From sequence record OR836606.1: a stretch of 64,000 bases of DNA; one strand, given 5' to 3'. The position numbers and the translations under genes are program-made. Source of the stretch: Staphylococcus phage LY01. Shown piece after piece: positions 1 to 64,000 of the stretch. How positions within the stretch are numbered: position 1 is the stretch's first letter; each line of letters opens with the position of its first letter. The notes below the pieces were generated by a model. It did no database searches, was not told where the DNA came from, and saw only the letters and a program-made list of their open reading frames with translations.

Positions 1-1344
1 ATAGAACAGTTATCTGATAGAGAAATTGATCAAATTAATACTTATATTAAAGAAAGATTTGCTACATTAGAATTATATCAGAAGGCAGATGTTTTTAAAT
101 ATATTTATGATCAAATTACAATGGATAGACTTAATCCAACTGATTTATTAAAACAAGTAATTGATCCTATTTCTGATGTAAATAAAGTTATTAAAAGAAC
201 TTCTAATGGAGCAGGAAGTACTAAAAATAGCTTTATTAACTTTTTGGAAGTAGATAATGCTGTAGAAGTAATGGCGGATTCTATTGAAAAACTACGTAAT
301 CCATCTAATAAATTAAAAACTGGTTACAAAATGTTGAATAAAATGATTAATGGAGGTTTTGAGAATGGTCGTGTTTATTCATTCTTCGGGACACCAAAGT
401 CATTTAAATCAGGTACATTATTGAATATGTTAATGTCAGTTACATTGGCTAATAAAGCAAGTGATATACAGACAATAGATCCTAATAAGAAACCTGTAGT
501 GTATTATTTAACTATGGAAAATTCTATGAGTGAATCATTAGATCGTATGTATGAATATATTACTGGATATTCTATGAGTGAATCAGATCAAACTCCTCAA
601 GAATGTGTAAATGAATTAATTAAATATACTTATGAGAAAACAGGAATTAGTTTAGTTGTTGAATATAAGAAAAATAATGAAGTTTCAACTGACTATTTGT
701 ATGAAGTATATGAGAACTTAGCAGATCAAGGGTATCAAATGATTATGGTAGTACAAGACTATTTAAAACGTATTAGAGCTTCAGATCATATTGAAGACCT
801 ACGTATTAGACTTGGTGAAATTACAAATGAATTTACTGTATTCGCTAAAGAAAAAGAAATACCATTAGTAACAGCAGCACAATTAAACCGAGAGGCATAT
901 AGAAATGTAGAAAAAGCTTTATCTGAAAATAAAACAGATATTGCTAAACAATTAGATAGAAGTCAAATTGCAGAATCAGCTATGATATTAGAAAATCTTG
1001 ATTATGGATTAATCATAAATCGTGAGAATTCTAAAGATGAGGCAGTAGATGATTATCTATCATTTAAATTAATAGCTAGCCGTGGTAAAATGGGTGAGGA
1101 TCGAATTGAATATTTTGCTCAACCATTTGAAAATTCATTTAAACTTGCTGTTGATGAAGGAACAGCAGAAATTAAAGGCGTAGATTCTATTGGTTCTAAT
1201 TTAGAAAATACTATGGATTCTGAACGTGCTAAAAATAAGATGACGACTATAGCTAATCAATTTAAGTCAAATGCATTAGCACAATCATCCCCTTCACAAG
1301 AAGATAAAACATTTGAACCAGGTCAAATATTTGATGACTTTTAA
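1..1344 (+). CDS. DnaB-like replicative helicase, C-terminal RecA-like domain; 5'-partial, open frame runs off window start
   Basis: Frame is open from nt 1 into the 121..1344 ORF. The motif IPLVTAAQLNREAYRN resembles DnaB-family motif H4 (..QLNR..). There is a degenerate P-loop GTPKSFKSGT, and the acidic C-terminus is typical of phage replication helicases. Confidence 0.5.
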   Translation: MEQLSDREIDQINTYIKERFATLELYQKADVFKYIYDQITMDRLNPTDLLKQVIDPISDVNKVIKRTSNGAGSTKNSFINFLEVDNAVEVMADSIEKLRNPSNKLKTGYKMLNKMINGGFENGRVYSFFGTPKSFKSGTLLNMLMSVTLANKASDIQTIDPNKKPVVYYLTMENSMSESLDRMYEYITGYSMSESDQTPQECVNELIKYTYEKTGISLVVEYKKNNEVSTDYLYEVYENLADQGYQMIMVVQDYLKRIRASDHIEDLRIRLGEITNEFTVFAKEKEIPLVTAAQLNREAYRNVEKALSENKTDIAKQLDRSQIAESAMILENLDYGLIINRENSKDEAVDDYLSFKLIASRGKMGEDRIEYFAQPFENSFKLAVDEGTAEIKGVDSIGSNLENTMDSERAKNKMTTIANQFKSNALAQSSPSQEDKTFEPGQIFDDF

Positions 1345-1351
1345 AAATATT

Positions 1352-1383
1352 CCCCCTAATACTATTAATTTAGTATTAGGGGG
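1352..1383. terminator. bidirectional palindromic terminator CCCCCTAATAC-TATTAATTTA-GTATTAGGGGG between convergent genes
   Basis: Perfect 11-bp stem with a T-run on the + side. It sits between the stop of the 1..1344 gene and the stop of the 1400..2389 gene. Confidence 0.6.
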
Positions 1384-1399
1384 TTTATATTATTTTTTT

Positions 1400-2389
1400 T
1401 TATTTTTCGTTTAATTTAACAGAACCTGATTTTGGTTTATTTTCATTTTCAAGAGTTTTAGGTTTAACACCATCACCTGAAGGTTTAGTAGAACCATTTT
1501 CAGGTTTTACTTTACTATTCTGCTTAGTATTAACTTTAATTGTACCATTTTTAACTGCTTTTTGAACTTCACTCATGTTAAATGTGCTCAATTTAGATGT
1601 ATGAATTAATTCCATAATAGTATAATCTAAAGTAGCTTCTACTAAAGCATCCATATTAACTTCTTCTGCTGAAATTTCTTCTTTAAGATAAGTTTCATCA
1701 TTTACAATAGTATTGATAGCTGATTCATGTAAAGTACGGAATAAAGTCTTATTATTGTTTTTATGCGTATCAGCTAAACTTTCGTTTAATTTTTCACGAA
1801 CATCAACTAATTCAGATTCACGAATTACAGCCGATTCAATTTTCTTAGCAACTACATTTGTTAAGTAATCAAATTCAGTTCTACCTTTTTTGTATACCAC
1901 TTTAGCTCCTTTAATAGAATCTTTAGGATTAATAACTCCACGAGCATCTTTAGCGTATACATCCGCATTAAATTTAGCATTAGAAAATACTTCACTGCCT
2001 TGATAATCAGCTAATTCTGCATTAATTGCTTCATTAAAGAACATTCTACTTTTAGAAACAATTTTATCACGTAATTTAGATTTGTCAGCAATTTTATTAG
2101 GAAAAGAATTAAATACTAACGCTGAGAATAAAGTAGACATGATAGTCTGTGCGTTTAAATCTTTTAATTCTCTTTCTGATTTGTTTTTAGCGTTATCGAT
2201 AGCTTTTTTATTAGTCACACGTAATTTATTATTTCTACCTGCAATTAAGTCTTTTTCTTTTGAAACTTCTAATTCTTCATTAATCTGATCCGTGTATTTT
2301 TTCTGTTCTAAAGCATTAGCTGCTTTTCTATTCAAACTAGCTTGTTTTTTTCGGTAATCAGAAATAAATGTTTTAACCATTATATTCAT
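1400..2389 (-). CDS. hypothetical Lys-rich protein
   Basis: 329-aa ORF from the track; no recognisable motif. Confidence 0.45.
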   Translation of the reverse strand: MNIMVKTFISDYRKKQASLNRKAANALEQKKYTDQINEELEVSKEKDLIAGRNNKLRVTNKKAIDNAKNKSERELKDLNAQTIMSTLFSALVFNSFPNKIADKSKLRDKIVSKSRMFFNEAINAELADYQGSEVFSNAKFNADVYAKDARGVINPKDSIKGAKVVYKKGRTEFDYLTNVVAKKIESAVIRESELVDVREKLNESLADTHKNNNKTLFRTLHESAINTIVNDETYLKEEISAEEVNMDALVEATLDYTIMELIHTSKLSTFNMSEVQKAVKNGTIKVNTKQNSKVKPENGSTKPSGDGVKPKTLENENKPKSGSVKLNEK

Positions 2390-2418
2390 ACCTCTTTCTT
2401 TATATTTTAATTTTATTT

Positions 2419-5406
2419 TTATGAAATTGAATAAGTTATATTAACTACATCATCATAAGATAAACCTAAATCAATAACAGTTGTTCCATCCTCTGTATCT
2501 TCATTTCTTACTTCAACTTTATTATCTTTAAGAGATTTTTTGATATTAATAAATTCAGGGACGTATTCAATAATTTCTTGTTTACTTAGATCCATATAGT
2601 TTATATTAGTATTAATTAATTTTTGATAATGATTATCAACTTTCTCAGAATATTTTCCTGAAATGCCATTAAATACTATATATTTGATTATATCAAAATT
2701 TTCTTCTAATAGTCTGATTAGGTTAGATATAGGTAGGACTCCTTTTTCGTTACATGCTTCAACGAAATCAGAAATATAACGTTTAATCTCACCGTCTAAG
2801 AAATCATTAATAGGTGCATATAGTGTAATATCTAAATCTAGTAATATATCAGTTCTAGAGATATATTTATTAACTAAACTATCATCATCTAATTCTTTAT
2901 CCAAATAATAATTATTAGATGGTCCTTTAGTATTATAAAGTTTCATATCTATACTAGTATTATTTTGTAATCTAGGAATAGCATCTTCTAATATTTCTTT
3001 ATAACTTTCTAAGATATTATAGACTTCTTCATAATTATTCATAAAGTATCCTAATGAGAATAAAGGTACTAATTCAACTTTACAGCTATCTTCATTCATA
3101 GATACCGTACTACTCATTACTTGTGACATGTCTTTATAAATAGAAACTCCTTCAAAAGTTTCCATAGAACAAGCCAATGTGTAATCTCTAATTTCATCAT
3201 CTCTATGGTTAGGAAATTCATCTTTAAAGAAATTCATTTCATCAGATATATCAAGATCGTTGAAATATCTCATATCTTCATCTTTATAGAGTAAACCTAA
3301 TTTAACTACAAATTTTTCATCTATAAATACATTATCTTGCACTATGCCTTTATCGTTATAAAGTGAATCCGTTATAGATAATTTTCCATTATGGAAAGAT
3401 CTATTAGTAGATATCATCCCTGAATATAAAGAAGATTTATCTACAGTTGAATCTGATTCATCAATAATATTATTTTCAGACTCAATATTTTCTTCTGGAT
3501 TTAATTCAAAGTAACCATATCTTTCACCGGTTTCTTGAGAAATTAGTACAGCTCTAACTTTTAATAAGTCTTTCATTTCTTGAAGTGAACTATCCATGCC
3601 AATTTCTAAACTAAATTTAAATGTATCTGATTCCAAAGTATTTTTGAAATCATTTAATTTTTCTACATATAAATCAGTAGTCGTAATATTGTTAGGTATT
3701 AAATCATTAATATATTTATATTCAGTAGTAAATAGATCATTTACATGAAGCTTATAATAATTAGTAGATAAGAAAGGATATTTATTAATTTTAATTAAAT
3801 AAGGATTTACATAATATAAAGAATCTTTATCTTTTTCAAATTTCTCTTTCTCATCAACATCATCTAAGCCTTTTTCAATATGAATGTATTTTTTACTTTC
3901 TTGATCATATTTAAATAAGCTGTTTTCCGGTATTACATAGCCATCTTCTTCATTACCTAATGAAGTATTTCCTTCAAAATACTGTTTAGGGAATTCTATA
4001 TAAGGAGCAGTATTTGTAGGCATTACTTTACTATCACTGTCCCTCAATAATAGAAAAGCATTATACATACGTGTATAAAGATCATTACGTTTTTTAATGA
4101 AGTTAATAAATGAGTTATTAATATTGTTGTTATCATTAACATCATTAAAATAGTTTTTGATATCAAAATCAGTAATAATATTATCTCTAGTAATGGCTTT
4201 ATTGATTATTCTTCTTTTTTCAGTGTAAACATCTGGTCTATTCTGACCATCAACTGAATTACCTTTAGGAAGAATAGTTATTGGTACTTTTTCGAATGTA
4301 TTATCAGAATCTAAAGCCACATTTAAACTATCATTATAACTAAAGTTACCTCTTTCACCTTTAGTTGTTAAAGTCTCTACAATAACTTTACTATTGGCTT
4401 TAGGTCTAAAAGAATTAGCCATGTTTGAAAACGAAATTTCTAATGAGTTATTATCTTTAAAATTATAATAACAGAAAGGATTGTCGGTATCTGGAGTAAA
4501 AGTATTATTGAAATAAGTTTCCATAGGTTTTCTTACACCTAAGTATTCATAGAACACATTAAACCCGGCTAATTGATTTTCATAACTAACATTGAAATAA
4601 ATATTTTCAGCAATATCGTTACTAGTTATATTGAATTCTTTAGAAACTCTTTCTATTTGGTATAAATCTAAAGAGAAATACATATAATCTATACCATTTA
4701 TTATATTCTTAGTTACTTTAATATTATTATCTAAAATAGAAGAAAATTTAAATAGATCATTATCTATGTCATATCTCGCTGTGATTTTATAATCTATCGC
4801 ATCTTTTCCATCTCTAGTTATCGGATATTGTTTTAATACCATTGATACATCATAAGGTAAACAATATTTAAAACTACCTATCGTAAAATCTTGGTCTTTA
4901 GATAATTTTATCTCATAAGTTTTTAATGATTTCTTTTTATCAATTTCTTGAGTAGATACAATCTCTCTAGAAGGTAATTTTAATAAATCATCTTTTCTAA
5001 TAACAAAATCTACTTTAAAATTAGCAGGCTTAGCCATTTGAATAGGTACATTATACAATTTGGCAAAATTGTATATAGACATAGGAATAGAAGCTGTATT
5101 TAAGAATAATTCATCATATAATACGTTTCTATGATATATAGCATTTTTAATTTCATGTGAATTAATTTCATTAATATAGCCGAATAAACCAGCTTTTAAT
5201 AATGAAATTAGATCTTCATCTTCATTATCATCTATAGGAGTATTTTCAGTATCAATTTCAAAGAATTTAGTAGCCATATTAAACCACTTATCTTTAACAT
5301 CATATGAAGTGCTTCCTATCTTAATAACACTTTCAGTATCTATTTTAGCATTATTAAGGAAATCTATTTTCTCTTGTTCATTAGAGAAATACTGTGTTAT
5401 AGCCAT
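2419..5406 (-). CDS. hypothetical large protein (995 aa), possibly virion structural
   Basis: Long uninterrupted ORF. N/D/Y-rich composition is typical of phage structural proteins. No catalytic motif recognised. Confidence 0.45.
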   Translation of the reverse strand: MAITQYFSNEQEKIDFLNNAKIDTESVIKIGSTSYDVKDKWFNMATKFFEIDTENTPIDDNEDEDLISLLKAGLFGYINEINSHEIKNAIYHRNVLYDELFLNTASIPMSIYNFAKLYNVPIQMAKPANFKVDFVIRKDDLLKLPSREIVSTQEIDKKKSLKTYEIKLSKDQDFTIGSFKYCLPYDVSMVLKQYPITRDGKDAIDYKITARYDIDNDLFKFSSILDNNIKVTKNIINGIDYMYFSLDLYQIERVSKEFNITSNDIAENIYFNVSYENQLAGFNVFYEYLGVRKPMETYFNNTFTPDTDNPFCYYNFKDNNSLEISFSNMANSFRPKANSKVIVETLTTKGERGNFSYNDSLNVALDSDNTFEKVPITILPKGNSVDGQNRPDVYTEKRRIINKAITRDNIITDFDIKNYFNDVNDNNNINNSFINFIKKRNDLYTRMYNAFLLLRDSDSKVMPTNTAPYIEFPKQYFEGNTSLGNEEDGYVIPENSLFKYDQESKKYIHIEKGLDDVDEKEKFEKDKDSLYYVNPYLIKINKYPFLSTNYYKLHVNDLFTTEYKYINDLIPNNITTTDLYVEKLNDFKNTLESDTFKFSLEIGMDSSLQEMKDLLKVRAVLISQETGERYGYFELNPEENIESENNIIDESDSTVDKSSLYSGMISTNRSFHNGKLSITDSLYNDKGIVQDNVFIDEKFVVKLGLLYKDEDMRYFNDLDISDEMNFFKDEFPNHRDDEIRDYTLACSMETFEGVSIYKDMSQVMSSTVSMNEDSCKVELVPLFSLGYFMNNYEEVYNILESYKEILEDAIPRLQNNTSIDMKLYNTKGPSNNYYLDKELDDDSLVNKYISRTDILLDLDITLYAPINDFLDGEIKRYISDFVEACNEKGVLPISNLIRLLEENFDIIKYIVFNGISGKYSEKVDNHYQKLINTNINYMDLSKQEIIEYVPEFINIKKSLKDNKVEVRNEDTEDGTTVIDLGLSYDDVVNITYSIS

Positions 5407-5429
5407 TTACTACTTTCAACTCTCTTTCT

Positions 5430-6398
5430 TTATAAAAATCTTAATCTATATTTAGGTTTAGCTTTATCTTCTTTTCTTTGTCCCGCAACGATATAAGGGT
5501 TACCCGTATTAACTGGATACATTTCATCATAATCTAATTTTATACCCATAGTTGCATTATTAATATTAGCTCTAATAGGTTCAGTTCCAGAAGCATTAGC
5601 TATACTAGTAGACATTGTTGAAACTGAATTAAAGTCAACTAATATATCAGGATTCATATCTTCTTTATATGAATAAGCAAAATTAACTGAAACGTGAGGA
5701 ACTTCTGGGTCATCTCCAATATTTTGTGAGAATATATCATAAGGTACATTTATAGGGAAACATCCAGTATACTTAGAATAATGTAATACAGTTTCACCAT
5801 CAAAGTCTAATAAGAAATAATATATAGAACTAGTATAATCTATATAACGTTTATTTTTAGCATCATCTGAAGGAAATAAATAACCTCTAGTTACGCCTTC
5901 TATATATTCACTCCAAGCTTTAATTAAGTGTATAACATCTATTTCTTTATTTTCTTCAAAATCTACAGCTATTTCTCCACCAGCAACTGAATTAACTGTA
6001 CCTATTGGTAAATGCTGTTTATATCCGTAAAATGTTTCATGAAATTCTTTCATTGTTGTTTGTGTATCGGGAATAGATATCCCCATGAATCTATTTGAAA
6101 GGATTGGGATGAAAGGTCTACCTGAGCTTAAGGCACCGTTATTACTAAAATTTAAGCTTTTTAATAAATCAGGTTTAACTGATCTTAAATAAAGAAAGAA
6201 ACTTTCTCTCCCTATATTTTCTTCTACCAGATTTATTCTAGGTGCTGTTATGAAAATAAAAGGTAATCCTTTATTAAATATTTCTGAATTTTTATCTTTC
6301 ATTCTATATGGATTAAAGGATTTTATTTCTTTTATATCTCCTTCTTCTTTTAATGCTTTTTTAAACTTTTCTTCCGTAGTTTTCTTATCTTCAGCCAA
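5430..6398 (-). CDS. hypothetical protein
   Basis: 322-aa ORF closely following the 995-aa gene on the same strand. Confidence 0.45.
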   Translation of the reverse strand: MAEDKKTTEEKFKKALKEEGDIKEIKSFNPYRMKDKNSEIFNKGLPFIFITAPRINLVEENIGRESFFLYLRSVKPDLLKSLNFSNNGALSSGRPFIPILSNRFMGISIPDTQTTMKEFHETFYGYKQHLPIGTVNSVAGGEIAVDFEENKEIDVIHLIKAWSEYIEGVTRGYLFPSDDAKNKRYIDYTSSIYYFLLDFDGETVLHYSKYTGCFPINVPYDIFSQNIGDDPEVPHVSVNFAYSYKEDMNPDILVDFNSVSTMSTSIANASGTEPIRANINNATMGIKLDYDEMYPVNTGNPYIVAGQRKEDKAKPKYRLRFL

Positions 6399-6541
6399 TC
6401 TCTTTTACACCACCAATCATTATTTTTAATAAGGCTATGTTAAAGTAGATTTTCTGCAATAAATTAATTTATAAATTTATATTATAATTATGAAGTTGAT
6501 AATTATTATCAGCTAATTTAAATAAAAAGGATGGATTTAAA

Positions 6542-6988
6542 ATGTTAAATAAAATTAGAGAAATTAAAAATAGTAGAAAATTAGAGAAACAAAGAAAATT
6601 TCAAGAAGAATTAAAAGAAAAAGAAAGAATTGAAAGATCTCTAAAAGAGCAAGAAGAAAGACGTATAGCTGAAATAAAAGCTAGAGAAAAAGAAACAAGA
6701 GCTTTCTTAGAAAAAGAAGGTCTAATTAAATCTTATTTTGATAGATCTGTAAATGTAGACTACCAAGAAGCCAAACAATATCTTTTAAGAAACGGATTTA
6801 ATTGGTCTGACTTAAAAAGAATGAATAATTATAAGATATTTTTAGAAGCAAATTCATTAGTTGAATATAAGGCTAGGAAAGAAAATGTAAAAATAGAAAC
6901 TATAAAAGATGTTATTAGAGAGAAAAAATTATTAGAAGATCAAATAAAAGCAAAAATACACAACGATTATTTTGGAAGTTTTAGATAA
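6542..6988 (+). CDS. hypothetical charged coiled-coil (K/E/R-rich) protein
   Basis: ORF with an upstream AAAAAGGATGG RBS-like sequence. Confidence 0.4.
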   Translation: MLNKIREIKNSRKLEKQRKFQEELKEKERIERSLKEQEERRIAEIKAREKETRAFLEKEGLIKSYFDRSVNVDYQEAKQYLLRNGFNWSDLKRMNNYKIFLEANSLVEYKARKENVKIETIKDVIREKKLLEDQIKAKIHNDYFGSFR

Positions 6989-7016
6989 AAAAAAAAATAA
7001 AAAAGGGTGATTTAAT

Positions 7017-7514
7017 ATGTACAAAAGAATAACTGCAAAAGAAAAAGAAGAATTATATGGAAATTCAAATCGTTTTATTGATGAAAAATTTAAGATTGAT
7101 GTTTTTATAGAACTAAACAAAATGTTAAAAATGGGAATTGAAAATTGTAACTTATCTTTTAATAAATTGGCGGATACAGAACTAAATAATACTGGTAGAG
7201 AATTAGAATATTTAAATATTGAAGATATAAAAACGAAAACTAAGAAAGCTGTAGGTTTTACTGGAAAATTATTTGCAATAGATCAATTTGACAACCTTTA
7301 TTATACAGCAGGTAATACAGAATTTTATAAATTTGATTTAAATTTAACAAAATTCAGTAGAAATAAATTAGAAAAGAAAATTAAAAAGATGAAAATAGAA
7401 AATAGTCATTTACTTGATAATGGTTATATTAGAAATATTAAATATTCATTTGTAATTTACAATAAAAAAGGTGAGCCTGAATTTGATAGAAATTATTTTG
7501 AAAATAATTATTGA
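7017..7514 (+). CDS. hypothetical protein
   Basis: ORF preceded by AAAAGGGTGA; followed by hairpin GAGAAGTTAAGAAATTAACTTCTC. Confidence 0.4.
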   Translation: MYKRITAKEKEELYGNSNRFIDEKFKIDVFIELNKMLKMGIENCNLSFNKLADTELNNTGRELEYLNIEDIKTKTKKAVGFTGKLFAIDQFDNLYYTAGNTEFYKFDLNLTKFSRNKLEKKIKKMKIENSHLLDNGYIRNIKYSFVIYNKKGEPEFDRNYFENNY

Positions 7515-8072
7515 TTGAGGAAAATTAGTCTTATAATATTCATCGATAAGGGGGAATAAATCCCTCTTATTTTTTTTGTAAATAATTTTTAAATATATAT
7601 TATAAAAGTGAGAAGTTAAGAAATTAACTTCTCATTAATATACTATATTCTACTAAGATATATAAATATGCCGATTCATTTTTAGATCCCCTATACTAAA
7701 ATGAATGGAAGTATAAAATAACAAAATGTGGACAGAGTGAGTTAAACAATAAAAAGATTACCAAATGACATTAGGTCAACAATCAAAAAAGTCATATCTA
7801 TTGTATTTAAGGTGGTTAGACCGTTCACACATATTTATGTCATATATTAAATAGTAGCAATATAAATGGGGAGAGATTCAAAAATTGAATAAAGAAGATT
7901 ATTTGGAAAGAAAAATTAAAGATTTGGAAAATAGAATAAAAGAAATAGATGATAAAGGACATTTTTATGGAGTAGATAACTTTATAAATGATCATATACT
8001 ATCTAATTATAAATAAAGAATTACTTCTCGAATATAATAGATATTCAAAAATAACTCACTCATACAAAATTT

Positions 8073-8119
8073 AGTTATCGTGTCTTAGTTGATACGATAA
8101 CTAAATTTATTTTTTTTTA
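8073..8119 (+). terminator. rho-independent terminator AGTTATCGT-GTCTTAGTTGAT-ACGATAACT followed by a T-run
   Basis: 9-bp perfect stem followed by TTTATTTTTTTTT. Confidence 0.5.
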
Positions 8120-8191
8120 CTTTTTTATTGATTTTCATGATCAAACATATCTTTATAAAAATAATAAGAAAAAGAAAGGCGGAAATATAAA

Positions 8192-9661
8192 TTGGTCAAT
8201 AAAGTAAACCTATTTACAGATGTTATTTCTTTACTAAGAGACTCAACACCTGGTAAAGTAAGAGATAACTATGATAAAAATAAACCAAGAAAACGTTCAA
8301 TGAGATCTAGAGCAGGAGATTTCATTTTACAGTTTCCTTTAGTTACATCTGATACTATAGAGCAAGATACAGTTGAATTAATGAGAAACCAATTAGAATT
8401 AGAAAGAGCTTTTGAATTTGATTTTGTATTAACGAATTCACCCTTACAAACTTTTGATCCGAAAGATCCTACTTCATTTATGTCTGATTTGCATAATAAT
8501 GTAAATTTATCTGAAAGTACAAGAGAGGATATTAAAAGATCCAATGATTATTTATTAGAAACTCCTGAAGAAAAATTTAATATGAATTCTTTAAATGATA
8601 TGACTATCACTAGAGAAGAAATGAAAGAACTATTAAATGAATCAAATAGTGGTTATGTAGTAGAAGTCAATGGTGTAAAATATGATATTAGATTTGATAT
8701 AAATGATTTTGAATTATCAAAAAATACAAATAAAACTTATAATTTAGAAATATTTGAAGTTAAAGATGGTAAAGGGAAAGAATTTAAATTTAATAATATG
8801 TCAGAAAGTTCTAATAGAAATATAAATTCAGTATTTGACGGTAGATTAAAATCAAGTAACGGCAGCACTATGGAAAAAAATTCTGAATTAAAAAGAAAAT
8901 TCAGTGAAAATTATAAAGGTCAAATTACTAATACTATTAAAGATACAGAAAGAGATAATTTTGGAGCAAAAGTTACTATAGATAAAGAAAAAATAAATGC
9001 TTCTTTACCTACTACGATAACAACTACAATTAACTATGTACCTGCAGATAAAAACGGTAATCCTCTTCCAGCTTCAAATTATATACAAAAAGATACTAAA
9101 TTCGGTGTTAAGACAGTAGTTCATGTTGTTAAAACTGAAGACATCATTTTCTATCTTTCTGATAAATCTCGTAGTTCAAACTTAGTAACTAAATTAGTTA
9201 AATTTACTACAGGTGAATTACGTTTAGTTAAAGATTTATTATTAGATGCTGATAAAGTTAAGAAAATTGCACAAGATTCCAAAAAAGGACGTTCTGGAGC
9301 TATCTGGAACAAATTAAATTCTCTTTATACAGTTAATAAAGCTTCTAATGTAGCTAAATCAGCTAAAGCAAACTATGTTCCAACAACAGCTTTAATGATT
9401 ACTATTGATGAAGTTCAAGAAGTTAAACGTAAAACCGGCGTGAACTTATTATCTGACCGTAGAGCTGCTAAGAAAATTTATAATGAATTCTTCTTATTAG
9501 ACTTTATCGTAATAGATCAAACTAGAGAATTAGTTTATAAATATTTACCAGATCATAACAAATTTGAAGTTGTTAAAGAAAGTAAACTTGGTGCTTACAA
9601 AGTTAAGAATAACCAAAAAGATTTAACTTCTGAAATGCTTGAAAAATTATTAAAACGTTAA
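8192..9661 (+). CDS. hypothetical protein (489 aa), TTG start
   Basis: ORF track; GGCGGAAATATAAATTG upstream. Confidence 0.45.
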   Translation: MVNKVNLFTDVISLLRDSTPGKVRDNYDKNKPRKRSMRSRAGDFILQFPLVTSDTIEQDTVELMRNQLELERAFEFDFVLTNSPLQTFDPKDPTSFMSDLHNNVNLSESTREDIKRSNDYLLETPEEKFNMNSLNDMTITREEMKELLNESNSGYVVEVNGVKYDIRFDINDFELSKNTNKTYNLEIFEVKDGKGKEFKFNNMSESSNRNINSVFDGRLKSSNGSTMEKNSELKRKFSENYKGQITNTIKDTERDNFGAKVTIDKEKINASLPTTITTTINYVPADKNGNPLPASNYIQKDTKFGVKTVVHVVKTEDIIFYLSDKSRSSNLVTKLVKFTTGELRLVKDLLLDADKVKKIAQDSKKGRSGAIWNKLNSLYTVNKASNVAKSAKANYVPTTALMITIDEVQEVKRKTGVNLLSDRRAAKKIYNEFFLLDFIVIDQTRELVYKYLPDHNKFEVVKESKLGAYKVKNNQKDLTSEMLEKLLKR

Positions 9662-9838
9662 TTACTAGAAACAGTCATTATATAATAAGATATATTTCTT
9701 AATCTGAATAAATTAATGAAATTATATTTAGAACAAAAATTTATAAAATATAAAATGAAAATTTATATTAGCGTGTAGGTTTCATTTATTATTTTATTAT
9801 ATTTGTATTAACTCCTAGAAAGGAAGTGGAGATTCCCT

Positions 9839-10927
9839 GTGGAACTTCTTGAAAGAAAACATCTTCTAACTGAAGATGCAATTACACAAAGAGTTTTACA
9901 GGAATTCTCTTTACCATTCAGACCTTTTAAAAGATTAGAACCAGAAGAAAAAATGGAAGCTCTTTCGGTCGCAATCTCTAAAACGTCTGAAAAAATGTTG
10001 AAAAAATCTGGAAATAAAAATTTAAAATCGATCCTTTCTAGTAAAGGCGATTTTAAAAAGGTTAAAGCTTATAAAGATTTTGAAAAGACTTTTAATTACA
10101 TAAAGAGTCAAAAATCTAATAGTTTTGATCCTAAACTTATTTCCGTTTTTGATACTATTGAGAATTCTGTAAACTTACTTGAAAAAGAAAAAAATAACTT
10201 TAAAAAATGTTTTAATAATGGTAATGAAGTTGGTCAATTAGTTTATATTACTTTAGCATCATCGGTATTATTACTTACAACTCAATTATTCTTCTTAGGA
10301 TTCAATAATGAAGAAGGTAAATTAAAATTTGAAGGTAGTAAATTGAAAAAGAAAGAATCAGCTCAAGTAGATGCATTGGAAAATGTATTAACTATATATA
10401 AAAATGGTAAATTGAAAGAAATTTTTAAAGCTGATGGTTCTTATATTTCTACAAATGAAGGATTTAGTTTTAATGATGTTAAAAATGCAATTAAAGATAT
10501 TGATTTTAAAAAAATAGGTAAAGATATTGAAGCCAATAAACTAATTGGTAAAATAGTTAATTCAGATAAAAAATTAGGCGTTACTAGCAAAGTTGCTATT
10601 AGTGCTGCTGGTTTAGTCACTTTTTATGCTGTTTCAATAATTACTCTTTGGGCAATTAAGCAATCTTATATTCAAATTGTAAAAACCCGTTCAGATATCG
10701 CTGAGTATTTACGTGAAGCTGTTAAAATTATTGAAAACGAACAAAATAATGATTTATCAGATAGAGTACGTGAAAAACAAAATAAAGCTACTGAACGTTT
10801 AAATAAATTAGCTGATAAAATTGATATTGATTCCGGAGTAGCTGAAGTTCAAGCTAAATCAGAATCAGAACAAATCGATGCAGAAATAGGGAAAGAATTA
10901 GAAACTGATTTTAATATTAGTTTCTGA
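9839..10927 (+). CDS. hypothetical membrane-associated protein (two predicted TM helices), GTG start
   Basis: Hydrophobic segments LVYITLASSVLLLTTQLFFLGF and VAISAAGLVTFYAVSIITLWAI. RBS AGGAAGTGGAG. Confidence 0.45.
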   Translation: MELLERKHLLTEDAITQRVLQEFSLPFRPFKRLEPEEKMEALSVAISKTSEKMLKKSGNKNLKSILSSKGDFKKVKAYKDFEKTFNYIKSQKSNSFDPKLISVFDTIENSVNLLEKEKNNFKKCFNNGNEVGQLVYITLASSVLLLTTQLFFLGFNNEEGKLKFEGSKLKKKESAQVDALENVLTIYKNGKLKEIFKADGSYISTNEGFSFNDVKNAIKDIDFKKIGKDIEANKLIGKIVNSDKKLGVTSKVAISAAGLVTFYAVSIITLWAIKQSYIQIVKTRSDIAEYLREAVKIIENEQNNDLSDRVREKQNKATERLNKLADKIDIDSGVAEVQAKSESEQIDAEIGKELETDFNISF

Positions 10928-10969
10928 TATTAAAAATTTAAATTATAAAATAATGGAGGAAATTATATA

Positions 10970-11821
10970 ATGTTACAAAATCAATCATTCGAAACTACTA
11001 TTTTAGAAGAGCAATTGTCTACTTCTGAAAATGAACTTATGGTATTGGAAGAGTTCAATGCTTTAAATGAAGCGGTAGAAACACAAGAAAAAGATGGAAA
11101 AAGTCTTGGTGTTAAAGCTAAAGAATTTTTCATTAAAGTTATTAAGGCTATTAAAGAAGCTCTTAAAAAATTTATGAATTTCTTTGTTGATGCTTTCAAT
11201 AAATTATTCTCTCGTTTCAATAAAATTGAAGAATACATTAAACAATCAAAATTAGAAGGCACTGTAGATAAAGAAAAACAAGAAGAAGCATTTGTATTAT
11301 TAGCTAAGAAAGTTAACGTAAAAGCTTTCAACCCTGGTAATGCTAATATTGAAAAATCTGAACAAGAAATTAATCATTTACAATCTTTGCTTGGTTCAGA
11401 GAAGAGCGCTTCAAATTCTATTTATGATGCTAGAATTTTAAAAGATAAAGCTTCAGTGGAAAGCGCTATGAAAGATTCTCGTGTAAATATGAATGTTATT
11501 AAAAGCGCTGCTAAAAGTATTCAACAAGGTGCTAAATCTGTAGAAGCTAGTGCAAAAGAAGGTATCCAAGCTTCTGGTAAAGATAATAAAGAATTAATTA
11601 AACAAAAACAAGCAGAAACTAAACTTAAAAATAAAGGTGTAGCTGTTGCTCGTAGATTTGCTTCATTGGCTATTAGTAATAACAATGAAGTATTAGTTAA
11701 ATCTTATAAAGTAGCTAAAGCTATTTCTTCTCAAAATAAAGCTTCACAAAAAGCTGGTAACAAAGCTGTAAAAGCTCAAAATAAAGATGCTGACAAAAAA
11801 GCTAAAGCTATGAATGCTTAA
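10970..11821 (+). CDS. hypothetical K/A-rich coiled-coil protein; paralogous N-terminal region with the 11914..12648 gene
   Basis: Shared block KEFFIKVIKAIKEALKKFMNFF / KDFFQTIKEFFLNILSLIKNGLVKFMKFF. Confidence 0.45.
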   Translation: MLQNQSFETTILEEQLSTSENELMVLEEFNALNEAVETQEKDGKSLGVKAKEFFIKVIKAIKEALKKFMNFFVDAFNKLFSRFNKIEEYIKQSKLEGTVDKEKQEEAFVLLAKKVNVKAFNPGNANIEKSEQEINHLQSLLGSEKSASNSIYDARILKDKASVESAMKDSRVNMNVIKSAAKSIQQGAKSVEASAKEGIQASGKDNKELIKQKQAETKLKNKGVAVARRFASLAISNNNEVLVKSYKVAKAISSQNKASQKAGNKAVKAQNKDADKKAKAMNA

Positions 11822-11843
11822 TATAAAATTTCTATGATATATA

Positions 11844-11877
11844 GGACCTAATACTCTTAATAATAGGGTATTAGGTC
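11844..11877 (+). terminator. palindromic terminator GGACCTAATAC-TCTTAATAATAGG-GTATTAGGTC + T-run
   Basis: Stem-loop plus TTTTTATTTTT. Confidence 0.5.
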
Positions 11878-11913
11878 TTTTTATTTTTAATAAAGAAAGG
11901 AGAAAGATTCTTC

Positions 11914-12648
11914 TTGTTAGAAAATAAAGATTATAATAATGAATTCTTAAAGGAAGAAATTGAAATTGTAAATGAATCATTAAAATTTAATATTGAATTA
12001 AATAATCTAAATGAATCTCCTGTTAAAGATTTCTTTCAAACTATTAAAGAATTTTTCCTAAATATACTGTCATTAATTAAGAATGGGTTAGTTAAATTTA
12101 TGAAGTTCTTTAATACTAATTTTAATAGAATTACAATTAAAACTAAATCCACACTTAAGAAAATTAAAAAGAATAAAGAAAAAATAAATAGTGTAATGAG
12201 TAAACTTTCAGGACCAGCTTCAGTATTTAGTATATGGAAAGCTACTGATTTAAGAAAGTATGAAAATACTTTAAATTATGCTGGCCACGATAGTTTCTCA
12301 ATGAAATATCATGACTTTGAAAAAGAATTAGAAGAAAATAATCATTATTTAGAAATACCATTAACAATGTCTATTGATTTAGAATATGTTGTTAGTAAAT
12401 CATTTGAACAGTTTAATGAAGCTAAATCATTTGCTAAATCATTTAAAATTTCAGCAGATACAATGAAATCCGCTTCAGAGACTTCAATTAAATTTGCTAA
12501 TAAAGAAATTGAAGAAGAAAAAATAAGAGAAAATCAAAGAATGGTTAATGATCTTAATAAACTTAATGTACTTTATAGAAAAGTAGTTAACAACGCTATG
12601 AAAAGTCATGTAGACGTATTAAACGATGTTCAAAAATACATTGATTAA
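11914..12648 (+). CDS. hypothetical protein, paralog of the 10970..11821 gene
   Basis: See the paralog entry above. Confidence 0.45.
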   Translation: MLENKDYNNEFLKEEIEIVNESLKFNIELNNLNESPVKDFFQTIKEFFLNILSLIKNGLVKFMKFFNTNFNRITIKTKSTLKKIKKNKEKINSVMSKLSGPASVFSIWKATDLRKYENTLNYAGHDSFSMKYHDFEKELEENNHYLEIPLTMSIDLEYVVSKSFEQFNEAKSFAKSFKISADTMKSASETSIKFANKEIEEEKIRENQRMVNDLNKLNVLYRKVVNNAMKSHVDVLNDVQKYID

Positions 12649-12657
12649 TAATTTTTT

Positions 12658-12690
12658 ATCCCAATACCTATTAACATTAGGTATTGGGAT
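12658..12690. terminator. bidirectional terminator ATCCCAATACC-TATTAACATTA-GGTATTGGGAT
   Basis: Perfect 11-bp stem between convergent genes. A near-identical copy occurs at 45284..45316. Confidence 0.6.
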
Positions 12691-13951
12691 TATTTTTATC
12701 GTTCTTAATAAATGTGTGATCAGTTATCTTTCTTAATGTAATATAATTTGATAAGACTAAGGCTTTATTTGCATTTTTATATTCTTGATTTATTGATAAT
12801 AATTCATAAAAACCGTTATAGTGTTTATAATATTCATTAAAGAATTCTATATCAAATTGCTTGAAAGTATCTTCCATAGTTAAATCAATATCATTTAATT
12901 GTATCTTTAATATTATATCTTTACTATTATTAAATTCTTTCTCTAAACTATAAGGATTATCATAAATATCATCATATACTTTAACTTTATTAATATGTCC
13001 ATTTCTATCTTCCATATCTCGGCGATATGTATTTAATTTAGTATATTCTGTTTCATTACTCATTCCAAATAAGTTAATTTCTGAACCAATTAGTTCATTA
13101 AATAGCCTTGTATTATCTACTAAAGATACATTATTAATTTTTGTTATTATATTTTTATTTCTAACTAAGTCATTTTCTTCAGATATTTGCTCGTAAGAAC
13201 CTTCTATAATTTCCTCATTAGTCTGATTTGAAGGGAATCTTATTTCTATTTTAACTTTACCTATTTCATTAGGATCAAATCCAGACATTGGTAAAATGTT
13301 CAGTCCTGTCTCATGATTAAACATCTTAATTTCTCTATTATATATGCCATATACGTCATCAATGAATTTTATATTATCATATACATTTGCAGGAAGCAGT
13401 ATAATCTGTTCGTATATTTTATTATTATCTATCTCGTGCAAGTATATTTTTCTATTTTTTAAATTACTTAGTAAATCAACAACCACTTCACTAACAGTAC
13501 AATTATTATAGATACCTGAAACTATAGGTTTGTTAGTTTTTAAAGTTTCTTCAGATATAGCAACTAATTCATATCTATCAAATAAATGTTTTTGATCTTC
13601 ATCAGTTCTAGTTACTCTATCATCATAATTAACTGGATTACTTAGATCCATTAACGGTTTTAGTATTATTTCTTCGTAAAAAGGAACGGATAAACTTTCG
13701 CTTTCAGAATCAGTAGTAATCATATCTGAAGCAAAAGAAAATACCACTTTATCTCTATCTTTATTAATTTTAATTATAGTTTCTTTAGGTAATCTTAATA
13801 TAAATCTATAGTATGGCATAATATATTCTTGGAAATTCATTTCTATTCTAGATCTTTTAATAAATTGAGATAAGTCATCAGTAGTTCCATCTGAATATAA
13901 TGCTATCAATTTTATATTAAATATTTTTTTGGTAATCAAGCTTTCTATCAA
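12677..13951 (-). CDS. hypothetical protein
   Basis: 424-aa ORF. Confidence 0.45.
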   Translation of the reverse strand: MIESLITKKIFNIKLIALYSDGTTDDLSQFIKRSRIEMNFQEYIMPYYRFILRLPKETIIKINKDRDKVVFSFASDMITTDSESESLSVPFYEEIILKPLMDLSNPVNYDDRVTRTDEDQKHLFDRYELVAISEETLKTNKPIVSGIYNNCTVSEVVVDLLSNLKNRKIYLHEIDNNKIYEQIILLPANVYDNIKFIDDVYGIYNREIKMFNHETGLNILPMSGFDPNEIGKVKIEIRFPSNQTNEEIIEGSYEQISEENDLVRNKNIITKINNVSLVDNTRLFNELIGSEINLFGMSNETEYTKLNTYRRDMEDRNGHINKVKVYDDIYDNPYSLEKEFNNSKDIILKIQLNDIDLTMEDTFKQFDIEFFNEYYKHYNGFYELLSINQEYKNANKALVLSNYITLRKITDHTFIKNDKNNPNT

Positions 13952-14057
13952 TTTTTAATTCACCGACTTCCCGATACTTATTATTATAAGTGAATGTTAC
14001 TAGGTAATATCAATTTTTATAAAATTACAAATTAATATATAATTATATATTATAACA

Positions 14058-15218
14058 ATGAAAGGATGTGAAATGCATATGGATATTAGTATAATAGAAC
14101 GTATAATAAACTCTAAAAAATTAAATTATAATAAAATGACTGAATTAGTTAGACCTTATGTAGAAGGAGGTAGATTTGGTAGTAACACTAAAAATGATAA
14201 TGTAACTATATATGTAGACTTAAATTCAGTTATTAAACAATTATATTCACCTCAAATTGCTGAAAGTTTTACACATGTGAAAACTAAAGATAGACTAAAT
14301 TTAGTTGTCGAATTAGTTAATATAATAGGTCATTATCGTCATTTCTTTGCTAGTAGATTAAATATGCATAGCAGATTCTTCTTATTCTATTCAGATAAAG
14401 AGTCTATATATCATACTAACATTGATAAAGATTATAAAAAAGAATATTATAAAAAAATGAATAAAGATAATATAACTTACAGAGATGTTAATAAGACTAT
14501 TAAATCGACTTTAGAATTAGTTAAAACGATAGTTAAATATATACCTAACGCATATTTTATAGATACGTATAAAATAGAGCCGACTATATTACCTTATTAT
14601 ATTTTATCTAAAACTAATATTGAAAACAATGATGATTATTCATTAATAGTTAGTAATGATAAAATATACAGACAGCTATTAAAATATAAAGATAGATTAT
14701 TACTATTAGAACTACGTGGTTCAGAGAAAAGTAAAGTAATAACTAAAGAGAATATTAAAGATGAATTATTTAGTTCTAATACTAAAAAAGATATTAACGA
14801 TTTTGTTAATATAGATTACAATATATTAGATTTATATAACTTATTTATGGAACATAAAGATCAAGAATATAAATCAATTCCAAGTTATGGACCTGTATCG
14901 ACTGTGAAATTATTAGATAAAATGATATCTGATTTAAAATTATCTCCTTTAAAAGAATATAATAATGAATCGTCTCTAAGAAAACTATTTGAAAATGAAA
15001 TAAAAGAAGAAAAATTAGAAGAATTAATTAATAGATTTAAATTATTCAATCACCCTCATATAGTTGATGAAATTGATGGAAGTAAAATTCAAAATATATT
15101 ATCATCTCAAATAATAGATTTTAATGACCCTAATGAAATTAAAAGACTTAATGAAGAAATATTTGAAAGAACTTACATTAACATAGATTATTTATTTGAA
15201 GGAGAACTAAATCGATAA
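14058..15218 (+). CDS. hypothetical protein
   Basis: 386-aa ORF with RBS AAAGGATGTGAAATG. Confidence 0.45.
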   Translation: MKGCEMHMDISIIERIINSKKLNYNKMTELVRPYVEGGRFGSNTKNDNVTIYVDLNSVIKQLYSPQIAESFTHVKTKDRLNLVVELVNIIGHYRHFFASRLNMHSRFFLFYSDKESIYHTNIDKDYKKEYYKKMNKDNITYRDVNKTIKSTLELVKTIVKYIPNAYFIDTYKIEPTILPYYILSKTNIENNDDYSLIVSNDKIYRQLLKYKDRLLLLELRGSEKSKVITKENIKDELFSSNTKKDINDFVNIDYNILDLYNLFMEHKDQEYKSIPSYGPVSTVKLLDKMISDLKLSPLKEYNNESSLRKLFENEIKEEKLEELINRFKLFNHPHIVDEIDGSKIQNILSSQIIDFNDPNEIKRLNEEIFERTYINIDYLFEGELNR

Positions 15219-15245
15219 AATTTTCTATGATCCGAAAAAAAAAAT

Positions 15246-15283
15246 ATACCCATACACTCATTAATATAGAGTGTATGGGTATA
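15246..15283. terminator. bidirectional terminator ACCCATACACTC-ATTAATATA-GAGTGTATGGGT
   Basis: 12-bp stem with A-run and T-run on either side, between convergent genes. Confidence 0.6.
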
Positions 15284-15300
15284 TTTTTAATATTTTTTTT

Positions 15301-17034
15301 TTAGTATTGAGAAATAAATTGTGATACTTCAGAGATAAAGTATTTTTTATCGATATCCGCAATAATTTCTTCATCTTCTTCTTTATCTTCAGGAGTAAAG
15401 CTAAATGAATAACCATTTACTAATGCTATACGTAAGATAAAGTTATCTTTTTCAGTAATATCATTAATAAATCTATATTTATCCCAAGCAGCAATATAAT
15501 ATTTATCTGCAATTACATCTAATGACAATTTACCTACATTTTTAGCTTTTGTGCCCGAAACAACTTTACTTGCTACTATTTTTCCTAAAGTTTCCATATT
15601 ATTTTCAATAAGTTCTTTAGACATAATAGCTAGTAATGAAACAATGCTCTTTCTATCATTTGTATTAACGTTAAAGTATTCAGCAAAATAAACTTTAATT
15701 AAATGAGATTGTAAATCATTAATATAATCAAATTTATCATATAAACGATTAATGTAATCATCACTAATATTTAATTCTCTTAAACGTTCATTAATAAATC
15801 TATCAATAGTAATTTTATTGGCTAAATCTAAACGTTCATTAACTTTATGGAAGTTATTCATTTGGAATTTATCAAAACTATCTTCATCATCGTCATCATC
15901 TGTAGATAAACGTATTGATCTAAACTTAATTGGATATTTATATTGAAATTCATAATCGATTGAGAATTTAATAACAGAAGTAAAATAAGATACTGCAGAA
16001 GTATCTACCAATAATTTACATACAATTTGTCGAATGATTTTGTCCATTATTTTATTGATAACAGTATCAGGGTCAATTGAACGTAAATCTAAAAATCTCC
16101 AAATAACTCTATCGTTGTATTTTGTTTTGATTACTTTAGGTTCTACAATCTTATAAAGCTTATTGTTATTACTTACATTGTAATCAAATGAAGAAATACA
16201 CATACAATAATTAAATGCCTTAAAGTAACCATTTTTAGTTCTTTCCTTATCTGCATCTGAATTCTCACAATGATATTTATTAGTAATCACATAATATTGA
16301 CTAATAAATGGGATAATAAATCTTTGCATTACAGCTGCAAATAAAAATGATTTATTTACTTGGTCAGTTACTTGTAAATCTCTCTTAATAACTTTTTTAC
16401 TTTGTAATATAGCTTCAGCATTAGTCTGGTCTAAATTAATTGTATAATTATTATCAACAATATTTCTAATAATATTTCTTAAATCTTCATCTTCAATAAT
16501 ATTCTGAATATCTTTAAAGAAATCATTTTCTTCATAATTTTCTTTTAATTTAGCTATTTTACTTAATATAGTCGCACCTTTAATCATTATATGAGGAATC
16601 TCATTAACTATAAAATTCATATCATTTACAATATAATCTAAAATACTTTTGTAAGATCTTTGTTTAATTTGAATAGTGAATATAGTATCGAAATCTTTAT
16701 CTTTAGATACTTTACGATTATCAGTTTCTAATATTTTATTGAAGTCTATAAATATAGTATCATTCTTTTCACTTTCAATAAATTTAACTAATGGAAGAAT
16801 ATCTTTCCTTTGTATGTACTCTAATTCAATTTTACCATTTTTATTTTTTCTTTCAAGTGTATCTAGATCTTTAGAATTAATGTATTTATTAGTTAAATCA
16901 AAATTACCAGAAACTCTTTTAAGCTTATTAACATTACTAGATAATAATGGTACTTCTACGTTATTATTAACTAATTTATCAATATTTTTTAAATCTAAAC
17001 CCTCTTTGCGCTCTAATTCTTTAACTTTATTCAA
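15301..17034 (-). CDS. hypothetical protein (577 aa)
   Basis: Long ORF. Confidence 0.45.
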   Translation of the reverse strand: MNKVKELERKEGLDLKNIDKLVNNNVEVPLLSSNVNKLKRVSGNFDLTNKYINSKDLDTLERKNKNGKIELEYIQRKDILPLVKFIESEKNDTIFIDFNKILETDNRKVSKDKDFDTIFTIQIKQRSYKSILDYIVNDMNFIVNEIPHIMIKGATILSKIAKLKENYEENDFFKDIQNIIEDEDLRNIIRNIVDNNYTINLDQTNAEAILQSKKVIKRDLQVTDQVNKSFLFAAVMQRFIIPFISQYYVITNKYHCENSDADKERTKNGYFKAFNYCMCISSFDYNVSNNNKLYKIVEPKVIKTKYNDRVIWRFLDLRSIDPDTVINKIMDKIIRQIVCKLLVDTSAVSYFTSVIKFSIDYEFQYKYPIKFRSIRLSTDDDDDEDSFDKFQMNNFHKVNERLDLANKITIDRFINERLRELNISDDYINRLYDKFDYINDLQSHLIKVYFAEYFNVNTNDRKSIVSLLAIMSKELIENNMETLGKIVASKVVSGTKAKNVGKLSLDVIADKYYIAAWDKYRFINDITEKDNFILRIALVNGYSFSFTPEDKEEDEEIIADIDKKYFISEVSQFISQY

Positions 17035-17110
17035 TATCAGGCACTCTCCTTAAATAATAATTAAGATAAATAAATATTATTTATCATTTATATAATATAT
17101 ATTTAATAAA

Positions 17111-17884
17111 TCATTTTCTTCTTATAGAGTTAGTCTTCTTAACTTTTTTAACTTTGCCTATAGGTTTAACTTTTCTATTAATAGGTTTAGTTACTCTTTT
17201 CTTTTCTTCATTTCTTTTATCAATACGATTACTTATTTGCTTTTTAATACCTGATGAATTTTTCTTAGAAGAATTTTTTTGTTTTTTAATCTTATTATAT
17301 TCACGTAATTTTAATTCTGAAGATTTAAAAGAGCTTTTAATTCTTTGTCTATTAGGCAATGTTAAATGAAGTGGATTTTTTAATGCTTTAGGATTAGTTT
17401 CTAAATATAAAAGTGCAAAATAAACTGATTTCTCAAAACCGTATTCAAGTCTAGGGTTTCTAATTTCTGGAGGTTGATTCAAAGCTTTAGGGCCTAATTT
17501 ATAGCTTAACCAACTTATTAGCAAATCATCTTTATTATATAGATATCCATATGTAAACATAAAGTTAGGTGAATTACTAATAAATCTTATTAAGTAGTTA
17601 TTAAGATCTCTTGATTTAGCTACCTTTTCATTAGGCGGTCTAAATTCAATAATAACATCATACGATAAATTTTCTCTAAAATAGTCTTCTGAAGGTATTT
17701 GGAAATAGAAATAGTATTTATCTTGATACAGGAAGATTTTTAATTTAAAATTTCTTCTATTCTTTTTATAAAGATAAGAAAATCTAGTTCGCATATCTAA
17801 TATGATTCTATCACGTCTAGCTACTGTAGCTGAACCTTTTCCTGTAGGGTTTTTGAGAAATTGAGATGCTGTAAAATTAGTCAA
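17111..17884 (-). CDS. hypothetical protein with strongly basic C-terminal tail
   Basis: K/R-rich C-terminus (KKQKNSSKKNSSGIKKQ...KPIGKVKKVKKTNSIRRK). Confidence 0.4.
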   Translation of the reverse strand: MTNFTASQFLKNPTGKGSATVARRDRIILDMRTRFSYLYKKNRRNFKLKIFLYQDKYYFYFQIPSEDYFRENLSYDVIIEFRPPNEKVAKSRDLNNYLIRFISNSPNFMFTYGYLYNKDDLLISWLSYKLGPKALNQPPEIRNPRLEYGFEKSVYFALLYLETNPKALKNPLHLTLPNRQRIKSSFKSSELKLREYNKIKKQKNSSKKNSSGIKKQISNRIDKRNEEKKRVTKPINRKVKPIGKVKKVKKTNSIRRK

Positions 17885-18012
17885 TTGTGTATAAACCTCC
17901 TACTTAATATATTTTTAATTATAACAAAAAATTAGAAAAAATGCAAATAAAGAATTATAAAAATCTAAATTTATAAAAATAGTTATTAATTTAATATTAC
18001 TCACAAAAATAA

Positions 18013-18044
18013 GCCGAAACCATTATTAATCAAATGGTTTCGGC
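18013..18044 (-). terminator. terminator GCCGAAACCA-TTATTAATCAAA-TGGTTTCGGC downstream of the chaperonin-like gene
   Basis: 10-bp GC-containing stem located immediately past the stop of the 18054..19805 gene. Confidence 0.55.
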
Positions 18045-18053
18045 GATAAGCTT

Positions 18054-19805
18054 TTATTGTGGAATAATAACTGAATTAGTTAAGAATTGATTGCTTAGTG
18101 AAATCAATCCTATAATACTAATAGTTGTTTCTAATATTTTGATATCTGTTTCTACTGAGTTAATGATATCTGTATTATTATCATCTTCATATTCATTATT
18201 TTTAATATTCAATATAGCATCTTTATCTATACAAGTTTGAGTAATTGATTCAATTTCTCCCGGACTAAATCTATTAAAATTTTCTAATACTTTATGGTAA
18301 ACTTCCCTTGAAGATACATCAATTAAATCTAATGTTAAGTTATCTAAAGTACTTAAAACTTCTCTATTAATATTTTTAATAACTTTATTTACTGATAAGT
18401 TTCCTCCAGATACATAACCATATTCTAACGCAGATTTAGAAGCATGTACTGAATCTTCTACTAGATATAATCTAGAAGTTTTTTCTGCTTGAGAAGAACC
18501 ACCAACGTATAATTTAGCAATAGCATTATTTAAAGAATTTGCTCTTTTTTGTAAATCAGTAATAGATGTAATGGCTTGATCTGAATTCATATCTTTATAA
18601 TAAGTTATTTCATTATTAATTTCTGAAATTCTATCTTTAAGTTTTTGAGTACCGTTACCATAACCATTGATAATTTGCGTTTTAAAATTATCAATAATAA
18701 TTCTTTCAGCTCTACCGATCATATTTTCTTTAAATAATAGCCATTCTGGATTAGTTTCAGGAAGTTCTACAATAGACTCAATTTCTTTATAAAAATCTTC
18801 TTTTTCCATAGTTTTATCAATAATAGATCCACCTGTATAAATAGCTAAATCTTCTAATTTTTCTGGGTCATGATAATGAGAGCCAATAGATAATTCAAAG
18901 TCAGTTTCAACTGCTTTTAATGAACCATTGTTTCTATTAGCATATAAATTATTTTTAATATAGTCTTTAAACTCTTTAGAAAAAGATGGAGCAAAGAAAA
19001 TTAATCCTTGTCCTGAGAAAGGTTTAATTTTAGCAATAATATTTGATGTCCATTCAATATCTTCTTCAGTTAGTTTATCATTAACAACAACTACATAAGG
19101 TTTACTAAAATCAACTGAATGATCATCTTTATTATTAATTAATTTATTGTCCAATAATGCATGTGGGGTTTCAATACCTCTAGTTAAAGTATAATGATCT
19201 TCTTCATTATCAGAAACTTCAGGGAATATAAAACCTTTACTGCCAATTTTAGAGAAAATTTCGTAAACCATTTCCCCTAATTTTTCATCATTATTATTAG
19301 ATACTGTAGCGATATTTTTTAATTTATGGAAATTATTTTGATCGATTTTAGTGGATTTTGAAATCAACTCTTTAGAAATTAATTCTTTCATGTTATTTAA
19401 TGAATCTGAAATTTCTTTACGTGAATATCCGCCTAAATCGTCTTTTTCTTTTAGTCTTCTATTAATTTCTTTAAACATGGCTTGTGAGTTAATTACTGAT
19501 GAAGTTGATCCATCTCCCACTGATTTAACTAATGATAAAGATACTTCTTTAATGAAATTCAAAATAGCTGTAGCGATTGTATCTTGAAATCTAATATTTT
19601 TTAGAATATTATAACCATCTTTAGTTACATATCTACTAATACCATCATCAAAAATAGTTGTAGAACCAAAATATCCTAATGATTTCATTAAAGTATTTGA
19701 AATAGTATCAATAGTTAACTCAGCAATATCTTTATACGAATCTTCATCTACAATATTTGAAACTAATTTTTTCTTTTCTTTATTCTTATCTAACATTCCC
19801 TTCAA
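18054..19805 (-). CDS. GroEL/Cpn60-like chaperonin
   Basis: The N-terminal region aligns by eye to the GroEL equatorial domain. The nucleotide-binding signature appears as VGDGSTSSVINSQAMF (cf. GroEL AGDGTTTATVLAQA). Size is ~580 aa. Confidence 0.55.
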   Translation of the reverse strand: MKGMLDKNKEKKKLVSNIVDEDSYKDIAELTIDTISNTLMKSLGYFGSTTIFDDGISRYVTKDGYNILKNIRFQDTIATAILNFIKEVSLSLVKSVGDGSTSSVINSQAMFKEINRRLKEKDDLGGYSRKEISDSLNNMKELISKELISKSTKIDQNNFHKLKNIATVSNNNDEKLGEMVYEIFSKIGSKGFIFPEVSDNEEDHYTLTRGIETPHALLDNKLINNKDDHSVDFSKPYVVVVNDKLTEEDIEWTSNIIAKIKPFSGQGLIFFAPSFSKEFKDYIKNNLYANRNNGSLKAVETDFELSIGSHYHDPEKLEDLAIYTGGSIIDKTMEKEDFYKEIESIVELPETNPEWLLFKENMIGRAERIIIDNFKTQIINGYGNGTQKLKDRISEINNEITYYKDMNSDQAITSITDLQKRANSLNNAIAKLYVGGSSQAEKTSRLYLVEDSVHASKSALEYGYVSGGNLSVNKVIKNINREVLSTLDNLTLDLIDVSSREVYHKVLENFNRFSPGEIESITQTCIDKDAILNIKNNEYEDDNNTDIINSVETDIKILETTISIIGLISLSNQFLTNSVIIPQ

Positions 19806-19813
19806 ACCTCACT

Positions 19814-20107
19814 TTATACAATTGAAATTCTTATACTATTTTTGTTGTCTTCAAATTTTAAATTTTTCATATATGAAACTTTTTCTTTTAATTTTTCTTT
19901 ATCTTCTGTTTCTAAAATAATGTAATCAAATTCATTATAGTTTTTAGAAAATCCTTCTTTAATTTTATAATCTACGTCATATAAAAGATTTACAAACAAT
20001 AAACCTTTATCAGAATGGCATAGAGATGATAGAATATTTTCATCATCTTCAACAAGAGAATCATAAATATGAAGGATTTTCTGACTATCTTTAGTATTAG
20101 TAACCAA
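19814..20107 (-). CDS. hypothetical protein (97 aa), TTG start
   Basis: Short ORF directly downstream of the 20.1-21.9 kb gene, with RBS AAAGGAG. Confidence 0.35.
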   Translation of the reverse strand: MVTNTKDSQKILHIYDSLVEDDENILSSLCHSDKGLLFVNLLYDVDYKIKEGFSKNYNEFDYIILETEDKEKLKEKVSYMKNLKFEDNKNSIRISIV

Positions 20108-20405
20108 TCAATAGTCAGCTCCTTTCATTTTTTTTATCCACCAGGATTTAAGTGTCTCGGTAGTTCTACTTTAGGCATTCCATTATTAAAATCTCTTCTT
20201 TGAGCAGATTCTAATTTTTGTTGTTGCATACGTTTATTCTTCATTTCTTTTTCTTTAGCTTTAACCATAGAATTTAATATATTTAATTCCATATTAAGAA
20301 TTTCATTAAAAGATAAACGTCCTTCAAATAAATCAAGCAGATATGCTATATACGCTGCATCATCAAAGACCTTCTTTTTATACTGCTTGGAGTTGGTCGT
20401 TGTTA

Positions 20406-21884
20406 CTAAACCAAATGCAGCGCTTCCCGAAAAAGCATTTCACTCATATCAATATCAATCTTACCTAGATCTTCTCCACAATTAGGACATTTTGCACCTT
20501 TAATTGCATATTCAATAGCATTTTTATTAACACGATCATAGATAGCATCAGTTAATTGATGTCCATCACGAATAGAAAGATTTTCAATAATTTTCATTTT
20601 ATCCTTCATATTGTCTTCATTTAATTTACGGAATTTAGGTTTTTTCCCTTCTTTAAGTGTTTTTAAATCAGGAATATAAACATTTTTAACATGCATTAAA
20701 GCTGTAGCATTTTGTTTGAATCTTTCCGATTCTTCTTCAGTTAGTCCATCCATATGAATACTGCCCAAAACTTTTAAGTGCTTTTCAACAGTAGGCGTTA
20801 CAATTTCAAAGATAATTTTAGAGTCTTTTAAAGCAATACGCTGTTCTGTGTAAATTAATGAATGTTTTTTATTTTCATCAATACTAGTGATATTTTTAAC
20901 ATTTTTAGTAACATGTTCGAAAACATCTTCATCTTTAAATGACATTAACTGATCATTAGAAATTTTAACGTCTTTTAATTCAGCTTTACAGCTACCACAT
21001 CTAATGTCAAATTTAGTTTCACCAGGGAATGAAATATTATATAATCCATATTCAATAGTACTAACATCGTATACGGAAGTCAATCTAGCAAAATCTTGGA
21101 AATTATTAATTCCTAATGAATTTGTATTCATTTTGTGGAAGTATAATTGATATCGTTTTAACATTGCATTGTAATCATCATCAATGGATTCTGCAATAGA
21201 TAAAATCTCTTGGTTACGTAAACTTTCCATATGAGCAATATAAGCTGATTGTGGTAATACAACTTGATGAGTTGCTTTACTATTTAATACGAAATTAGTA
21301 TTTTCTTTATCAATATCATAATCAATATCAGAAATAATTTCAATATTGTCTAAATCTACATTAATATTATTTAATAGATTAGCTCTTTCATCGCTACTAA
21401 TGTTTTCGATTTCTTTAATAATCTTTTGGTTCTCATATTCTTTTTTAGCTTTTTGTTCTTGTTGTTCTTCAAATTCAGATAATGTCATATTAGAAGTATC
21501 TTCTTCTGATTTTCCTTCATTAAAACCATAAGAAGTTAAATTTTCATAATCAATGAAACCTTCTGCTGGTTGTGGACCATCTAAATTGATATGATCTGTT
21601 TTAGCTTGTTCTTGTTCATTATCAACACTAGCACTCATCATAGTCTGATTGTCTTTATTTCTTTGAGTTGGAATCGCCGATTTACTATTTTGATTCTGTT
21701 TTTTACCTTGCTGTTTATTATTATTTCTTCTGCGATTGTTGTTTTTCTTTTTATTACCTTGATTGTTTTTATTATGTGGTTGTTTTTGTTTTCCATCATT
21801 ATTAGAAGAACCTTGATTAATTTCATTTAATTCTTCTTCAGACATAAAATCATTAAGTTCATTGTTATCTGCTTTTTTTACCAT
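20406..21884 (-). CDS. hypothetical protein with N-terminal Q/N/K-rich region and C-terminal CxxC pair; may extend ~100 codons further (to ~20111) via a -1 frame change near 20415
   Basis: 492-aa ORF. A continuous stop-free stretch in the -1 frame spans 20111-20420 (..GSAAFGLVTTTNSKQYKKKVFDDAAYIAYLLDLFEGRLSF..NPGG). Confidence 0.45.
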   Translation of the reverse strand: MVKKADNNELNDFMSEEELNEINQGSSNNDGKQKQPHNKNNQGNKKKNNNRRRNNNKQQGKKQNQNSKSAIPTQRNKDNQTMMSASVDNEQEQAKTDHINLDGPQPAEGFIDYENLTSYGFNEGKSEEDTSNMTLSEFEEQQEQKAKKEYENQKIIKEIENISSDERANLLNNINVDLDNIEIISDIDYDIDKENTNFVLNSKATHQVVLPQSAYIAHMESLRNQEILSIAESIDDDYNAMLKRYQLYFHKMNTNSLGINNFQDFARLTSVYDVSTIEYGLYNISFPGETKFDIRCGSCKAELKDVKISNDQLMSFKDEDVFEHVTKNVKNITSIDENKKHSLIYTEQRIALKDSKIIFEIVTPTVEKHLKVLGSIHMDGLTEEESERFKQNATALMHVKNVYIPDLKTLKEGKKPKFRKLNEDNMKDKMKIIENLSIRDGHQLTDAIYDRVNKNAIEYAIKGAKCPNCGEDLGKIDIDMSEMLFREALHLV

Positions 21885-21926
21885 TTATCTATTTCTCCAT
21901 TCTTTTCTTTTATTATTTTTAAAGTC

Positions 21927-22328
21927 TTAGCTTAAGACAAGTTTAGTTACCATTTTCTTAGTTAATATATTAGCTGCAAATATATAAGAAAATCTTTGTA
22001 TATTAGATATGTCAATAGTATCTGACAATGTAACATCGATTTTTAAACTATTTAAATTTGCATTACTATTTTTTAATTGTGTTACTTTAACTTCTATATT
22101 AACAGAAGAAGATACTATATATTGACTTATCTGATTATTGATATTACTAGTGATATCGGATATAGTTTCGTTATCTAATATTTCAAATAAATAATCTTCG
22201 ATTCCCACTCCTAAATTTGGAGTATTAGGATAAGTTCCTTTTTTCATTATAATAAGATTTTGTACAGTCTGACCCATAGCTTCCATATCTTCTAACATAT
22301 GTTGACGATTATAAATATTTTGAGCCAT
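21927..22328 (-). CDS. hypothetical protein
   Basis: 133-aa ORF. Confidence 0.4.
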   Translation of the reverse strand: MAQNIYNRQHMLEDMEAMGQTVQNLIIMKKGTYPNTPNLGVGIEDYLFEILDNETISDITSNINNQISQYIVSSSVNIEVKVTQLKNSNANLNSLKIDVTLSDTIDISNIQRFSYIFAANILTKKMVTKLVLS

Positions 22329-22507
22329 AAATATTTCATTTCTAAAATGTTTCTTTATATTAGCGATTAGCTATCACCAACTTTCAATTAATATACTATA
22401 TAATATTATATTTATAAATAAATATCTTCTTAATTTTTTATAACAAAACAATAGAAACAAGCATTTATACTTAAATAATGATAATGAAAGAACGGTGAAA
22501 ACTAATA

Positions 22508-23239
22508 ATGGCTACAAAATATCATAAATGTCCATTCTGTAAAAAGAAATATGTAGATAAAAAAGGTCTTTATAATCATATGGAAAAATTTCATGAAAAA
22601 GAATTAGGAAATTTATCCGCAGCCAATGTATATTTTAATTATAGAAATAAAAAAACTCATGGTACATGTATTATATGCGGTAAACCTACTAAATTTAATG
22701 AACAAACTGAAAAGTATGAGCGTGTGCATGATAAAGTTTGTAAAGATAAATATAGACAACAATTTAAGGATAGAATGAATAAAAAGTATGGTAAAACAAC
22801 TCTTTTAAATGATCCAGAAATGCAAAATAAAATGTTAGAAAATAGAAGAATTTCAGGTAAATATCATTGGAGCTCTGGTAAAGGTTTACCTACTCAATAT
22901 GTAGGTTCTTATGAAAAAGACTTTTTAGAATTCTTAGATAAACAAATGGATTTTAAATCTAATAATGTATTATCTCCTTCTAATATAGCTATTCCTTATA
23001 CATTTGCTAATAAGAAACATTTCTACATGCCTGATTTTTACCTTCCCGACTTTAATTTATTAATAGAGATTAAAGGTAAAAATAATCATTATCAAAAACG
23101 TGATGAATTAAAAGAGAAGAAAAAAGATGAAGCGGCTTATAATTCTCAATATAATTACATTAAAATTGTAGATAAGAAATATAATGAATTTATAAGATTA
23201 ATTGATGAATTAAGAGAATCTGATGGGATTAAATCATAA
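22508..23239 (+). CDS. C2H2 zinc-finger protein with C-terminal Vsr/DUF559-like PD-(D/E)XK nuclease fold (homing-endonuclease-like)
   Basis: The segment CPFCKKKYVDKKGLYNHMEKFH is a classic C2H2 finger. The segment YMPDFYLPDFNLLIEIKGKNNHY matches the Vsr-like endonuclease core. Confidence 0.5.
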   Translation: MATKYHKCPFCKKKYVDKKGLYNHMEKFHEKELGNLSAANVYFNYRNKKTHGTCIICGKPTKFNEQTEKYERVHDKVCKDKYRQQFKDRMNKKYGKTTLLNDPEMQNKMLENRRISGKYHWSSGKGLPTQYVGSYEKDFLEFLDKQMDFKSNNVLSPSNIAIPYTFANKKHFYMPDFYLPDFNLLIEIKGKNNHYQKRDELKEKKKDEAAYNSQYNYIKIVDKKYNEFIRLIDELRESDGIKS

Positions 23240-23315
23240 TTTATAACAAATTTTTCTAAAAAATATAGAAAACCAAATAGTATTAGATAATAAAATTTGG
23301 AGGCGTTTTCTAGTT

Positions 23316-23876
23316 ATGAAAAAATTCATTCTATTATGTGGTGTGTCAGGTTCAGGAAAAACTGTATTAGCAAATAATTTATCAGATCAAAAGGAATATC
23401 CTCATTTATTTTTTAAAAAATTAGATCAAGTAACTACTAGAAAGCAAAGAGAAGATGAAAAAAATGGAGTAGACTATGTATTCTTAAATAAAGAAGAATA
23501 TGATAGTATGAAAAATAAATTAATAGCAAAGACTAACTTCTATGAAAATTATTATGGTACAATTGATCAAAGCTTAGAATATCTACAAAATGGTATTTAT
23601 AATGTAAATATTATTATTGTAAATAGAGAAGGTAGAGATGCTTCTGTAAGAGATATTAAAGAGAAATATGGGGAAGATTCTGAAATTATTACTATTCAAG
23701 TAATCAATGAAAAAAATCAAGTTAAACGTGAAGGAAGAAATAAAGAAGATTTAGAGAAAGAAAAGAAAGATTTAGATGAAGTAACTGATATTGAAGTAAT
23801 TAATAATACTGGAGATTGGTTAACTAATAAAGAATTTATTAAGACATTGATGAAACATAACTTTGTTAAGAGTTAA
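23316..23876 (+). CDS. guanylate-kinase-like P-loop nucleoside monophosphate kinase
   Basis: P-loop LLCGVSGSGKT. TTRKQREDEKNGVDYVFLNKEEYDSM resembles the guanylate kinase TTRppR..GvdYhFvs.eeF signature. Confidence 0.55.
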   Translation: MKKFILLCGVSGSGKTVLANNLSDQKEYPHLFFKKLDQVTTRKQREDEKNGVDYVFLNKEEYDSMKNKLIAKTNFYENYYGTIDQSLEYLQNGIYNVNIIIVNREGRDASVRDIKEKYGEDSEIITIQVINEKNQVKREGRNKEDLEKEKKDLDEVTDIEVINNTGDWLTNKEFIKTLMKHNFVKS

Positions 23877-23943
23877 AATATCATAAAAGAATGACATAAA
23901 ATTTACGAAGACAATTAGATTACAATTTTGAGGAGGTTTTATA

Positions 23944-24081
23944 ATGGGATTTTTAGATTTTTTATTAGATGAATATGGTGAAGTTGCAGAAGGATTACAA
24001 GGTAAATCAGAAGAAGATATTGAGAGAGAATATGAAATTAGTAAAGAAGCTGGCGATGATTATATAGGAGGATTATAAATG
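23944..24081 (+). CDS. small acidic hypothetical protein (45 aa)
   Basis: ATG 8 nt after a strong GAGGAGG RBS. Not in the ORF track because it is under 60 aa. Confidence 0.3.
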
Positions 24082-24149
24082 AATTGCTTAGCTAATGTAT
24101 TTTTAAATAGTAATTGGTTTATTAAAATATTATAGGGGAGGTAGTTACA

Positions 24150-24917
24150 GTGTCTAATTTATACATGAAAACTAATTACACATCAGACGTAAGATATATT
24201 AAAGATACTGTAATTACTGAATATGATATTAAATCAGCTGGTATGAATATATTATATGATTCAGGTTACTTTAATGAAGAACAATATAATAAATTAAGAA
24301 ATACTCAAAAATATGAAAGAAATGTCATTATTGGTAAGATGTTAAAGAATAATAAAGATATGAATAAAGTATTAATGGATGGTTTTAAAATAGCTAGAAA
24401 GATTTTTATAGAGAATAACAATCTTAAAGATAGTGATATTTTAAGTATTAAAAAAGATGCTATATTTGTTATTGGTAAAAAATGTAATAATTTAAAAATA
24501 TCTAAACATGTTAGATTTATTGAAAGTGAAGAATATGATAATTATATAAATGTATTAGGTAAAGAACATTATATAAATTTATATCAAAATAGAATAGATG
24601 TAAAAGGATATCAGAATGGTGTTAAAGAGCATCATATCAATTATTTGTTTAGATTTTTAATAGAATGTCTATGGGAAGATAAAAAGAAAGATAAAACAGA
24701 TTTATATAAGAAATTATTATTATTTAAAGATAATATGATAAGTCATAATTTACCTTCCGGATTTTATAAAGATATAATTGAAAATAAATATATCATTGAG
24801 ATGGATACATTGGAAATGTATATCGAAGATGACATTAATGAAGAATTGAGAATTGAAGATTTATCTTATAAAAATCAATTAAGATTTTTAACAGATTTAA
24901 TAAATGTTTTATTATAA
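24150..24917 (+). CDS. hypothetical protein, GTG start
   Basis: RBS GGGGAGG upstream. Confidence 0.4.
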   Translation: MSNLYMKTNYTSDVRYIKDTVITEYDIKSAGMNILYDSGYFNEEQYNKLRNTQKYERNVIIGKMLKNNKDMNKVLMDGFKIARKIFIENNNLKDSDILSIKKDAIFVIGKKCNNLKISKHVRFIESEEYDNYINVLGKEHYINLYQNRIDVKGYQNGVKEHHINYLFRFLIECLWEDKKKDKTDLYKKLLLFKDNMISHNLPSGFYKDIIENKYIIEMDTLEMYIEDDINEELRIEDLSYKNQLRFLTDLINVLL

Positions 24918-24936
24918 AAAAAAAATAATATAAATT

Positions 24937-24966
24937 CCCCTAACCTTAAATTAATAAGGTTAGGGG
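24937..24966. terminator. bidirectional terminator CCCCTAACC-TTAAATTAATA-AGGTTAGGGG (family copy 1)
   Basis: Located between convergent genes. A 40-nt identical copy occurs at 56275-56313 and a near-identical copy at 29830-29859. Confidence 0.6.
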
Positions 24967-24971
24967 ATACT

Positions 24972-25463
24972 TTAAGAATTTTTTTGTAACTCATTACGTT
25001 CTTTTATATATAAAGTTAGTTTGTAATACATCATATCTAGTACTATATTTTCTATTTCATCTTCTTTATATATTAAAGATAATTTATTTTTGAAATCATC
25101 AGATAAATAATTCATGAATTTTTCAAATACATCTTCAAGTATAACATTTTTTCTTTGTTCGGATATAGTTATATTTTTAGTTGAAACTGAAGGATTGTCT
25201 AATTTTAAATCCATGTATGTTTCTTCTATAGTTAAATCATAAGTGGGTTTTAAAAAATCATCGATCATGAAATTTAATGATTCTAATACATCTTTCCCAG
25301 TTGATTGCTTTTCTAGAATAGATATTTTATTTCTATAATTTTTATTCATCTTAATATTTTTAACTAATTCTTTTCTAAAATGAATTGATATAAATATAAA
25401 TACTAAAGTAGTTAAAAAGAATGCTAAAGATAAAATACTAAGTATAATTACATTATCTAACAT
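24972..25463 (-). CDS. hypothetical membrane protein (single N-terminal TM)
   Basis: N-terminal hydrophobic segment VIILSILSLAFFLTTLVFIFISI. Confidence 0.4.
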   Translation of the reverse strand: MLDNVIILSILSLAFFLTTLVFIFISIHFRKELVKNIKMNKNYRNKISILEKQSTGKDVLESLNFMIDDFLKPTYDLTIEETYMDLKLDNPSVSTKNITISEQRKNVILEDVFEKFMNYLSDDFKNKLSLIYKEDEIENIVLDMMYYKLTLYIKERNELQKNS

Positions 25464-25526
25464 CTACTTCCACCCTCTTTCTTCGTCTTTTTTCTTTCTC
25501 TACTATATTTTCTTTCATTTTATATT

Positions 25527-26081
25527 TTATACTTCCACTTTAATGAAGTTAACATTATTCGAAATTAATAATTCCATCACATCTTCATAACCATCATATA
25601 ATTCATTAAAATATACATTTTTAATACCTGCAGCAATTATACTCTTAGCACAATTATAACATGGTGAGTGAGTACAATATAAATCTAAACCTTCAGTAGA
25701 AATACCTTTTTTATTCATCTTAGATAGAGCATTTATTTCAGCATGAACTTCATTTAATAAAGACCATTTATGATGTTGTTCTTGATCTTCACATTTAATC
25801 CATTCAATTAAATTAGTTTCTTCATTAAGATCTTTTACGTACCAAATTCCATCTTCTTTTTTAAATATTTCATTACAATTCAATTTATCCGGAAAAGAAC
25901 CATTCACACCAAGAGAGAATATAGAATCGTCATCAGCTATAATTGAACTAACTTTCTTAGCAGCACATTTACTAATAGCAGAAGATCTAATACAAAAATC
26001 CATGCATAGTCTATTCCAATCACTTATGCCCAATGCTTCATTATAATCATCTTCATTGTTAAAATCTATTTTAGTTGTCAT
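25527..26081 (-). CDS. dCMP deaminase (CMP/dCMP deaminase zinc-binding family)
   Basis: HAEINALSK...GLDLYCTHSPCYNCAKSIIAAGIKNV contains the H(A)E and PCxxC zinc-ligand motifs of cytidine/deoxycytidylate deaminases. Confidence 0.7.
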   Translation of the reverse strand: MTTKIDFNNEDDYNEALGISDWNRLCMDFCIRSSAISKCAAKKVSSIIADDDSIFSLGVNGSFPDKLNCNEIFKKEDGIWYVKDLNEETNLIEWIKCEDQEQHHKWSLLNEVHAEINALSKMNKKGISTEGLDLYCTHSPCYNCAKSIIAAGIKNVYFNELYDGYEDVMELLISNNVNFIKVEV

Positions 26082-26692
26082 TAAAATATCTCTCCCTTTT
26101 CTAATTTAGTTATAAATTTATCAGCTTTATCAATAGCATATTCTATAGAAAAAGCACTATTACTATTTTCCATAGCTTCCATTTTAGCTTTTACTGCATA
26201 CTCATCAGCTAAATCATTATATTTTTCGTTATTATGACCTTTAGTCCATTGAACATCAATGTAATATTTATGTTTATTTCTATTTACATAAGATTTAATC
26301 CTGTTCATCAATTTCCATAATTCTATATTTTTAACATCAGATCCAGAATTAGTTTTCCAGCCATTTTCAATCCAATTATCAATATATTTATTGTAACTAT
26401 TAACTACATACTGACTATCTGATTTTATATTAATATTAATTTTACCTTTATAATCACAAGAATCTATAGCAAACATTATTGAAAATAGTACTGACAATAT
26501 TTCTAATTTATTATTAGTTAAATCTTTTCCTATATAAGGTATTGCAAGATAATCAAATATATTATCTTCAACAGGTATAATACCTAGTCCTCCGTATTTA
26601 GTTCCTTTAGATTTAACCCCTTTTATTGCTCCATCACAATAAATTTCTATGTTCCTAGCATTCTCTTTAAGCAATTTTTTAAAGTCTATCAA
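26081..26692 (-). CDS. ribonuclease H (RNase HI-like)
   Basis: IEIYCDGA ... IKSDSQYV ... WIENGWKTNSG ... VQWTKGHNNEKYNDLADEYA matches the RNase H catalytic DEDD layout (DG, E, D, KGH..N..AD). Confidence 0.7.
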   Translation of the reverse strand: MIDFKKLLKENARNIEIYCDGAIKGVKSKGTKYGGLGIIPVEDNIFDYLAIPYIGKDLTNNKLEILSVLFSIMFAIDSCDYKGKININIKSDSQYVVNSYNKYIDNWIENGWKTNSGSDVKNIELWKLMNRIKSYVNRNKHKYYIDVQWTKGHNNEKYNDLADEYAVKAKMEAMENSNSAFSIEYAIDKADKFITKLEKGEIF

Positions 26693-26720
26693 TCTTATTC
26701 ACTCCCCCGAAAAAAAAAAT

Positions 26721-26746
26721 AAGTGACCTTTTATTAAAGGTCACTT
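26721..26746 (-). terminator. terminator AAGTGACC-TTTTATTAAA-GGTCACTT with T-run on the minus strand
   Basis: Stem-loop preceded on the + strand by A9, which is a T-run for the minus-strand gene 26783..28969. Confidence 0.5.
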
Positions 26747-26782
26747 AATATTAATATTAAAGAAGTTATTTTGATTTTATAA

Positions 26783-28969
26783 TTAAATCATTAACTCTTC
26801 AACATCACATAGGTATTCACCATTTTGATAAACTTTATTTCCTTCTTTAGAAATATTATCTAAACCAGTAATTGATTTAATTAAATCAATATTGTATGTT
26901 AAACCTTTAACTTTAGTTACTTTAGGTTTAATGTCTTCTAGATTTTCTTCACCTGTTAAAATGTCATAATAATCTTCTACAATCATAGATTCATCATTAT
27001 TATTATGAATTTCAATTGTACGACCATCCAAGAATTTGATTTTAGATACAAAGAAATTAAATTCCGTATTTTCAAAAATGCTATTGATGAATAATTTACG
27101 TTTTTCAATTTCTTTCTCAATATCATTATTTGGTACTTTTCTTAATAAATGATTTTCTCCAGCATATTTAAATGAAATATCTTTAAATAACTTACTATCT
27201 TTAATAATAATGTAATCATATTTAACAGATTCTTCTTTGATAACTTCTTCAAATTCTTCATTACTATATTTTTTAGATTCTGAATCTTGTTTTTCGTTTG
27301 ATAGACCTTTAAAGAATTTTTTCATTTCTTGCTCTTCTTTATTATTTTCATTATTATAACGTCTATTAAATTTTTCTATTTGAGACATAGTTTCTACTTC
27401 AATATCATTTTTATTTACAGCCATTTCGTCTTCATCTCCTAATAAGATATCAAAATTTTCTTTATACTTAGAAAGACCATTTTTGTCTAAATAAGTTTTA
27501 ATACTTTGTTTAAATAAATTATAATACTCTTTATATTGATTTTTATAGTTTTTATTATCATAACTATATTCATCTTTCAAAGAATATAATTCTTTAATTT
27601 CTTCTTTTAATGAAATTGAACTACGTTTACTAGAATTTAAAGTATATTTAAATGCATCTAATAAACTAAATTCTTCATTAAAGAAATCTTCAACTTTATC
27701 ATTAATGTAATTTAAAATTACATTGTTAATTAAAACTTGCATAACGATAGAACTAGAGTCTCTAAAATCTTTAGCCACATTTGAGCCATCGATATCCATA
27801 TACATTAAAAAAGCAACATTATTTCTTTTAGGATATAAAATATAATTTAATACAAAGTTTTTAGAGTAAATATTAGTTTTTCTTCTATTTTCTAATGAAG
27901 TAAATAGATTGTAAACTAATTCACCAAAATATGGTTTAATATCTGCAATTTCTAAATCAGATAAAAGAATATATAAAGTTAATAAATCTCCTAATTTAGA
28001 GATATAAGAGTTTGATGTTAGATTAGATCTAAACGGATTAAACCCTTTAACCTTACTGTCGTCAACTAAAGAAGTCACTTCTTCTAATTTAGTGTTTTTA
28101 CCATCTTTAAAAACTAAACTTTTAATAACATTTCCACCTAAGTTATTTGTATTGAAATTATAATAAGAATAATAATTATAGAATTTATAGTCAGATTTTT
28201 GACTATAGTTATAAGTAGTACTATTATATTTTTCTTTAATAAAGAGATAAGCTTTTTCTTTGCGACTCTTTGTATTATTATTGTATTCTAAAAGTAAATC
28301 GACATCATGAATTTCATTTATCATAGTATTGATTTCTAAAATATATTCAATTAAATCTTCGTCATCTTGTTCTAAGAAAACCTTGAAACTTGGTTTATTT
28401 ATATTAGTTTCAACTTTAATAATTTCTTTTACATCCTTAATATCGTCTATTTTATTTTCTACAATTACATCTAATACATTACGACCAATTTTATCAGATA
28501 ACGTTAATCCTTTATGATAATTATAGTTTTCATTTTCATAGAATCTAAATATATTATAATTATCTACAATACTAGATTTAATGAAATGTAGTAAAGCTAT
28601 AGTTTCTTTTCCCACGACTTTAGTTTCATCTAAAGAACTTAAATTGAAATTTCTAGAAGATACTTGTGTCATAAAAGGATAATTTCCTATTTCATATATT
28701 ACATAAATAGTGTTATTATAAGAATTATCTCCATTATTATATGATACAAATCTAAAATCTTCTCCAATAAATACTGTATCTTTAATTATTTTTATGATTT
28801 CTTCAAAAAGATACTTAACATTGTATTTAAACAATTTGCTTTCTCTAATTGACTTTTTGTAATTAAGACCCATTTCTTTCTCAAACCATAATAATTCACT
28901 TTCTAATAATACCCTTTCCGTTCTACTTGAGTTTAAAATTTGTTTACTCATATCCAATTCACTCTCCAT
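26783..28969 (-). CDS. hypothetical protein (728 aa)
   Basis: Long ORF. Confidence 0.45.
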   Translation of the reverse strand: MESELDMSKQILNSSRTERVLLESELLWFEKEMGLNYKKSIRESKLFKYNVKYLFEEIIKIIKDTVFIGEDFRFVSYNNGDNSYNNTIYVIYEIGNYPFMTQVSSRNFNLSSLDETKVVGKETIALLHFIKSSIVDNYNIFRFYENENYNYHKGLTLSDKIGRNVLDVIVENKIDDIKDVKEIIKVETNINKPSFKVFLEQDDEDLIEYILEINTMINEIHDVDLLLEYNNNTKSRKEKAYLFIKEKYNSTTYNYSQKSDYKFYNYYSYYNFNTNNLGGNVIKSLVFKDGKNTKLEEVTSLVDDSKVKGFNPFRSNLTSNSYISKLGDLLTLYILLSDLEIADIKPYFGELVYNLFTSLENRRKTNIYSKNFVLNYILYPKRNNVAFLMYMDIDGSNVAKDFRDSSSIVMQVLINNVILNYINDKVEDFFNEEFSLLDAFKYTLNSSKRSSISLKEEIKELYSLKDEYSYDNKNYKNQYKEYYNLFKQSIKTYLDKNGLSKYKENFDILLGDEDEMAVNKNDIEVETMSQIEKFNRRYNNENNKEEQEMKKFFKGLSNEKQDSESKKYSNEEFEEVIKEESVKYDYIIIKDSKLFKDISFKYAGENHLLRKVPNNDIEKEIEKRKLFINSIFENTEFNFFVSKIKFLDGRTIEIHNNNDESMIVEDYYDILTGEENLEDIKPKVTKVKGLTYNIDLIKSITGLDNISKEGNKVYQNGEYLCDVEELMI

Positions 28970-29126
28970 TTAAAATATTTTTTGAAATACTATTAGCTAA
29001 TTAGTACTTCACTTTTATAATATATATTTAAAAATTTACATGAAACGTATAAAGACTAAGAAATATTCATAACATTTATTTATATTAATACAAATAAAAG
29101 AAAATTAGAAAGAAGGTATTAAATCT

Positions 29127-29810
29127 ATGCAAATGCCAAAAGTAGATAAAAAAGACCTTCCAAAATTAATCGAGACAATAGAGTTAAATGTAGATGAAAC
29201 AAAGAAATTTGAAATGTATAATAATGAAGATGATATAAAGTCTGAAGAGACATTTAATAAATATATTGAGAAAATTATTAGAAGTTCATATGAATATAAA
29301 TCATTTATTAAAGCTTTGAAAACAGAAATGGACCTCACTAAATGTAAATTTATTCCAGAAGTTGATATAAATGATGATAAGAGATTGACTATTGAGATGC
29401 ACCACTATCCATTGTCTTTATACGATATAGTATCTAGCTACAGAGAGAAGTTAAAAACTAACTATGAGTATAAAAAATCATATGAAAGTTTTAAAATAGC
29501 TGAAGATGTTATTAAGATGCATTTCGAAGGTAATGTAGGAATCGTACCTTTGTCTTATACTGCTCATGAATTAGCTCATAATGGAGATCTATTTATACCA
29601 TTAAATGAAGAGTTTGTTTTCGGTAATTTTGAAGGTTTATTTAATCAAGTGGAATTAGAAGCACCACTGGAAAATAAATTAGAAGCAGTTAAAAAAATGA
29701 CTAAAAAATATGAAGAAGATCCTTCTTTATATGAATCAGAAGTTCTTGACAAAGTTAAAACTGAAATCAAAATGAAAAATGAAGTTAAGCCAAATAAAAT
29801 AATTCAATAA
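29127..29810 (+). CDS. hypothetical protein
   Basis: 227-aa ORF. Confidence 0.4.
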   Translation: MQMPKVDKKDLPKLIETIELNVDETKKFEMYNNEDDIKSEETFNKYIEKIIRSSYEYKSFIKALKTEMDLTKCKFIPEVDINDDKRLTIEMHHYPLSLYDIVSSYREKLKTNYEYKKSYESFKIAEDVIKMHFEGNVGIVPLSYTAHELAHNGDLFIPLNEEFVFGNFEGLFNQVELEAPLENKLEAVKKMTKKYEEDPSLYESEVLDKVKTEIKMKNEVKPNKIIQ

Positions 29811-29829
29811 AAAAAAAAATAATAAAAAC

Positions 29830-29859
29830 GCCCTAACCTTAAATTAATAAGGTTAGGGC
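29830..29859. terminator. bidirectional terminator GCCCTAACC-TTAAATTAATA-AGGTTAGGGC (family copy 2)
   Basis: Located between convergent genes. Confidence 0.6.
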
Positions 29860-29865
29860 TATTAT

Positions 29866-31815
29866 TTAAAATACAAAAATTATATTTCCACAGTCATAAA
29901 TTTTGTTTTTATCATTTTCATCCTTTCTTTTTTGTCTTATATAGTTATTCTTTCGATTCCCGTTATTCTTTGAAAAGTTACAGAAATCAGGTTCTGTTTC
30001 CGCTATTGGCAGCATATCATAGCTTTTCATTTTATATGCTACATACGAATCTCTTTTAACTATAAATTTTAAATTTTTGTATTTTCTATTAATTAATTCT
30101 AAATCAAATTTATTATTTGTCATGGTATGATAATTATGACATTTTCTTGTTTCCTTATTATAAGAGAATACTGAAATTAATCTATTCTTATAAATTACTC
30201 CTTTATATTCTGTGTCTCCTGTAACAAATTCTTGTCTAGAATTTTCAAAAAATTCTCTAAATTTATAATAACTAATTGTATCTATTTTTATTGAATTAGT
30301 GTCTATGTCTTCAATATCAAATCTTTTATCAAACATCATTAATTCAGATAAAAATCTACCAAATTTATCCCAGCCAATTCCTTTACTCTTATTAGGAATT
30401 TCATCATCATATATATTCAGTAAATGATAACCTTTATTTTCTAGCATTTTTAATTTTCTTAATTGATGGTATTTATTTGAAGCCTCTGATCTTGTTTCAG
30501 ATGAATGGTATTTGATACCTTGAACTTCAATAGCTAATTTTAAATTTTCTATAACTATATCAATGCCATAAGGTTTGATTAAATCTTCTATTTCATAATT
30601 ATTAACTTCAAAATCTAAACTTTGAATATACTCCCTTACAAAAGTTTCTGTTATCGAGGTACTAGTAGAAGAACATTTAGGACATTGTCTACCTTTAATT
30701 AATAAATCTTCAGCTGTTACTTTAAAAGGTCCATGCTTAAGACAAATTACTTCTTGTTTTTCTTTGATAGTCTTAGGTCTGAATTTATCAATTTTATATT
30801 TATTTTTACCATGTTTACGATCAGTTAATTTTTTATAAAAGTCCTGTCTTTCATTTTCTGTATAGATATTTTTATTTATATATTTAATCTTTCTACTTAA
30901 ATTAGTATTATTATCTTCTATTATTTGATCAACGGTCTTTTTATTTAATTTAGGTTTAATAATTTCCTTTGGTTTTTCAGCTTCTTTATTTTCTTCAATT
31001 TTACCTTTATCCAGTGATTTAATATTCTTTAAGAATTTCTTATTTTCTTTTTCAGAATTAGGTATCTTATCTGGTTCTATATAATACTTTAATTTAGGGG
31101 GATTTAAAACTTCATCTAAAAGTCTTTTATTTTCTTCATTTACGTCTACTTTTTCTTTAGTTTTTTTATTTTCTTTTTCCTTCTCTTCTTTTAATTCTTG
31201 ATATATTTTTTCATTTTTATTTTCTATGAATTTATCTTTCCAACTAGTGTCTTTCTTTTCTTCTTCTGTTTCTTTTTCGCATACAGGGCAACCTTTTTTC
31301 TTTATAAAGAAATCTATTGGAGTAGTAAAGAATGGACCATGCTTTCTACATATAACTTTTTGGTTGGATCTAATTGTTGATGGTTTAAAATGACTCATAT
31401 CATATATTATACTATTATAAGTAAAATTAGCAAAATTTTTGTAAAAGAATTCAATATTTTCTTTACTTTCTTTTTTGCATTCTCTAACTTTTACTTTTAA
31501 TTTGGTAGTACTATCTATATACTTATAGATATTTCTAAGATCTTCATCTAAACCTAACTCATCTAAATTAAAAATTTTAGATTTTTTAATATTTAATTCT
31601 TCTTCCTCTTTCTTAAAGTCTTTATCTAATTTTTTAATGTCTTTAGTGTATTTTAATGTCTTTATTTTATATTCTTTTGTAATATCACTAGCATCTTTAG
31701 TTACCATAATTGTATCCTTATTTAAATCATAATCTTTCTTAAAGTCTTCTAATAAAAATATATAATTATAGCCAAACTTTTCATTTAATGATTTCCTAAT
31801 TTTTGAACCTAACAT
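29866..31815 (-). CDS. zinc-ribbon-repeat protein with C-terminal Vsr/DUF559-like nuclease domain (free-standing homing-endonuclease-like); paralog of the 32599..34782 gene
   Basis: Repeated C-x-KHG-x(14-20)-CPxC modules (ICRKHGPFFTTPIDFFIKKKGCPVCEKE; VICLKHGPFKVTAEDLLIKGRQCPKCSS). IDIVIENLKLAIEVQGIKYHS is Vsr-like. The C-terminal 150 aa are alignable with those of the 727-aa neighbour. Confidence 0.5.
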   Translation of the reverse strand: MLGSKIRKSLNEKFGYNYIFLLEDFKKDYDLNKDTIMVTKDASDITKEYKIKTLKYTKDIKKLDKDFKKEEEELNIKKSKIFNLDELGLDEDLRNIYKYIDSTTKLKVKVRECKKESKENIEFFYKNFANFTYNSIIYDMSHFKPSTIRSNQKVICRKHGPFFTTPIDFFIKKKGCPVCEKETEEEKKDTSWKDKFIENKNEKIYQELKEEKEKENKKTKEKVDVNEENKRLLDEVLNPPKLKYYIEPDKIPNSEKENKKFLKNIKSLDKGKIEENKEAEKPKEIIKPKLNKKTVDQIIEDNNTNLSRKIKYINKNIYTENERQDFYKKLTDRKHGKNKYKIDKFRPKTIKEKQEVICLKHGPFKVTAEDLLIKGRQCPKCSSTSTSITETFVREYIQSLDFEVNNYEIEDLIKPYGIDIVIENLKLAIEVQGIKYHSSETRSEASNKYHQLRKLKMLENKGYHLLNIYDDEIPNKSKGIGWDKFGRFLSELMMFDKRFDIEDIDTNSIKIDTISYYKFREFFENSRQEFVTGDTEYKGVIYKNRLISVFSYNKETRKCHNYHTMTNNKFDLELINRKYKNLKFIVKRDSYVAYKMKSYDMLPIAETEPDFCNFSKNNGNRKNNYIRQKRKDENDKNKIYDCGNIIFVF

Positions 31816-31901
31816 ATCTTTTTCAACTCCATATTATAAAAGTATTTGAGATAAATTATATCTCATTTTTATAATATATATTTAAATCTATGTATAAAAT
31901 A

Positions 31902-31932
31902 ACCCTAACCTTCAATTTAATGAGGTTAGGGT
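31902..31932. terminator. palindromic terminator ACCCTAACC-TTCAATTTAATG-AGGTTAGGGT (family variant)
   Basis: Stem-loop of the same CCCTAACC family. Confidence 0.5.
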
Positions 31933-32129
31933 AAAAGTGCTTTATTAGTTTTTAGCCGATCAAAAAAGCATAAAATGATCCACCTAGTTTTTCTTTTAAG
32001 TTGTGAATTAAAAGAAATAAAATATTTAATAGTCTAGTTTTTTAATATTAGGGTCAAAACTAGAAAACAAATTAAGTTAAAGTTAGTCAATTATTAAAAG
32101 ACCTCTTTAACAAAAATAAAATCTAATAA

Positions 32130-32450
32130 CTAAACGTAAATTAGATATAAGCTTTAATTTTACAACTGACGATATGCCTTAACGACAGTTGAATCTAACA
32201 GCATAAGTATGGCATATGACTCATACTGTGTTTCATTTACACTAAGTCTGCAGCCTTAGTGTGAGGATGATTAATCCTATCAGTTTGTTCTTGGTGAGAG
32301 TTGAACTCACAAAATATCGATTTGTTCGATATGCTTTAACCAGTAGCAACAAGAACATAATAAATAAAGTGGATCATTTTTCTATGATCCACTTAAATAA
32401 AGCGCAACATTATACGGGTCGGAGGCTCATGTAAATCACTTGACGTAGAG
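32130..32450. ncRNA. candidate structured non-coding RNA / cis element (GC-elevated island with at least five stable hairpins); function unknown
   Basis: No ORF. Local GC is clearly above the surrounding ~25%. Hairpins: ATATGCC..GGCATAT, CACTAAG-TCTGCAGC-CTTAGTG, GTGAG..CTCAC, ATATCGA-TTTGT-TCGATAT, GTGGATCAT-TTTTCT-ATGATCCAC. Flanked by terminators at 31902-32 and 32567-94. Confidence 0.25.
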
Positions 32451-32566
32451 CAAATTACATGATTGAATGAGAAAAAGAATTTACGAATATAGTAAATAGA
32501 AATATATCTATTACTATATTAAAATAGTTATTTATAAATCCTAAATAAAAAAAAAAAATAATTATA

Positions 32567-32594
32567 ATACAGTGACAAATTAATGTCACTGTAT
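32567..32594 (-). terminator. terminator ACAGTGACA-AATTAA-TGTCACTGT followed (minus strand) by T12
   Basis: Immediately past the stop of the 32599..34782 gene. A12 on the + strand at 32553-64. Confidence 0.55.
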
Positions 32595-32598
32595 TATA

Positions 32599-34782
32599 TT
32601 AATAAATCATAATAGTTCTACCGCAATCATAAATTCTATTAGGATTATTAGGATCTTTCTTTTCAAGTCTTTTGCTTCGATATTTAACTTTTCCTTTAGT
32701 TCGGAAATTTCTATAATCTGGCGATTCTTCTTCAATACTAACGAATCCATATTCTTTAAATTTATATTTGTTATAAGAATCAGATCTTAAATTAAAAATA
32801 ATATTTGGATATTGATTTAAAATTAAATCAATATCTGCATTGGTCCTATAATTAGTGCAATAATTATTAGATATACCTTTATTATTATAAGAAAATACAG
32901 ATATTAAAGTGTTTTTATAAAAAATTCCTTTATAAAATTTATCTTCTTTATTAAAGAAATCTAAAGAGTGATTTTTATAAAATTCTTTTATTTGTGTATA
33001 ACTTATTTTTCTTATTTCTAAATTATTTTCTATTTCTTTATCAATATTAAGATTTTTATCACCAAACAATAGAATTTCTTTTAAGATTTTACTATATTGA
33101 TTTTTTATATGCTCATACTTGTTAAAGAATTGATCTTCATATAGATTTATTAATTTATAACCTTTATTTTCCATTATATCCATTTTTTCTTTTTGATGCG
33201 TTTTTGCGTAATGTTCATCTTTAATCATATTTGAATGCCATCTTAATCCATTTACTTCAATACCCAAACCAATATCTTCTATAAAAATATCTATTTCTTT
33301 TCTATTACCTAGTATTAATCTATTAGAAATTTTAATATTTTGATACAGAGTATATTTTTTGATAATATTAAATAGAGTATCTTCTAAACTTGAAGGACCC
33401 GCAAATTTACATTTAGGACAACCTCCTCCTTTTATAATATTCTCTACTCTAGATTCAAAATAACCATGTTTTTTACATCCAAATATTGATACAGCTTTAT
33501 CATAATCATATTGAAAATTGAATTTATCTAAAATTAGTTGATCTTTTCTTTTATAACGTATCTTATATTTATAAAATTCATTTTTCTGTTTTTGATTGAA
33601 TTGTATTTTTGCTATCATTCCTTTTTCTCTATTATTTAAGTTCTTATCTTTAAATAACTCAAAAGGTGTATACTTTTTAAAATTGGTTTTAATGCTTATT
33701 AAAGGAATGTCTTTTTTATTTAGAGGTTTTCCTGTAAAATTTCCTGCTTTTTCTCTTTTAATAGCCGCAGTTTTTTCTAAAGCACATTTTCTACAACCAT
33801 AACCATTTGAATGAGATCTTAAAGATGTTCGAACTCTACCATGTTTTTTACATTTTATAATTACATGATCTTTATTAAAATTATTAAATCTTAATTCACT
33901 ATAATCATATTTATTGTTATGGATATAACTTAATTTCATTTTCATAAATTCATTTTTTTCATCAATATTAAATTTTATATAATTCTTACGAAAATCTTTA
34001 TCGCCTTTTTTCCATTTTTTAAACAAAGATTCTGGAGTTTCTTTTTTACTAATAGATGCATTTCTTTTTATTTTTTCTTTAACACAATCAGGACAGCTTT
34101 CATTATTTCTTTTAGAATAGTGGTTTACTGCTATTATTTCAAATTTTCTGTTGTGTTTTTTACATCTTAATTTTAACCTACAATGCCTTCCTGTATATAC
34201 TGCTTCAGAATAATCATATTTCTTTTCATATTCTGGGTGTCTTTTAAAAACATTTTTTAAAAATTGTTCTTTCGTTAAAATTTTATTTTTACTATCTCTT
34301 TCTTTTTGACATTTAGGACAATCTACAAATCTTAATAAATGATTACTTATACTTCTTTTGAAGGTGCCATGTTTTTCACATTTTATTTCTATATAGGTCG
34401 ATTTATTATAACGTTTATCTAAGTCTAAATTAGGATAAGTAAATTTATCACCATATATCTCTTTAAATTTAGATAAAAATTCTCTTCCAGTTAGATAATG
34501 TTTTTCTTCATAACATTTAACACATCTTTTAGCACATTTAGCATTGCCCCATAAATCAAAATATTTCTCATGTCCTTTTTCACATGTATATTTTATTCTT
34601 AAATCTTTTTTCTTCATCCCTTTACTATAATTCAATATCTCTATACTACCACCATAAGCATTAAGTAATTTACTCATACTTTTTTCTATATCTTTTTTAG
34701 TAAATGTAACCATTATCCTTTTCATCTCCGTTAAATTTATTTTTATAATTATGAATGTATATTTTAAATTAATACATAACAA
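32599..34782 (-). CDS. zinc-ribbon-repeat protein with C-terminal Vsr/DUF559-like nuclease domain (homing-endonuclease-like), paralog of the 29866..31815 gene
   Basis: At least five C-x-KHG ... CPxC modules. EIDIFIEDIGLGIEVNGLRWHS Vsr-like core. Shared C-terminal ..YDCG..I..(F/Y). Confidence 0.5.
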   Translation of the reverse strand: MLCINLKYTFIIIKINLTEMKRIMVTFTKKDIEKSMSKLLNAYGGSIEILNYSKGMKKKDLRIKYTCEKGHEKYFDLWGNAKCAKRCVKCYEEKHYLTGREFLSKFKEIYGDKFTYPNLDLDKRYNKSTYIEIKCEKHGTFKRSISNHLLRFVDCPKCQKERDSKNKILTKEQFLKNVFKRHPEYEKKYDYSEAVYTGRHCRLKLRCKKHNRKFEIIAVNHYSKRNNESCPDCVKEKIKRNASISKKETPESLFKKWKKGDKDFRKNYIKFNIDEKNEFMKMKLSYIHNNKYDYSELRFNNFNKDHVIIKCKKHGRVRTSLRSHSNGYGCRKCALEKTAAIKREKAGNFTGKPLNKKDIPLISIKTNFKKYTPFELFKDKNLNNREKGMIAKIQFNQKQKNEFYKYKIRYKRKDQLILDKFNFQYDYDKAVSIFGCKKHGYFESRVENIIKGGGCPKCKFAGPSSLEDTLFNIIKKYTLYQNIKISNRLILGNRKEIDIFIEDIGLGIEVNGLRWHSNMIKDEHYAKTHQKEKMDIMENKGYKLINLYEDQFFNKYEHIKNQYSKILKEILLFGDKNLNIDKEIENNLEIRKISYTQIKEFYKNHSLDFFNKEDKFYKGIFYKNTLISVFSYNNKGISNNYCTNYRTNADIDLILNQYPNIIFNLRSDSYNKYKFKEYGFVSIEEESPDYRNFRTKGKVKYRSKRLEKKDPNNPNRIYDCGRTIMIY

Positions 34783-34873
34783 TCACCTCATAATTATAAT
34801 ATAAATTTGAAGAATGATTTAATACAATAAAATTGGGATAATAATCATTAATTAGATTATTATCCCTTTTATA

Positions 34874-35286
34874 TTATTCTATATAACTTTCTATATCTAC
34901 TTCATTTTGTTTAATTGTCATGTCATGGAAAGATTTCATTGAGCTTGTTACAATAGCTTGAGCCACTTGGTTGACCAGTAGACCAATATTCTCAATTCCT
35001 AATTTATAAGGTAATTCTCCCGCACATTTACTACAAATATCTTCATTAGCACAATACATAGGACTTCTAAACTCTAATACTTTACCCATATAATCATCAA
35101 CATTTTCAGGAGTTAACAAAATTAATTGACCCGATCTCGCATTGTTATCTTTGAAATATCTATACATCATTAATGATGCGTTTGACTTGTCTAATGTCAA
35201 TTTAAGAAAATGATTCGTTCTACAATCCGAACCTTTTTTATCTAAAACTGTTGTTTGAAAGGCTGACATCAATTGCTTGGCTTGAT
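34874..35286 (-). CDS. RNAP beta-prime-like subunit, 3'-terminal exon (interrupted gene; 5' boundary of this exon uncertain, anywhere 35240-35290)
   Basis: GSDCRTNHF aligns to beta-prime EDDCGTHEG. RSPMYCANEDICSKCAG..IENIGLLVNQVAQAIVTSS aligns to beta-prime VRSxxTC..GVCAxCYG..GExIGxIAAQSIGEPGTQ. Confidence 0.6.
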
Positions 35287-35420
35287 CTAATTTAATTTTT
35301 CTGTATTAGTACAATACAGATAAGACTATATCTTCTAATGTAATATATTTAGTCGTTGAACAACTTGTATTAAGTTGATGCTGATTAATCTAATAAGATA
35401 CTTCCAGCAATTAATATTAT
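35287..35420 (-). ncRNA. compact group I intron, copy G (short-5' subfamily), in the beta-prime-like gene; boundaries approximate
   Basis: On the minus strand: P AATTGCTGGAAG (35401-35412), Q TTAATCAGCATCA (35377-35389), R TGTTCAACGACTAAATA (35347-35363), S GATATAGTCT (35323-35332), P9 hairpin CTGTATTGTACTAATACAG (35301-35319). Confidence 0.65.
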
Positions 35421-35456
35421 TTAATGTGAGCATCAAGTTTACCCACCTTCTTGAGT
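35421..35456 (-). CDS. putative micro-exon of the beta-prime-like gene between introns F and G (frame and limits uncertain)
   Basis: In one frame it encodes (Y)SRRWVNLMLTLNNI. This matches the universally conserved beta-prime G(Y)LTRRLVDV segment and the paralog's GYLNRKITLLTSDL. No start codon in that frame. Confidence 0.4.
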
Positions 35457-35633
35457 CATTTATGTTAACTATATTAAAATAATACAGATCAGACTATATC
35501 AAAAACTCTATATGAGCTTAATTATATTTAGTCGTTGAACACTATTTTTAGTGATGCTGATTAACTTAATAAAGGATCTCAGCAATTAATAATTTTTCGT
35601 ATATTATATTACTATAATAAAGGGCATTCATAT
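35457..35633 (-). ncRNA. compact group I intron, copy F (long-5' subfamily with P1 hairpin GGTAT..ATGCC), in the beta-prime-like gene
   Basis: P TTAATTGCTGAGATCC, Q TTAATCAGCATCA, R TGTTCAACGACTAAATA, S GATATAGTCTGATC, P9 CTGTATTATTTTAATATAG, terminal ..TTAACATAAATG (omega-G at 35457). Confidence 0.7.
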
Positions 35634-36431
35634 ACCTAGTGCACGTCCAGCTGAACCAGCAGTCATGACATCTCCAAACATATAAAGTTCATTAGGATCA
35701 ATTCCTTCAGCTAGTGAGCTTTTAGCAATTCTAATTTTACTTGGATCAGCAAAGTTTTTATTGGCTCCACGAATCAATGCAGTTAATTTATAGTTATTAC
35801 CGAATGAACCACGTGAACCACTATCATAAATATCTAAATCGGCTAAACCTTTTAATTCTTCTTTACTTAATTTAATTAATTCTTTTTCAATAGCAGATAT
35901 TGCGTTTAATTCTTCTCCAGAAGTATTCAACTCTTTTTCATATTTAACTAATAATTCTTCTTTCTTTTGTTTAACCTTATCAGTAGCAGTCATCATTGTA
36001 GTAGTTAAACTAGAATTAATAAAACTAGCTATAGAGAATCCTAACCATTGTAATTTATCAATGTAATCTGACATTTCTTGTGTAGTAATAATATCATTGA
36101 GTAATAAGTTTGATAAATCAGATTGAAGCTTACCAATTCCAGAACCACCCATATCGTGATTCATATATCCTATAATTGGCCCAATTTTATTATCTAAAAT
36201 AAATTTATTAAATATATATCTACCTACAGTAGTCTTTTCATCTTTTTTATTATAAACTAAATCTTTTTTTAATGTAAATTTATCTGATGGATTATACATT
36301 GGTTCTGTATTCTGTCTAAAGGCAAATAATTCTTTTAACTTGTCTAATGTAATATCATCTTTACCAACACTTAATAATGTAGATACTTCTTTTTCGTTAA
36401 GTGTTTTATTCTCATAATTCATATTAGCCAA
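35634..36431 (-). CDS. RNAP beta-prime-like subunit, C-terminal gene segment (first exon of interrupted gene; own ATG start)
   Basis: EGIDPNELYMFGDVMTAGSAGRALG aligns to beta-prime [25 protein letters not shown] (trigger-loop region). Minus-strand ORF 35628..36431 from the track. Confidence 0.65.
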
Positions 36432-36970
36432 TTTATTTTCACTTCTTTCATTATTTTATTCATATTTAGATGTTATTGAGCATTTTATAATTTTTATATA
36501 ATTAAACAATGTATATGAAGTTAATAGTTATTTTTATATTAAATATTTAATTGTATTAATTTAATAAAGATAATATAAATAGTCAATGATTTATATTAAA
36601 TTAATATAAATTACAGAAATAAATTATGTAAAAACTATAAATTTTTATAATTATGTGATAAAAAATTTGAAAATGCCCGGAATATTATAATTATATTATA
36701 ATAAAATTATAATAATAAATATATTATTCTTATAATATATTTATATAAATTAAAATATTATGAGGGGATAGTACACATTTTTATTTCATAAAAATGTATT
36801 AAGAAAATAACGAACGAAGTGAGTTATTTTATTTATATAAATCCAATTAAAATACATAACAATAATAATCAAAACTATTGTATATAGGAAATTTATTGAA
36901 TAATATTATAAAATAAAAATAATATAAATATATTAATCAATAAAATTAAATACGGAAAGGAATGGCATAA
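36432..36970. promoter_or_regulatory. ~540-bp extremely AT-rich divergent intergenic region between the two intron-containing RNAP genes (probable divergent promoters)
   Basis: No ORF. Long runs of ATAATATAAATA-type repeats. Flanked by the starts of the minus-strand beta-prime-like and plus-strand beta-like genes. Confidence 0.3.
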
Positions 36971-38560
36971 TTGAAATATCTTAATAGATTAAAAAATCTT
37001 AAATTCTATTCAATATCTGGATATAAAATTAAAGCTATTGATGAAGAAATCGAAGATAAGAAAAAAGATCAGTTAGTTATTTATAAAGGTTTTAAAGAAA
37101 ATTCATTTACTGATTTTTTAAATAGTGGATTATTATATCATCAGAATTTTAAGAATATCTATATTCCGAGATTGTATAGAACTAGAAATAGAAGAACTAG
37201 ATTATTAACAAATATAACAGATTATCAAAAAGAGATTAAATCTAAATCTTACAAACAGTATAGAGTTGAAAGAAATGAGAAATTATTTAAAGGTAGAAAC
37301 TATATTGTTGATTCAACTAAATTTATTGATTTAGAAGATAAATCATTAATAACTAGAAATTTTAATACAGTATTGGATTCAATTAAATCAACTTTTAATT
37401 CTTTAAATAATGCAGAAGATTACAATAATTTATTATATGTAATTAATGTTGATGGGTATAATAAGTCTTCTCAAGAAGCAATTAGACCTAATACAAAAGA
37501 TTTCATGTCAAGCTTATTCATGATGATTAAGAATCAAGAGGAATTACCTCATGGTGAAAATCAAAATATTAATTTATTATTTGTCTCATTAGATAATGGA
37601 ATAATGTTTAAATTTGATTATAAAGATTATAATAAACTTAATATGAGACTTAGACAAAGATTAAGAAGAATCATTGATACTAATACACAAGCATTAGATA
37701 CTGATGAAATTAGTAAAGTTGAAGATGATGACAATACTGAAGCTGTAGATGGAGTAATTAAAAAGAAAGCATTTGATAATGTAGGAACAATTGATCCTAT
37801 CGAAGCTCAGAACGATGAAGCTGAATATGAAAATGATGAACAGTTAGAAAAAATATCTAATAAAATAGATTCTACAATAAGTTATATTAGATCATTAGAC
37901 AATACTGAAATGGATGTTGATGATGAATATAATATAGCTATGATAATTGAAAAAGAATTAAATAATAATAAAGATTTAATTGATATTGATACTGAAACAT
38001 TATATTCGGATGTATTGGATAAAAATGATTCATTTAAATCAATTAAGAGAAATATTAAAAATAAATCTAGTATTGGCGATGAAGCACTTAAAAATACTAA
38101 AAAGATATTAGCTTTATCCAAGAAACAAGATGAATACCTTAATGATTTAGAGGATTTTAGCTTTTCTGAAGATAAATTAATCGATAGAGAAATTAATGAA
38201 AATATTAATAATATTAATGAAGAGACTATTAATAATATTGCTTCTAATGATTTTGATGTTTCTTATATGCAAAAAACATTTAATAAAGACTTTATTGATA
38301 TAATGAAAAGCTTTAATGACAATGAAGATATTCCGGTATTTATTAATAAAATGAATATTGAAGATAATTCAGATAGTCAATCATTAAAAAATACAGTTAA
38401 AGTTCAATTTAGAAGTCCAGACGGTTTAACTCATAATGTTAAATTTGATGTTCCTAAAGTTATTGACGGTAAGTACATGAAGCTTAACGGTGGGAAAAAG
38501 ATATTAACTAAACAGTTAATGATGTGGCCAATCGTTAAATATAAACCGGATTGTTCATAA
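36971..38560 (+). CDS. RNAP beta-like subunit, exon 1 (N-terminal part; TTG start per ORF track; true exon end probably at a U within 38551-38557)
   Basis: C-terminal KYMKLNGGKKILTKQLMMWPIVKYKPD aligns to RpoB [25 protein letters not shown]. Confidence 0.6.
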   Translation: MKYLNRLKNLKFYSISGYKIKAIDEEIEDKKKDQLVIYKGFKENSFTDFLNSGLLYHQNFKNIYIPRLYRTRNRRTRLLTNITDYQKEIKSKSYKQYRVERNEKLFKGRNYIVDSTKFIDLEDKSLITRNFNTVLDSIKSTFNSLNNAEDYNNLLYVINVDGYNKSSQEAIRPNTKDFMSSLFMMIKNQEELPHGENQNINLLFVSLDNGIMFKFDYKDYNKLNMRLRQRLRRIIDTNTQALDTDEISKVEDDDNTEAVDGVIKKKAFDNVGTIDPIEAQNDEAEYENDEQLEKISNKIDSTISYIRSLDNTEMDVDDEYNIAMIIEKELNNNKDLIDIDTETLYSDVLDKNDSFKSIKRNIKNKSSIGDEALKNTKKILALSKKQDEYLNDLEDFSFSEDKLIDREINENINNINEETINNIASNDFDVSYMQKTFNKDFIDIMKSFNDNEDIPVFINKMNIEDNSDSQSLKNTVKVQFRSPDGLTHNVKFDVPKVIDGKYMKLNGGKKILTKQLMMWPIVKYKPDCS

Positions 38561-38589
38561 CAGTCCACTTTTATAGCAATATGAAAGTA

Positions 38590-38730
38590 AAAAGAATATT
38601 AATTGCTGAAACGGTTTTATTAAATTAATCAGCATCAATTATTATTAATTGTTCAACGACTAAATATATTCACTCTTATTGAGAGTATGATATAGTCTGT
38701 GCTCTAAATTGATAATTTAGAGATTGTATA
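38590..38730 (+). ncRNA. group I intron core, copy E (5' ribozyme moiety of an IStron-like element) in the beta-like gene
   Basis: P TTAATTGCTGAAACGG (38599-), Q TTAATCAGCATCA (38625-37), R TGTTCAACGACTAAATA (38651-67), S GATATAGTCT (38689-98), P9-like TGTATAAAATACAG (38715-28). Confidence 0.7.
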
Positions 38731-38803
38731 AAATACAGATAAAAAATTCATATCAGAATTTCTCTTAACATATTTTTATAATATGATTAGGAGGTGAAAT
38801 TAA

Positions 38804-40006
38804 ATGATAAACAAAAACGGAAAATTAGTTAAATCTTTCAAAACTAGAATATACCCAAATCAAGATCAAATAAATTATTTCAATAAATGTTTTGGTGTAA
38901 GAAGAAAAATATGGAATATGGCTTTAGAAGACTATCAAAATAAAGATGATGACGCTCAATTTAGCGGATTTGATTATCAGAAAAAATTAAATAATGAAAT
39001 TTATGAATCTGGTAAATATCCCTATCTTTATGAAGTTAATAGCATGGTTAGACAAGAAGCTTTAAAAGACTTAGATGAATCTTTTAAAATATATAGAAAT
39101 GAACAAAAGAAAGCTAGAAAGTCTAAAGATGCAATTGACACTGAAAAATTTAAACCCAAGTTTAAAAAGAAAAAACATTCTAATGAGTCATTTAGATTTA
39201 TGGTTAAAGATAAGAAATATTTACCTATTAGATTTTTATCTAAGAAATGGATAAAAATTTCCGTAATGAAAGGAATTAAACCTTTTATAATCAAATCTAA
39301 AGAATCAATGAAGTTTATTAATTCTAATAACCATAGATTTCTCACTTACACTATAAGCAGAAAGAATGAAAAATATTATATTTCTGTAACTTATGAGATA
39401 AACAATTATAAGAAACAGAGATTGAATAATGATTCAATTGGTATTGATATGGGTATGAAAACACCATTAGTATGTGTAGATTCAAATGGTCAAACATTTG
39501 AATTTAAAATCCCACATAACTTATGGAAACAAGAAAGAAAAACTGAGAAATTGCAAGCAAAACTATCAAGTAAGAAATATTATTCAAAATCATATTACAA
39601 AACTTTAAAACAATTAAGAAAATCTTATAATAGAGAGTGTAATATATTAGAAGATTATAGAGATAAAATCACTAATTGGTTAGTTAAAAACTATAAAGTG
39701 ATTAATATTGAACCATATAGTCATAAAGCTTCTAATAATTTAAGAAATGCTCGTAGATCTAATAGAAGATTTGGCAAATATGATTTCCTAGAAAAATTAA
39801 AGTATAAGATTTTACAATATGATAATGAATTGAATATAATTACTAAAAAGAAAACTACACAAACATGCTCATCATGCGGTTATGTAAGAACTAACGATGA
39901 GAAACTTGTCATTGGCGATGATATTCATGATTGTCCTAAATGTAATGTAGTTCTTGATAGAGATTTAAATGCGGCTAAAAATATTCTAGATTTAAAATAT
40001 GTTTAA
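38804..40006 (+). CDS. tnpB: TnpB (OMEGA RNA-guided RuvC-like nuclease / IS605 OrfB)
   Basis: N-terminal KTRIYPNQDQINYFNKCFGVRRKIWNMALE. RuvC-I IGIDMGMKT, RuvC-II ..VINIEPY.., zinc finger CSSCGYV..CPKCN, RuvC-III VLDRDLNAAKNIL. 400 aa. Confidence 0.85.
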   Translation: MINKNGKLVKSFKTRIYPNQDQINYFNKCFGVRRKIWNMALEDYQNKDDDAQFSGFDYQKKLNNEIYESGKYPYLYEVNSMVRQEALKDLDESFKIYRNEQKKARKSKDAIDTEKFKPKFKKKKHSNESFRFMVKDKKYLPIRFLSKKWIKISVMKGIKPFIIKSKESMKFINSNNHRFLTYTISRKNEKYYISVTYEINNYKKQRLNNDSIGIDMGMKTPLVCVDSNGQTFEFKIPHNLWKQERKTEKLQAKLSSKKYYSKSYYKTLKQLRKSYNRECNILEDYRDKITNWLVKNYKVINIEPYSHKASNNLRNARRSNRRFGKYDFLEKLKYKILQYDNELNIITKKKTTQTCSSCGYVRTNDEKLVIGDDIHDCPKCNVVLDRDLNAAKNILDLKYV

Positions 40007-40180
40007 TTAATTTCACAAAATAAAAGATATGAGAGTCGCCTGCGGTCAGCGGGAGACGATAAACGGGTGATAAGCTAATGTCTGATTAGCTTTACAAGGA
40101 GTACAGAGGTACCTCTATACGTTAGTCACTGAGCCAAGTGTATTTTATACAAGATCTTGCCTTTAGATTTAATTATTTAA
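40007..40180 (+). ncRNA. putative omega-RNA (reRNA) scaffold at the right end of the TnpB element
   Basis: GC content jumps (GAGAGTCGCCTGCGGTCAGCGGGAGACGATAAACGGGTGATAAGC..) immediately after the tnpB stop. Multiple stems present. The position is typical of IS605-family omega-RNAs. Confidence 0.45.
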
Positions 40181-41571
40181 AATCAAGATTTAACAAGACA
40201 GACAGTATGGATTACAACTAACTATAATAAATTCATTATAGAAAAATTTGGTTATAAAGAAAATGCTGAAACTGAATGGATCAAGAAAGTTATTGAAGAT
40301 GACCAAGTTATAGATTATATTGAAAATAAATCTAACTTATCTGTTAAAAAAGGTAATGCTTCTTTAATCAATAATAAATATGTAACTTCAGTTATTTATA
40401 ATAGCTTATCTAGAAATATATTAAATTTCCAAGATGACACTAATGTACTTGAATTTAATCAAAGAAGTTTATTAGCGATGATTTCTGATAGTGCTAGTTT
40501 ATCTAAAATTGATTATGATCAAGATAAATATTTCCCTATTGGTTATAATATTAATAAATCTAAATTAATATTAGCAGATAAGACAGAATCTGTTATGTAT
40601 GAATGTAGTAAGACTAATATTAAGTCAATGGAAATGAATATATTTGATTACCTTATTGATAAATTAGACAATGAAGTTGACTTTGGTGTTATTGATAAGA
40701 AATTCAGTAAGAATATTCAGGCTAATAAGACTATGGCATTTTCACGTGTTAAAATTACTAATAAATTAGTACCTACAATTTTATTATTAGGTTTCTATAA
40801 AGGTTTAACTAGTATTCTTGATCTTTATGAAGTTGATTATAAATTTACTACTGAGAATGAAAGAATTAGTATTCATGATAAAAAGAATAAAATTAAATTC
40901 CAAGATGGTTATTTAATATACTCTACTGATAAATTAAGATATGATTTATTAATGTCTGGATTAACTGTATTGCCTACATCACAATACAATTTCAGTGATT
41001 TTGAAACTGAAACACCTTACTTAGAATATTTCAATGATAAATTCTACAGTCGTAATGTTGGTAAAGGTATCAAAAATACTATGGATTTAGCAATGGATCC
41101 TATTACTAAAGAAGTATTAAGGGATTTAAAACTTCCTGATAATATGGTTGAATTATTACTATTAGCTAATACGATGTTAGAAGATGTATCAGCTAGAGAT
41201 CATAATGATATGGGAATTTATCGTGTACGTGGCCCAGAACAAATTAATGCATTATTATATAAAATGATGGCAAATGCTTATAAAGAATATTCAGATTCTT
41301 ATAATAATAAAAATCCTAAGAATATTTCAGTTAAACAAGATCAATTAATTAAAACTATTATGGAACAACCTACAGTGGATGAAGTATCTGATTTAAACCC
41401 TAACTTAGAAATAGATAAGATGACTTCTGTTACATTTAAAGGACCTGCTGGACGTAACTCTGAACAATCATATGAACCTGATATTCGTTCTTACGATGAA
41501 AGTATGCAAGGTATATTAGGAATAAGTACACCTGACAGTAATAAGGTAAATTACTTGCCCTTAATTACAGT
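40181..41571 (+). CDS. RNAP beta-like subunit, exon 2 (true 5' splice acceptor somewhere after 40181; ORF track shows only 40478..41578)
   Basis: FSRVKITNKLVPTILLLGFYKGLTSILDLY aligns to RpoB FVRIDRRRKLPATIILRAL..EQILDLF. FKGPAGRN..EPDIRSYDESMQGILGISTPDSNKVNYLPLITV aligns to [41 protein letters not shown]. Confidence 0.6.
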
Positions 41572-41727
41572 AATGTAATTCAATGAAAATTTATTAATTG
41601 CTAAAAATCTTTATTAAGATGATCAGCATCACTAAAAATAGTGTTCAACGACTAAATATAAATTCACTTATTATAAGTGTAAGATATAGTCTAATCTGTA
41701 TTAGATTATTATAGAATAATACAAATG
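41572..41727 (+). ncRNA. compact group I intron, copy A (short-5' subfamily); boundaries +/- a few nt
   Basis: P TTAATTGCTAAAAATC, Q AGATGATCAGCATCA, R TGTTCAACGACTAAATA, P8 CACTTATTATAAGTG, S GATATAGTCTAATC, P9 CTGTATTAGATTATTATAGAATAATACA, terminal AAATG. Confidence 0.7.
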
Positions 41728-41878
41728 AGGTATTGTCAGACAACTTTCATATGATACACAAATTAAATCTACTCGTGGTTATACTGATGGTAGTAAAAAA
41801 GATGTAAGTGATACAGCTTTATACACACCATTAGAATTATTAAATCCATATACTAGTAGACATGCGGATATACGAAAT
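41728..41878 (+). CDS. RNAP beta-like subunit, exon 3 (~50 codons)
   Basis: ..YTPLELLNPYTSRHADIRN aligns to RpoB ..SLIPFLEHDDANRA. The proposed junction gives LPLITV|GIVRQLSYDTQIK. Confidence 0.5.
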
Positions 41879-42034
41879 GAGGTAAGTTCGCAATAAAATT
41901 ATTTAATTGCTGGAAAGCTTTATTAAGTTAATCAGCATCAGTTAAAGACTGTTCAACGACTAAATAATAATTACCATTTATATGGTGAAGATATAGTCTA
42001 ATCTATATTAATTTAATATAGAATAATAAAAATG
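41879..42034 (+). ncRNA. compact group I intron, copy B (short-5' subfamily)
   Basis: P TTAATTGCTGGAAAGC, Q TTAATCAGCATCA, R TGTTCAACGACTAAATA, P8 ACCATTTATATGGT, S GATATAGTCTAATC, P9 CTATATTAATTTAATATAG, terminal AAAAATG. Same 156-nt length as copy A under independent boundary guesses. Confidence 0.7.
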
Positions 42035-42058
42035 TCACCTCGTATAGGAATGACTGGT
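42035..42058 (+). CDS. RNAP beta-like subunit, 8-codon micro-exon 4 (SPRIGMTG)
   Basis: RIGMTG aligns to RpoB RALMGA immediately before the QRQAVP motif. Confidence 0.45.
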
Positions 42059-42242
42059 ATTAAAATGAATGCCCTTTATTATAGTAATATAATATACGAA
42101 AAATATTTAATTGCTAAGAATCTTTAATTAAAGAAATTAGCATCAAATTAATACAATTTGTTCAACGACTAAATAATATTATACTTATTTAAGTATTTGA
42201 TATAGTCTGATCTGTATTAAATTAATACAGTTAACATAAATG
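42059..42242 (+). ncRNA. compact group I intron, copy C (long-5' subfamily with P1 hairpin GGTATT-AAAATG-AATGCC)
   Basis: P TTAATTGCTAAGAATC, Q AATTAGCATCA (compensatory TGCTAA/TTAGCA versus TGCTGG/ATCAGCA in other copies), R TGTTCAACGACTAAATA, P8 ATACTTATTTAAGTAT, S GATATAGTCTGATC, P9 CTGTATTAAATTAATACAG, omega-G at 42242. Confidence 0.75.
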
Positions 42243-42644
42243 ACTCAAGCTAAGCATTTAATTGCTACTAAAACAAATGACCGTCCATTAGTTGGTTCCG
42301 GTGTAGATAAATCTTTAGCCTACCAAATTTCAGACACATTTGCTTTTAAAGCTAAAGAAGATGGAAAAGTAACTTCTATTAATGAGAAAACAGGATTAAT
42401 GATTGTTGAATATATTAATGGAGATAAAGATGTAATTGATATATCTGAAAAACTTGCTAAAAACTCTAATGGCGGATTTTATCAAAATAATAAACTTACA
42501 CCGCAATTTGAAGTAGGTAAGAAATTTAATAAAGGACAAATATTAGCTAAAAATGATAATTACTTTGCAGGTTCTGGTAGTAATAATGATATTCAATTCA
42601 CTGCTGGTAAATTATCTAAAGTTGCAGTAGCTAGCTCATATGGT
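42243..42644 (+). CDS. RNAP beta-like subunit, exon 5 (134 codons, ends on GGU)
   Basis: TQAKHLIATKTNDRPLVGSGVDKSLAYQISDTFAFKAKEDGKV aligns to RpoB [39 protein letters not shown]. ..KLSKVAVASSYG aligns to ..MRVAFMPWNGYN. Confidence 0.65.
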
Positions 42645-42832
42645 ATTATAAATGCCTTTCATTATAGTAATATAATGTATAAAAAATATTTAATTGCTGG
42701 AAAGTCTTTATTAAGACAATCAGCATCATTAATTTATAATGTTCAACGACTAAATAATATTATACTTAATTAATATGTATTTGATATAGTCTAATCTGTA
42801 TTGATTAACTCTTAATGCAGTTAATATAAATG
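42645..42832 (+). ncRNA. compact group I intron, copy D (long-5' subfamily, P1 hairpin GGTATT-ATAA-ATGCC)
   Basis: P TTAATTGCTGGAAAGT, Q ACAATCAGCATCA, R TGTTCAACGACTAAATA, S GATATAGTCTAATC, P9 CTGTATTGATTAACTCTTAATGCAG, terminal TTAATATAAATG (omega-G 42832). Confidence 0.75.
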
Positions 42833-43591
42833 ACTTATGAGGACAGTTCTATTATTTCTAATAGTATGTCTGAAGCTATGTCAACTAAAGTTACTATGAA
42901 GAAAACAGTAAATTTAGCTTCCAATACGAATATTCAATATATTGTAAAAGAAGGTCAAAATGTACGTACAGGAGACCCATTAATGATATTTGAGAATTCA
43001 TTTGATGATGAAGGTATCGGTTCTTTATTAGATAAAATTGGATCTGAATTTGAACAAGAAATCCAAGATATTTCTAATAGAGCTGTTAGATCTAAATATA
43101 CAGGCGTAATTAAGAAAGTAAATATCTATTATAATGATGATATTGAAAATATGTCTCCTACATTAGCTAAATTGGTTAATAGTTATATTAATAAATCTAA
43201 GAATAAATATAAAGAATATAAAAATGCAGTTAAAGGTAACAAATCTACATTACCTGGATTAGATGTAGATATTCCTGCAGTTGAAAAAATCAATAATGAA
43301 AAAATTAAAGGTGAAAAAGTTGATGGTGTTCTTATTGAAATCTTTACAGAATATGAAGATGATATGAGTATCGGTGATAAGATTAGTTTCTATGGGGCGT
43401 GTAAAACGGTCATTGCTGACGTTACTCCACCTGACGAATCCCCTTATGCAGAATATAGACCTGATGAAGAAATTGAAGCTATATTCTCTCCATTAAGTAT
43501 CGTGTCTCGTATGACTACAGATATATATCTCATGTTGTTTACCAATAAAGCACTCATAGAGCTTAAGAGAAAAGTTAAAGATATGCTTTAA
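42833..43591 (+). CDS. RNAP beta-like subunit, exon 6 (in frame with exon 5 when joined GGU|ACU)
   Basis: TYEDSSIISNS aligns to RpoB NFEDSILVSER. The join gives ..SSYG|TYEDSSII. Confidence 0.65.
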   Translation, partial: TYEDSSIISNSMSEAMSTKVTMKKTVNLASNTNIQYIVKEGQNVRTGDPLMIFENSFDDEGIGSLLDKIGSEFEQEIQDISNRAVRSKYTGVIKKVNIYYNDDIENMSPTLAKLVNSYINKSKNKYKEYKNAVKGNKSTLPGLDVDIPAVEKINNEKIKGEKVDGVLIEIFTEYEDDMSIGDKISFYGACKTVIADVTPPDESPYAEYRPDEEIEAIFSPLSIVSRMTTDIYLMLFTNKALIELKRKVKDML

Positions 43592-43599
43592 TATTATAT

Positions 43600-43629
43600 A
43601 CCCTAACCATTTATACTTTGGTTAGGGTT
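43600..43629 (+). terminator. terminator ACCCTAACC-ATTTATACTTT-GGTTAGGGT + T-run after the beta-like gene
   Basis: CCCTAACC-family stem-loop plus TTATTTTT. Confidence 0.55.
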
Positions 43630-43695
43630 ATTTTTAATAAATCATTATTTTAACACATTAATATTAATAAAATAAATAGAAATGAGGAAAATATA

Positions 43696-44115
43696 ATGGA
43701 TTTGAAATCTTTAGAAGAATCTCTAGACAAAGAATTTAATTTAGTTAATGAAGATCCAGAACAAGATTTTTTTAAAAGCATGATAGGGGTTATCATAAAT
43801 CAATATCAAAAAGGGATAGATGGTTTAACAAAACAAGGATATGCTAACTTCCAACCTAGTAAATTTGTTTATGCAGGAACTAATATAAACTTAGAAGTAA
43901 AATGTAAAAACCTAGTTAGTGGAGAAAATACAGAAAGAGATTTTGCTGTAGTTAGAATTAATAGAACTATTGCTTCAGGAGGACAGTATGAAAGCTTAAT
44001 GAATAGAAATAAATCATCTGTATTCCCTGAACTTAAAAAGATGAAACCTTCAGATGAAGCTAAAAAAGCTGCTGAAAGTAGAATTAAGAAGGATAAAATA
44101 AAATTAGAACTTTAA
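43696..44115 (+). CDS. hypothetical protein
   Basis: 139-aa ORF with RBS GAGGAAAATATAATG. Confidence 0.4.
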   Translation: MDLKSLEESLDKEFNLVNEDPEQDFFKSMIGVIINQYQKGIDGLTKQGYANFQPSKFVYAGTNINLEVKCKNLVSGENTERDFAVVRINRTIASGGQYESLMNRNKSSVFPELKKMKPSDEAKKAAESRIKKDKIKLEL

Positions 44116-44190
44116 AAAGATATCGAGGATATTAGAAATACTAAAGATAAACAAGAGAAAAAAAGAAAGATTAAAGAATATAAAGAAAAA

Positions 44191-44724
44191 TTGAAAAATA
44201 GTAAGAAAAAATTAAATGAAGAATTAAAAAGAGATATTGACACTGATAAAGAAGAACCTATTTGTGAAGAATGTGGATCTAAAATGTCTCCAAATGAATC
44301 AGGTCAATTAGTATGTGAAGAATGTGGTAACACTTCTGATGTTGCAGTTCAAGAAGGAGTTGTTGAACCTGATAATCTTGAAGCAGATTTTGCTAAAGCT
44401 TGTATGAATTTTAAAATAAAAGCTAAAAGTAATGGCATTAGAATTGATTCAGGTAATGCTGTAGTTGTAGCCAAACGTACTGGTGGTAAAAATGCTGCTT
44501 TGGAGGTACCTATTAAATATAAAGGTAAAGATAAAATTAGAAGAATACCGATTGGTATAGTTGCAGATCGTTTCAAAGAAGCACAAAAATGGGTTCAAAG
44601 TAATGGTAATAAATTTGTATCCATCTTTAAGAAAGCTCCTGATAAGAAACCTGAAATTGATGAAGATGATAAAGTTATTGAGAACTTAGAAAAAATATTA
44701 GATGAAGAATTTAATTTAAACTAA
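44191..44724 (+). CDS. zinc-ribbon protein (CEECGS..CEECGN), paralog of the 44768..45277 gene
   Basis: Shared C-terminal blocks KEAQKWVQSNGNKFVSIFKKAP / EKAKKWAQANEKKYIALFKKLP and a terminal ..LE(K/E)(I/A)LD(E/R)EF.L. Confidence 0.45.
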   Translation: MKNSKKKLNEELKRDIDTDKEEPICEECGSKMSPNESGQLVCEECGNTSDVAVQEGVVEPDNLEADFAKACMNFKIKAKSNGIRIDSGNAVVVAKRTGGKNAALEVPIKYKGKDKIRRIPIGIVADRFKEAQKWVQSNGNKFVSIFKKAPDKKPEIDEDDKVIENLEKILDEEFNLN

Positions 44725-44767
44725 ACTATATAGAAAAAAATAAATTAAGAAAGTAGGAATTATAATT

Positions 44768-45277
44768 ATGGAAGATTTTTTACAAGAAACACTATTAAAT
44801 GAAGGTAAAGTAAGAGACACTGCTAGAAAAATGTTAAACCCTTCCGATAAAGATACTGAAGAAAGATTCGTAGCACGTGCTACTAAAAAGAAAGCTAAAA
44901 TTATCGCCAAAGGTAAAAAGTTTGATGAAAATGAATTTAGTTTAGACGCAGAAAAAGATGGAACAGTTAACTTTATTTTTAGATTAGTTGACAAATCAGG
45001 GTCTTCTTCTGTATTACAACGTTTTATTCAGGTATGCAAATTTTCAGATCCTGAGAAAGCTAAGAAATGGGCTCAAGCTAATGAAAAGAAATATATTGCA
45101 TTATTCAAAAAATTACCTACTAAATTAAATGAAGCTATGGAAAATAAAATTGATTCAGTTGTAAGTCCTGTTGAAGAAGCTTTATTTAGTTTATTTGAAG
45201 CTATTAAAGAAGAAGAACAAACTAATGAAGAAATCAATTCTTTAGAAGAAGCTTTAGATAGAGAATTCGGTCTTTAA
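44768..45277 (+). CDS. hypothetical protein, paralog of the 44191..44724 gene
   Basis: See the paralog entry above. Confidence 0.45.
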   Translation: MEDFLQETLLNEGKVRDTARKMLNPSDKDTEERFVARATKKKAKIIAKGKKFDENEFSLDAEKDGTVNFIFRLVDKSGSSSVLQRFIQVCKFSDPEKAKKWAQANEKKYIALFKKLPTKLNEAMENKIDSVVSPVEEALFSLFEAIKEEEQTNEEINSLEEALDREFGL

Positions 45278-45283
45278 TTTTTT

Positions 45284-45316
45284 ATCCCAATACCTTATAT
45301 TAATAGGTATTGGGAT
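45284..45316 (+). terminator. terminator ATCCCAATACC-TTATATTAATA-GGTATTGGGAT (second copy of the 12658 element)
   Basis: Same 11-bp stem as the element at 12658-12690. Confidence 0.55.
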
Positions 45317-45394
45317 TATTATATTAAAACAAAATTCAAAGATAACAATACCATATACGAAAATTAATAAAGAAAGTGAGGATAATGAGAATAT

Positions 45395-46663
45395 ATGGGT
45401 ACATTTATATCAAATGATGAATTACAACCAAAAGATATTGTAAATAGTTACGTATCCTCATATTTATCCGGTACAGAAAAATATAGTAAGTTTCAAGCAG
45501 GAGCTCCTAGTTTTGTTACATACTATAGTAAAGATCATGAGAAATCTACTTCTGATCGTTCACTAGATAATGTTGAAGAAATTATTGGAGATAATTCTCC
45601 ACTGAAATATAACAAATTAAAAGATTTTCCCTTATATAATGTAGCTGAAATGAATCCTACAATTGAATGGGACGAAGAATGGGGAACTGATAAAGACCTA
45701 GAATCTGAAGCGGTTATATTACCAGGTACTATTGAACCTTTACCAGATGATTTTATTGTATTTCAGTATCAATCTAAAGAAAATGCAACTAGTAGAATAT
45801 ATCGTGTAACTAACGTAGAAATGAGTTCACTAGAGAATTCAGCTTACTATAAAATACAATATCAGAATTTTAATGTTAATACAGAAGATATTGAAAATCA
45901 AGTATCAAACGTGTATAGAACAGTATTTTCCAATATTGGAACAGATAATAAATCGCTGATATTAGAAGAAGATTTCTATCAAGTTAATCACAGTATTAAA
46001 TATGCTGATGAATTTTCACAAATATTTATTGATCATTTCTATAATTCTTCATTAAATACTTTTATTTACTATGAAGATGAGTTCAGTGCAGTTGCATCAA
46101 CTAAATATATTGATTTGAATTTATCTAGATTTATTTATGATAATAATCTATTAGTAAAATCTAACACCTATCTTTCTAATATATTACCTTATAAAGATAA
46201 AAATCCTAAGAATGAAAGAATAAATCAAAAGAATTATAAATTCTCTCTATATGAAAAATTAAAGGATAAAAAGACTTTACCTAATGTTATTACTCTTAAT
46301 GACACTAAGGATAATTTCTTAAAAATGTTTAGAGAGAAGTATAAAGAAATAAGCTTCGTTCATAAAAGTATAGAAGACACTGAAGTATTAGATGGATTAA
46401 ACGATTTTATAGAATTGAGTAATTTAACTAAGATTAATGAAGTTAATGAAGATTATCAAGGCACTAAAAGTTTAACTTACTTTGACGATAGATATAAATT
46501 AATCTCAATGTATATGAATGATGAAAAGGTAGAAGAAAAAATATTAAGTAAAGTGTTTAATTACTATGATGATAAATATGATATGAATATGGAAGATTAT
46601 GTATTACTTCCGTGTATATTATTTATTATTAAAGATAGTATTGAAGGAACTTTTAGAAAATAA
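45395..46663 (+). CDS. hypothetical protein (422 aa)
   Basis: ORF with RBS AAAGTGAGGATAATG. Confidence 0.45.
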   Translation: MGTFISNDELQPKDIVNSYVSSYLSGTEKYSKFQAGAPSFVTYYSKDHEKSTSDRSLDNVEEIIGDNSPLKYNKLKDFPLYNVAEMNPTIEWDEEWGTDKDLESEAVILPGTIEPLPDDFIVFQYQSKENATSRIYRVTNVEMSSLENSAYYKIQYQNFNVNTEDIENQVSNVYRTVFSNIGTDNKSLILEEDFYQVNHSIKYADEFSQIFIDHFYNSSLNTFIYYEDEFSAVASTKYIDLNLSRFIYDNNLLVKSNTYLSNILPYKDKNPKNERINQKNYKFSLYEKLKDKKTLPNVITLNDTKDNFLKMFREKYKEISFVHKSIEDTEVLDGLNDFIELSNLTKINEVNEDYQGTKSLTYFDDRYKLISMYMNDEKVEEKILSKVFNYYDDKYDMNMEDYVLLPCILFIIKDSIEGTFRK

Positions 46664-46683
46664 TTTAAGGAGGATATTTAAAA

Positions 46684-48606
46684 ATGTCTGAAGAAAATAA
46701 AAATGATATGTTGTTATTTGAAGATGATTTAAATGATGATGAAAATGAAGAATTAAAACGTGACATTCCTGAAGATGATGAGGAATTAGAAGAAATGTTT
46801 AATGGATTAATTAATGAAGAAGAAATTGATGATGAAGAATCTGATGATCTTGATGAAATTGAAGATGCTGAAGAAGAAGATGGTGTCGAGATAATTGATT
46901 CTGATCATCCTGACTATGATCAACCAATCATATTAGATAAAGATGAAACTATTACTACAGATGTAGCTAATTCAGATAATGAAATTGAAGAAGATTACTT
47001 ATTCGAAGATGAAAAAGAAGATGAAGATAAGAAACAACCAGGATATTCTGAATTGAGAGCTAAATTCTTAGATTCTCAAATGATAGTTCCTACTACTTTT
47101 GGTCCACATAACTCAGTTTCTGTAAATACTTCTAATTCAGGTGTGAGCGCATCTTCTGTTAGTGATGGTGGAATGTCAGCAGCTAACGGTTCAGCTACAG
47201 TATCTGGTGCTGTAACTGAGAGTGTTAGAGGTGGCGCTTATTTATATGAAAAAGATCTACCTCCAGAATACACTTATGTAGATTTAAGAAATGGAATTCT
47301 AGCTACTGACGCTAAAGTTGGTTACACTATCGGCACACCGGAAGTGGATGACGTTAATAAAGATGGTAAAATTGATATTATTGCTAATGAAAATTATGTA
47401 GATGATAAAAATAAAGCATTTCCATTCATTGCCATTGGAGAAGATTCTGATTTTGCTGTAGTCAAATCATTTAAAAACCATGCAGAGAAAATTCATGAAA
47501 CTCTATTAAACACATTTAAATTAGAGAATGAAAATAAAAAACAAATTTTTGTTACTAATGAATCAATTGAAAATGTTAGACGTATTTTAAGTGAAACTGG
47601 TAAAATTGAAAATGGAAAGGCTATTTGTGAAAATTGTGGAAGCAATTTAACAATGAATGAATCAAATGAATTAGTATGTGAAAATTGTAATGAAGAAATT
47701 GAAGAATCTTTAAAAAATTCTAAAGAAGTTGGAGAAGTAATTTGTAATGAATGTGGTGTTCAAGAAACAGTCGACCCTAACGTCAATGAAGATGAGTTAG
47801 TATGTGAAAATTGTGGTTCTACTGATGTTGAATTTAAAACTAAAGTTATTAATGAAGATGAAGTTAATGAATCTTATACAATTAAAGATTTGATTAGATA
47901 TACAAATGCTTTATCTGAATCTTTAGGTAAACGTGTTGATATTGTCATTAGTAAAGAATCTTATATGGAAGAAGTTCCTAAAGTTTATAATCCTTCTTCA
48001 TTATTAGTTAATAAAGTGGATTTTGGTGAAGGATTTAAAAAAGTAATTGTAGTTGAACCTAAAGTGAACAATATACTTAAAGAATTCTATACGGATAATG
48101 AAATAACTTTAGAAAATTTAGAAAAAGAATTTAATATGAATGCAATTCAACGTGTTAATAATGAATCTCAATCAGGTCTTTTAGAAAATTATCTTAATCC
48201 TTTAGATGAGGTCAATGAAGATGTTAAAGAAAAATTATCTAAGGAAATTAATTTAGAATTACTAGAAGAAAATATTAATTTCCAATTAAAAAATAAAGAT
48301 GATTCACTTTATGAAGGAATTGAGGAATCATTAGAAGAATACTATGAAGATATAGTGTTTGAAGCTTATGAAAATGTACCTAATGAAGATGAAACTCGTC
48401 TTAAAAAATTCTTAGAAGAAAATATTAATGATCTTAATGTAAGCAAAGTAATTCAAGTTAATGAATCTTCTATTTCTATTAATGGACATGATTCCGTATC
48501 TTTTGATGAATATACAGAAAAAGAATTAATGGAAAAACTTTCTGAAGAAAGTAGATTAGAAAGAGATTTATTAAATGAAAATATTTTTAAAATTATTAAT
48601 ATTTAA
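46684..48606 (+). CDS. hypothetical protein with highly acidic N-terminus and three CxxC..CxxC zinc ribbons
   Basis: D/E-rich first 130 aa. Ribbons ICENCGS..VCENCNEE, ICNECGV..VCENCGS. Confidence 0.45.
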   Translation: MSEENKNDMLLFEDDLNDDENEELKRDIPEDDEELEEMFNGLINEEEIDDEESDDLDEIEDAEEEDGVEIIDSDHPDYDQPIILDKDETITTDVANSDNEIEEDYLFEDEKEDEDKKQPGYSELRAKFLDSQMIVPTTFGPHNSVSVNTSNSGVSASSVSDGGMSAANGSATVSGAVTESVRGGAYLYEKDLPPEYTYVDLRNGILATDAKVGYTIGTPEVDDVNKDGKIDIIANENYVDDKNKAFPFIAIGEDSDFAVVKSFKNHAEKIHETLLNTFKLENENKKQIFVTNESIENVRRILSETGKIENGKAICENCGSNLTMNESNELVCENCNEEIEESLKNSKEVGEVICNECGVQETVDPNVNEDELVCENCGSTDVEFKTKVINEDEVNESYTIKDLIRYTNALSESLGKRVDIVISKESYMEEVPKVYNPSSLLVNKVDFGEGFKKVIVVEPKVNNILKEFYTDNEITLENLEKEFNMNAIQRVNNESQSGLLENYLNPLDEVNEDVKEKLSKEINLELLEENINFQLKNKDDSLYEGIEESLEEYYEDIVFEAYENVPNEDETRLKKFLEENINDLNVSKVIQVNESSISINGHDSVSFDEYTEKELMEKLSEESRLERDLLNENIFKIINI

Positions 48607-48776
48607 AATTTATAACATTATTATATAATAATTATTTTTGCTATTAAATAAATTCCCTAATACATTACTAAACGATGAGCCAATTAAAAAAATAAGAGAC
48701 TGTCATCGATTTACAAGTGTATTAGGGGAATTTTATCGCATTTATTTTAACATCAAATAGAAAGTAGGAGAAAATC

Positions 48777-49862
48777 ATGGCAGAAAACAATGAAATTTTA
48801 ATAACTGTTCCTCATAAAACATATATACCTAATAAAGGAATGGGACCAATAAATAAACCTTTTTATGTTGACAAAGATATTTTAAAATTATATGACTTAA
48901 TGAATATACAATATAAGAGAATAACCGATTATGATTATACAGATATAAATGAAGATGGAAAATATGAAGTTAAAGAAATCAAATCAGTGGAAGATTATAT
49001 TGAACAGAAGTATTTACAAGTTAATGAAATATTTAAACAAATAAAAATTATGTCTAATGATAGTGAAAATATTAATAGAGAAATAGAAGATAAATTTGAA
49101 AAAGTTAAAAAGAACTTAATTAACGCTGACAGTCTTGATGCATATTTGAGCGATCTTGATAAATTTAAATATGATATAGAAGATAAAAAACTAGATCTCC
49201 AAACTGAAAAAGAAAATGTAATTTCAACAATAGAAGATATGAATAATAAATTGGATAGTGTGAAAGAAACTTTATCTGATTTTGAAAATGTAAGAGAACA
49301 ATTCAATAGTAATTATAACAACACAATGAGTCTTAATGATGAAATGCAGAACTTAAGTGAAACTGCAAACTATATTAAGAGCATGGTAAATGATGTAGCT
49401 AATGTAGAAAAAAAATTAAATCTTATAAAAGATAAAACTGCAGAATTAGAATTATCACAGGAATCATTTAACAATAGTATAAGTGATTTTGAAAATAAAT
49501 TATTAGATTATAAAGAGAATCTTAAAAATTATATGATAGAAAATGCTGAAATGTATAAAGGTGAACCAGGCAAACAAGGACCAAAAGGAGAACCTTTCAA
49601 ATATTCTGATTTCACTCCAGAACAATTAAAGGAATTAAAAGGAGAACCTTTCAAATATTCTGATTTCACATCAGAACAATTAGAAGAATTAAAAGGAGAA
49701 TCTTTTGAATATTCTGATTTTACTCAAGATCAATTAGAGCTATTAAAAGGTGAAAAAGGTGATAAAGGAGATTCAGTTCCTCCTAAAGTATTTACCAAAG
49801 AAGAATATGAAAATTTACCAAATAAAGATCCAAATACTCTATACTTTATAAGTGAGGGATAA
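48777..49862 (+). CDS. tail-fibre-like protein with coiled-coil region, short collagen-like segment and three tandem ~20-aa repeats
   Basis: GEPGKQGPKGE followed by PFKYSDFTPEQLKELKGE x3 (nt 49585-49765). Confidence 0.45.
   Translation: MAENNEILITVPHKTYIPNKGMGPINKPFYVDKDILKLYDLMNIQYKRITDYDYTDINEDGKYEVKEIKSVEDYIEQKYLQVNEIFKQIKIMSNDSENINREIEDKFEKVKKNLINADSLDAYLSDLDKFKYDIEDKKLDLQTEKENVISTIEDMNNKLDSVKETLSDFENVREQFNSNYNNTMSLNDEMQNLSETANYIKSMVNDVANVEKKLNLIKDKTAELELSQESFNNSISDFENKLLDYKENLKNYMIENAEMYKGEPGKQGPKGEPFKYSDFTPEQLKELKGEPFKYSDFTSEQLEELKGESFEYSDFTQDQLELLKGEKGDKGDSVPPKVFTKEEYENLPNKDPNTLYFISEG
49585..49765 (+). repeat. 3 x 60-nt tandem repeat within the tail-fibre-like gene
   Basis: AAAGGAGAACCTTTCAAATATTCTGATTTCAC..GAATTAAAAGGAGAA repeated. 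Confidence 0.6.
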
Positions 49863-49867
49863 TTAAT

Positions 49868-50578
49868 ATGATTAATATAGGAAAACAAACAATCCCTTTT
49901 TTGTATAAAGGAAATAATCTTTTATACCCAAGTATAACAAAAGAAAATTTAGTATTGTATTTGGATTTTAAACAATTAACCGGTAAAAGAATTAATAATC
50001 GTCAAATGAAAGATTTGACTTTAAATAATAATATAACATTCAATAATTTCCCAATTTATCCAAATAATTTAATAATGGATTCTATCAAGCTTGACGGAAT
50101 TGATGATTATATCCTTAGTGATGCTAAAGTTGGCGGAAAATCTTTCACCTTACTTCAAAGTCTAGAGATTGTTAGTGATAAAGAACAACAGTTTTTCCAC
50201 TGTTTTAACAATCCTTCTTTTTATATGAGAAAATATCGAAATTTATTACAGTGCTCAGTTAATTATGGGACGCAGACATTAATAACTGCAAATGATATTT
50301 TTCTAGAATTTCCTAAAAAAATTTTTATAGGTTACTCATTCGATTATGAAAAGAAAGAAATAAAACTAATAATTAATGGAAATATTGTTGATAGTAGAAT
50401 TATCACTATCACGTCAAATGTTGATTTAACATTAACTAACATAGGACAGTATTACACTCCTAGTAAAACATATAATTTTGATGGTAATCTTTGTTCTATT
50501 TCATTGTATGATAGAGCTTTAACTAATGAAGAAATAATGAAAAATTATTTAGTGGATAAAGAAAGATGGGGTGTTTAA
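49868..50578 (+). CDS. hypothetical protein, concanavalin/LamG-like fold suspected; paralog of the 50579..51406 gene
   Basis: Shared N-terminal K(Q/S)I(P/A)F(L/V)YKGN(N/D)L(L/I)YP and (L/F)DGIDD motif. Confidence 0.4.
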   Translation: MINIGKQTIPFLYKGNNLLYPSITKENLVLYLDFKQLTGKRINNRQMKDLTLNNNITFNNFPIYPNNLIMDSIKLDGIDDYILSDAKVGGKSFTLLQSLEIVSDKEQQFFHCFNNPSFYMRKYRNLLQCSVNYGTQTLITANDIFLEFPKKIFIGYSFDYEKKEIKLIINGNIVDSRIITITSNVDLTLTNIGQYYTPSKTYNFDGNLCSISLYDRALTNEEIMKNYLVDKERWGV

Positions 50579-51406
50579 GTGAGTATAATAAGAATGGGTG
50601 ACAAATCTATTGCCTTTGTATATAAAGGTAATGATTTAATTTATCCAAATCCTATTGAAGATGGTTTAATATTATGGTATGATTTTGCGGGAATGAAAAA
50701 TGATAGTGTTAATAAAAATATTACAAAAGATTTAACTAAAAACACAAATGAAAGTGCTAAACACTTTAATTTTTTATACAATTCTCAAAGCGGTTATAAT
50801 AAGGGAATAAAGTTTGATGGCATTGATGATGAAATTATTCCAATGATAAAATATAAAGACGATATAACACGACAGCTAGATATGAAAAAAATAAATAATG
50901 GTCAAATCTTTTCAATTGAAATGACATTAAAAATGTCAGATAAGATTATAGACAAAGGATCAGAAATATTTATGACTGACAAAACATATGGTAGGTTCTG
51001 GTTACAATTTTTGAAAGATAATAACTATACAGAGACTGATGAGTTTGTTATATCTGCTTCAACATATTATGGAAATGAGGGTGGAAGAAATACTTCTGCC
51101 TTTAGCATAAAAGAATCATATAAATACGGAGATGAATTTCATTTAATTACTACATTAGATAAAAATGATAAAATCGTATTATATGTAAATGGAATAAAAA
51201 AAGATGAAAAAACTTTAGGTGACATTGCAATTACGACACCTCAGGAGGAAGAACTTTTAGTTTATATAGGTCAAGGAGATTCAAGTACGTATTATCGTAG
51301 ATTTGATCATGAAATATACTCAATGAAAATATATGACAAGGTTCTTACTGAAGAAGAAGTTAAACATAATTATGAATTGGAAAAAGTAAGATGGGAGTTA
51401 GAATAA
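50579..51406 (+). CDS. hypothetical protein, paralog of the 49868..50578 gene (GTG start, directly abutting)
   Basis: See above. Confidence 0.4.
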   Translation: MSIIRMGDKSIAFVYKGNDLIYPNPIEDGLILWYDFAGMKNDSVNKNITKDLTKNTNESAKHFNFLYNSQSGYNKGIKFDGIDDEIIPMIKYKDDITRQLDMKKINNGQIFSIEMTLKMSDKIIDKGSEIFMTDKTYGRFWLQFLKDNNYTETDEFVISASTYYGNEGGRNTSAFSIKESYKYGDEFHLITTLDKNDKIVLYVNGIKKDEKTLGDIAITTPQEEELLVYIGQGDSSTYYRRFDHEIYSMKIYDKVLTEEEVKHNYELEKVRWELE

Positions 51407-51520
51407 TAATCTAAATAATGAACTATCTTTTTTGATTATTATGACTTACTCAAGAAAAATAGATATATGATAGATTGTTGCTATTAAATATTATAGATTA
51501 GAAAAAGAAAGAAGTGATAT

Positions 51521-51745
51521 TTGATGAAATTTGTTATTGCAAATATAGAATTATTTGAGAGAATGGGATACAATACTAAATATTGGAGAAAATCAATAGA
51601 TGGTAATAAAACTATTTGTCATTTAGAATATGCTGAGATTTTAGATAACGGAATTCAAGAAGAACCAGATACTTTAGTTGTTGATGCAGCTGAAGCTCAA
51701 GATATTATGAATTCTGAAGAATGGACTAGTAAAGAAGAAGAATAA
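51521..51745 (+). CDS. small acidic hypothetical protein
   Basis: 74-aa ORF. Confidence 0.3.
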   Translation: MMKFVIANIELFERMGYNTKYWRKSIDGNKTICHLEYAEILDNGIQEEPDTLVVDAAEAQDIMNSEEWTSKEEE

Positions 51746-51787
51746 AAACAAGTAAATATAATAAAAATAATTGGAGGAATTTTAATA

Positions 51788-52738
51788 ATGGCTAAAAAAT
51801 ATATCGGTACATGGAATGGTGTTCCAGTATATACTGATTTTTTACCTATTGGTACACGTAGAACTGGAGACAAAATCAACAGCCCTAAATTTATTGTTGC
51901 TCATGACACAGGAAATCCTAACTCTACAGCTCAAAATAATGTCGATTACTATCGTAATTCATACAATATTAATTGGAATTATACGGCTTCAGCACATATT
52001 TTTGTTGATGATAAGGAATGTATTATCTGTGTTCCTTTAGATGAAAAAGCATGGCACGTTATGTATAATACGCCAACTGATAATATTTGGTATGGAGTAG
52101 ATGCAAACGATGCAGCTATCGGTGTAGAAGGTTGTTATTTCTCTAATAGAAACCGTTCATTAAAATCATTTGATAATTATTGTCGTATTCTTGCTTTCTT
52201 ATGTAAAGAATATAAAATTAATGCTAGTACTAATATGCCAGGACATCAAAATATTCAAGCTGATAAACAAGATCCAGGCAATTTGTTAGCTGCTTGCGGC
52301 ATGTCTCGTAATATTTCTAACGTAGATAAAAAAGTTCTAGCTTATATGAAATCTGGAGTAACTTCTACTGCTAAAAAAGAAACTGCTACAAAAGCACCCG
52401 TAAAAGAAAAAGCACCTGCAAAACCTAAGAAAACTAGTACAGTAACTTCTAAAACATGGAAACGTAATTCTGACGGTATTTTATGGAAAACTGAAAGAGC
52501 TATTTTTAAATGTGGTGTCTCAGTAGGAATTGTCACTCGTAAAAATGGTCCATGGACTGGATGGCCGCAAGGTCCTCTTATGAGTAAAGGAGATACTATT
52601 AAATATGATGAAATCCAAGATTTTAATGGTTATATTTGGGTCTCAGGTAAATTTAAAGGTCAATATGTATATGTACCAGTAGGTAAATCAAATGGTAACG
52701 GTAAACGTATTGGACCAGCATGGGGAACATTTAGCTAA
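51788..52738 (+). CDS. N-acetylmuramoyl-L-alanine amidase (Amidase_2/PGRP) with C-terminal SH3b (SH3_5) cell-wall-binding domain; lysin
   Basis: Amidase_2 hallmarks FIVAHDTGNPNSTAQNNVDYY ... ASAHIFVDD ... NMPGHQNIQADKQDPGN. The C-terminal WKRNSDGILWKTERAIFKCG..GPWTGWPQGP..GYIWVSGKFKGQYVYVPVG is a staphylococcal-type SH3b. Confidence 0.8.
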   Translation: MAKKYIGTWNGVPVYTDFLPIGTRRTGDKINSPKFIVAHDTGNPNSTAQNNVDYYRNSYNINWNYTASAHIFVDDKECIICVPLDEKAWHVMYNTPTDNIWYGVDANDAAIGVEGCYFSNRNRSLKSFDNYCRILAFLCKEYKINASTNMPGHQNIQADKQDPGNLLAACGMSRNISNVDKKVLAYMKSGVTSTAKKETATKAPVKEKAPAKPKKTSTVTSKTWKRNSDGILWKTERAIFKCGVSVGIVTRKNGPWTGWPQGPLMSKGDTIKYDEIQDFNGYIWVSGKFKGQYVYVPVGKSNGNGKRIGPAWGTFS

Positions 52739-52773
52739 TAAATGATTCTATAATGTAAATTACAATTTAATAT

Positions 52774-52808
52774 TACCCTAACGATCATATTAAAGATTCG
52801 TTAGGGTA
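52774..52808 (+). terminator. terminator TACCCTAACG-ATCATATTAAAGATT-CGTTAGGGTA + T-run
   Basis: CCCTAAC-family stem plus TTTTATTTTTAT. Confidence 0.5.
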
Positions 52809-52906
52809 TTTTATTTTTATATTATTGTGAAACATATTATTTTTATAAAAGAACAACTAAATATAAAGGAATAAAGAAAAATTTATCGAAAGGGTTTGAA
52901 TAAAAT

Positions 52907-53689
52907 ATGAAAACTAAAGCTCAAGCTTTAAATTGGGTTAATGATCGTATTGGTCGTAGACTTGACATGGATGGAGCTTATGGAGCTCAATGTATGGATT
53001 TGACTATTGGTTATTGTAATTATTTAACTGATGGAAAATTCTGGCCATGGGGTAATGCTAAAGATCTTAAAAATAATACACTACCCGAAGGATGGAAACT
53101 TATTAAAAATACTCCATCGTTCTTGCCTCAACCAGGGGATATCGCTATTTGGGCTTATTCTCCATACGATGTTTATGGACATACAGGTATTATTACTTCA
53201 GCTAACTTAAATAATTTCTATTCAGTTGACCAGAACTGGTTTAACGCAGGTAGCAATGGTTCACCTGCAGCTAAAGTATTCCATGATTATACAGGATTTT
53301 GGGGAGTAATTCGTCCAGCTTACGGTATTGATACTAACAAGAAAGCGACACATAAGAAAAAAGCAGTTAAGAAAGTAGCTCCTAAGAAAGCAGTTACATC
53401 TAATAAATGGAGACGTAATTCTGCAGGCATTCTATGGAAAACTGAAAGAGCTACTTTTAAATGTAATGTTTCTTCAGGAATTATTACTCGTAAGAATGGT
53501 CCATGGACTGGATGGTCTACAGGTCCATTCATGAAAAAAGGAGATTCTATTGAATACGAAGAAATCCAAGATTTTGATGGTCTTATCTGGGTTTCAGGTG
53601 AATTTAAAGGACAATACGTTTATATTCCAATTGGTAACTCAAATGGTAAAGGACAACGTATTGGTAAAGCATGGGGAACATTTAGCTAA
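52907..53689 (+). CDS. CHAP-domain peptidoglycan hydrolase with C-terminal SH3b domain; lysin
   Basis: The CHAP catalytic Cys context YGAQCMDL and the His context YGHTGII resemble the LysK CHAP domain. The C-terminal SH3b is ~60% identical to that of the preceding amidase. Confidence 0.8.
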   Translation: MKTKAQALNWVNDRIGRRLDMDGAYGAQCMDLTIGYCNYLTDGKFWPWGNAKDLKNNTLPEGWKLIKNTPSFLPQPGDIAIWAYSPYDVYGHTGIITSANLNNFYSVDQNWFNAGSNGSPAAKVFHDYTGFWGVIRPAYGIDTNKKATHKKKAVKKVAPKKAVTSNKWRRNSAGILWKTERATFKCNVSSGIITRKNGPWTGWSTGPFMKKGDSIEYEEIQDFDGLIWVSGEFKGQYVYIPIGNSNGKGQRIGKAWGTFS

Positions 53690-53762
53690 AGAAGGATTTT
53701 TATAAGATCCTTCTTTAACTTTTATTTATAAAATAAAATATGATAAAGGAGATCACGTATTT

Positions 53763-54314
53763 ATGTTAAATTTCAACGAAGATAATAATTTCATTATTAT
53801 TAATGAAAAAGCATTTGTGCCTGGTAAAGGTAAAGGTCCTTTTGTTAAACCTTTCCGAGCTTCAGGTTCACAAATCCGTTTATTTAAACGTTTAGGTTTA
53901 CAAGTAACAATTGTCGATGAAGACTATGTATACCCAAGCGATAAATCAGATAAAAAAGAAGATAAAAATGAAACTGTTTCCGAATCAAGTGACACACAAC
54001 CTCAAGAAGAAAGCAACAATGAAGAGAAGAAATTGGATGAAGAAACAGAAAGTAAAGAAACAGAAAGTAAAGAAACAGAAAGTAAAGAAACGGAAAGTAA
54101 AGAAACGGAAAGTAAAGAACCAGAAAGTAAAGAAACGGAAGAATTAAAAGAAGAAGACAAAGAAGCAAAAGTTTATGGAGAAATCAAAGTTACAGAAGAA
54201 GAACTAAATGAATTCACTGTAGCTGAACTTAAAGAAGAATTAGATTCTAAAGGAATCGATTATGTTAAAAATGCTCGCAAACAAGATTTAATTAACTTAT
54301 TATTAAAAAAATAA
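53763..54314 (+). CDS. hypothetical protein with (ETESK)x6 tandem repeat and C-terminal SAP/HeH-like DNA-binding motif
   Basis: ELNEFTVAELKEELDSKGIDYVKNARKQDLINLLLKK is SAP-like. The N-terminal FVPGKGKGPFVKPF motif is shared with the 48777 and 54338 genes. Confidence 0.45.
   Translation: MLNFNEDNNFIIINEKAFVPGKGKGPFVKPFRASGSQIRLFKRLGLQVTIVDEDYVYPSDKSDKKEDKNETVSESSDTQPQEESNNEEKKLDEETESKETESKETESKETESKETESKEPESKETEELKEEDKEAKVYGEIKVTEEELNEFTVAELKEELDSKGIDYVKNARKQDLINLLLKK
54042..54137 (+). repeat. 6 x 15-nt tandem repeat GAAACAGAAAGTAAA (encodes ETESK)
   Basis: Directly visible. Confidence 0.7.
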
Positions 54315-54337
54315 AGAAAGGAAAGTGAATTCTAAAA

Positions 54338-56266
54338 ATGGCCACTACTAACTACTTTAAAGTAAAATTATTAGATGAAAAATTAATTCCATTTTTAGGA
54401 TTAGGTGAACGTGGACCTCGTGAAAACGTTATTCTTTCTAGTAATGATTTAGCTAGCTTAAAACAAGCTGGCTGGACTGTTACTGATATTCAACCTCTTC
54501 CTGAAACTGGTAAAATTAAATATGATAGAAGAACAGTTTATTTCAAATCTGAAGGAGAAAGTAATAAATTTATTAATGTGCCTTTCTATATTAATCCTGT
54601 AGACGCTCGTGACGTATTAGGTTTATTAAAATTTGATTTAATTAAACTTTCAGATAAATCTGTAGTTAATACTTATACTGCTAAAGATATTAAGTCTGAA
54701 GTTTTAAGTTTACCTACTTCTGATTTAGAAATTAATGAAGAATATGAACTTAAATTGTATTTCCCTAAAGATACTGCAGAAAAGTATGATATTGCTATTT
54801 CTGAAGGTCATGAAAATATTTTTGAACGTGTTAAAGATTCAATCTTTATTAAAGTTAAGGAATATGGCAAATTTACAGGACGTCTTGTTCAATTACAACA
54901 AGATATTAATGTTTTTAAAGAATCTGTTTTACCTTTAGATAAAATTTTAGGTTATAAAGACTTTGATTCTAAGGAAGTTACTCCTGTAGCTAAAGAAAAC
55001 TTATTACAATTATTGTCTGTAAATATTAGTGATGAAAGTTATGCTAAATATCAGTCAGATAAAAAACGCTTATTATTCTTTAGTAAAACTGGTGAAATCT
55101 TAGTTAAAGTACATGAAAGAAGCATTCAAGATAATATTGTTAATTTCAATATTCGTATTTTAAATGAAGAAACAGTACAAAACGAAATTGATAAAAAAAT
55201 TGATTATTCCATTTATAATCCTAAAAATGGAGAATTTGAAAGTATTAATCAAACTAAAAGTTTAACCGTTACTCCAGAAACAGTTAATATTGAAGCTGAA
55301 GAAACTCAGAAATTAGAAGTTACTACTGAACCTGAAGGAAGAAAAGTAAGCTTTGAATTAAAAGACGGTTCTGAATTTGCTTCATTAGATGATGAAGGAA
55401 ATATTACTGGTATCTCTGAAGGAACTGCAAATGTGACGGTTAAATCAGACAATATTTCTAAAAATGTGGAGGTTAATGTAAGCCGTTTAAAGACTAAGAG
55501 TCTAACTGTTAATCCAGAAGAAGTTAACATCGATGCAGAATCAACTCAACAGTTAGACGTTAAAATTCAACCATCCACAAACCCTGTAAGTTATTCCATT
55601 ACTGAAGGATCTGAATTTGCTTCAGTTAATGATAGCGGTCTTGTGACTGCACAAGCTGAAGGAACTGCTAAAGTCAAAGTAAGTTCTGACGATATTAGTA
55701 AGACAGTCATTGTTAATGTAACTAGAGTGAAGACTAAAAATCTAACTGTTACCCCAGAAGAAGTTAACATCGATGCAGAATCAACTCAACAGTTAAATGT
55801 AACTACAGATCCTGAAGGGAATCCTGTAAACTATTCTATCGTTGAAGGCTCTGAATATGCTTCCGTTAATAGTAATGGTCTTGTAACCGCTAAAGAAGTA
55901 GGAACTGCTAAAGTTAATGTAAGTTCTGATAGCGTAAATAAAGAGATTACTATTAATGTAACTAAAGTAGAGACTAAAAATCTAACTGTTACTCCTGATA
56001 GTATTGATATGAAAGATAATGAAACTCAACAATTAAATGTAACTACTGAACCTGAAGGAAATCCCGTAAGTTATTCTGTCACTGAAGGTTCTGAATATGC
56101 TTCCGTTAACGAAAGTGGTCTTGTAACTGCTAATGCGGTAGGAACTGCTAAAGTTAGAGTTACTTCTGATAGCGTAACTAAAGATATTAACGTTAATGTA
56201 ACTACATCACAAGTAGAAGAAACTCCATTAGAAGAAACTCCAGAAGAAGAAGAAGCTACAGAATAA
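54338..56266 (+). CDS. structural/adhesin-like protein with four tandem bacterial Ig-like (Big_2-type) domains
   Basis: Four ~80-aa repeats of the pattern TKxLTVxPE(T/E)VNI(E/D)AE(E/S)TQ(K/Q)L(E/D)V..P..V.(Y/F)..(T/V)EGSE(F/Y)ASV(N/D)..G.VT....GTAKV.V.SD. Confidence 0.55.
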   Translation: MATTNYFKVKLLDEKLIPFLGLGERGPRENVILSSNDLASLKQAGWTVTDIQPLPETGKIKYDRRTVYFKSEGESNKFINVPFYINPVDARDVLGLLKFDLIKLSDKSVVNTYTAKDIKSEVLSLPTSDLEINEEYELKLYFPKDTAEKYDIAISEGHENIFERVKDSIFIKVKEYGKFTGRLVQLQQDINVFKESVLPLDKILGYKDFDSKEVTPVAKENLLQLLSVNISDESYAKYQSDKKRLLFFSKTGEILVKVHERSIQDNIVNFNIRILNEETVQNEIDKKIDYSIYNPKNGEFESINQTKSLTVTPETVNIEAEETQKLEVTTEPEGRKVSFELKDGSEFASLDDEGNITGISEGTANVTVKSDNISKNVEVNVSRLKTKSLTVNPEEVNIDAESTQQLDVKIQPSTNPVSYSITEGSEFASVNDSGLVTAQAEGTAKVKVSSDDISKTVIVNVTRVKTKNLTVTPEEVNIDAESTQQLNVTTDPEGNPVNYSIVEGSEYASVNSNGLVTAKEVGTAKVNVSSDSVNKEITINVTKVETKNLTVTPDSIDMKDNETQQLNVTTEPEGNPVSYSVTEGSEYASVNESGLVTANAVGTAKVRVTSDSVTKDINVNVTTSQVEETPLEETPEEEEATE

Positions 56267-56282
56267 AAAAAAGATATAAATT

Positions 56283-56312
56283 CCCCTAACCTTAAATTAA
56301 TAAGGTTAGGGG
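56283..56312. terminator. bidirectional terminator CCCCTAACC-TTAAATTAATA-AGGTTAGGGG (family copy 3; 40 nt identical to 24922-24960)
   Basis: Between convergent genes. Confidence 0.6.
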
Positions 56313-56319
56313 ATATATT

Positions 56320-57156
56320 TTATTTTTTATGAATTATATTATCATCTTCTAGTCTTATTTGATTAGATACATCAATTTTATTGACTTCATCAGTATCTAT
56401 AACGTCCTTTATAAAATCGACTTTAATATTCATACCTAAAGAATTTGTTATAGTTTCCATAGTTTTCCATGTCAATTTTCCTTGTTTGATCATTTTATCC
56501 ATAGATGATTTAATTTTACTTATAGGATTTTTCTCATCAGAATTATTTTCAAGTTCTCCAAATAACATCTCAAAAGTATATCCTTCTTTTCCTAATTCTT
56601 CTAAAAACTCTACAAACTCTAATATAAAATCTTCATATATAACATCAGGCATTAAATCGAAATTTAATTTACCCATAAATCTAGAAGACTTAACTTTACG
56701 TTTAGGTTCATATAATTTTAATTCATTCATGCTTTTAAACTCTTCAGTTATTATATGAACTTTATAATCTATAGCTTCAGTAATAGTCATTAATGACTGT
56801 ATTGTAAAAACTTTACTACTTTTAAGTCTATAAATAGTGTTTTTAAAGGAATCAATTTCATCTTTACCATACGCTTTTGCATATCTTTCGAAATAAGATT
56901 CAAAATCTAGATTTTCTTTATCAGCTACAATATTTTCCATAAATTGAATAGCACGTTTACCTAAATATGGAAGACTTTCATATTCCTCCTTAGTTACTAA
57001 ACCTTTAATATCTCCTTTATATTTAGATGAATTTAGATCATCTTCTCCATTAATATTATCTGAACTCCTTACTTCTTTAAAAACTTCTCTAACATCAATA
57101 GTGTCCATACCGCTTATAATTCTTTCTAATTCACTTAAATCCTTTTTGTTCGCCAT
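56320..57156 (-). CDS. hypothetical protein
   Basis: 278-aa ORF. Confidence 0.4.
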   Translation of the reverse strand: MANKKDLSELERIISGMDTIDVREVFKEVRSSDNINGEDDLNSSKYKGDIKGLVTKEEYESLPYLGKRAIQFMENIVADKENLDFESYFERYAKAYGKDEIDSFKNTIYRLKSSKVFTIQSLMTITEAIDYKVHIITEEFKSMNELKLYEPKRKVKSSRFMGKLNFDLMPDVIYEDFILEFVEFLEELGKEGYTFEMLFGELENNSDEKNPISKIKSSMDKMIKQGKLTWKTMETITNSLGMNIKVDFIKDVIDTDEVNKIDVSNQIRLEDDNIIHKK

Positions 57157-57254
57157 ATAATATCACTCGCTTTATTTATTTTTTATAAAAAATAAAAGGT
57201 ATATATGATCTAATATAGACATTTATCTATATTAGATCATAAATTATTTGATTC

Positions 57255-58457
57255 TTAAATTCCTAAATCATCATCTTCTTGTTCTGATTCTTTACCCTTT
57301 TTAATAAAATCATCTAGTAAAGAACTAGCTTTACCTTCACTTTCACTGTTTACCTTATTTGATAAATCTTCTAAAGAACCTGATTCTTTGTTAACTTCAG
57401 CATCTTTAAACATGTTAGACTTATCAATTTGTCTATCATTTTGTTCTGGAGTCTCTTTACTTCCAAATGGTAAATCATCATCACTAATTTGATCCACTTG
57501 ACCAACATTAAATGGATTGTCATTTTTTTGTGTTTGTTGATTCTGTTGTTGCGGAGCTTGATTAAAATTTCCAAAAGGATTTCCTTGAGTTTGATTATTA
57601 GATTTTTGTTGGTTAAAGTTATTCTGTTGTTGCGGAGCTTGATTAAAATTTCCGTTATTGCTGCCAAAATTACCAAATTGATTATTGTTATTGAAACCTC
57701 CACCATTGTTATTATTAAAGTTATTATTACGTGGGGCATTACTTTGCGTTGATTTTTCATCCATATGATGATTACTCATATCCGTAGGTAAACCTTGAGC
57801 TCTTAATAGCCCTTTTAATAACTGATTATTTTCAATTTCTTTAGCTTGCATTTCTGCTTGTACACATTGATTTCTGAATGTTAGTGGATCATTAGTAATT
57901 CTAACTAATAAATTAATTAAACTGATAAATGTATTAGCAGATACAAAATCATATTTATTGGCATCATTTACCATAATATTAAATCCAATTTCAAAATTAT
58001 TAGTTCTATTATTTTGGATTACTGCAGGCGCAATAGCAATTTCTTTACCAGATACTAATTTTGGTGATTGCCAAATATGTTGTTGATAGTTTGGATTAAC
58101 TTGATTATTAGAGAAAATATTATTAAAATTCTCACTAATACTTTTATAAGTTGCTTTTAAGAAATTATTAAATTCTTGTAAATGTGGATAACTAATTAAT
58201 ACATCTTCACGAATAGGTGCTTGACCTTGTTGAAATTTGTTATAAGAAAAAGAAATATAATGATTACTATTATTTTCAATCTCACTTAAGAAAGGTACAT
58301 TGTTATATTGACTTGATTGATACGTATTAATATACTCGCTATGAATAGCACTACCAGTATTTTTATTTTTTCTAGTAAATAGTGTATAAATTGAAATTGA
58401 AAGGTTTCCGCCTCTGTGTAAATGATCTTTGAAATTTGTTAACATAATATCCAACAC
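57255..58457 (-). CDS. hypothetical protein with Q/N-rich low-complexity repeats and acidic DDDLPF motif
   Basis: GNFNQAPQQQN repeated. DDDLPF resembles the bacterial SSB C-terminal tip but is internal here. Confidence 0.45.
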   Translation of the reverse strand: MLDIMLTNFKDHLHRGGNLSISIYTLFTRKNKNTGSAIHSEYINTYQSSQYNNVPFLSEIENNSNHYISFSYNKFQQGQAPIREDVLISYPHLQEFNNFLKATYKSISENFNNIFSNNQVNPNYQQHIWQSPKLVSGKEIAIAPAVIQNNRTNNFEIGFNIMVNDANKYDFVSANTFISLINLLVRITNDPLTFRNQCVQAEMQAKEIENNQLLKGLLRAQGLPTDMSNHHMDEKSTQSNAPRNNNFNNNNGGGFNNNNQFGNFGSNNGNFNQAPQQQNNFNQQKSNNQTQGNPFGNFNQAPQQQNQQTQKNDNPFNVGQVDQISDDDLPFGSKETPEQNDRQIDKSNMFKDAEVNKESGSLEDLSNKVNSESEGKASSLLDDFIKKGKESEQEDDDLGI

Positions 58458-58527
58458 TCTCCATTTAAATTATTTGTATAATAAATATTTCATTATTAAT
58501 ACATCGTTATAATATATATTTAAAAAT

Positions 58528-59127
58528 TTATTTTAATATTCCAGCATTTTTAATAAATGTTAATAGGAATGATGAAATTGATAAAGATGAATCCGTTAGT
58601 GATTCACTTGTCCCCATTAATTCTTCTGCATAAGAATAATCATCATCTCTTATAGCTGACATCCTAACTACTGACTTAATATCAATAGGCTGGAAGTCAA
58701 TGTATGAAGGTAATTCATACGTGTTATCTGATGAGCCTCCATAAACCAATTCTATCAACTGAGACCATAAAGTAATTTCATCAATCCAAAATACTAATTT
58801 ATCAGCATATTCAGATAATTCTTCAAAGTAATCTCTAATACGTTGTATTTGGATAACTGTATCATCTTTAATCATTCTAATATTATAATTATCTAAAGTC
58901 TGATCAATTTTAGTATACTCTGACAATTGACCATTTTCATAAGCTTCTTTAAGTATTTCATTTTTAAATACTTCTGATAAATCGATATCAGAAAATTCTA
59001 AATACATATCTTTAAATTTAGGATTATCTACCATAAATGTCATATTAATAAATTCTGTATTGGTCTTAGGCGTAGTAGTCACTGCAGAAACAATAATATT
59101 TAATGCAGGCAATTTTTCTTCAGACAT
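58528..59127 (-). CDS. hypothetical protein
   Basis: 199-aa ORF. Confidence 0.4.
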   Translation of the reverse strand: MSEEKLPALNIIVSAVTTTPKTNTEFINMTFMVDNPKFKDMYLEFSDIDLSEVFKNEILKEAYENGQLSEYTKIDQTLDNYNIRMIKDDTVIQIQRIRDYFEELSEYADKLVFWIDEITLWSQLIELVYGGSSDNTYELPSYIDFQPIDIKSVVRMSAIRDDDYSYAEELMGTSESLTDSSLSISSFLLTFIKNAGILK

Positions 59128-59156
59128 TTAAAATTCACCCTTTCATAATTTTTATT

Positions 59157-59867
59157 TTATATGATCTCATTTTTAATGTAGAACTCAAAACCATATTCGT
59201 TTTTAAAGTACTGTGCAAATTCATTAATCTTATTGAATAAATATTTATCATTAGTGAATCTAAAATCATATTTATTAATATCTTTCTTATTTTCTTCTAA
59301 TAATTTTATATCACTATCATTATTCTCTATAATTAAATTATTCTTTTCAATACTTTTATTAAGTTCATCTATTTCTTCTTTTAATTTAAATGAATTAGGC
59401 ATTTTTAGCATATTTAGTAAGGCATTGGTAAAAATACCTAATTTAATTCTTTCATTAAGCTCATCATTTTTTTCAGCTATTTCATTATTAAATTTTTTAT
59501 TCTTATTTCTAAGTCTATTATTGACTTTATATTTAGTATCTAGTTTATTTTCTATCATGGATTTTTGAATGTCTATTTTTTCTTTCATTAAACTAATATT
59601 TTCTTTAAAGTTATGAAGAATGATAAATCCTTCATAAAGATCGAATTCAATAAATTTATCATCTAATAATAAATATATCCTATCTTTTTCATTTTTAACT
59701 TTAAATTCTGAATTAACACTGTTCATAATAGAATTTTTAAAATCAGTATGATTAATTTTAAATATCTCACTAGATAAAAATTCATTAATTTCTTTTCTAA
59801 AACTTATAAATAATTCATTGAGGTATTGATAATTATCAATAGCCTCTCCACGAGATATAATAGACAC
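59157..59867 (-). CDS. hypothetical coiled-coil protein
   Basis: 236-aa ORF. Confidence 0.4.
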   Translation of the reverse strand: MSIISRGEAIDNYQYLNELFISFRKEINEFLSSEIFKINHTDFKNSIMNSVNSEFKVKNEKDRIYLLLDDKFIEFDLYEGFIILHNFKENISLMKEKIDIQKSMIENKLDTKYKVNNRLRNKNKKFNNEIAEKNDELNERIKLGIFTNALLNMLKMPNSFKLKEEIDELNKSIEKNNLIIENNDSDIKLLEENKKDINKYDFRFTNDKYLFNKINEFAQYFKNEYGFEFYIKNEII

Positions 59868-59888
59868 AATACCTCAACAACCCTTCTA

Positions 59889-61436
59889 TTACTTAATTTT
59901 AAAATCAGTTATATTTAAAGCTTTTTTCTTATATACATTTCTCAATCTATTACTTCCTTGAGAAACTAATTTCTTAAAACCATGGTCAATTAAATCAAAG
60001 AACATTAATTTTTCATTTTCAATATATCTCAGTCTACCCATAATTTGAGTTACTTTGCTTTCACTTGATAAAGGTACTGTATTAATTACTGCTTTTAAAT
60101 CAGGTATATCTATTCCAGTACCTAAAGATAAATCAGTAGTGATAATTAAATTAGATTCCAATACTTTATCTTTTTCTTCCTTATCAATACCGTCATAATA
60201 TCTAATACAGTTTAAGAATTCTAATCCTTCAGGTCCAAGTTTATCTTCTAAATATGAGTAAAAATCATCTATCATATTCTTCAATTTAAACATAACCACA
60301 GTCTTTTTAACTTCTTCTTTCATAATGACATTATTAATAATATTAAATACAATATCAAAATATTCTTTCCTTCTTCTATCTTCTTCAATTAAGTATTTAC
60401 TATAATGATTTACATTAAGGCCATTACGTTTAGAAGCTTTCATGAAATCAGCTAATTCAACTTCTTTAGGATTACTATTCCATCTGATAATAAATACATC
60501 ATGGTATTTAGATGGTATTTTTCTATTATTAGCTATTTGCCTATCATAATTATTAGAACTAAATATAGGTGTTTTTAAGAATATATTACTAAATACTATA
60601 TTTTCTGATTTATCAGATCTTCTAGGTGTAGCTGATAAGTATATTGATGGCAAATCTGTTTGTATATCAATATTGGTTAAACTGCGAAAATCCAAATGTG
60701 CTTCATCAAATATTTTAATACCTACTTTAGTTTTTAATAATAATTCTTGCAACCTTTCTTCGTCTTCTTGAATAAAAGAATTTAATGTTTTATACATTAC
60801 TATATAGAAATCTATTTTATTTCTTTCTTTAGATTTCATTTTAAATAACTTATTGATACTTGATCTCCCTTGAATCACATATATTTTTTCATCATCGATA
60901 TTAGTATATTCTTTTATTTTTTCTTCCCATTGCTCTTTAAGTTTATTATTATTAACGAAAATCATAGGCACTAATTCTCTATCAATGACTGATTTTAAAG
61001 CACAGAAAGTTTTACCTTCACCAGTTTGTAATGAAAGAAATTTTTGAGTTGATGGATCATATATACTAAATGAATTTAAAAATTCTATAGCTTTTCTTTG
61101 TAGAAGATCTCTAGGTTTAAAATTCATTTCAACATCATAATTTGGTTTAGGCTTAAAGAATAAATTTTCAACTGCTCTGAAATCTTGATAGTCAATTTCT
61201 CCATGATTTTTTAATGACTGTAATAATAATTTAGTATTAATGCCTGCTGGAAAAGATATAGTTTTATTTTCTTCATCATATTTGAAAGCTTTATAAGTAT
61301 GTTTATGATATATTTTATCCCATACTGATAAATAACTTTCTATTGCAGAACAAAATCCTAACTCGTAATTTTCAACTAATATACGAGTAGGATATACAGA
61401 TACTTTTATTTTTCTTGTTTCATTTAATACTACCAT
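59889..61436 (-). CDS. SF2 DEAD/DEAH-box-type DNA/RNA helicase
   Basis: Motif I TGEGKT, motif II DEAH(L), motif VI QIMGRLRY. Confidence 0.6.
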   Translation of the reverse strand: MVVLNETRKIKVSVYPTRILVENYELGFCSAIESYLSVWDKIYHKHTYKAFKYDEENKTISFPAGINTKLLLQSLKNHGEIDYQDFRAVENLFFKPKPNYDVEMNFKPRDLLQRKAIEFLNSFSIYDPSTQKFLSLQTGEGKTFCALKSVIDRELVPMIFVNNNKLKEQWEEKIKEYTNIDDEKIYVIQGRSSINKLFKMKSKERNKIDFYIVMYKTLNSFIQEDEERLQELLLKTKVGIKIFDEAHLDFRSLTNIDIQTDLPSIYLSATPRRSDKSENIVFSNIFLKTPIFSSNNYDRQIANNRKIPSKYHDVFIIRWNSNPKEVELADFMKASKRNGLNVNHYSKYLIEEDRRRKEYFDIVFNIINNVIMKEEVKKTVVMFKLKNMIDDFYSYLEDKLGPEGLEFLNCIRYYDGIDKEEKDKVLESNLIITTDLSLGTGIDIPDLKAVINTVPLSSESKVTQIMGRLRYIENEKLMFFDLIDHGFKKLVSQGSNRLRNVYKKKALNITDFKIK

Positions 61437-61453
61437 AGTATCAGCTTCTTTCT

Positions 61454-61900
61454 TTATTGTTTAAGCTCAATAGTGGTAGGAAATACTTCTGCAATAGTTT
61501 TAAAGAAATCTAAACCGTCTTTTTTAAACATGCCGGATAAATCAAATGTAGCTTCAGGATTTTCTAAATCAGTGTATACGGGCACAGAACCCATTAAATC
61601 AAATACCATATAGAAACAACCTTTTTTAAATTGATCATCTTTTTCAGCTTTAATCAAAGTAATTTGCTTATCATCTTCAACAATCACGTTAAGCTTATAA
61701 ACATCATCTACAGTTACTCCATCTTTAGCATGTTTGAAAAATTCTTCAATATTATCATTAATAGTTTTATTTACCATATAAGTACCTGACTGATTATTAA
61801 AAAATGCGTCTCTAATTTCTTTAAGGTTTTTATCATTGCCGGTTAATTCAATTGTTTGTTCTTTATTACCTTCTAATTCTTTTAATTTAAAAATTTCCAT
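61454..61900 (-). CDS. hypothetical protein
   Basis: 148-aa ORF. Confidence 0.4.
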   Translation of the reverse strand: MEIFKLKELEGNKEQTIELTGNDKNLKEIRDAFFNNQSGTYMVNKTINDNIEEFFKHAKDGVTVDDVYKLNVIVEDDKQITLIKAEKDDQFKKGCFYMVFDLMGSVPVYTDLENPEATFDLSGMFKKDGLDFFKTIAEVFPTTIELKQ

Positions 61901-61968
61901 ATTAAATTAAATTCTCCTTTTTTATTTTAAAAATTTATATCTAAGAGTTATTATAAAAAATTAATTTT

Positions 61969-62286
61969 TTAAGAATTGATACTTTCTACTATAATTTTAT
62001 TAAGTTCTTCAAATTCATAAATGTTTTCAATTGAAAAACTATGACTTGAAACAGGCATATTATCTTTAACTAATAAGAAAGAAAATACATATTTATTATC
62101 AATTTCTAAATCAGATAATCTATAAATGTCTCTCTCACCATTTTCGTTTATATTGTCAAATACGGTATAACAACTCTTTAATATAGCCTCTATCAATTTA
62201 TTATCTTTGTTAAACATATATTTCTCCAATAAACTTTCATTTAAAATATTATCTATTTCCATATTAAATCCTCCTAGAGTTATCAT
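61969..62286 (-). CDS. hypothetical protein
   Basis: 105-aa ORF. Confidence 0.35.
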   Translation of the reverse strand: MITLGGFNMEIDNILNESLLEKYMFNKDNKLIEAILKSCYTVFDNINENGERDIYRLSDLEIDNKYVFSFLLVKDNMPVSSHSFSIENIYEFEELNKIIVESINS

Positions 62287-62335
62287 ATATAACCAAACTC
62301 CTAAATTAATAGAAGTTTGGTTGAATTATGTTGTT

Positions 62336-64000
62336 TTAAATATCAAAATCAAATAACGGATCAAACATTGAATCTCCATCTTTACTGAAGAAGTTATTAG
62401 TTTCATCAGTACTTAATTGAGCTTTAATCTTTTCAAATATTAATGATTGTACTGGTGAAGGTGAACTTAAAATAGCACTACCTACATTTTTTAATTCAAT
62501 ATTAGGTTCAAAGTTAGGGTCTTTATAATTGATTCTTTCTTCATAACCTCCATTTAAGAATACCATATTTCTAATAATAGTTTCTAAATGAACACTCATA
62601 ACATTTGTACCTGATTTAAGTAATAAATCTGTTACATCATTGAACATTGCCTGATAGTTTTTTTCTTCATAGTCATTTCTAATGTATTTAGTACTTTCTA
62701 ATATAGATCGTATTTTAAGAAGTGGGTCAGCGACACCTTCATTTTTAATTTTAATATTAAATAAGAAATTTTCTTTTAAGTCTTTCATACTGAATATGAA
62801 TGCATTTTCGTCTTCATCGTAAAAATTATCTATAGTTTCAATATTTTGGTCTGGTATTTTAAGAGTTACAGGAGATTTAACAGTATGAGTTTTATTACCT
62901 ACTTTAAATTTAAAGCTTTTAGCTTTATATCTTCCATATTCATAATCTTCATTAATAATCATTTCATCAATAATGACTTTAGTCTTTTCATTACGAGGAA
63001 CAATATTGTCTCCAGAAAATTCAAAATGTTCTTTAAAGATATCAGGCCAAGAGAAACCAGATAATTGTACTGCTTGCAAGTGTTTTGTTGAAAGTAATTT
63101 TTGAGTCATAGGCTCTGTTAATCTTAAAGTAGCCAAAATGCCTACAGATAAGTTTCTATTAATATCGTATAAACGTTTGCCGTAACAAGTTTGACATATT
63201 TTTCCTTCAGATTCGGCACATGTAATAGGGGAACGTAATGGAACAATTTGTCCTATTAAATGAGTGTCTTCTTTAGAATTAATTAATTTTAATTCTTGAT
63301 CCTTATCATCATAATAGAATCTATCATTAAATCTATCTAATTTATCTTGACTGTCCATATTAACATAAACAAAATGTTTACTTCCGCAATCTTCATTTTC
63401 TGATAATTTTAAATCTGATGTTAATAAAGTAATTTTACGGTTTAAGTAGCCTGATTCACGTACTTTATTCTTAGAGTTCATTAATGCGTTTAATGAAGAT
63501 TCTGCATCAATAGCAAATTGTGTTGTATCTTTTAAACCACGCATGAATGAGGTATCAATAATATCAGTTACAACATCGCCACGAATATCTGGTTTATATC
63601 CCACGAAACTTAAAACTTCATTTAATTGTATCTTATTAATACCTGTTCCTGAATGTAAGAAAGTTTTATAATCATTTTCTTTATCAGATTTAATACGTTC
63701 AATTAATTTATGCATATTAGGTTTTTGAACTTCATTAATAATTTGTTGATAGTTTAAGCTAGGATCAATGTCTTCTTTATTAAAGTTAATTAATTTTTCT
63801 ACTTCTTTATCTTCATTAGCTAATCTCATAATATCATATAATGAAATAGAAGGACCGTCTAGAGGTAAAATATATTCATTTGAAAATATAGTTAATTCAT
63901 CAATAATAAATGCAATAGATTGACTAACTTTTATTGGGTCATGTCCTTCATGAATAAAATTGACAACAACTTTGTCAAAATAATCATAATAATCATCAAT
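62336..64000 (-). CDS. second, intron-free RNAP beta-prime-like subunit (C-terminal part); 5'-partial, frame open to window end
   Basis: HGxRKGLxDTA..SGYLTRRLVDV region appears as FMRGLKDTTQFAIDAESSLNALMNSKNKVRESGYLNRKITLLTSDL. ENEDCGSKH aligns to EDDCGTHEG. VPLRSPITCAESEGKICQTCYGKRLYD..NLSVGILATLRLTEPMTQ matches VRSxxTC..GVCxxCYGRDLA..GExVGxIAAQSIGEPGTQ. No in-frame stop between the ATG at 63829 and nt 64000. Confidence 0.65.
   Translation of the reverse strand: MDDYYDYFDKVVVNFIHEGHDPIKVSQSIAFIIDELTIFSNEYILPLDGPSISLYDIMRLANEDKEVEKLINFNKEDIDPSLNYQQIINEVQKPNMHKLIERIKSDKENDYKTFLHSGTGINKIQLNEVLSFVGYKPDIRGDVVTDIIDTSFMRGLKDTTQFAIDAESSLNALMNSKNKVRESGYLNRKITLLTSDLKLSENEDCGSKHFVYVNMDSQDKLDRFNDRFYYDDKDQELKLINSKEDTHLIGQIVPLRSPITCAESEGKICQTCYGKRLYDINRNLSVGILATLRLTEPMTQKLLSTKHLQAVQLSGFSWPDIFKEHFEFSGDNIVPRNEKTKVIIDEMIINEDYEYGRYKAKSFKFKVGNKTHTVKSPVTLKIPDQNIETIDNFYDEDENAFIFSMKDLKENFLFNIKIKNEGVADPLLKIRSILESTKYIRNDYEEKNYQAMFNDVTDLLLKSGTNVMSVHLETIIRNMVFLNGGYEERINYKDPNFEPNIELKNVGSAILSSPSPVQSLIFEKIKAQLSTDETNNFFSKDGDSMFDPLFDFDI

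What the first reader, a model, noticed from the sequence alone, without database searches (positions are those of the whole stretch)
38561..40180. IStron-like unit: group I intron copy E carries an intact TnpB gene plus omega-RNA-like 3' end inside the RNAP beta-like gene
Intron copy E lies at 38590-38730 with a full P/Q/R/S core and a P9-like hairpin. Directly after it comes a complete 400-aa TnpB ORF at 38804-40006 with its own GGAGG RBS, intact RuvC-I/II/III residues and a CxxC..CxxC finger. A ~170-nt GC-rich structured tail follows at 40007-40180 where IS605-family omega-RNAs are encoded. The beta-like reading frame reopens at exactly 40181. This corresponds to the chimeric group I intron + IS605-type element known as an IStron (established for Clostridium/Bacillus). 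Here it sits in a phage RNA polymerase gene, and the same phage carries six ORF-less miniature copies of the intron moiety. The data are consistent with a transposon-borne intron that has proliferated, possibly via reverse splicing or by IS-mediated mobilisation, and then lost its TnpB cargo in most copies. Splicing of this copy must remove ~1.6 kb, and the omega-RNA overlaps the region where the 3' splice site must lie. That sets up the intron-versus-guide-RNA conflict recently described for IStrons.
Basis: partly seen in the sequence, partly recalled or inferred. Interest (0 to 1): 0.85.

Follow-up and report, generated by a model that had tools for sequence, protein, structure and literature searches.

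The report
TnpB-carrying self-splicing intron in phage gene

Summary
The insert is window 38552-40201 (1650 nt), not 38561-40180. Removing it restores the reading frame that is uninterrupted in related phages (...KYKPD|TVWITT...).

It has three parts:
- a complete miniature group I ribozyme (P1-P9, 38552-38722);
- an intact TnpB gene (38804-40006), with RuvC D215/E303/D387 and a CxxC..CxxC finger, and dN/dS 0.10-0.28 between copies;
- a 195-nt tail with three stem-loops and a covarying pseudoknot 3 nt from the 3' splice site, the published omega-RNA architecture.

A covarying 12-14 bp long-range helix (38724-38737 with 40139-40152) closes the ORF into an intron loop.

The whole unit recurs at three other genes in phage Machias, with identical ends and a P1 guide sequence that changes with the flanking exon. 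It is a group-A-type IStron (xGAT| target, ...CAG| end) without TnpA.

The TnpB clade is at most 33-38% identical to anything in the viral and genome collections scanned. Every member examined with upstream sequence is intron-associated, and none carries tnpA.

The idea that the six miniature introns are TnpB-less derivatives is not supported. Splicing, nuclease activity and homing are inferred, not shown. Verdict: new member of a known kind, moderately interesting.

The parts
36971..38551 (+). Exon 1 of the virion RNA polymerase beta gene. Its last bases, CCGGAT (38546-38551), are the 5' strand of P1 and the presumed TnpB TAM.
   Evidence: Aligns to aa 1-527 of the uninterrupted SA1 beta ORF and to Madawaska L001 1501-3148.
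38552..40201 (+). The whole IStron (1650 nt), from the first intron base after U38551 to the 3'-terminal G40201.
   Evidence: Absent from Madawaska, MarsHill, SA1, Machias, AH12 and PB50 beta genes. Conceptual splicing gives an open frame...KYKPDTVWITT.... Homology to the three Machias copies starts and stops at exactly these bases.
38548..38566 (+). P1 hairpin GGAUUGUU-CAU-AACAGUCC, with the U38551-G38563 wobble at the 5' splice site. The internal guide sequence is 38559-38566.
   Evidence: It covaries with the exon across copies: AGAU/GUCU in Machias copy 1 and UAUU/AAUA in copy 3. Rfam assigns the same P1.
38567..38722 (+). Ribozyme core. P2 38567-38588 (GCAA loop); P3 38594-38599 with 38666-38671; P4 38604-38608 with 38630-38634; P5 38613-38626; P6 38636-38651; P7 38658-38662 with 38693-38697; P8 38672-38686; P9 38702-38722.
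   Evidence: P3, P5, P6 and P8 keep pairing with different sequences in 11 copies; P7 is invariant. Rfam Intron_gpI full-length match.
38724..38737 (+). 5' strand of the long-range helix (UUGUAUAAAAUACA) that pairs with 40139-40152 and encloses the TnpB ORF.
   Evidence: It is the longest complement between the two regions in 8 copies, always at the same position. Across 6 lineages, 12 pairs are 100% paired, 10 of them with changes on both sides, and 0/500 shuffles reach the observed score.
38767..38778 (+). AACATATTTTTA, which matches the AR9-type late-promoter consensus AACA(N6)TW. Candidate internal promoter for TnpB and the omega-RNA.
   Evidence: Present 31-40 nt upstream of the TnpB start in 12 of 13 copies, against 9% of random 70-nt windows. 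The consensus is quoted in Korn et al. 2020. Function is inferred only.
38789..38796 (+). Ribosome-binding site AGGAGGTG for TnpB.
   Evidence: Read from the sequence. Invariant in the four Staphylococcus-phage copies.
38804..40006 (+). TnpB gene (400 aa plus stop).
   Evidence: Three Pfam TnpB domains. Full-length match to ISDra2 TnpB structures. D215, E303, D387 and C355/C358/C377/C380 are invariant in 23 clade members. dN/dS is 0.10-0.28 between copies.
40035..40201 (+). Omega-RNA-like scaffold (167 nt). SL1 (nexus) 40035-40057; SL2 40072-40092; SL3 40101-40120; 3' strand of the long-range helix 40139-40152; terminal hairpin about 40152-40191; pseudoknot GUC 40045-40047 with GAC 40197-40199; 3'-terminal G 40201.
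   Evidence: SL1 plus the pseudoknot are 100% paired in 10 distinct sequences, all 3 pseudoknot pairs covary, and 0/500 shuffles reach the observed score. SL3 and the terminal hairpin show compensatory changes among the 4 copies. The tail is far more conserved than synonymous sites (dS 0.57-0.76). Three stem-loops plus a nexus pseudoknot is the architecture described in bioRxiv 10.1101/2023.11.20.567912.
40202..40217 (+). First 16 nt of exon 2 (ACAGTATGGATTACAA), the presumed guide portion of the omega-RNA.
   Evidence: Inferred from the IS605/IStron rule that the guide is the sequence flanking the right end. This flank differs at each of the four insertion sites.
40202..41547 (+). Exon 2 of the beta gene.
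   Evidence: Aligns to SA1 aa 528-976 and to Madawaska L001 3153-4499.

Best explanation
This is a group-A-type (IS200/IS605-lineage) IStron that has lost its transposase. It sits in sense orientation in the virion RNA polymerase beta gene of a Staphylococcus jumbo phage; the TnpB protein is 100% identical to one from phage LY01.

RNA level. In read-through pre-mRNA the 171-nt ribozyme core folds. P1 pairs exon GGAU with GUCC in the intron. A 14-bp long-range helix loops out the TnpB ORF together with SL1-SL3 and brings the distal end close to the core. Splicing after G40201 removes 1650 nt and restores the beta reading frame.

DNA level. TnpB binds the 3' scaffold (three stem-loops plus the nexus pseudoknot). 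That scaffold is continuous with about 16 nt of exon 2, which serves as guide. The complex would cut intron-less alleles, which carry xGAT followed by the exon-2 sequence, in co-infecting or replicating phage genomes. Recombinational repair would then copy the IStron in. This is homing, not transposition.

The conflict. Splicing cuts the guide off the scaffold. The pseudoknot and the long-range helix strand are also shared between the two folds, so the two fates of a transcript exclude each other. A conserved AACA(N6)TA motif upstream of TnpB may give a second, ribozyme-less transcript that makes only TnpB and omega-RNA.

Shown here: the anatomy, the boundaries, mobility as a unit, RNA covariation and purifying selection on TnpB. 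Inferred: splicing in vivo, nuclease activity, the TAM, homing and the internal promoter.
For: Boundaries and frame restoration:
-. SA1 has one uninterrupted 1418-aa ORF.
- Machias copy 3 lies inside a CDS recorded as 2846..5963 with a 491-residue product. That length matches my boundaries exactly: 897 + 579 nt.

Mobile as a unit:
- Four copies in four different genes, all co-oriented with the interrupted gene. Homology is limited to |UGUU...CAG|.

Ribozyme:
- Rfam Intron_gpI matches.
- Helix covariation.
- P1 internal guide sequence covaries with the exon, with a U-G wobble at the splice site.

Long-range helix:
-.

TnpB:
-.

Omega-RNA:
-, with the published architecture.

Group A affinity:
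- 5' flanks are CGGAT, TAGAT, CGGAT, CGGAT and the 3' ends are ACAG/CCAG.
- The nearest outgroup TnpBs (31-38% identical) are also intron-associated, with flanks GTTGAT, TATGAT, TGGAT, AAGAT and TTAGAT.
- The published group A rule is a TTGAT-type target with the 5' exon ending in T and a TCAG 3' end.

No TnpA:
- None inside any of the 13 copies with upstream sequence: the stretch between the ribozyme core and TnpB leaves no room for it.
- None in the window.
- No Staphylococcus jumbo phage among the listed hits for Y1 or serine TnpA.

Literature:
- Homing by TnpA-less IStrons is proposed in PMC13565253.

Insertion site:
- Within +-42 nt of the junction, the only differences from the closest intron-less relatives lie at -4, -1, +3 and +6. 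This fits either selection or co-conversion at the insertion site.
Against: - There is no expression, splicing or cleavage data.
- The Rfam score of this copy's ribozyme (23.7 bits) is below the gathering score, and no Rfam family matches the tail.
- The ribozyme lacks P7.1/P7.2, so it is not a textbook IA2 intron, unlike every IStron described so far.
- The TAM is inferred from four flanks only.
- Every sequenced intron-less allele has at least one mismatch to the presumed guide (position 6), and two alleles lack the GAT motif. No currently cleavable target is in hand.
- The left and right ends share no sequence similarity, so recognition by a Y1 transposase supplied in trans is doubtful. How new sites are reached is therefore unexplained.
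- The phage DNA is presumed to contain uracil in place of thymine. Whether TnpB tolerates that is unknown.
- The strands of the long-range helix were found by searching for complementarity, which inflates the pairing percentage. The conserved position and the slid controls argue that the helix is real.
Confidence: 0.8

Rival explanations
1. Still a transposon. The element moves mainly by peel-and-paste transposition, using a TnpA supplied in trans by the host, by a co-infecting phage, or by the unseen part of the genome. TnpB then has only its classical role of restoring excised copies.
For: - Copies sit in four unrelated genes next to a short xGAT motif, as expected for IS200/IS605 target choice.
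- IS607-type TnpA genes exist in other Staphylococcus phages of 135-141 kb.
- Only 64 kb of about 259 kb of this genome was visible.
Against: - No member of the clade with upstream sequence carries tnpA.
- No TnpA-like ORF is in the window.
- No Staphylococcus jumbo phage is among the listed TnpA hits.
- The left and right ends share no similar subterminal hairpins.
- The copies are old (dS about 0.6-0.76), so transposition is rare at best.
- G-U intermediates in the terminal hairpin point to constraint at the RNA level, not the DNA level.
Confidence: 0.2
2. Domesticated or decaying cargo. TnpB no longer cuts DNA. It persists as a splicing regulator or RNA chaperone for its own intron, or simply as a not-yet-degraded passenger, and the element spreads only as an intron.
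For: - TnpB binding represses IStron splicing in the Clostridium botulinum system.
- An IStron with high splicing activity and undetectable DNA cleavage is reported in PMC13521648.
- No perfectly matching target allele is known.
Against: - The RuvC triad and the zinc-finger cysteines are invariant in all 23 clade members.
- dN/dS is 0.10-0.28 over substantial divergence.
- The omega-RNA pseudoknot and nexus stem covary. That is needed for guide-RNA function and not obviously for splicing.
Confidence: 0.12
3. Nested accident. An independent TnpB-only insertion sequence landed inside an ordinary miniature intron. The two parts are not one unit, and the true 3' splice site is the old one near 38740.
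For: The segment after P9 (UAUAAAAUACAG) resembles the 3' end of the miniature introns (CAUAAAUG|), which suggests the TnpB module was once added at or near an intron 3' end.
Against: - The base that corresponds to the minis' terminal G is A in all four copies.
- Splicing near 38740 would leave 1.45 kb with stop codons in the mRNA.
- The ribozyme module and the tail travel together to four loci with exact common ends.
- The long-range helix linking the two parts covaries in six lineages.
Confidence: 0.03

Closest known systems
Group A IStrons (CdISt1 of Clostridioides difficile and relatives: group I intron fused to an IS200/IS605 element)
   Same: - The layout matches: ribozyme at the 5' end, ORF B (TnpB) downstream, and intron ends that coincide with the mobile-element ends.
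- The 5' exon ends in ...GAT with a U-G pair at the splice site.
- The 3' end is ...CAG.
- Multiple copies sit in unrelated protein-coding genes in sense orientation.
- ORF-B-only versions are already known.
   Different: - The TnpB is only about 28% identical to the best-matching TnpB of Clostridium phage c-st, a phage that carries IStrons.
- The target is NGGAT/TAGAT rather than a T-rich pentanucleotide.
- The ribozyme is about 171 nt and lacks P7.1/P7.2, whereas described IStron introns are all IA2.
- No examined member of the clade with upstream sequence carries tnpA.
- The host is a lytic jumbo phage presumed to have uracil-containing DNA, not a bacterial chromosome or prophage.
CboIStron (IS607-type, group B) as dissected in 'Antagonistic conflict between transposon-encoded introns and guide RNAs'
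   Same: - The omega-RNA scaffold lies in the 3' UTR of tnpB, with three stem-loops and a nexus pseudoknot.
- The pseudoknot's 3' strand abuts the 3' splice site.
- The guide lies in the 3' exon, so splicing and guide maturation exclude each other.
   Different: - Group B elements insert after GG, end in CGG, have a G rather than a U at the 5' exon end, and use a serine TnpA.
- Here the flank ends in U, the end is CAG, and there is no TnpA.
- A conserved candidate internal phage promoter upstream of TnpB is not mentioned in the passages of those papers I read.
Homing-endonuclease-bearing group I introns of phages (T4 td/I-TevI; Twort and SPO1 introns)
   Same: A self-splicing intron in an essential phage gene carries a nuclease ORF in a peripheral loop closed by a long-range helix. 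The expected spread is by cleavage of intron-less alleles during co-infection, with co-conversion of flanking exon bases.
   Different: The nuclease is RNA-guided (TnpB), and its specificity is written in the flanking exon rather than in the protein. A copy at any new site would therefore be re-targeted automatically.
ISDra2 TnpB-omega-RNA (IS200/IS605, Deinococcus radiodurans)
   Same: Full-length sequence homology including the RuvC D-E-D triad. Its TAM, TTGAT, shares the GAT ending. The guide RNA is encoded at the right end.
   Different: ISDra2 has TnpA and no intron. No Rfam or other covariance model linked the two RNAs here.

Membership tests
IStron | A group I ribozyme core (P1-P9) at the 5' end, with a U-G pair at the 5' splice site and a terminal G at the 3' end | tested here: met
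   Rfam Intron_gpI gives a full-model match at 38543-38722 (E=3e-4, below gathering), and a paralogue scores 59.5 bits, above gathering. P3/P5/P6/P8 covary.
IStron | An IS200/IS605-family ORF B (TnpB) inside the intron, on the same strand | tested here: met
   Pfam PF12323, PF01385 and PF07282 all score above their cut-offs. Match to PDB TnpB structures at E=2e-19.
IStron | Intron ends coincide with the ends of the mobile DNA unit, and removal restores the host gene precisely | tested here: met
   At a second locus, the 491-residue recorded product fits the same boundary rule.
IStron | Copies in several unrelated genes (mobility) | tested here: met
   LY01 beta gene plus three Machias loci. 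A second LY01 TnpB paralogue lies outside the window.
IStron | A transposase ORF A (Y1 HUH TnpA or serine TnpA), or a remnant of one | tested here: not met
   There is no room for it between the ribozyme and TnpB in any of the 13 copies with upstream sequence. The window has no TnpA-like ORF. Known IStrons include ORF-B-only forms, so this does not exclude membership.
IStron | Self-splicing demonstrated | not testable with these tools
   Needs RT-PCR or in vitro transcription.
Group A IStron (IS200/IS605 type) | Insertion 3' of a TTGAT/ATTAT/TTTAT-type pentanucleotide, with the 5' exon ending in T and the 3' terminus TCAG | tested here: inconclusive
   The flanks are CGGAT (three copies) and TAGAT (one), and the ends are ACAG/CCAG. 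These share GAT| and CAG| but are not T-rich. The nearest outgroup IStrons include a canonical GTTGAT flank. The rule is taken from PMC13565253.
Group B IStron (IS607 type) | Insertion after GG with a G at the 5' exon end; 3' end CGG; AT-rich terminal inverted repeats | tested here: not met
   The 5' exon ends in U in all four copies and the 3' end is CAG.
TnpB-omega-RNA (OMEGA) nuclease | An intact RuvC D-E-D triad and a CxxC..CxxC zinc finger | tested here: met
   D215, E303, D387 and C355/C358/C377/C380 are invariant in 23 sequences and align to the ISDra2 catalytic residues.
TnpB-omega-RNA (OMEGA) nuclease | A scaffold RNA at the right end with consecutive stem-loops and a nexus pseudoknot to the scaffold 3' end, directly followed by the flank-derived guide | tested here: met
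   Three stem-loops plus a pseudoknot (GUC/GAC, GGU/ACC, AAU/AUU) are 100% paired, with 0/500 shuffles reaching the observed score. The scaffold is 118-189 nt in 14 copies. No Rfam model is available for it.
TnpB-omega-RNA (OMEGA) nuclease | TAM- and guide-dependent DNA cleavage | not testable with these tools
   Needs a biochemical or plasmid-interference assay.
Group I intron subgroup IA2 (Twort-like) | P7.1/P7.2 helices between P7 and P3' | tested here: not met
   Only 3 nt (AAU) separate P7 (38658-38662) from P3' (38666-38671). Larger relatives (L125-L127, L131) do carry an extra hairpin there.
IS200/IS605 transposon | Similar subterminal hairpins at the left and right ends for TnpA binding | tested here: not met
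   Local alignment of the first and last 110 nt scores no better than shuffles: 329 of 500 shuffles score at least as high. Hairpins exist at both ends but are unrelated in sequence.

The most novel reading that the evidence does not exclude
This is a phage-specialised, transposase-free IStron lineage in which TnpB works as an RNA-programmed intron-homing endonuclease in contests between co-infecting jumbo phages presumed to have uracil-containing DNA. The element would carry its own phage late promoter (AACA(N6)TA), so that TnpB and guide RNA come from a ribozyme-less transcript while the read-through transcript splices, which sidesteps the intron/guide conflict. New sites would be reached by reverse splicing at xGAU sites, possibly with help from the phage's orphan reverse transcriptase, and the guide would be re-set automatically by the new flank.
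Probability: 0.25. Interest if true: 0.75.

Novelty: new member of a known kind. Interest (0 to 1): 0.55.

Why it matters
IStrons have so far been dissected in clostridial chromosomes, where TnpB is thought to protect a transposon from loss after TnpA-mediated excision. Here the same three-in-one architecture sits in an essential gene of a lytic jumbo phage, and no transposase is found in any examined member of the clade that has upstream sequence.

That makes this a natural test case for two proposals. The first is that TnpA-less IStrons spread by RNA-guided intron homing. The second is that a single RNA has to balance splicing against guide-RNA production.

It also offers practical material:
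- a very small ribozyme (about 171 nt);
- a compact TnpB with a GAT-type TAM that may work on uracil-containing DNA;
- a possible second promoter that would separate the two RNA fates.

For annotation, genes labelled 'transposase' inside split genes of Staphylococcus jumbo phages should be read as intron cargo.

Tried and rejected
- The Rfam gathering scan of the whole window found nothing, and the 9.5-kb E-value scan found no Intron_gpI match. Only narrow scans recovered Intron_gpI. No Rfam family fits the tail.
- A covariance model of the ribozyme was planned and dropped. MAFFT seed alignments misplace P5 and P8 and cannot be edited. Helix-by-helix parsing replaced it.
- Looking up the second LY01 copy (P0002) failed: it is not on record, and it lies outside the window.
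- Scanning IMG/VR for the SL1 motif gave 0 hits. IMG/VR and GTDB held no close TnpB relative. The metagenome scan added only three short contigs.
- I tried to obtain TnpA queries from the regions around TnpB in Clostridium phage c-st and Campylobacter phage CP220. Neither region had one. TnpA sequences were taken instead from ORFs next to distant TnpB loci.
- Classification as IS607/group B was considered because most flanks contain GG. It was rejected because the flanks end in U and the element ends in CAG.
- 'Two separate genes' and 'tail is exon sequence' are rejected by the uninterrupted SA1 ORF.
- P10 pairing with the 3' exon was examined by eye and is not consistent between copies, so no claim is made.
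- The sigma-70 promoter scan gave no more hits than shuffles.
Full report
WHAT THE WINDOW IS. The region is 94-95% identical to Staphylococcus jumbo phages Madawaska, S6, MarsHill and PALS_2. The ORF product at 38804-40006 is 100% identical to a protein of Staphylococcus phage LY01, from a contig of 258,897 nt. [quoted passage not shown] That paper never uses the words 'transposase' or 'IStron'.

CHECKING THE OBSERVATION. The ORF at 38804-40006 matches the three Pfam TnpB domains above their cut-offs. It aligns over its full length with solved ISDra2 TnpB structures. D215, E303 and D387 fall on the catalytic D191, E278 and D361. In 23 clade members those three residues and C355/C358/C377/C380 are invariant.

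BLAST against the Madawaska beta gene shows that window 36900-38547 and 40202-41548 are contiguous there. The junction reads:
- Madawaska: AAACCTGAC|ACTGTTTGG
- LY01: AAACCGGAT|tgttcat...aagacag|ACAGTATGG.

Phage SA1 encodes the whole beta subunit as one 1418-aa ORF. That ORF maps onto the window as exons 36971-38551, 40202-41547, 41728-41869, 42243-42644 and 42833-43591, plus an inferred 24-nt micro-exon at 42035-42058 that tblastn did not align. Splicing out 38552-40201 gives an open frame...LMMWPIVKYKPDTVWITTNYNKF....

So the insert is 1650 nt. It follows a U and ends in G, as group I introns do.

THE RIBOZYME. The whole-window Rfam gathering scan found nothing, and the 9.5-kb E-value scan found no Intron_gpI match. 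Scanning short stretches recovers Intron_gpI:
- 38543-38722, full model, 23.7 bits, E=3e-4;
- the paralogous copy 41840-42021, 59.5 bits, above the 50-bit gathering score;
- 41538-41712, 37.3 bits.

nhmmer with a profile of the repeats finds seven copies in the window: this one, four more in the beta gene, and two on the minus strand in the beta' gene.

Parsing 11 copies helix by helix shows that P3, P5, P6 and P8 keep pairing with many different sequences, while P7 (GACUA/UAGUC) is invariant. P2 ends in a GNRA loop. P1 puts a U-G wobble at every 5' splice site. There is no room for P7.1/P7.2, so the core (about 171 nt) is a reduced relative of the IA-type phage introns.

MOBILE AS ONE UNIT. 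A distant BLAST of 38540-40200 finds a 99%-coverage, 85.7%-identical copy in phage Machias at a different locus. Two further Machias copies were fetched through their TnpB proteins.

In all four copies, homology begins at the first intron base and stops at ...CAG|. All four are co-oriented with the interrupted gene.

P1 covaries with the exon:
- LY01: GGAUUGUU/AACAGUCC
- Machias 1: AGAUUGUU/AACAGUCU
- Machias 2: GGAUUG/CAGUCC
- Machias 3: GGAUUAUU/AAUAGUCC.

For Machias copy 3, the record lists a CDS spanning 2846..5963 with a 491-residue product. That length equals exactly the two exons defined by my boundary rule, 897 + 579 nt.

TnpB copies differ at dS 0.57-0.76 but have dN/dS of 0.10-0.28. 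The non-coding tail is nearly invariant apart from compensatory changes. Both the protein and the RNA are therefore under purifying selection.

THE TAIL IS AN OMEGA-RNA-TYPE SCAFFOLD. From 40035 to 40201 there are:
- SL1, GUCGCCUGC-GGUCA-GCGGGAGAC;
- SL2, AAGCUAAU-GUCUG-AUUAGCUU;
- SL3, GUACAGAGG-UA-CCUCUAUAC, which reads GUGAGAAGG-AU-CCUUCUCAC and GUAUAAGGG-UU-CCCUUAUAC in the Machias copies;
- a terminal hairpin with A-U, G-C and G-U variants at one pair.

The SL1 loop pairs with the three bases at -5 to -3 of the 3' end: GUC/GAC in LY01, GGU/ACC in Machias 3, AAU/AUU in metagenomic relative L130. A formal count on 10 distinct sequences gives 100% pairing. Six of 11 pairs change on both sides, including all three pseudoknot pairs. 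None of 500 shuffles reaches the observed covariation score, and slid controls pair at 46% or less.

Three consecutive stem-loops, with a nexus stem whose loop forms a pseudoknot to the scaffold 3' end next to the 3' splice site, is the omega-RNA architecture reported for IS605 and IS607 IStrons (bioRxiv 10.1101/2023.11.20.567912). The 16 nt after the end differ at every locus, as expected for a flank-derived guide.

A HELIX THAT TIES THE TWO HALVES TOGETHER. The longest complement between the segment after P9 and the tail is 38724-38737 (UUGUAUAAAAUACA) with 40139-40152 (UGUAUUUUAUACAA). The same positions pair in every relative, with different sequences. Across six lineages, 12 pairs are 100% paired, 10 change on both sides, and 0/500 shuffles reach the observed score.

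The strands were located by complementarity, which favours pairing. The fixed position and the slid controls support a real helix all the same. In the intron fold this helix loops out the TnpB ORF together with SL1-SL3. Its 3' strand is part of the guide-RNA scaffold, so the two folds compete. This is a second physical basis for the splicing-versus-guide conflict.

WHERE IT BELONGS. In the phage collection only Machias has a close TnpB. The next best is about 30%, and the best-matching TnpB of Clostridium phage c-st, a phage that carries IStrons, is 28%. IMG/VR tops out at 33% and GTDB representative genomes at 38%. Relatives at 41-49% exist only in metagenome assemblies, and the longer contigs have phage-like neighbouring genes.

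Every examined relative with enough upstream sequence has a group I core upstream, the same tail plan, and no tnpA.

The nearest outgroups (31-38%; Clostridium and Waltera MAGs and viral contigs) are also intron-associated. Their 5' flanks are GTTGAT, TATGAT, TGGAT, AAGAT and TTAGAT. Three of the five end in ACAG or CCAG.

The published rule for group A IStrons is a TTGAT-type target, a 5' exon ending in T, and a TCAG 3' end. Group B elements insert after GG, with a G at the exon end and a CGG terminus (PMC13565253; PMC4227781). This element is therefore a group-A-lineage IStron with a GAT-ending but not T-rich target.

No TnpA-like ORF is in the window. Y1 and serine TnpA queries list no Staphylococcus jumbo phage. 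The two ends share no similar hairpins.

THE MINIATURE INTRONS. The R...S motif of this intron family occurs in more than 120 IMG/VR contigs, mostly 200-400 kb, and none of those loci carries a TnpB homologue.

The IStron ribozyme modules are 76-89% identical to each other across two phages, but only 61-71% identical to the minis. The minis are 67-83% identical among themselves. The minis end in ...AAAUG|. In all four IStron copies the homologous base is A. The tail, the right-end motif and the long-range strands each occur once in the window.

The data therefore do not support recent loss of TnpB from the minis. They fit TnpB capture at the 3' end of one member of a resident intron family, or old sister lineages.

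THE INSERTION SITE. Within +-42 nt of the junction, LY01 differs from Madawaska only at -4, -1, +3 and +6, and from MarsHill only at -4, +3 and +6. All of these are synonymous third positions.

All six intron-less alleles carry T at +6 where LY01 has A. Two of them have GAC in place of GAT. This clustering fits co-conversion during homing, adaptation of the exon to P1, or resistance of the intron-less alleles. It also means that no perfectly matching target is currently known.

A POSSIBLE INTERNAL PROMOTER. AACA(N6)TA lies 31-40 nt upstream of the TnpB start in 12 of 13 copies, against 9% of random 70-nt windows. It matches the AR9 late-promoter consensus AACA(N6)TW quoted by Korn et al.. If it is functional, it would give a transcript without the ribozyme that can only yield TnpB and omega-RNA. 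This is inference.

LITERATURE. IStrons, their two groups, ORF-B-only forms and copies in Clostridium botulinum phages c-st and D-1873 are known. The intron/guide conflict has been dissected. Homing by TnpA-less IStrons has been proposed. Full-text searches for 'IStron' with 'jumbo phage', for TnpB with 'group I intron', 'phage' and 'Staphylococcus', and for LY01 found no description of this element.

VERDICT. The finding is correct in substance. It is a new member of a known kind, on a distinct, phage-associated, transposase-less branch, and it has unusually clean comparative evidence for both RNA folds. Splicing, cleavage, the TAM, homing and the promoter remain to be shown.

Noticed in passing
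window 36971-43591 (+): The virion RNA polymerase beta gene is split into six exons by five group I introns: 38552-40201, 41548-41727, 41870-42034, 42059-42242 and 42645-42832. A 24-nt micro-exon (42035-42058) lies between two adjacent introns. Phage SA1 has none of these introns, and Madawaska has only the 41870-type one.
   Followed up: partly
window 35296-35633 (-): Two miniature introns sit almost back to back in the beta' gene on the minus strand (35633-35457 and about 35425-35296), separated by a micro-exon of roughly 16-24 nt. The second copy lacks P2.
   Followed up: no
window 41864-41869: The 5' exon of the ORF-less intron at 41870 ends in GCGGAT|, the same motif as the IStron insertion sites. 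Its P1 is GCGGAU/GUUCGC.
   Followed up: no
L005-L124 (IMG/VR loci): The motif TTCAACGACTAAATA...GATATAGTCT of this intron family occurs in more than 120 viral contigs, mostly 200-400 kb, some with several copies per locus. None of the fetched stretches has a TnpB homologue.
   Followed up: partly
window 38767-38778; the same position in L002-L004, L125, L126, L130, L257, L258, L337-L339: AACA(N6)TA is conserved 31-40 nt upstream of the TnpB start in 12 of 13 IStron copies. It matches the AR9-type late-promoter consensus.
   Followed up: partly
window 38546-38551 and 40202-40207, compared with L001, L344, L341, L342, L340 and L343: Synonymous differences from the closest intron-less relatives cluster within 6 nt of the insertion site (-4, -1, +3, +6). 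A at +6 is unique to the IStron-bearing allele.
   Followed up: partly
phage records OP940114.1, MW864252.1, LC492752.1 and others: IS607-type serine TnpA homologues occur in Staphylococcus phages of 135-141 kb. These could in principle co-infect the same host, and whether they could act in trans is unknown.
   Followed up: no
window 32599-34782 (-), and 30155-30468 against 32882-33198: A 727-aa ORF rich in repeated CxxC motifs lies next to the beta' gene. It has a paralogous stretch about 2.7 kb away (repeat families D13, D16, D19), possibly duplicated free-standing endonuclease-like genes.
   Followed up: no
window 49576-49754, 54025-54159, 55364-56204: Coding tandem repeats with periods of 54 nt, 15 nt (KETES-like) and 240 nt.
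   Followed up: no
window 24916-24969, 29809-29862, 56262-56315; and 28998, 31852, 36713, 58490: Two recurring motifs: a terminator-like palindrome, CCCCTAACCTTAAATTAATAAGGTTAGGGG, and an AT-rich promoter-like motif, TTATAATATATATTTAAA. These are probably phage transcription signals.
   Followed up: no
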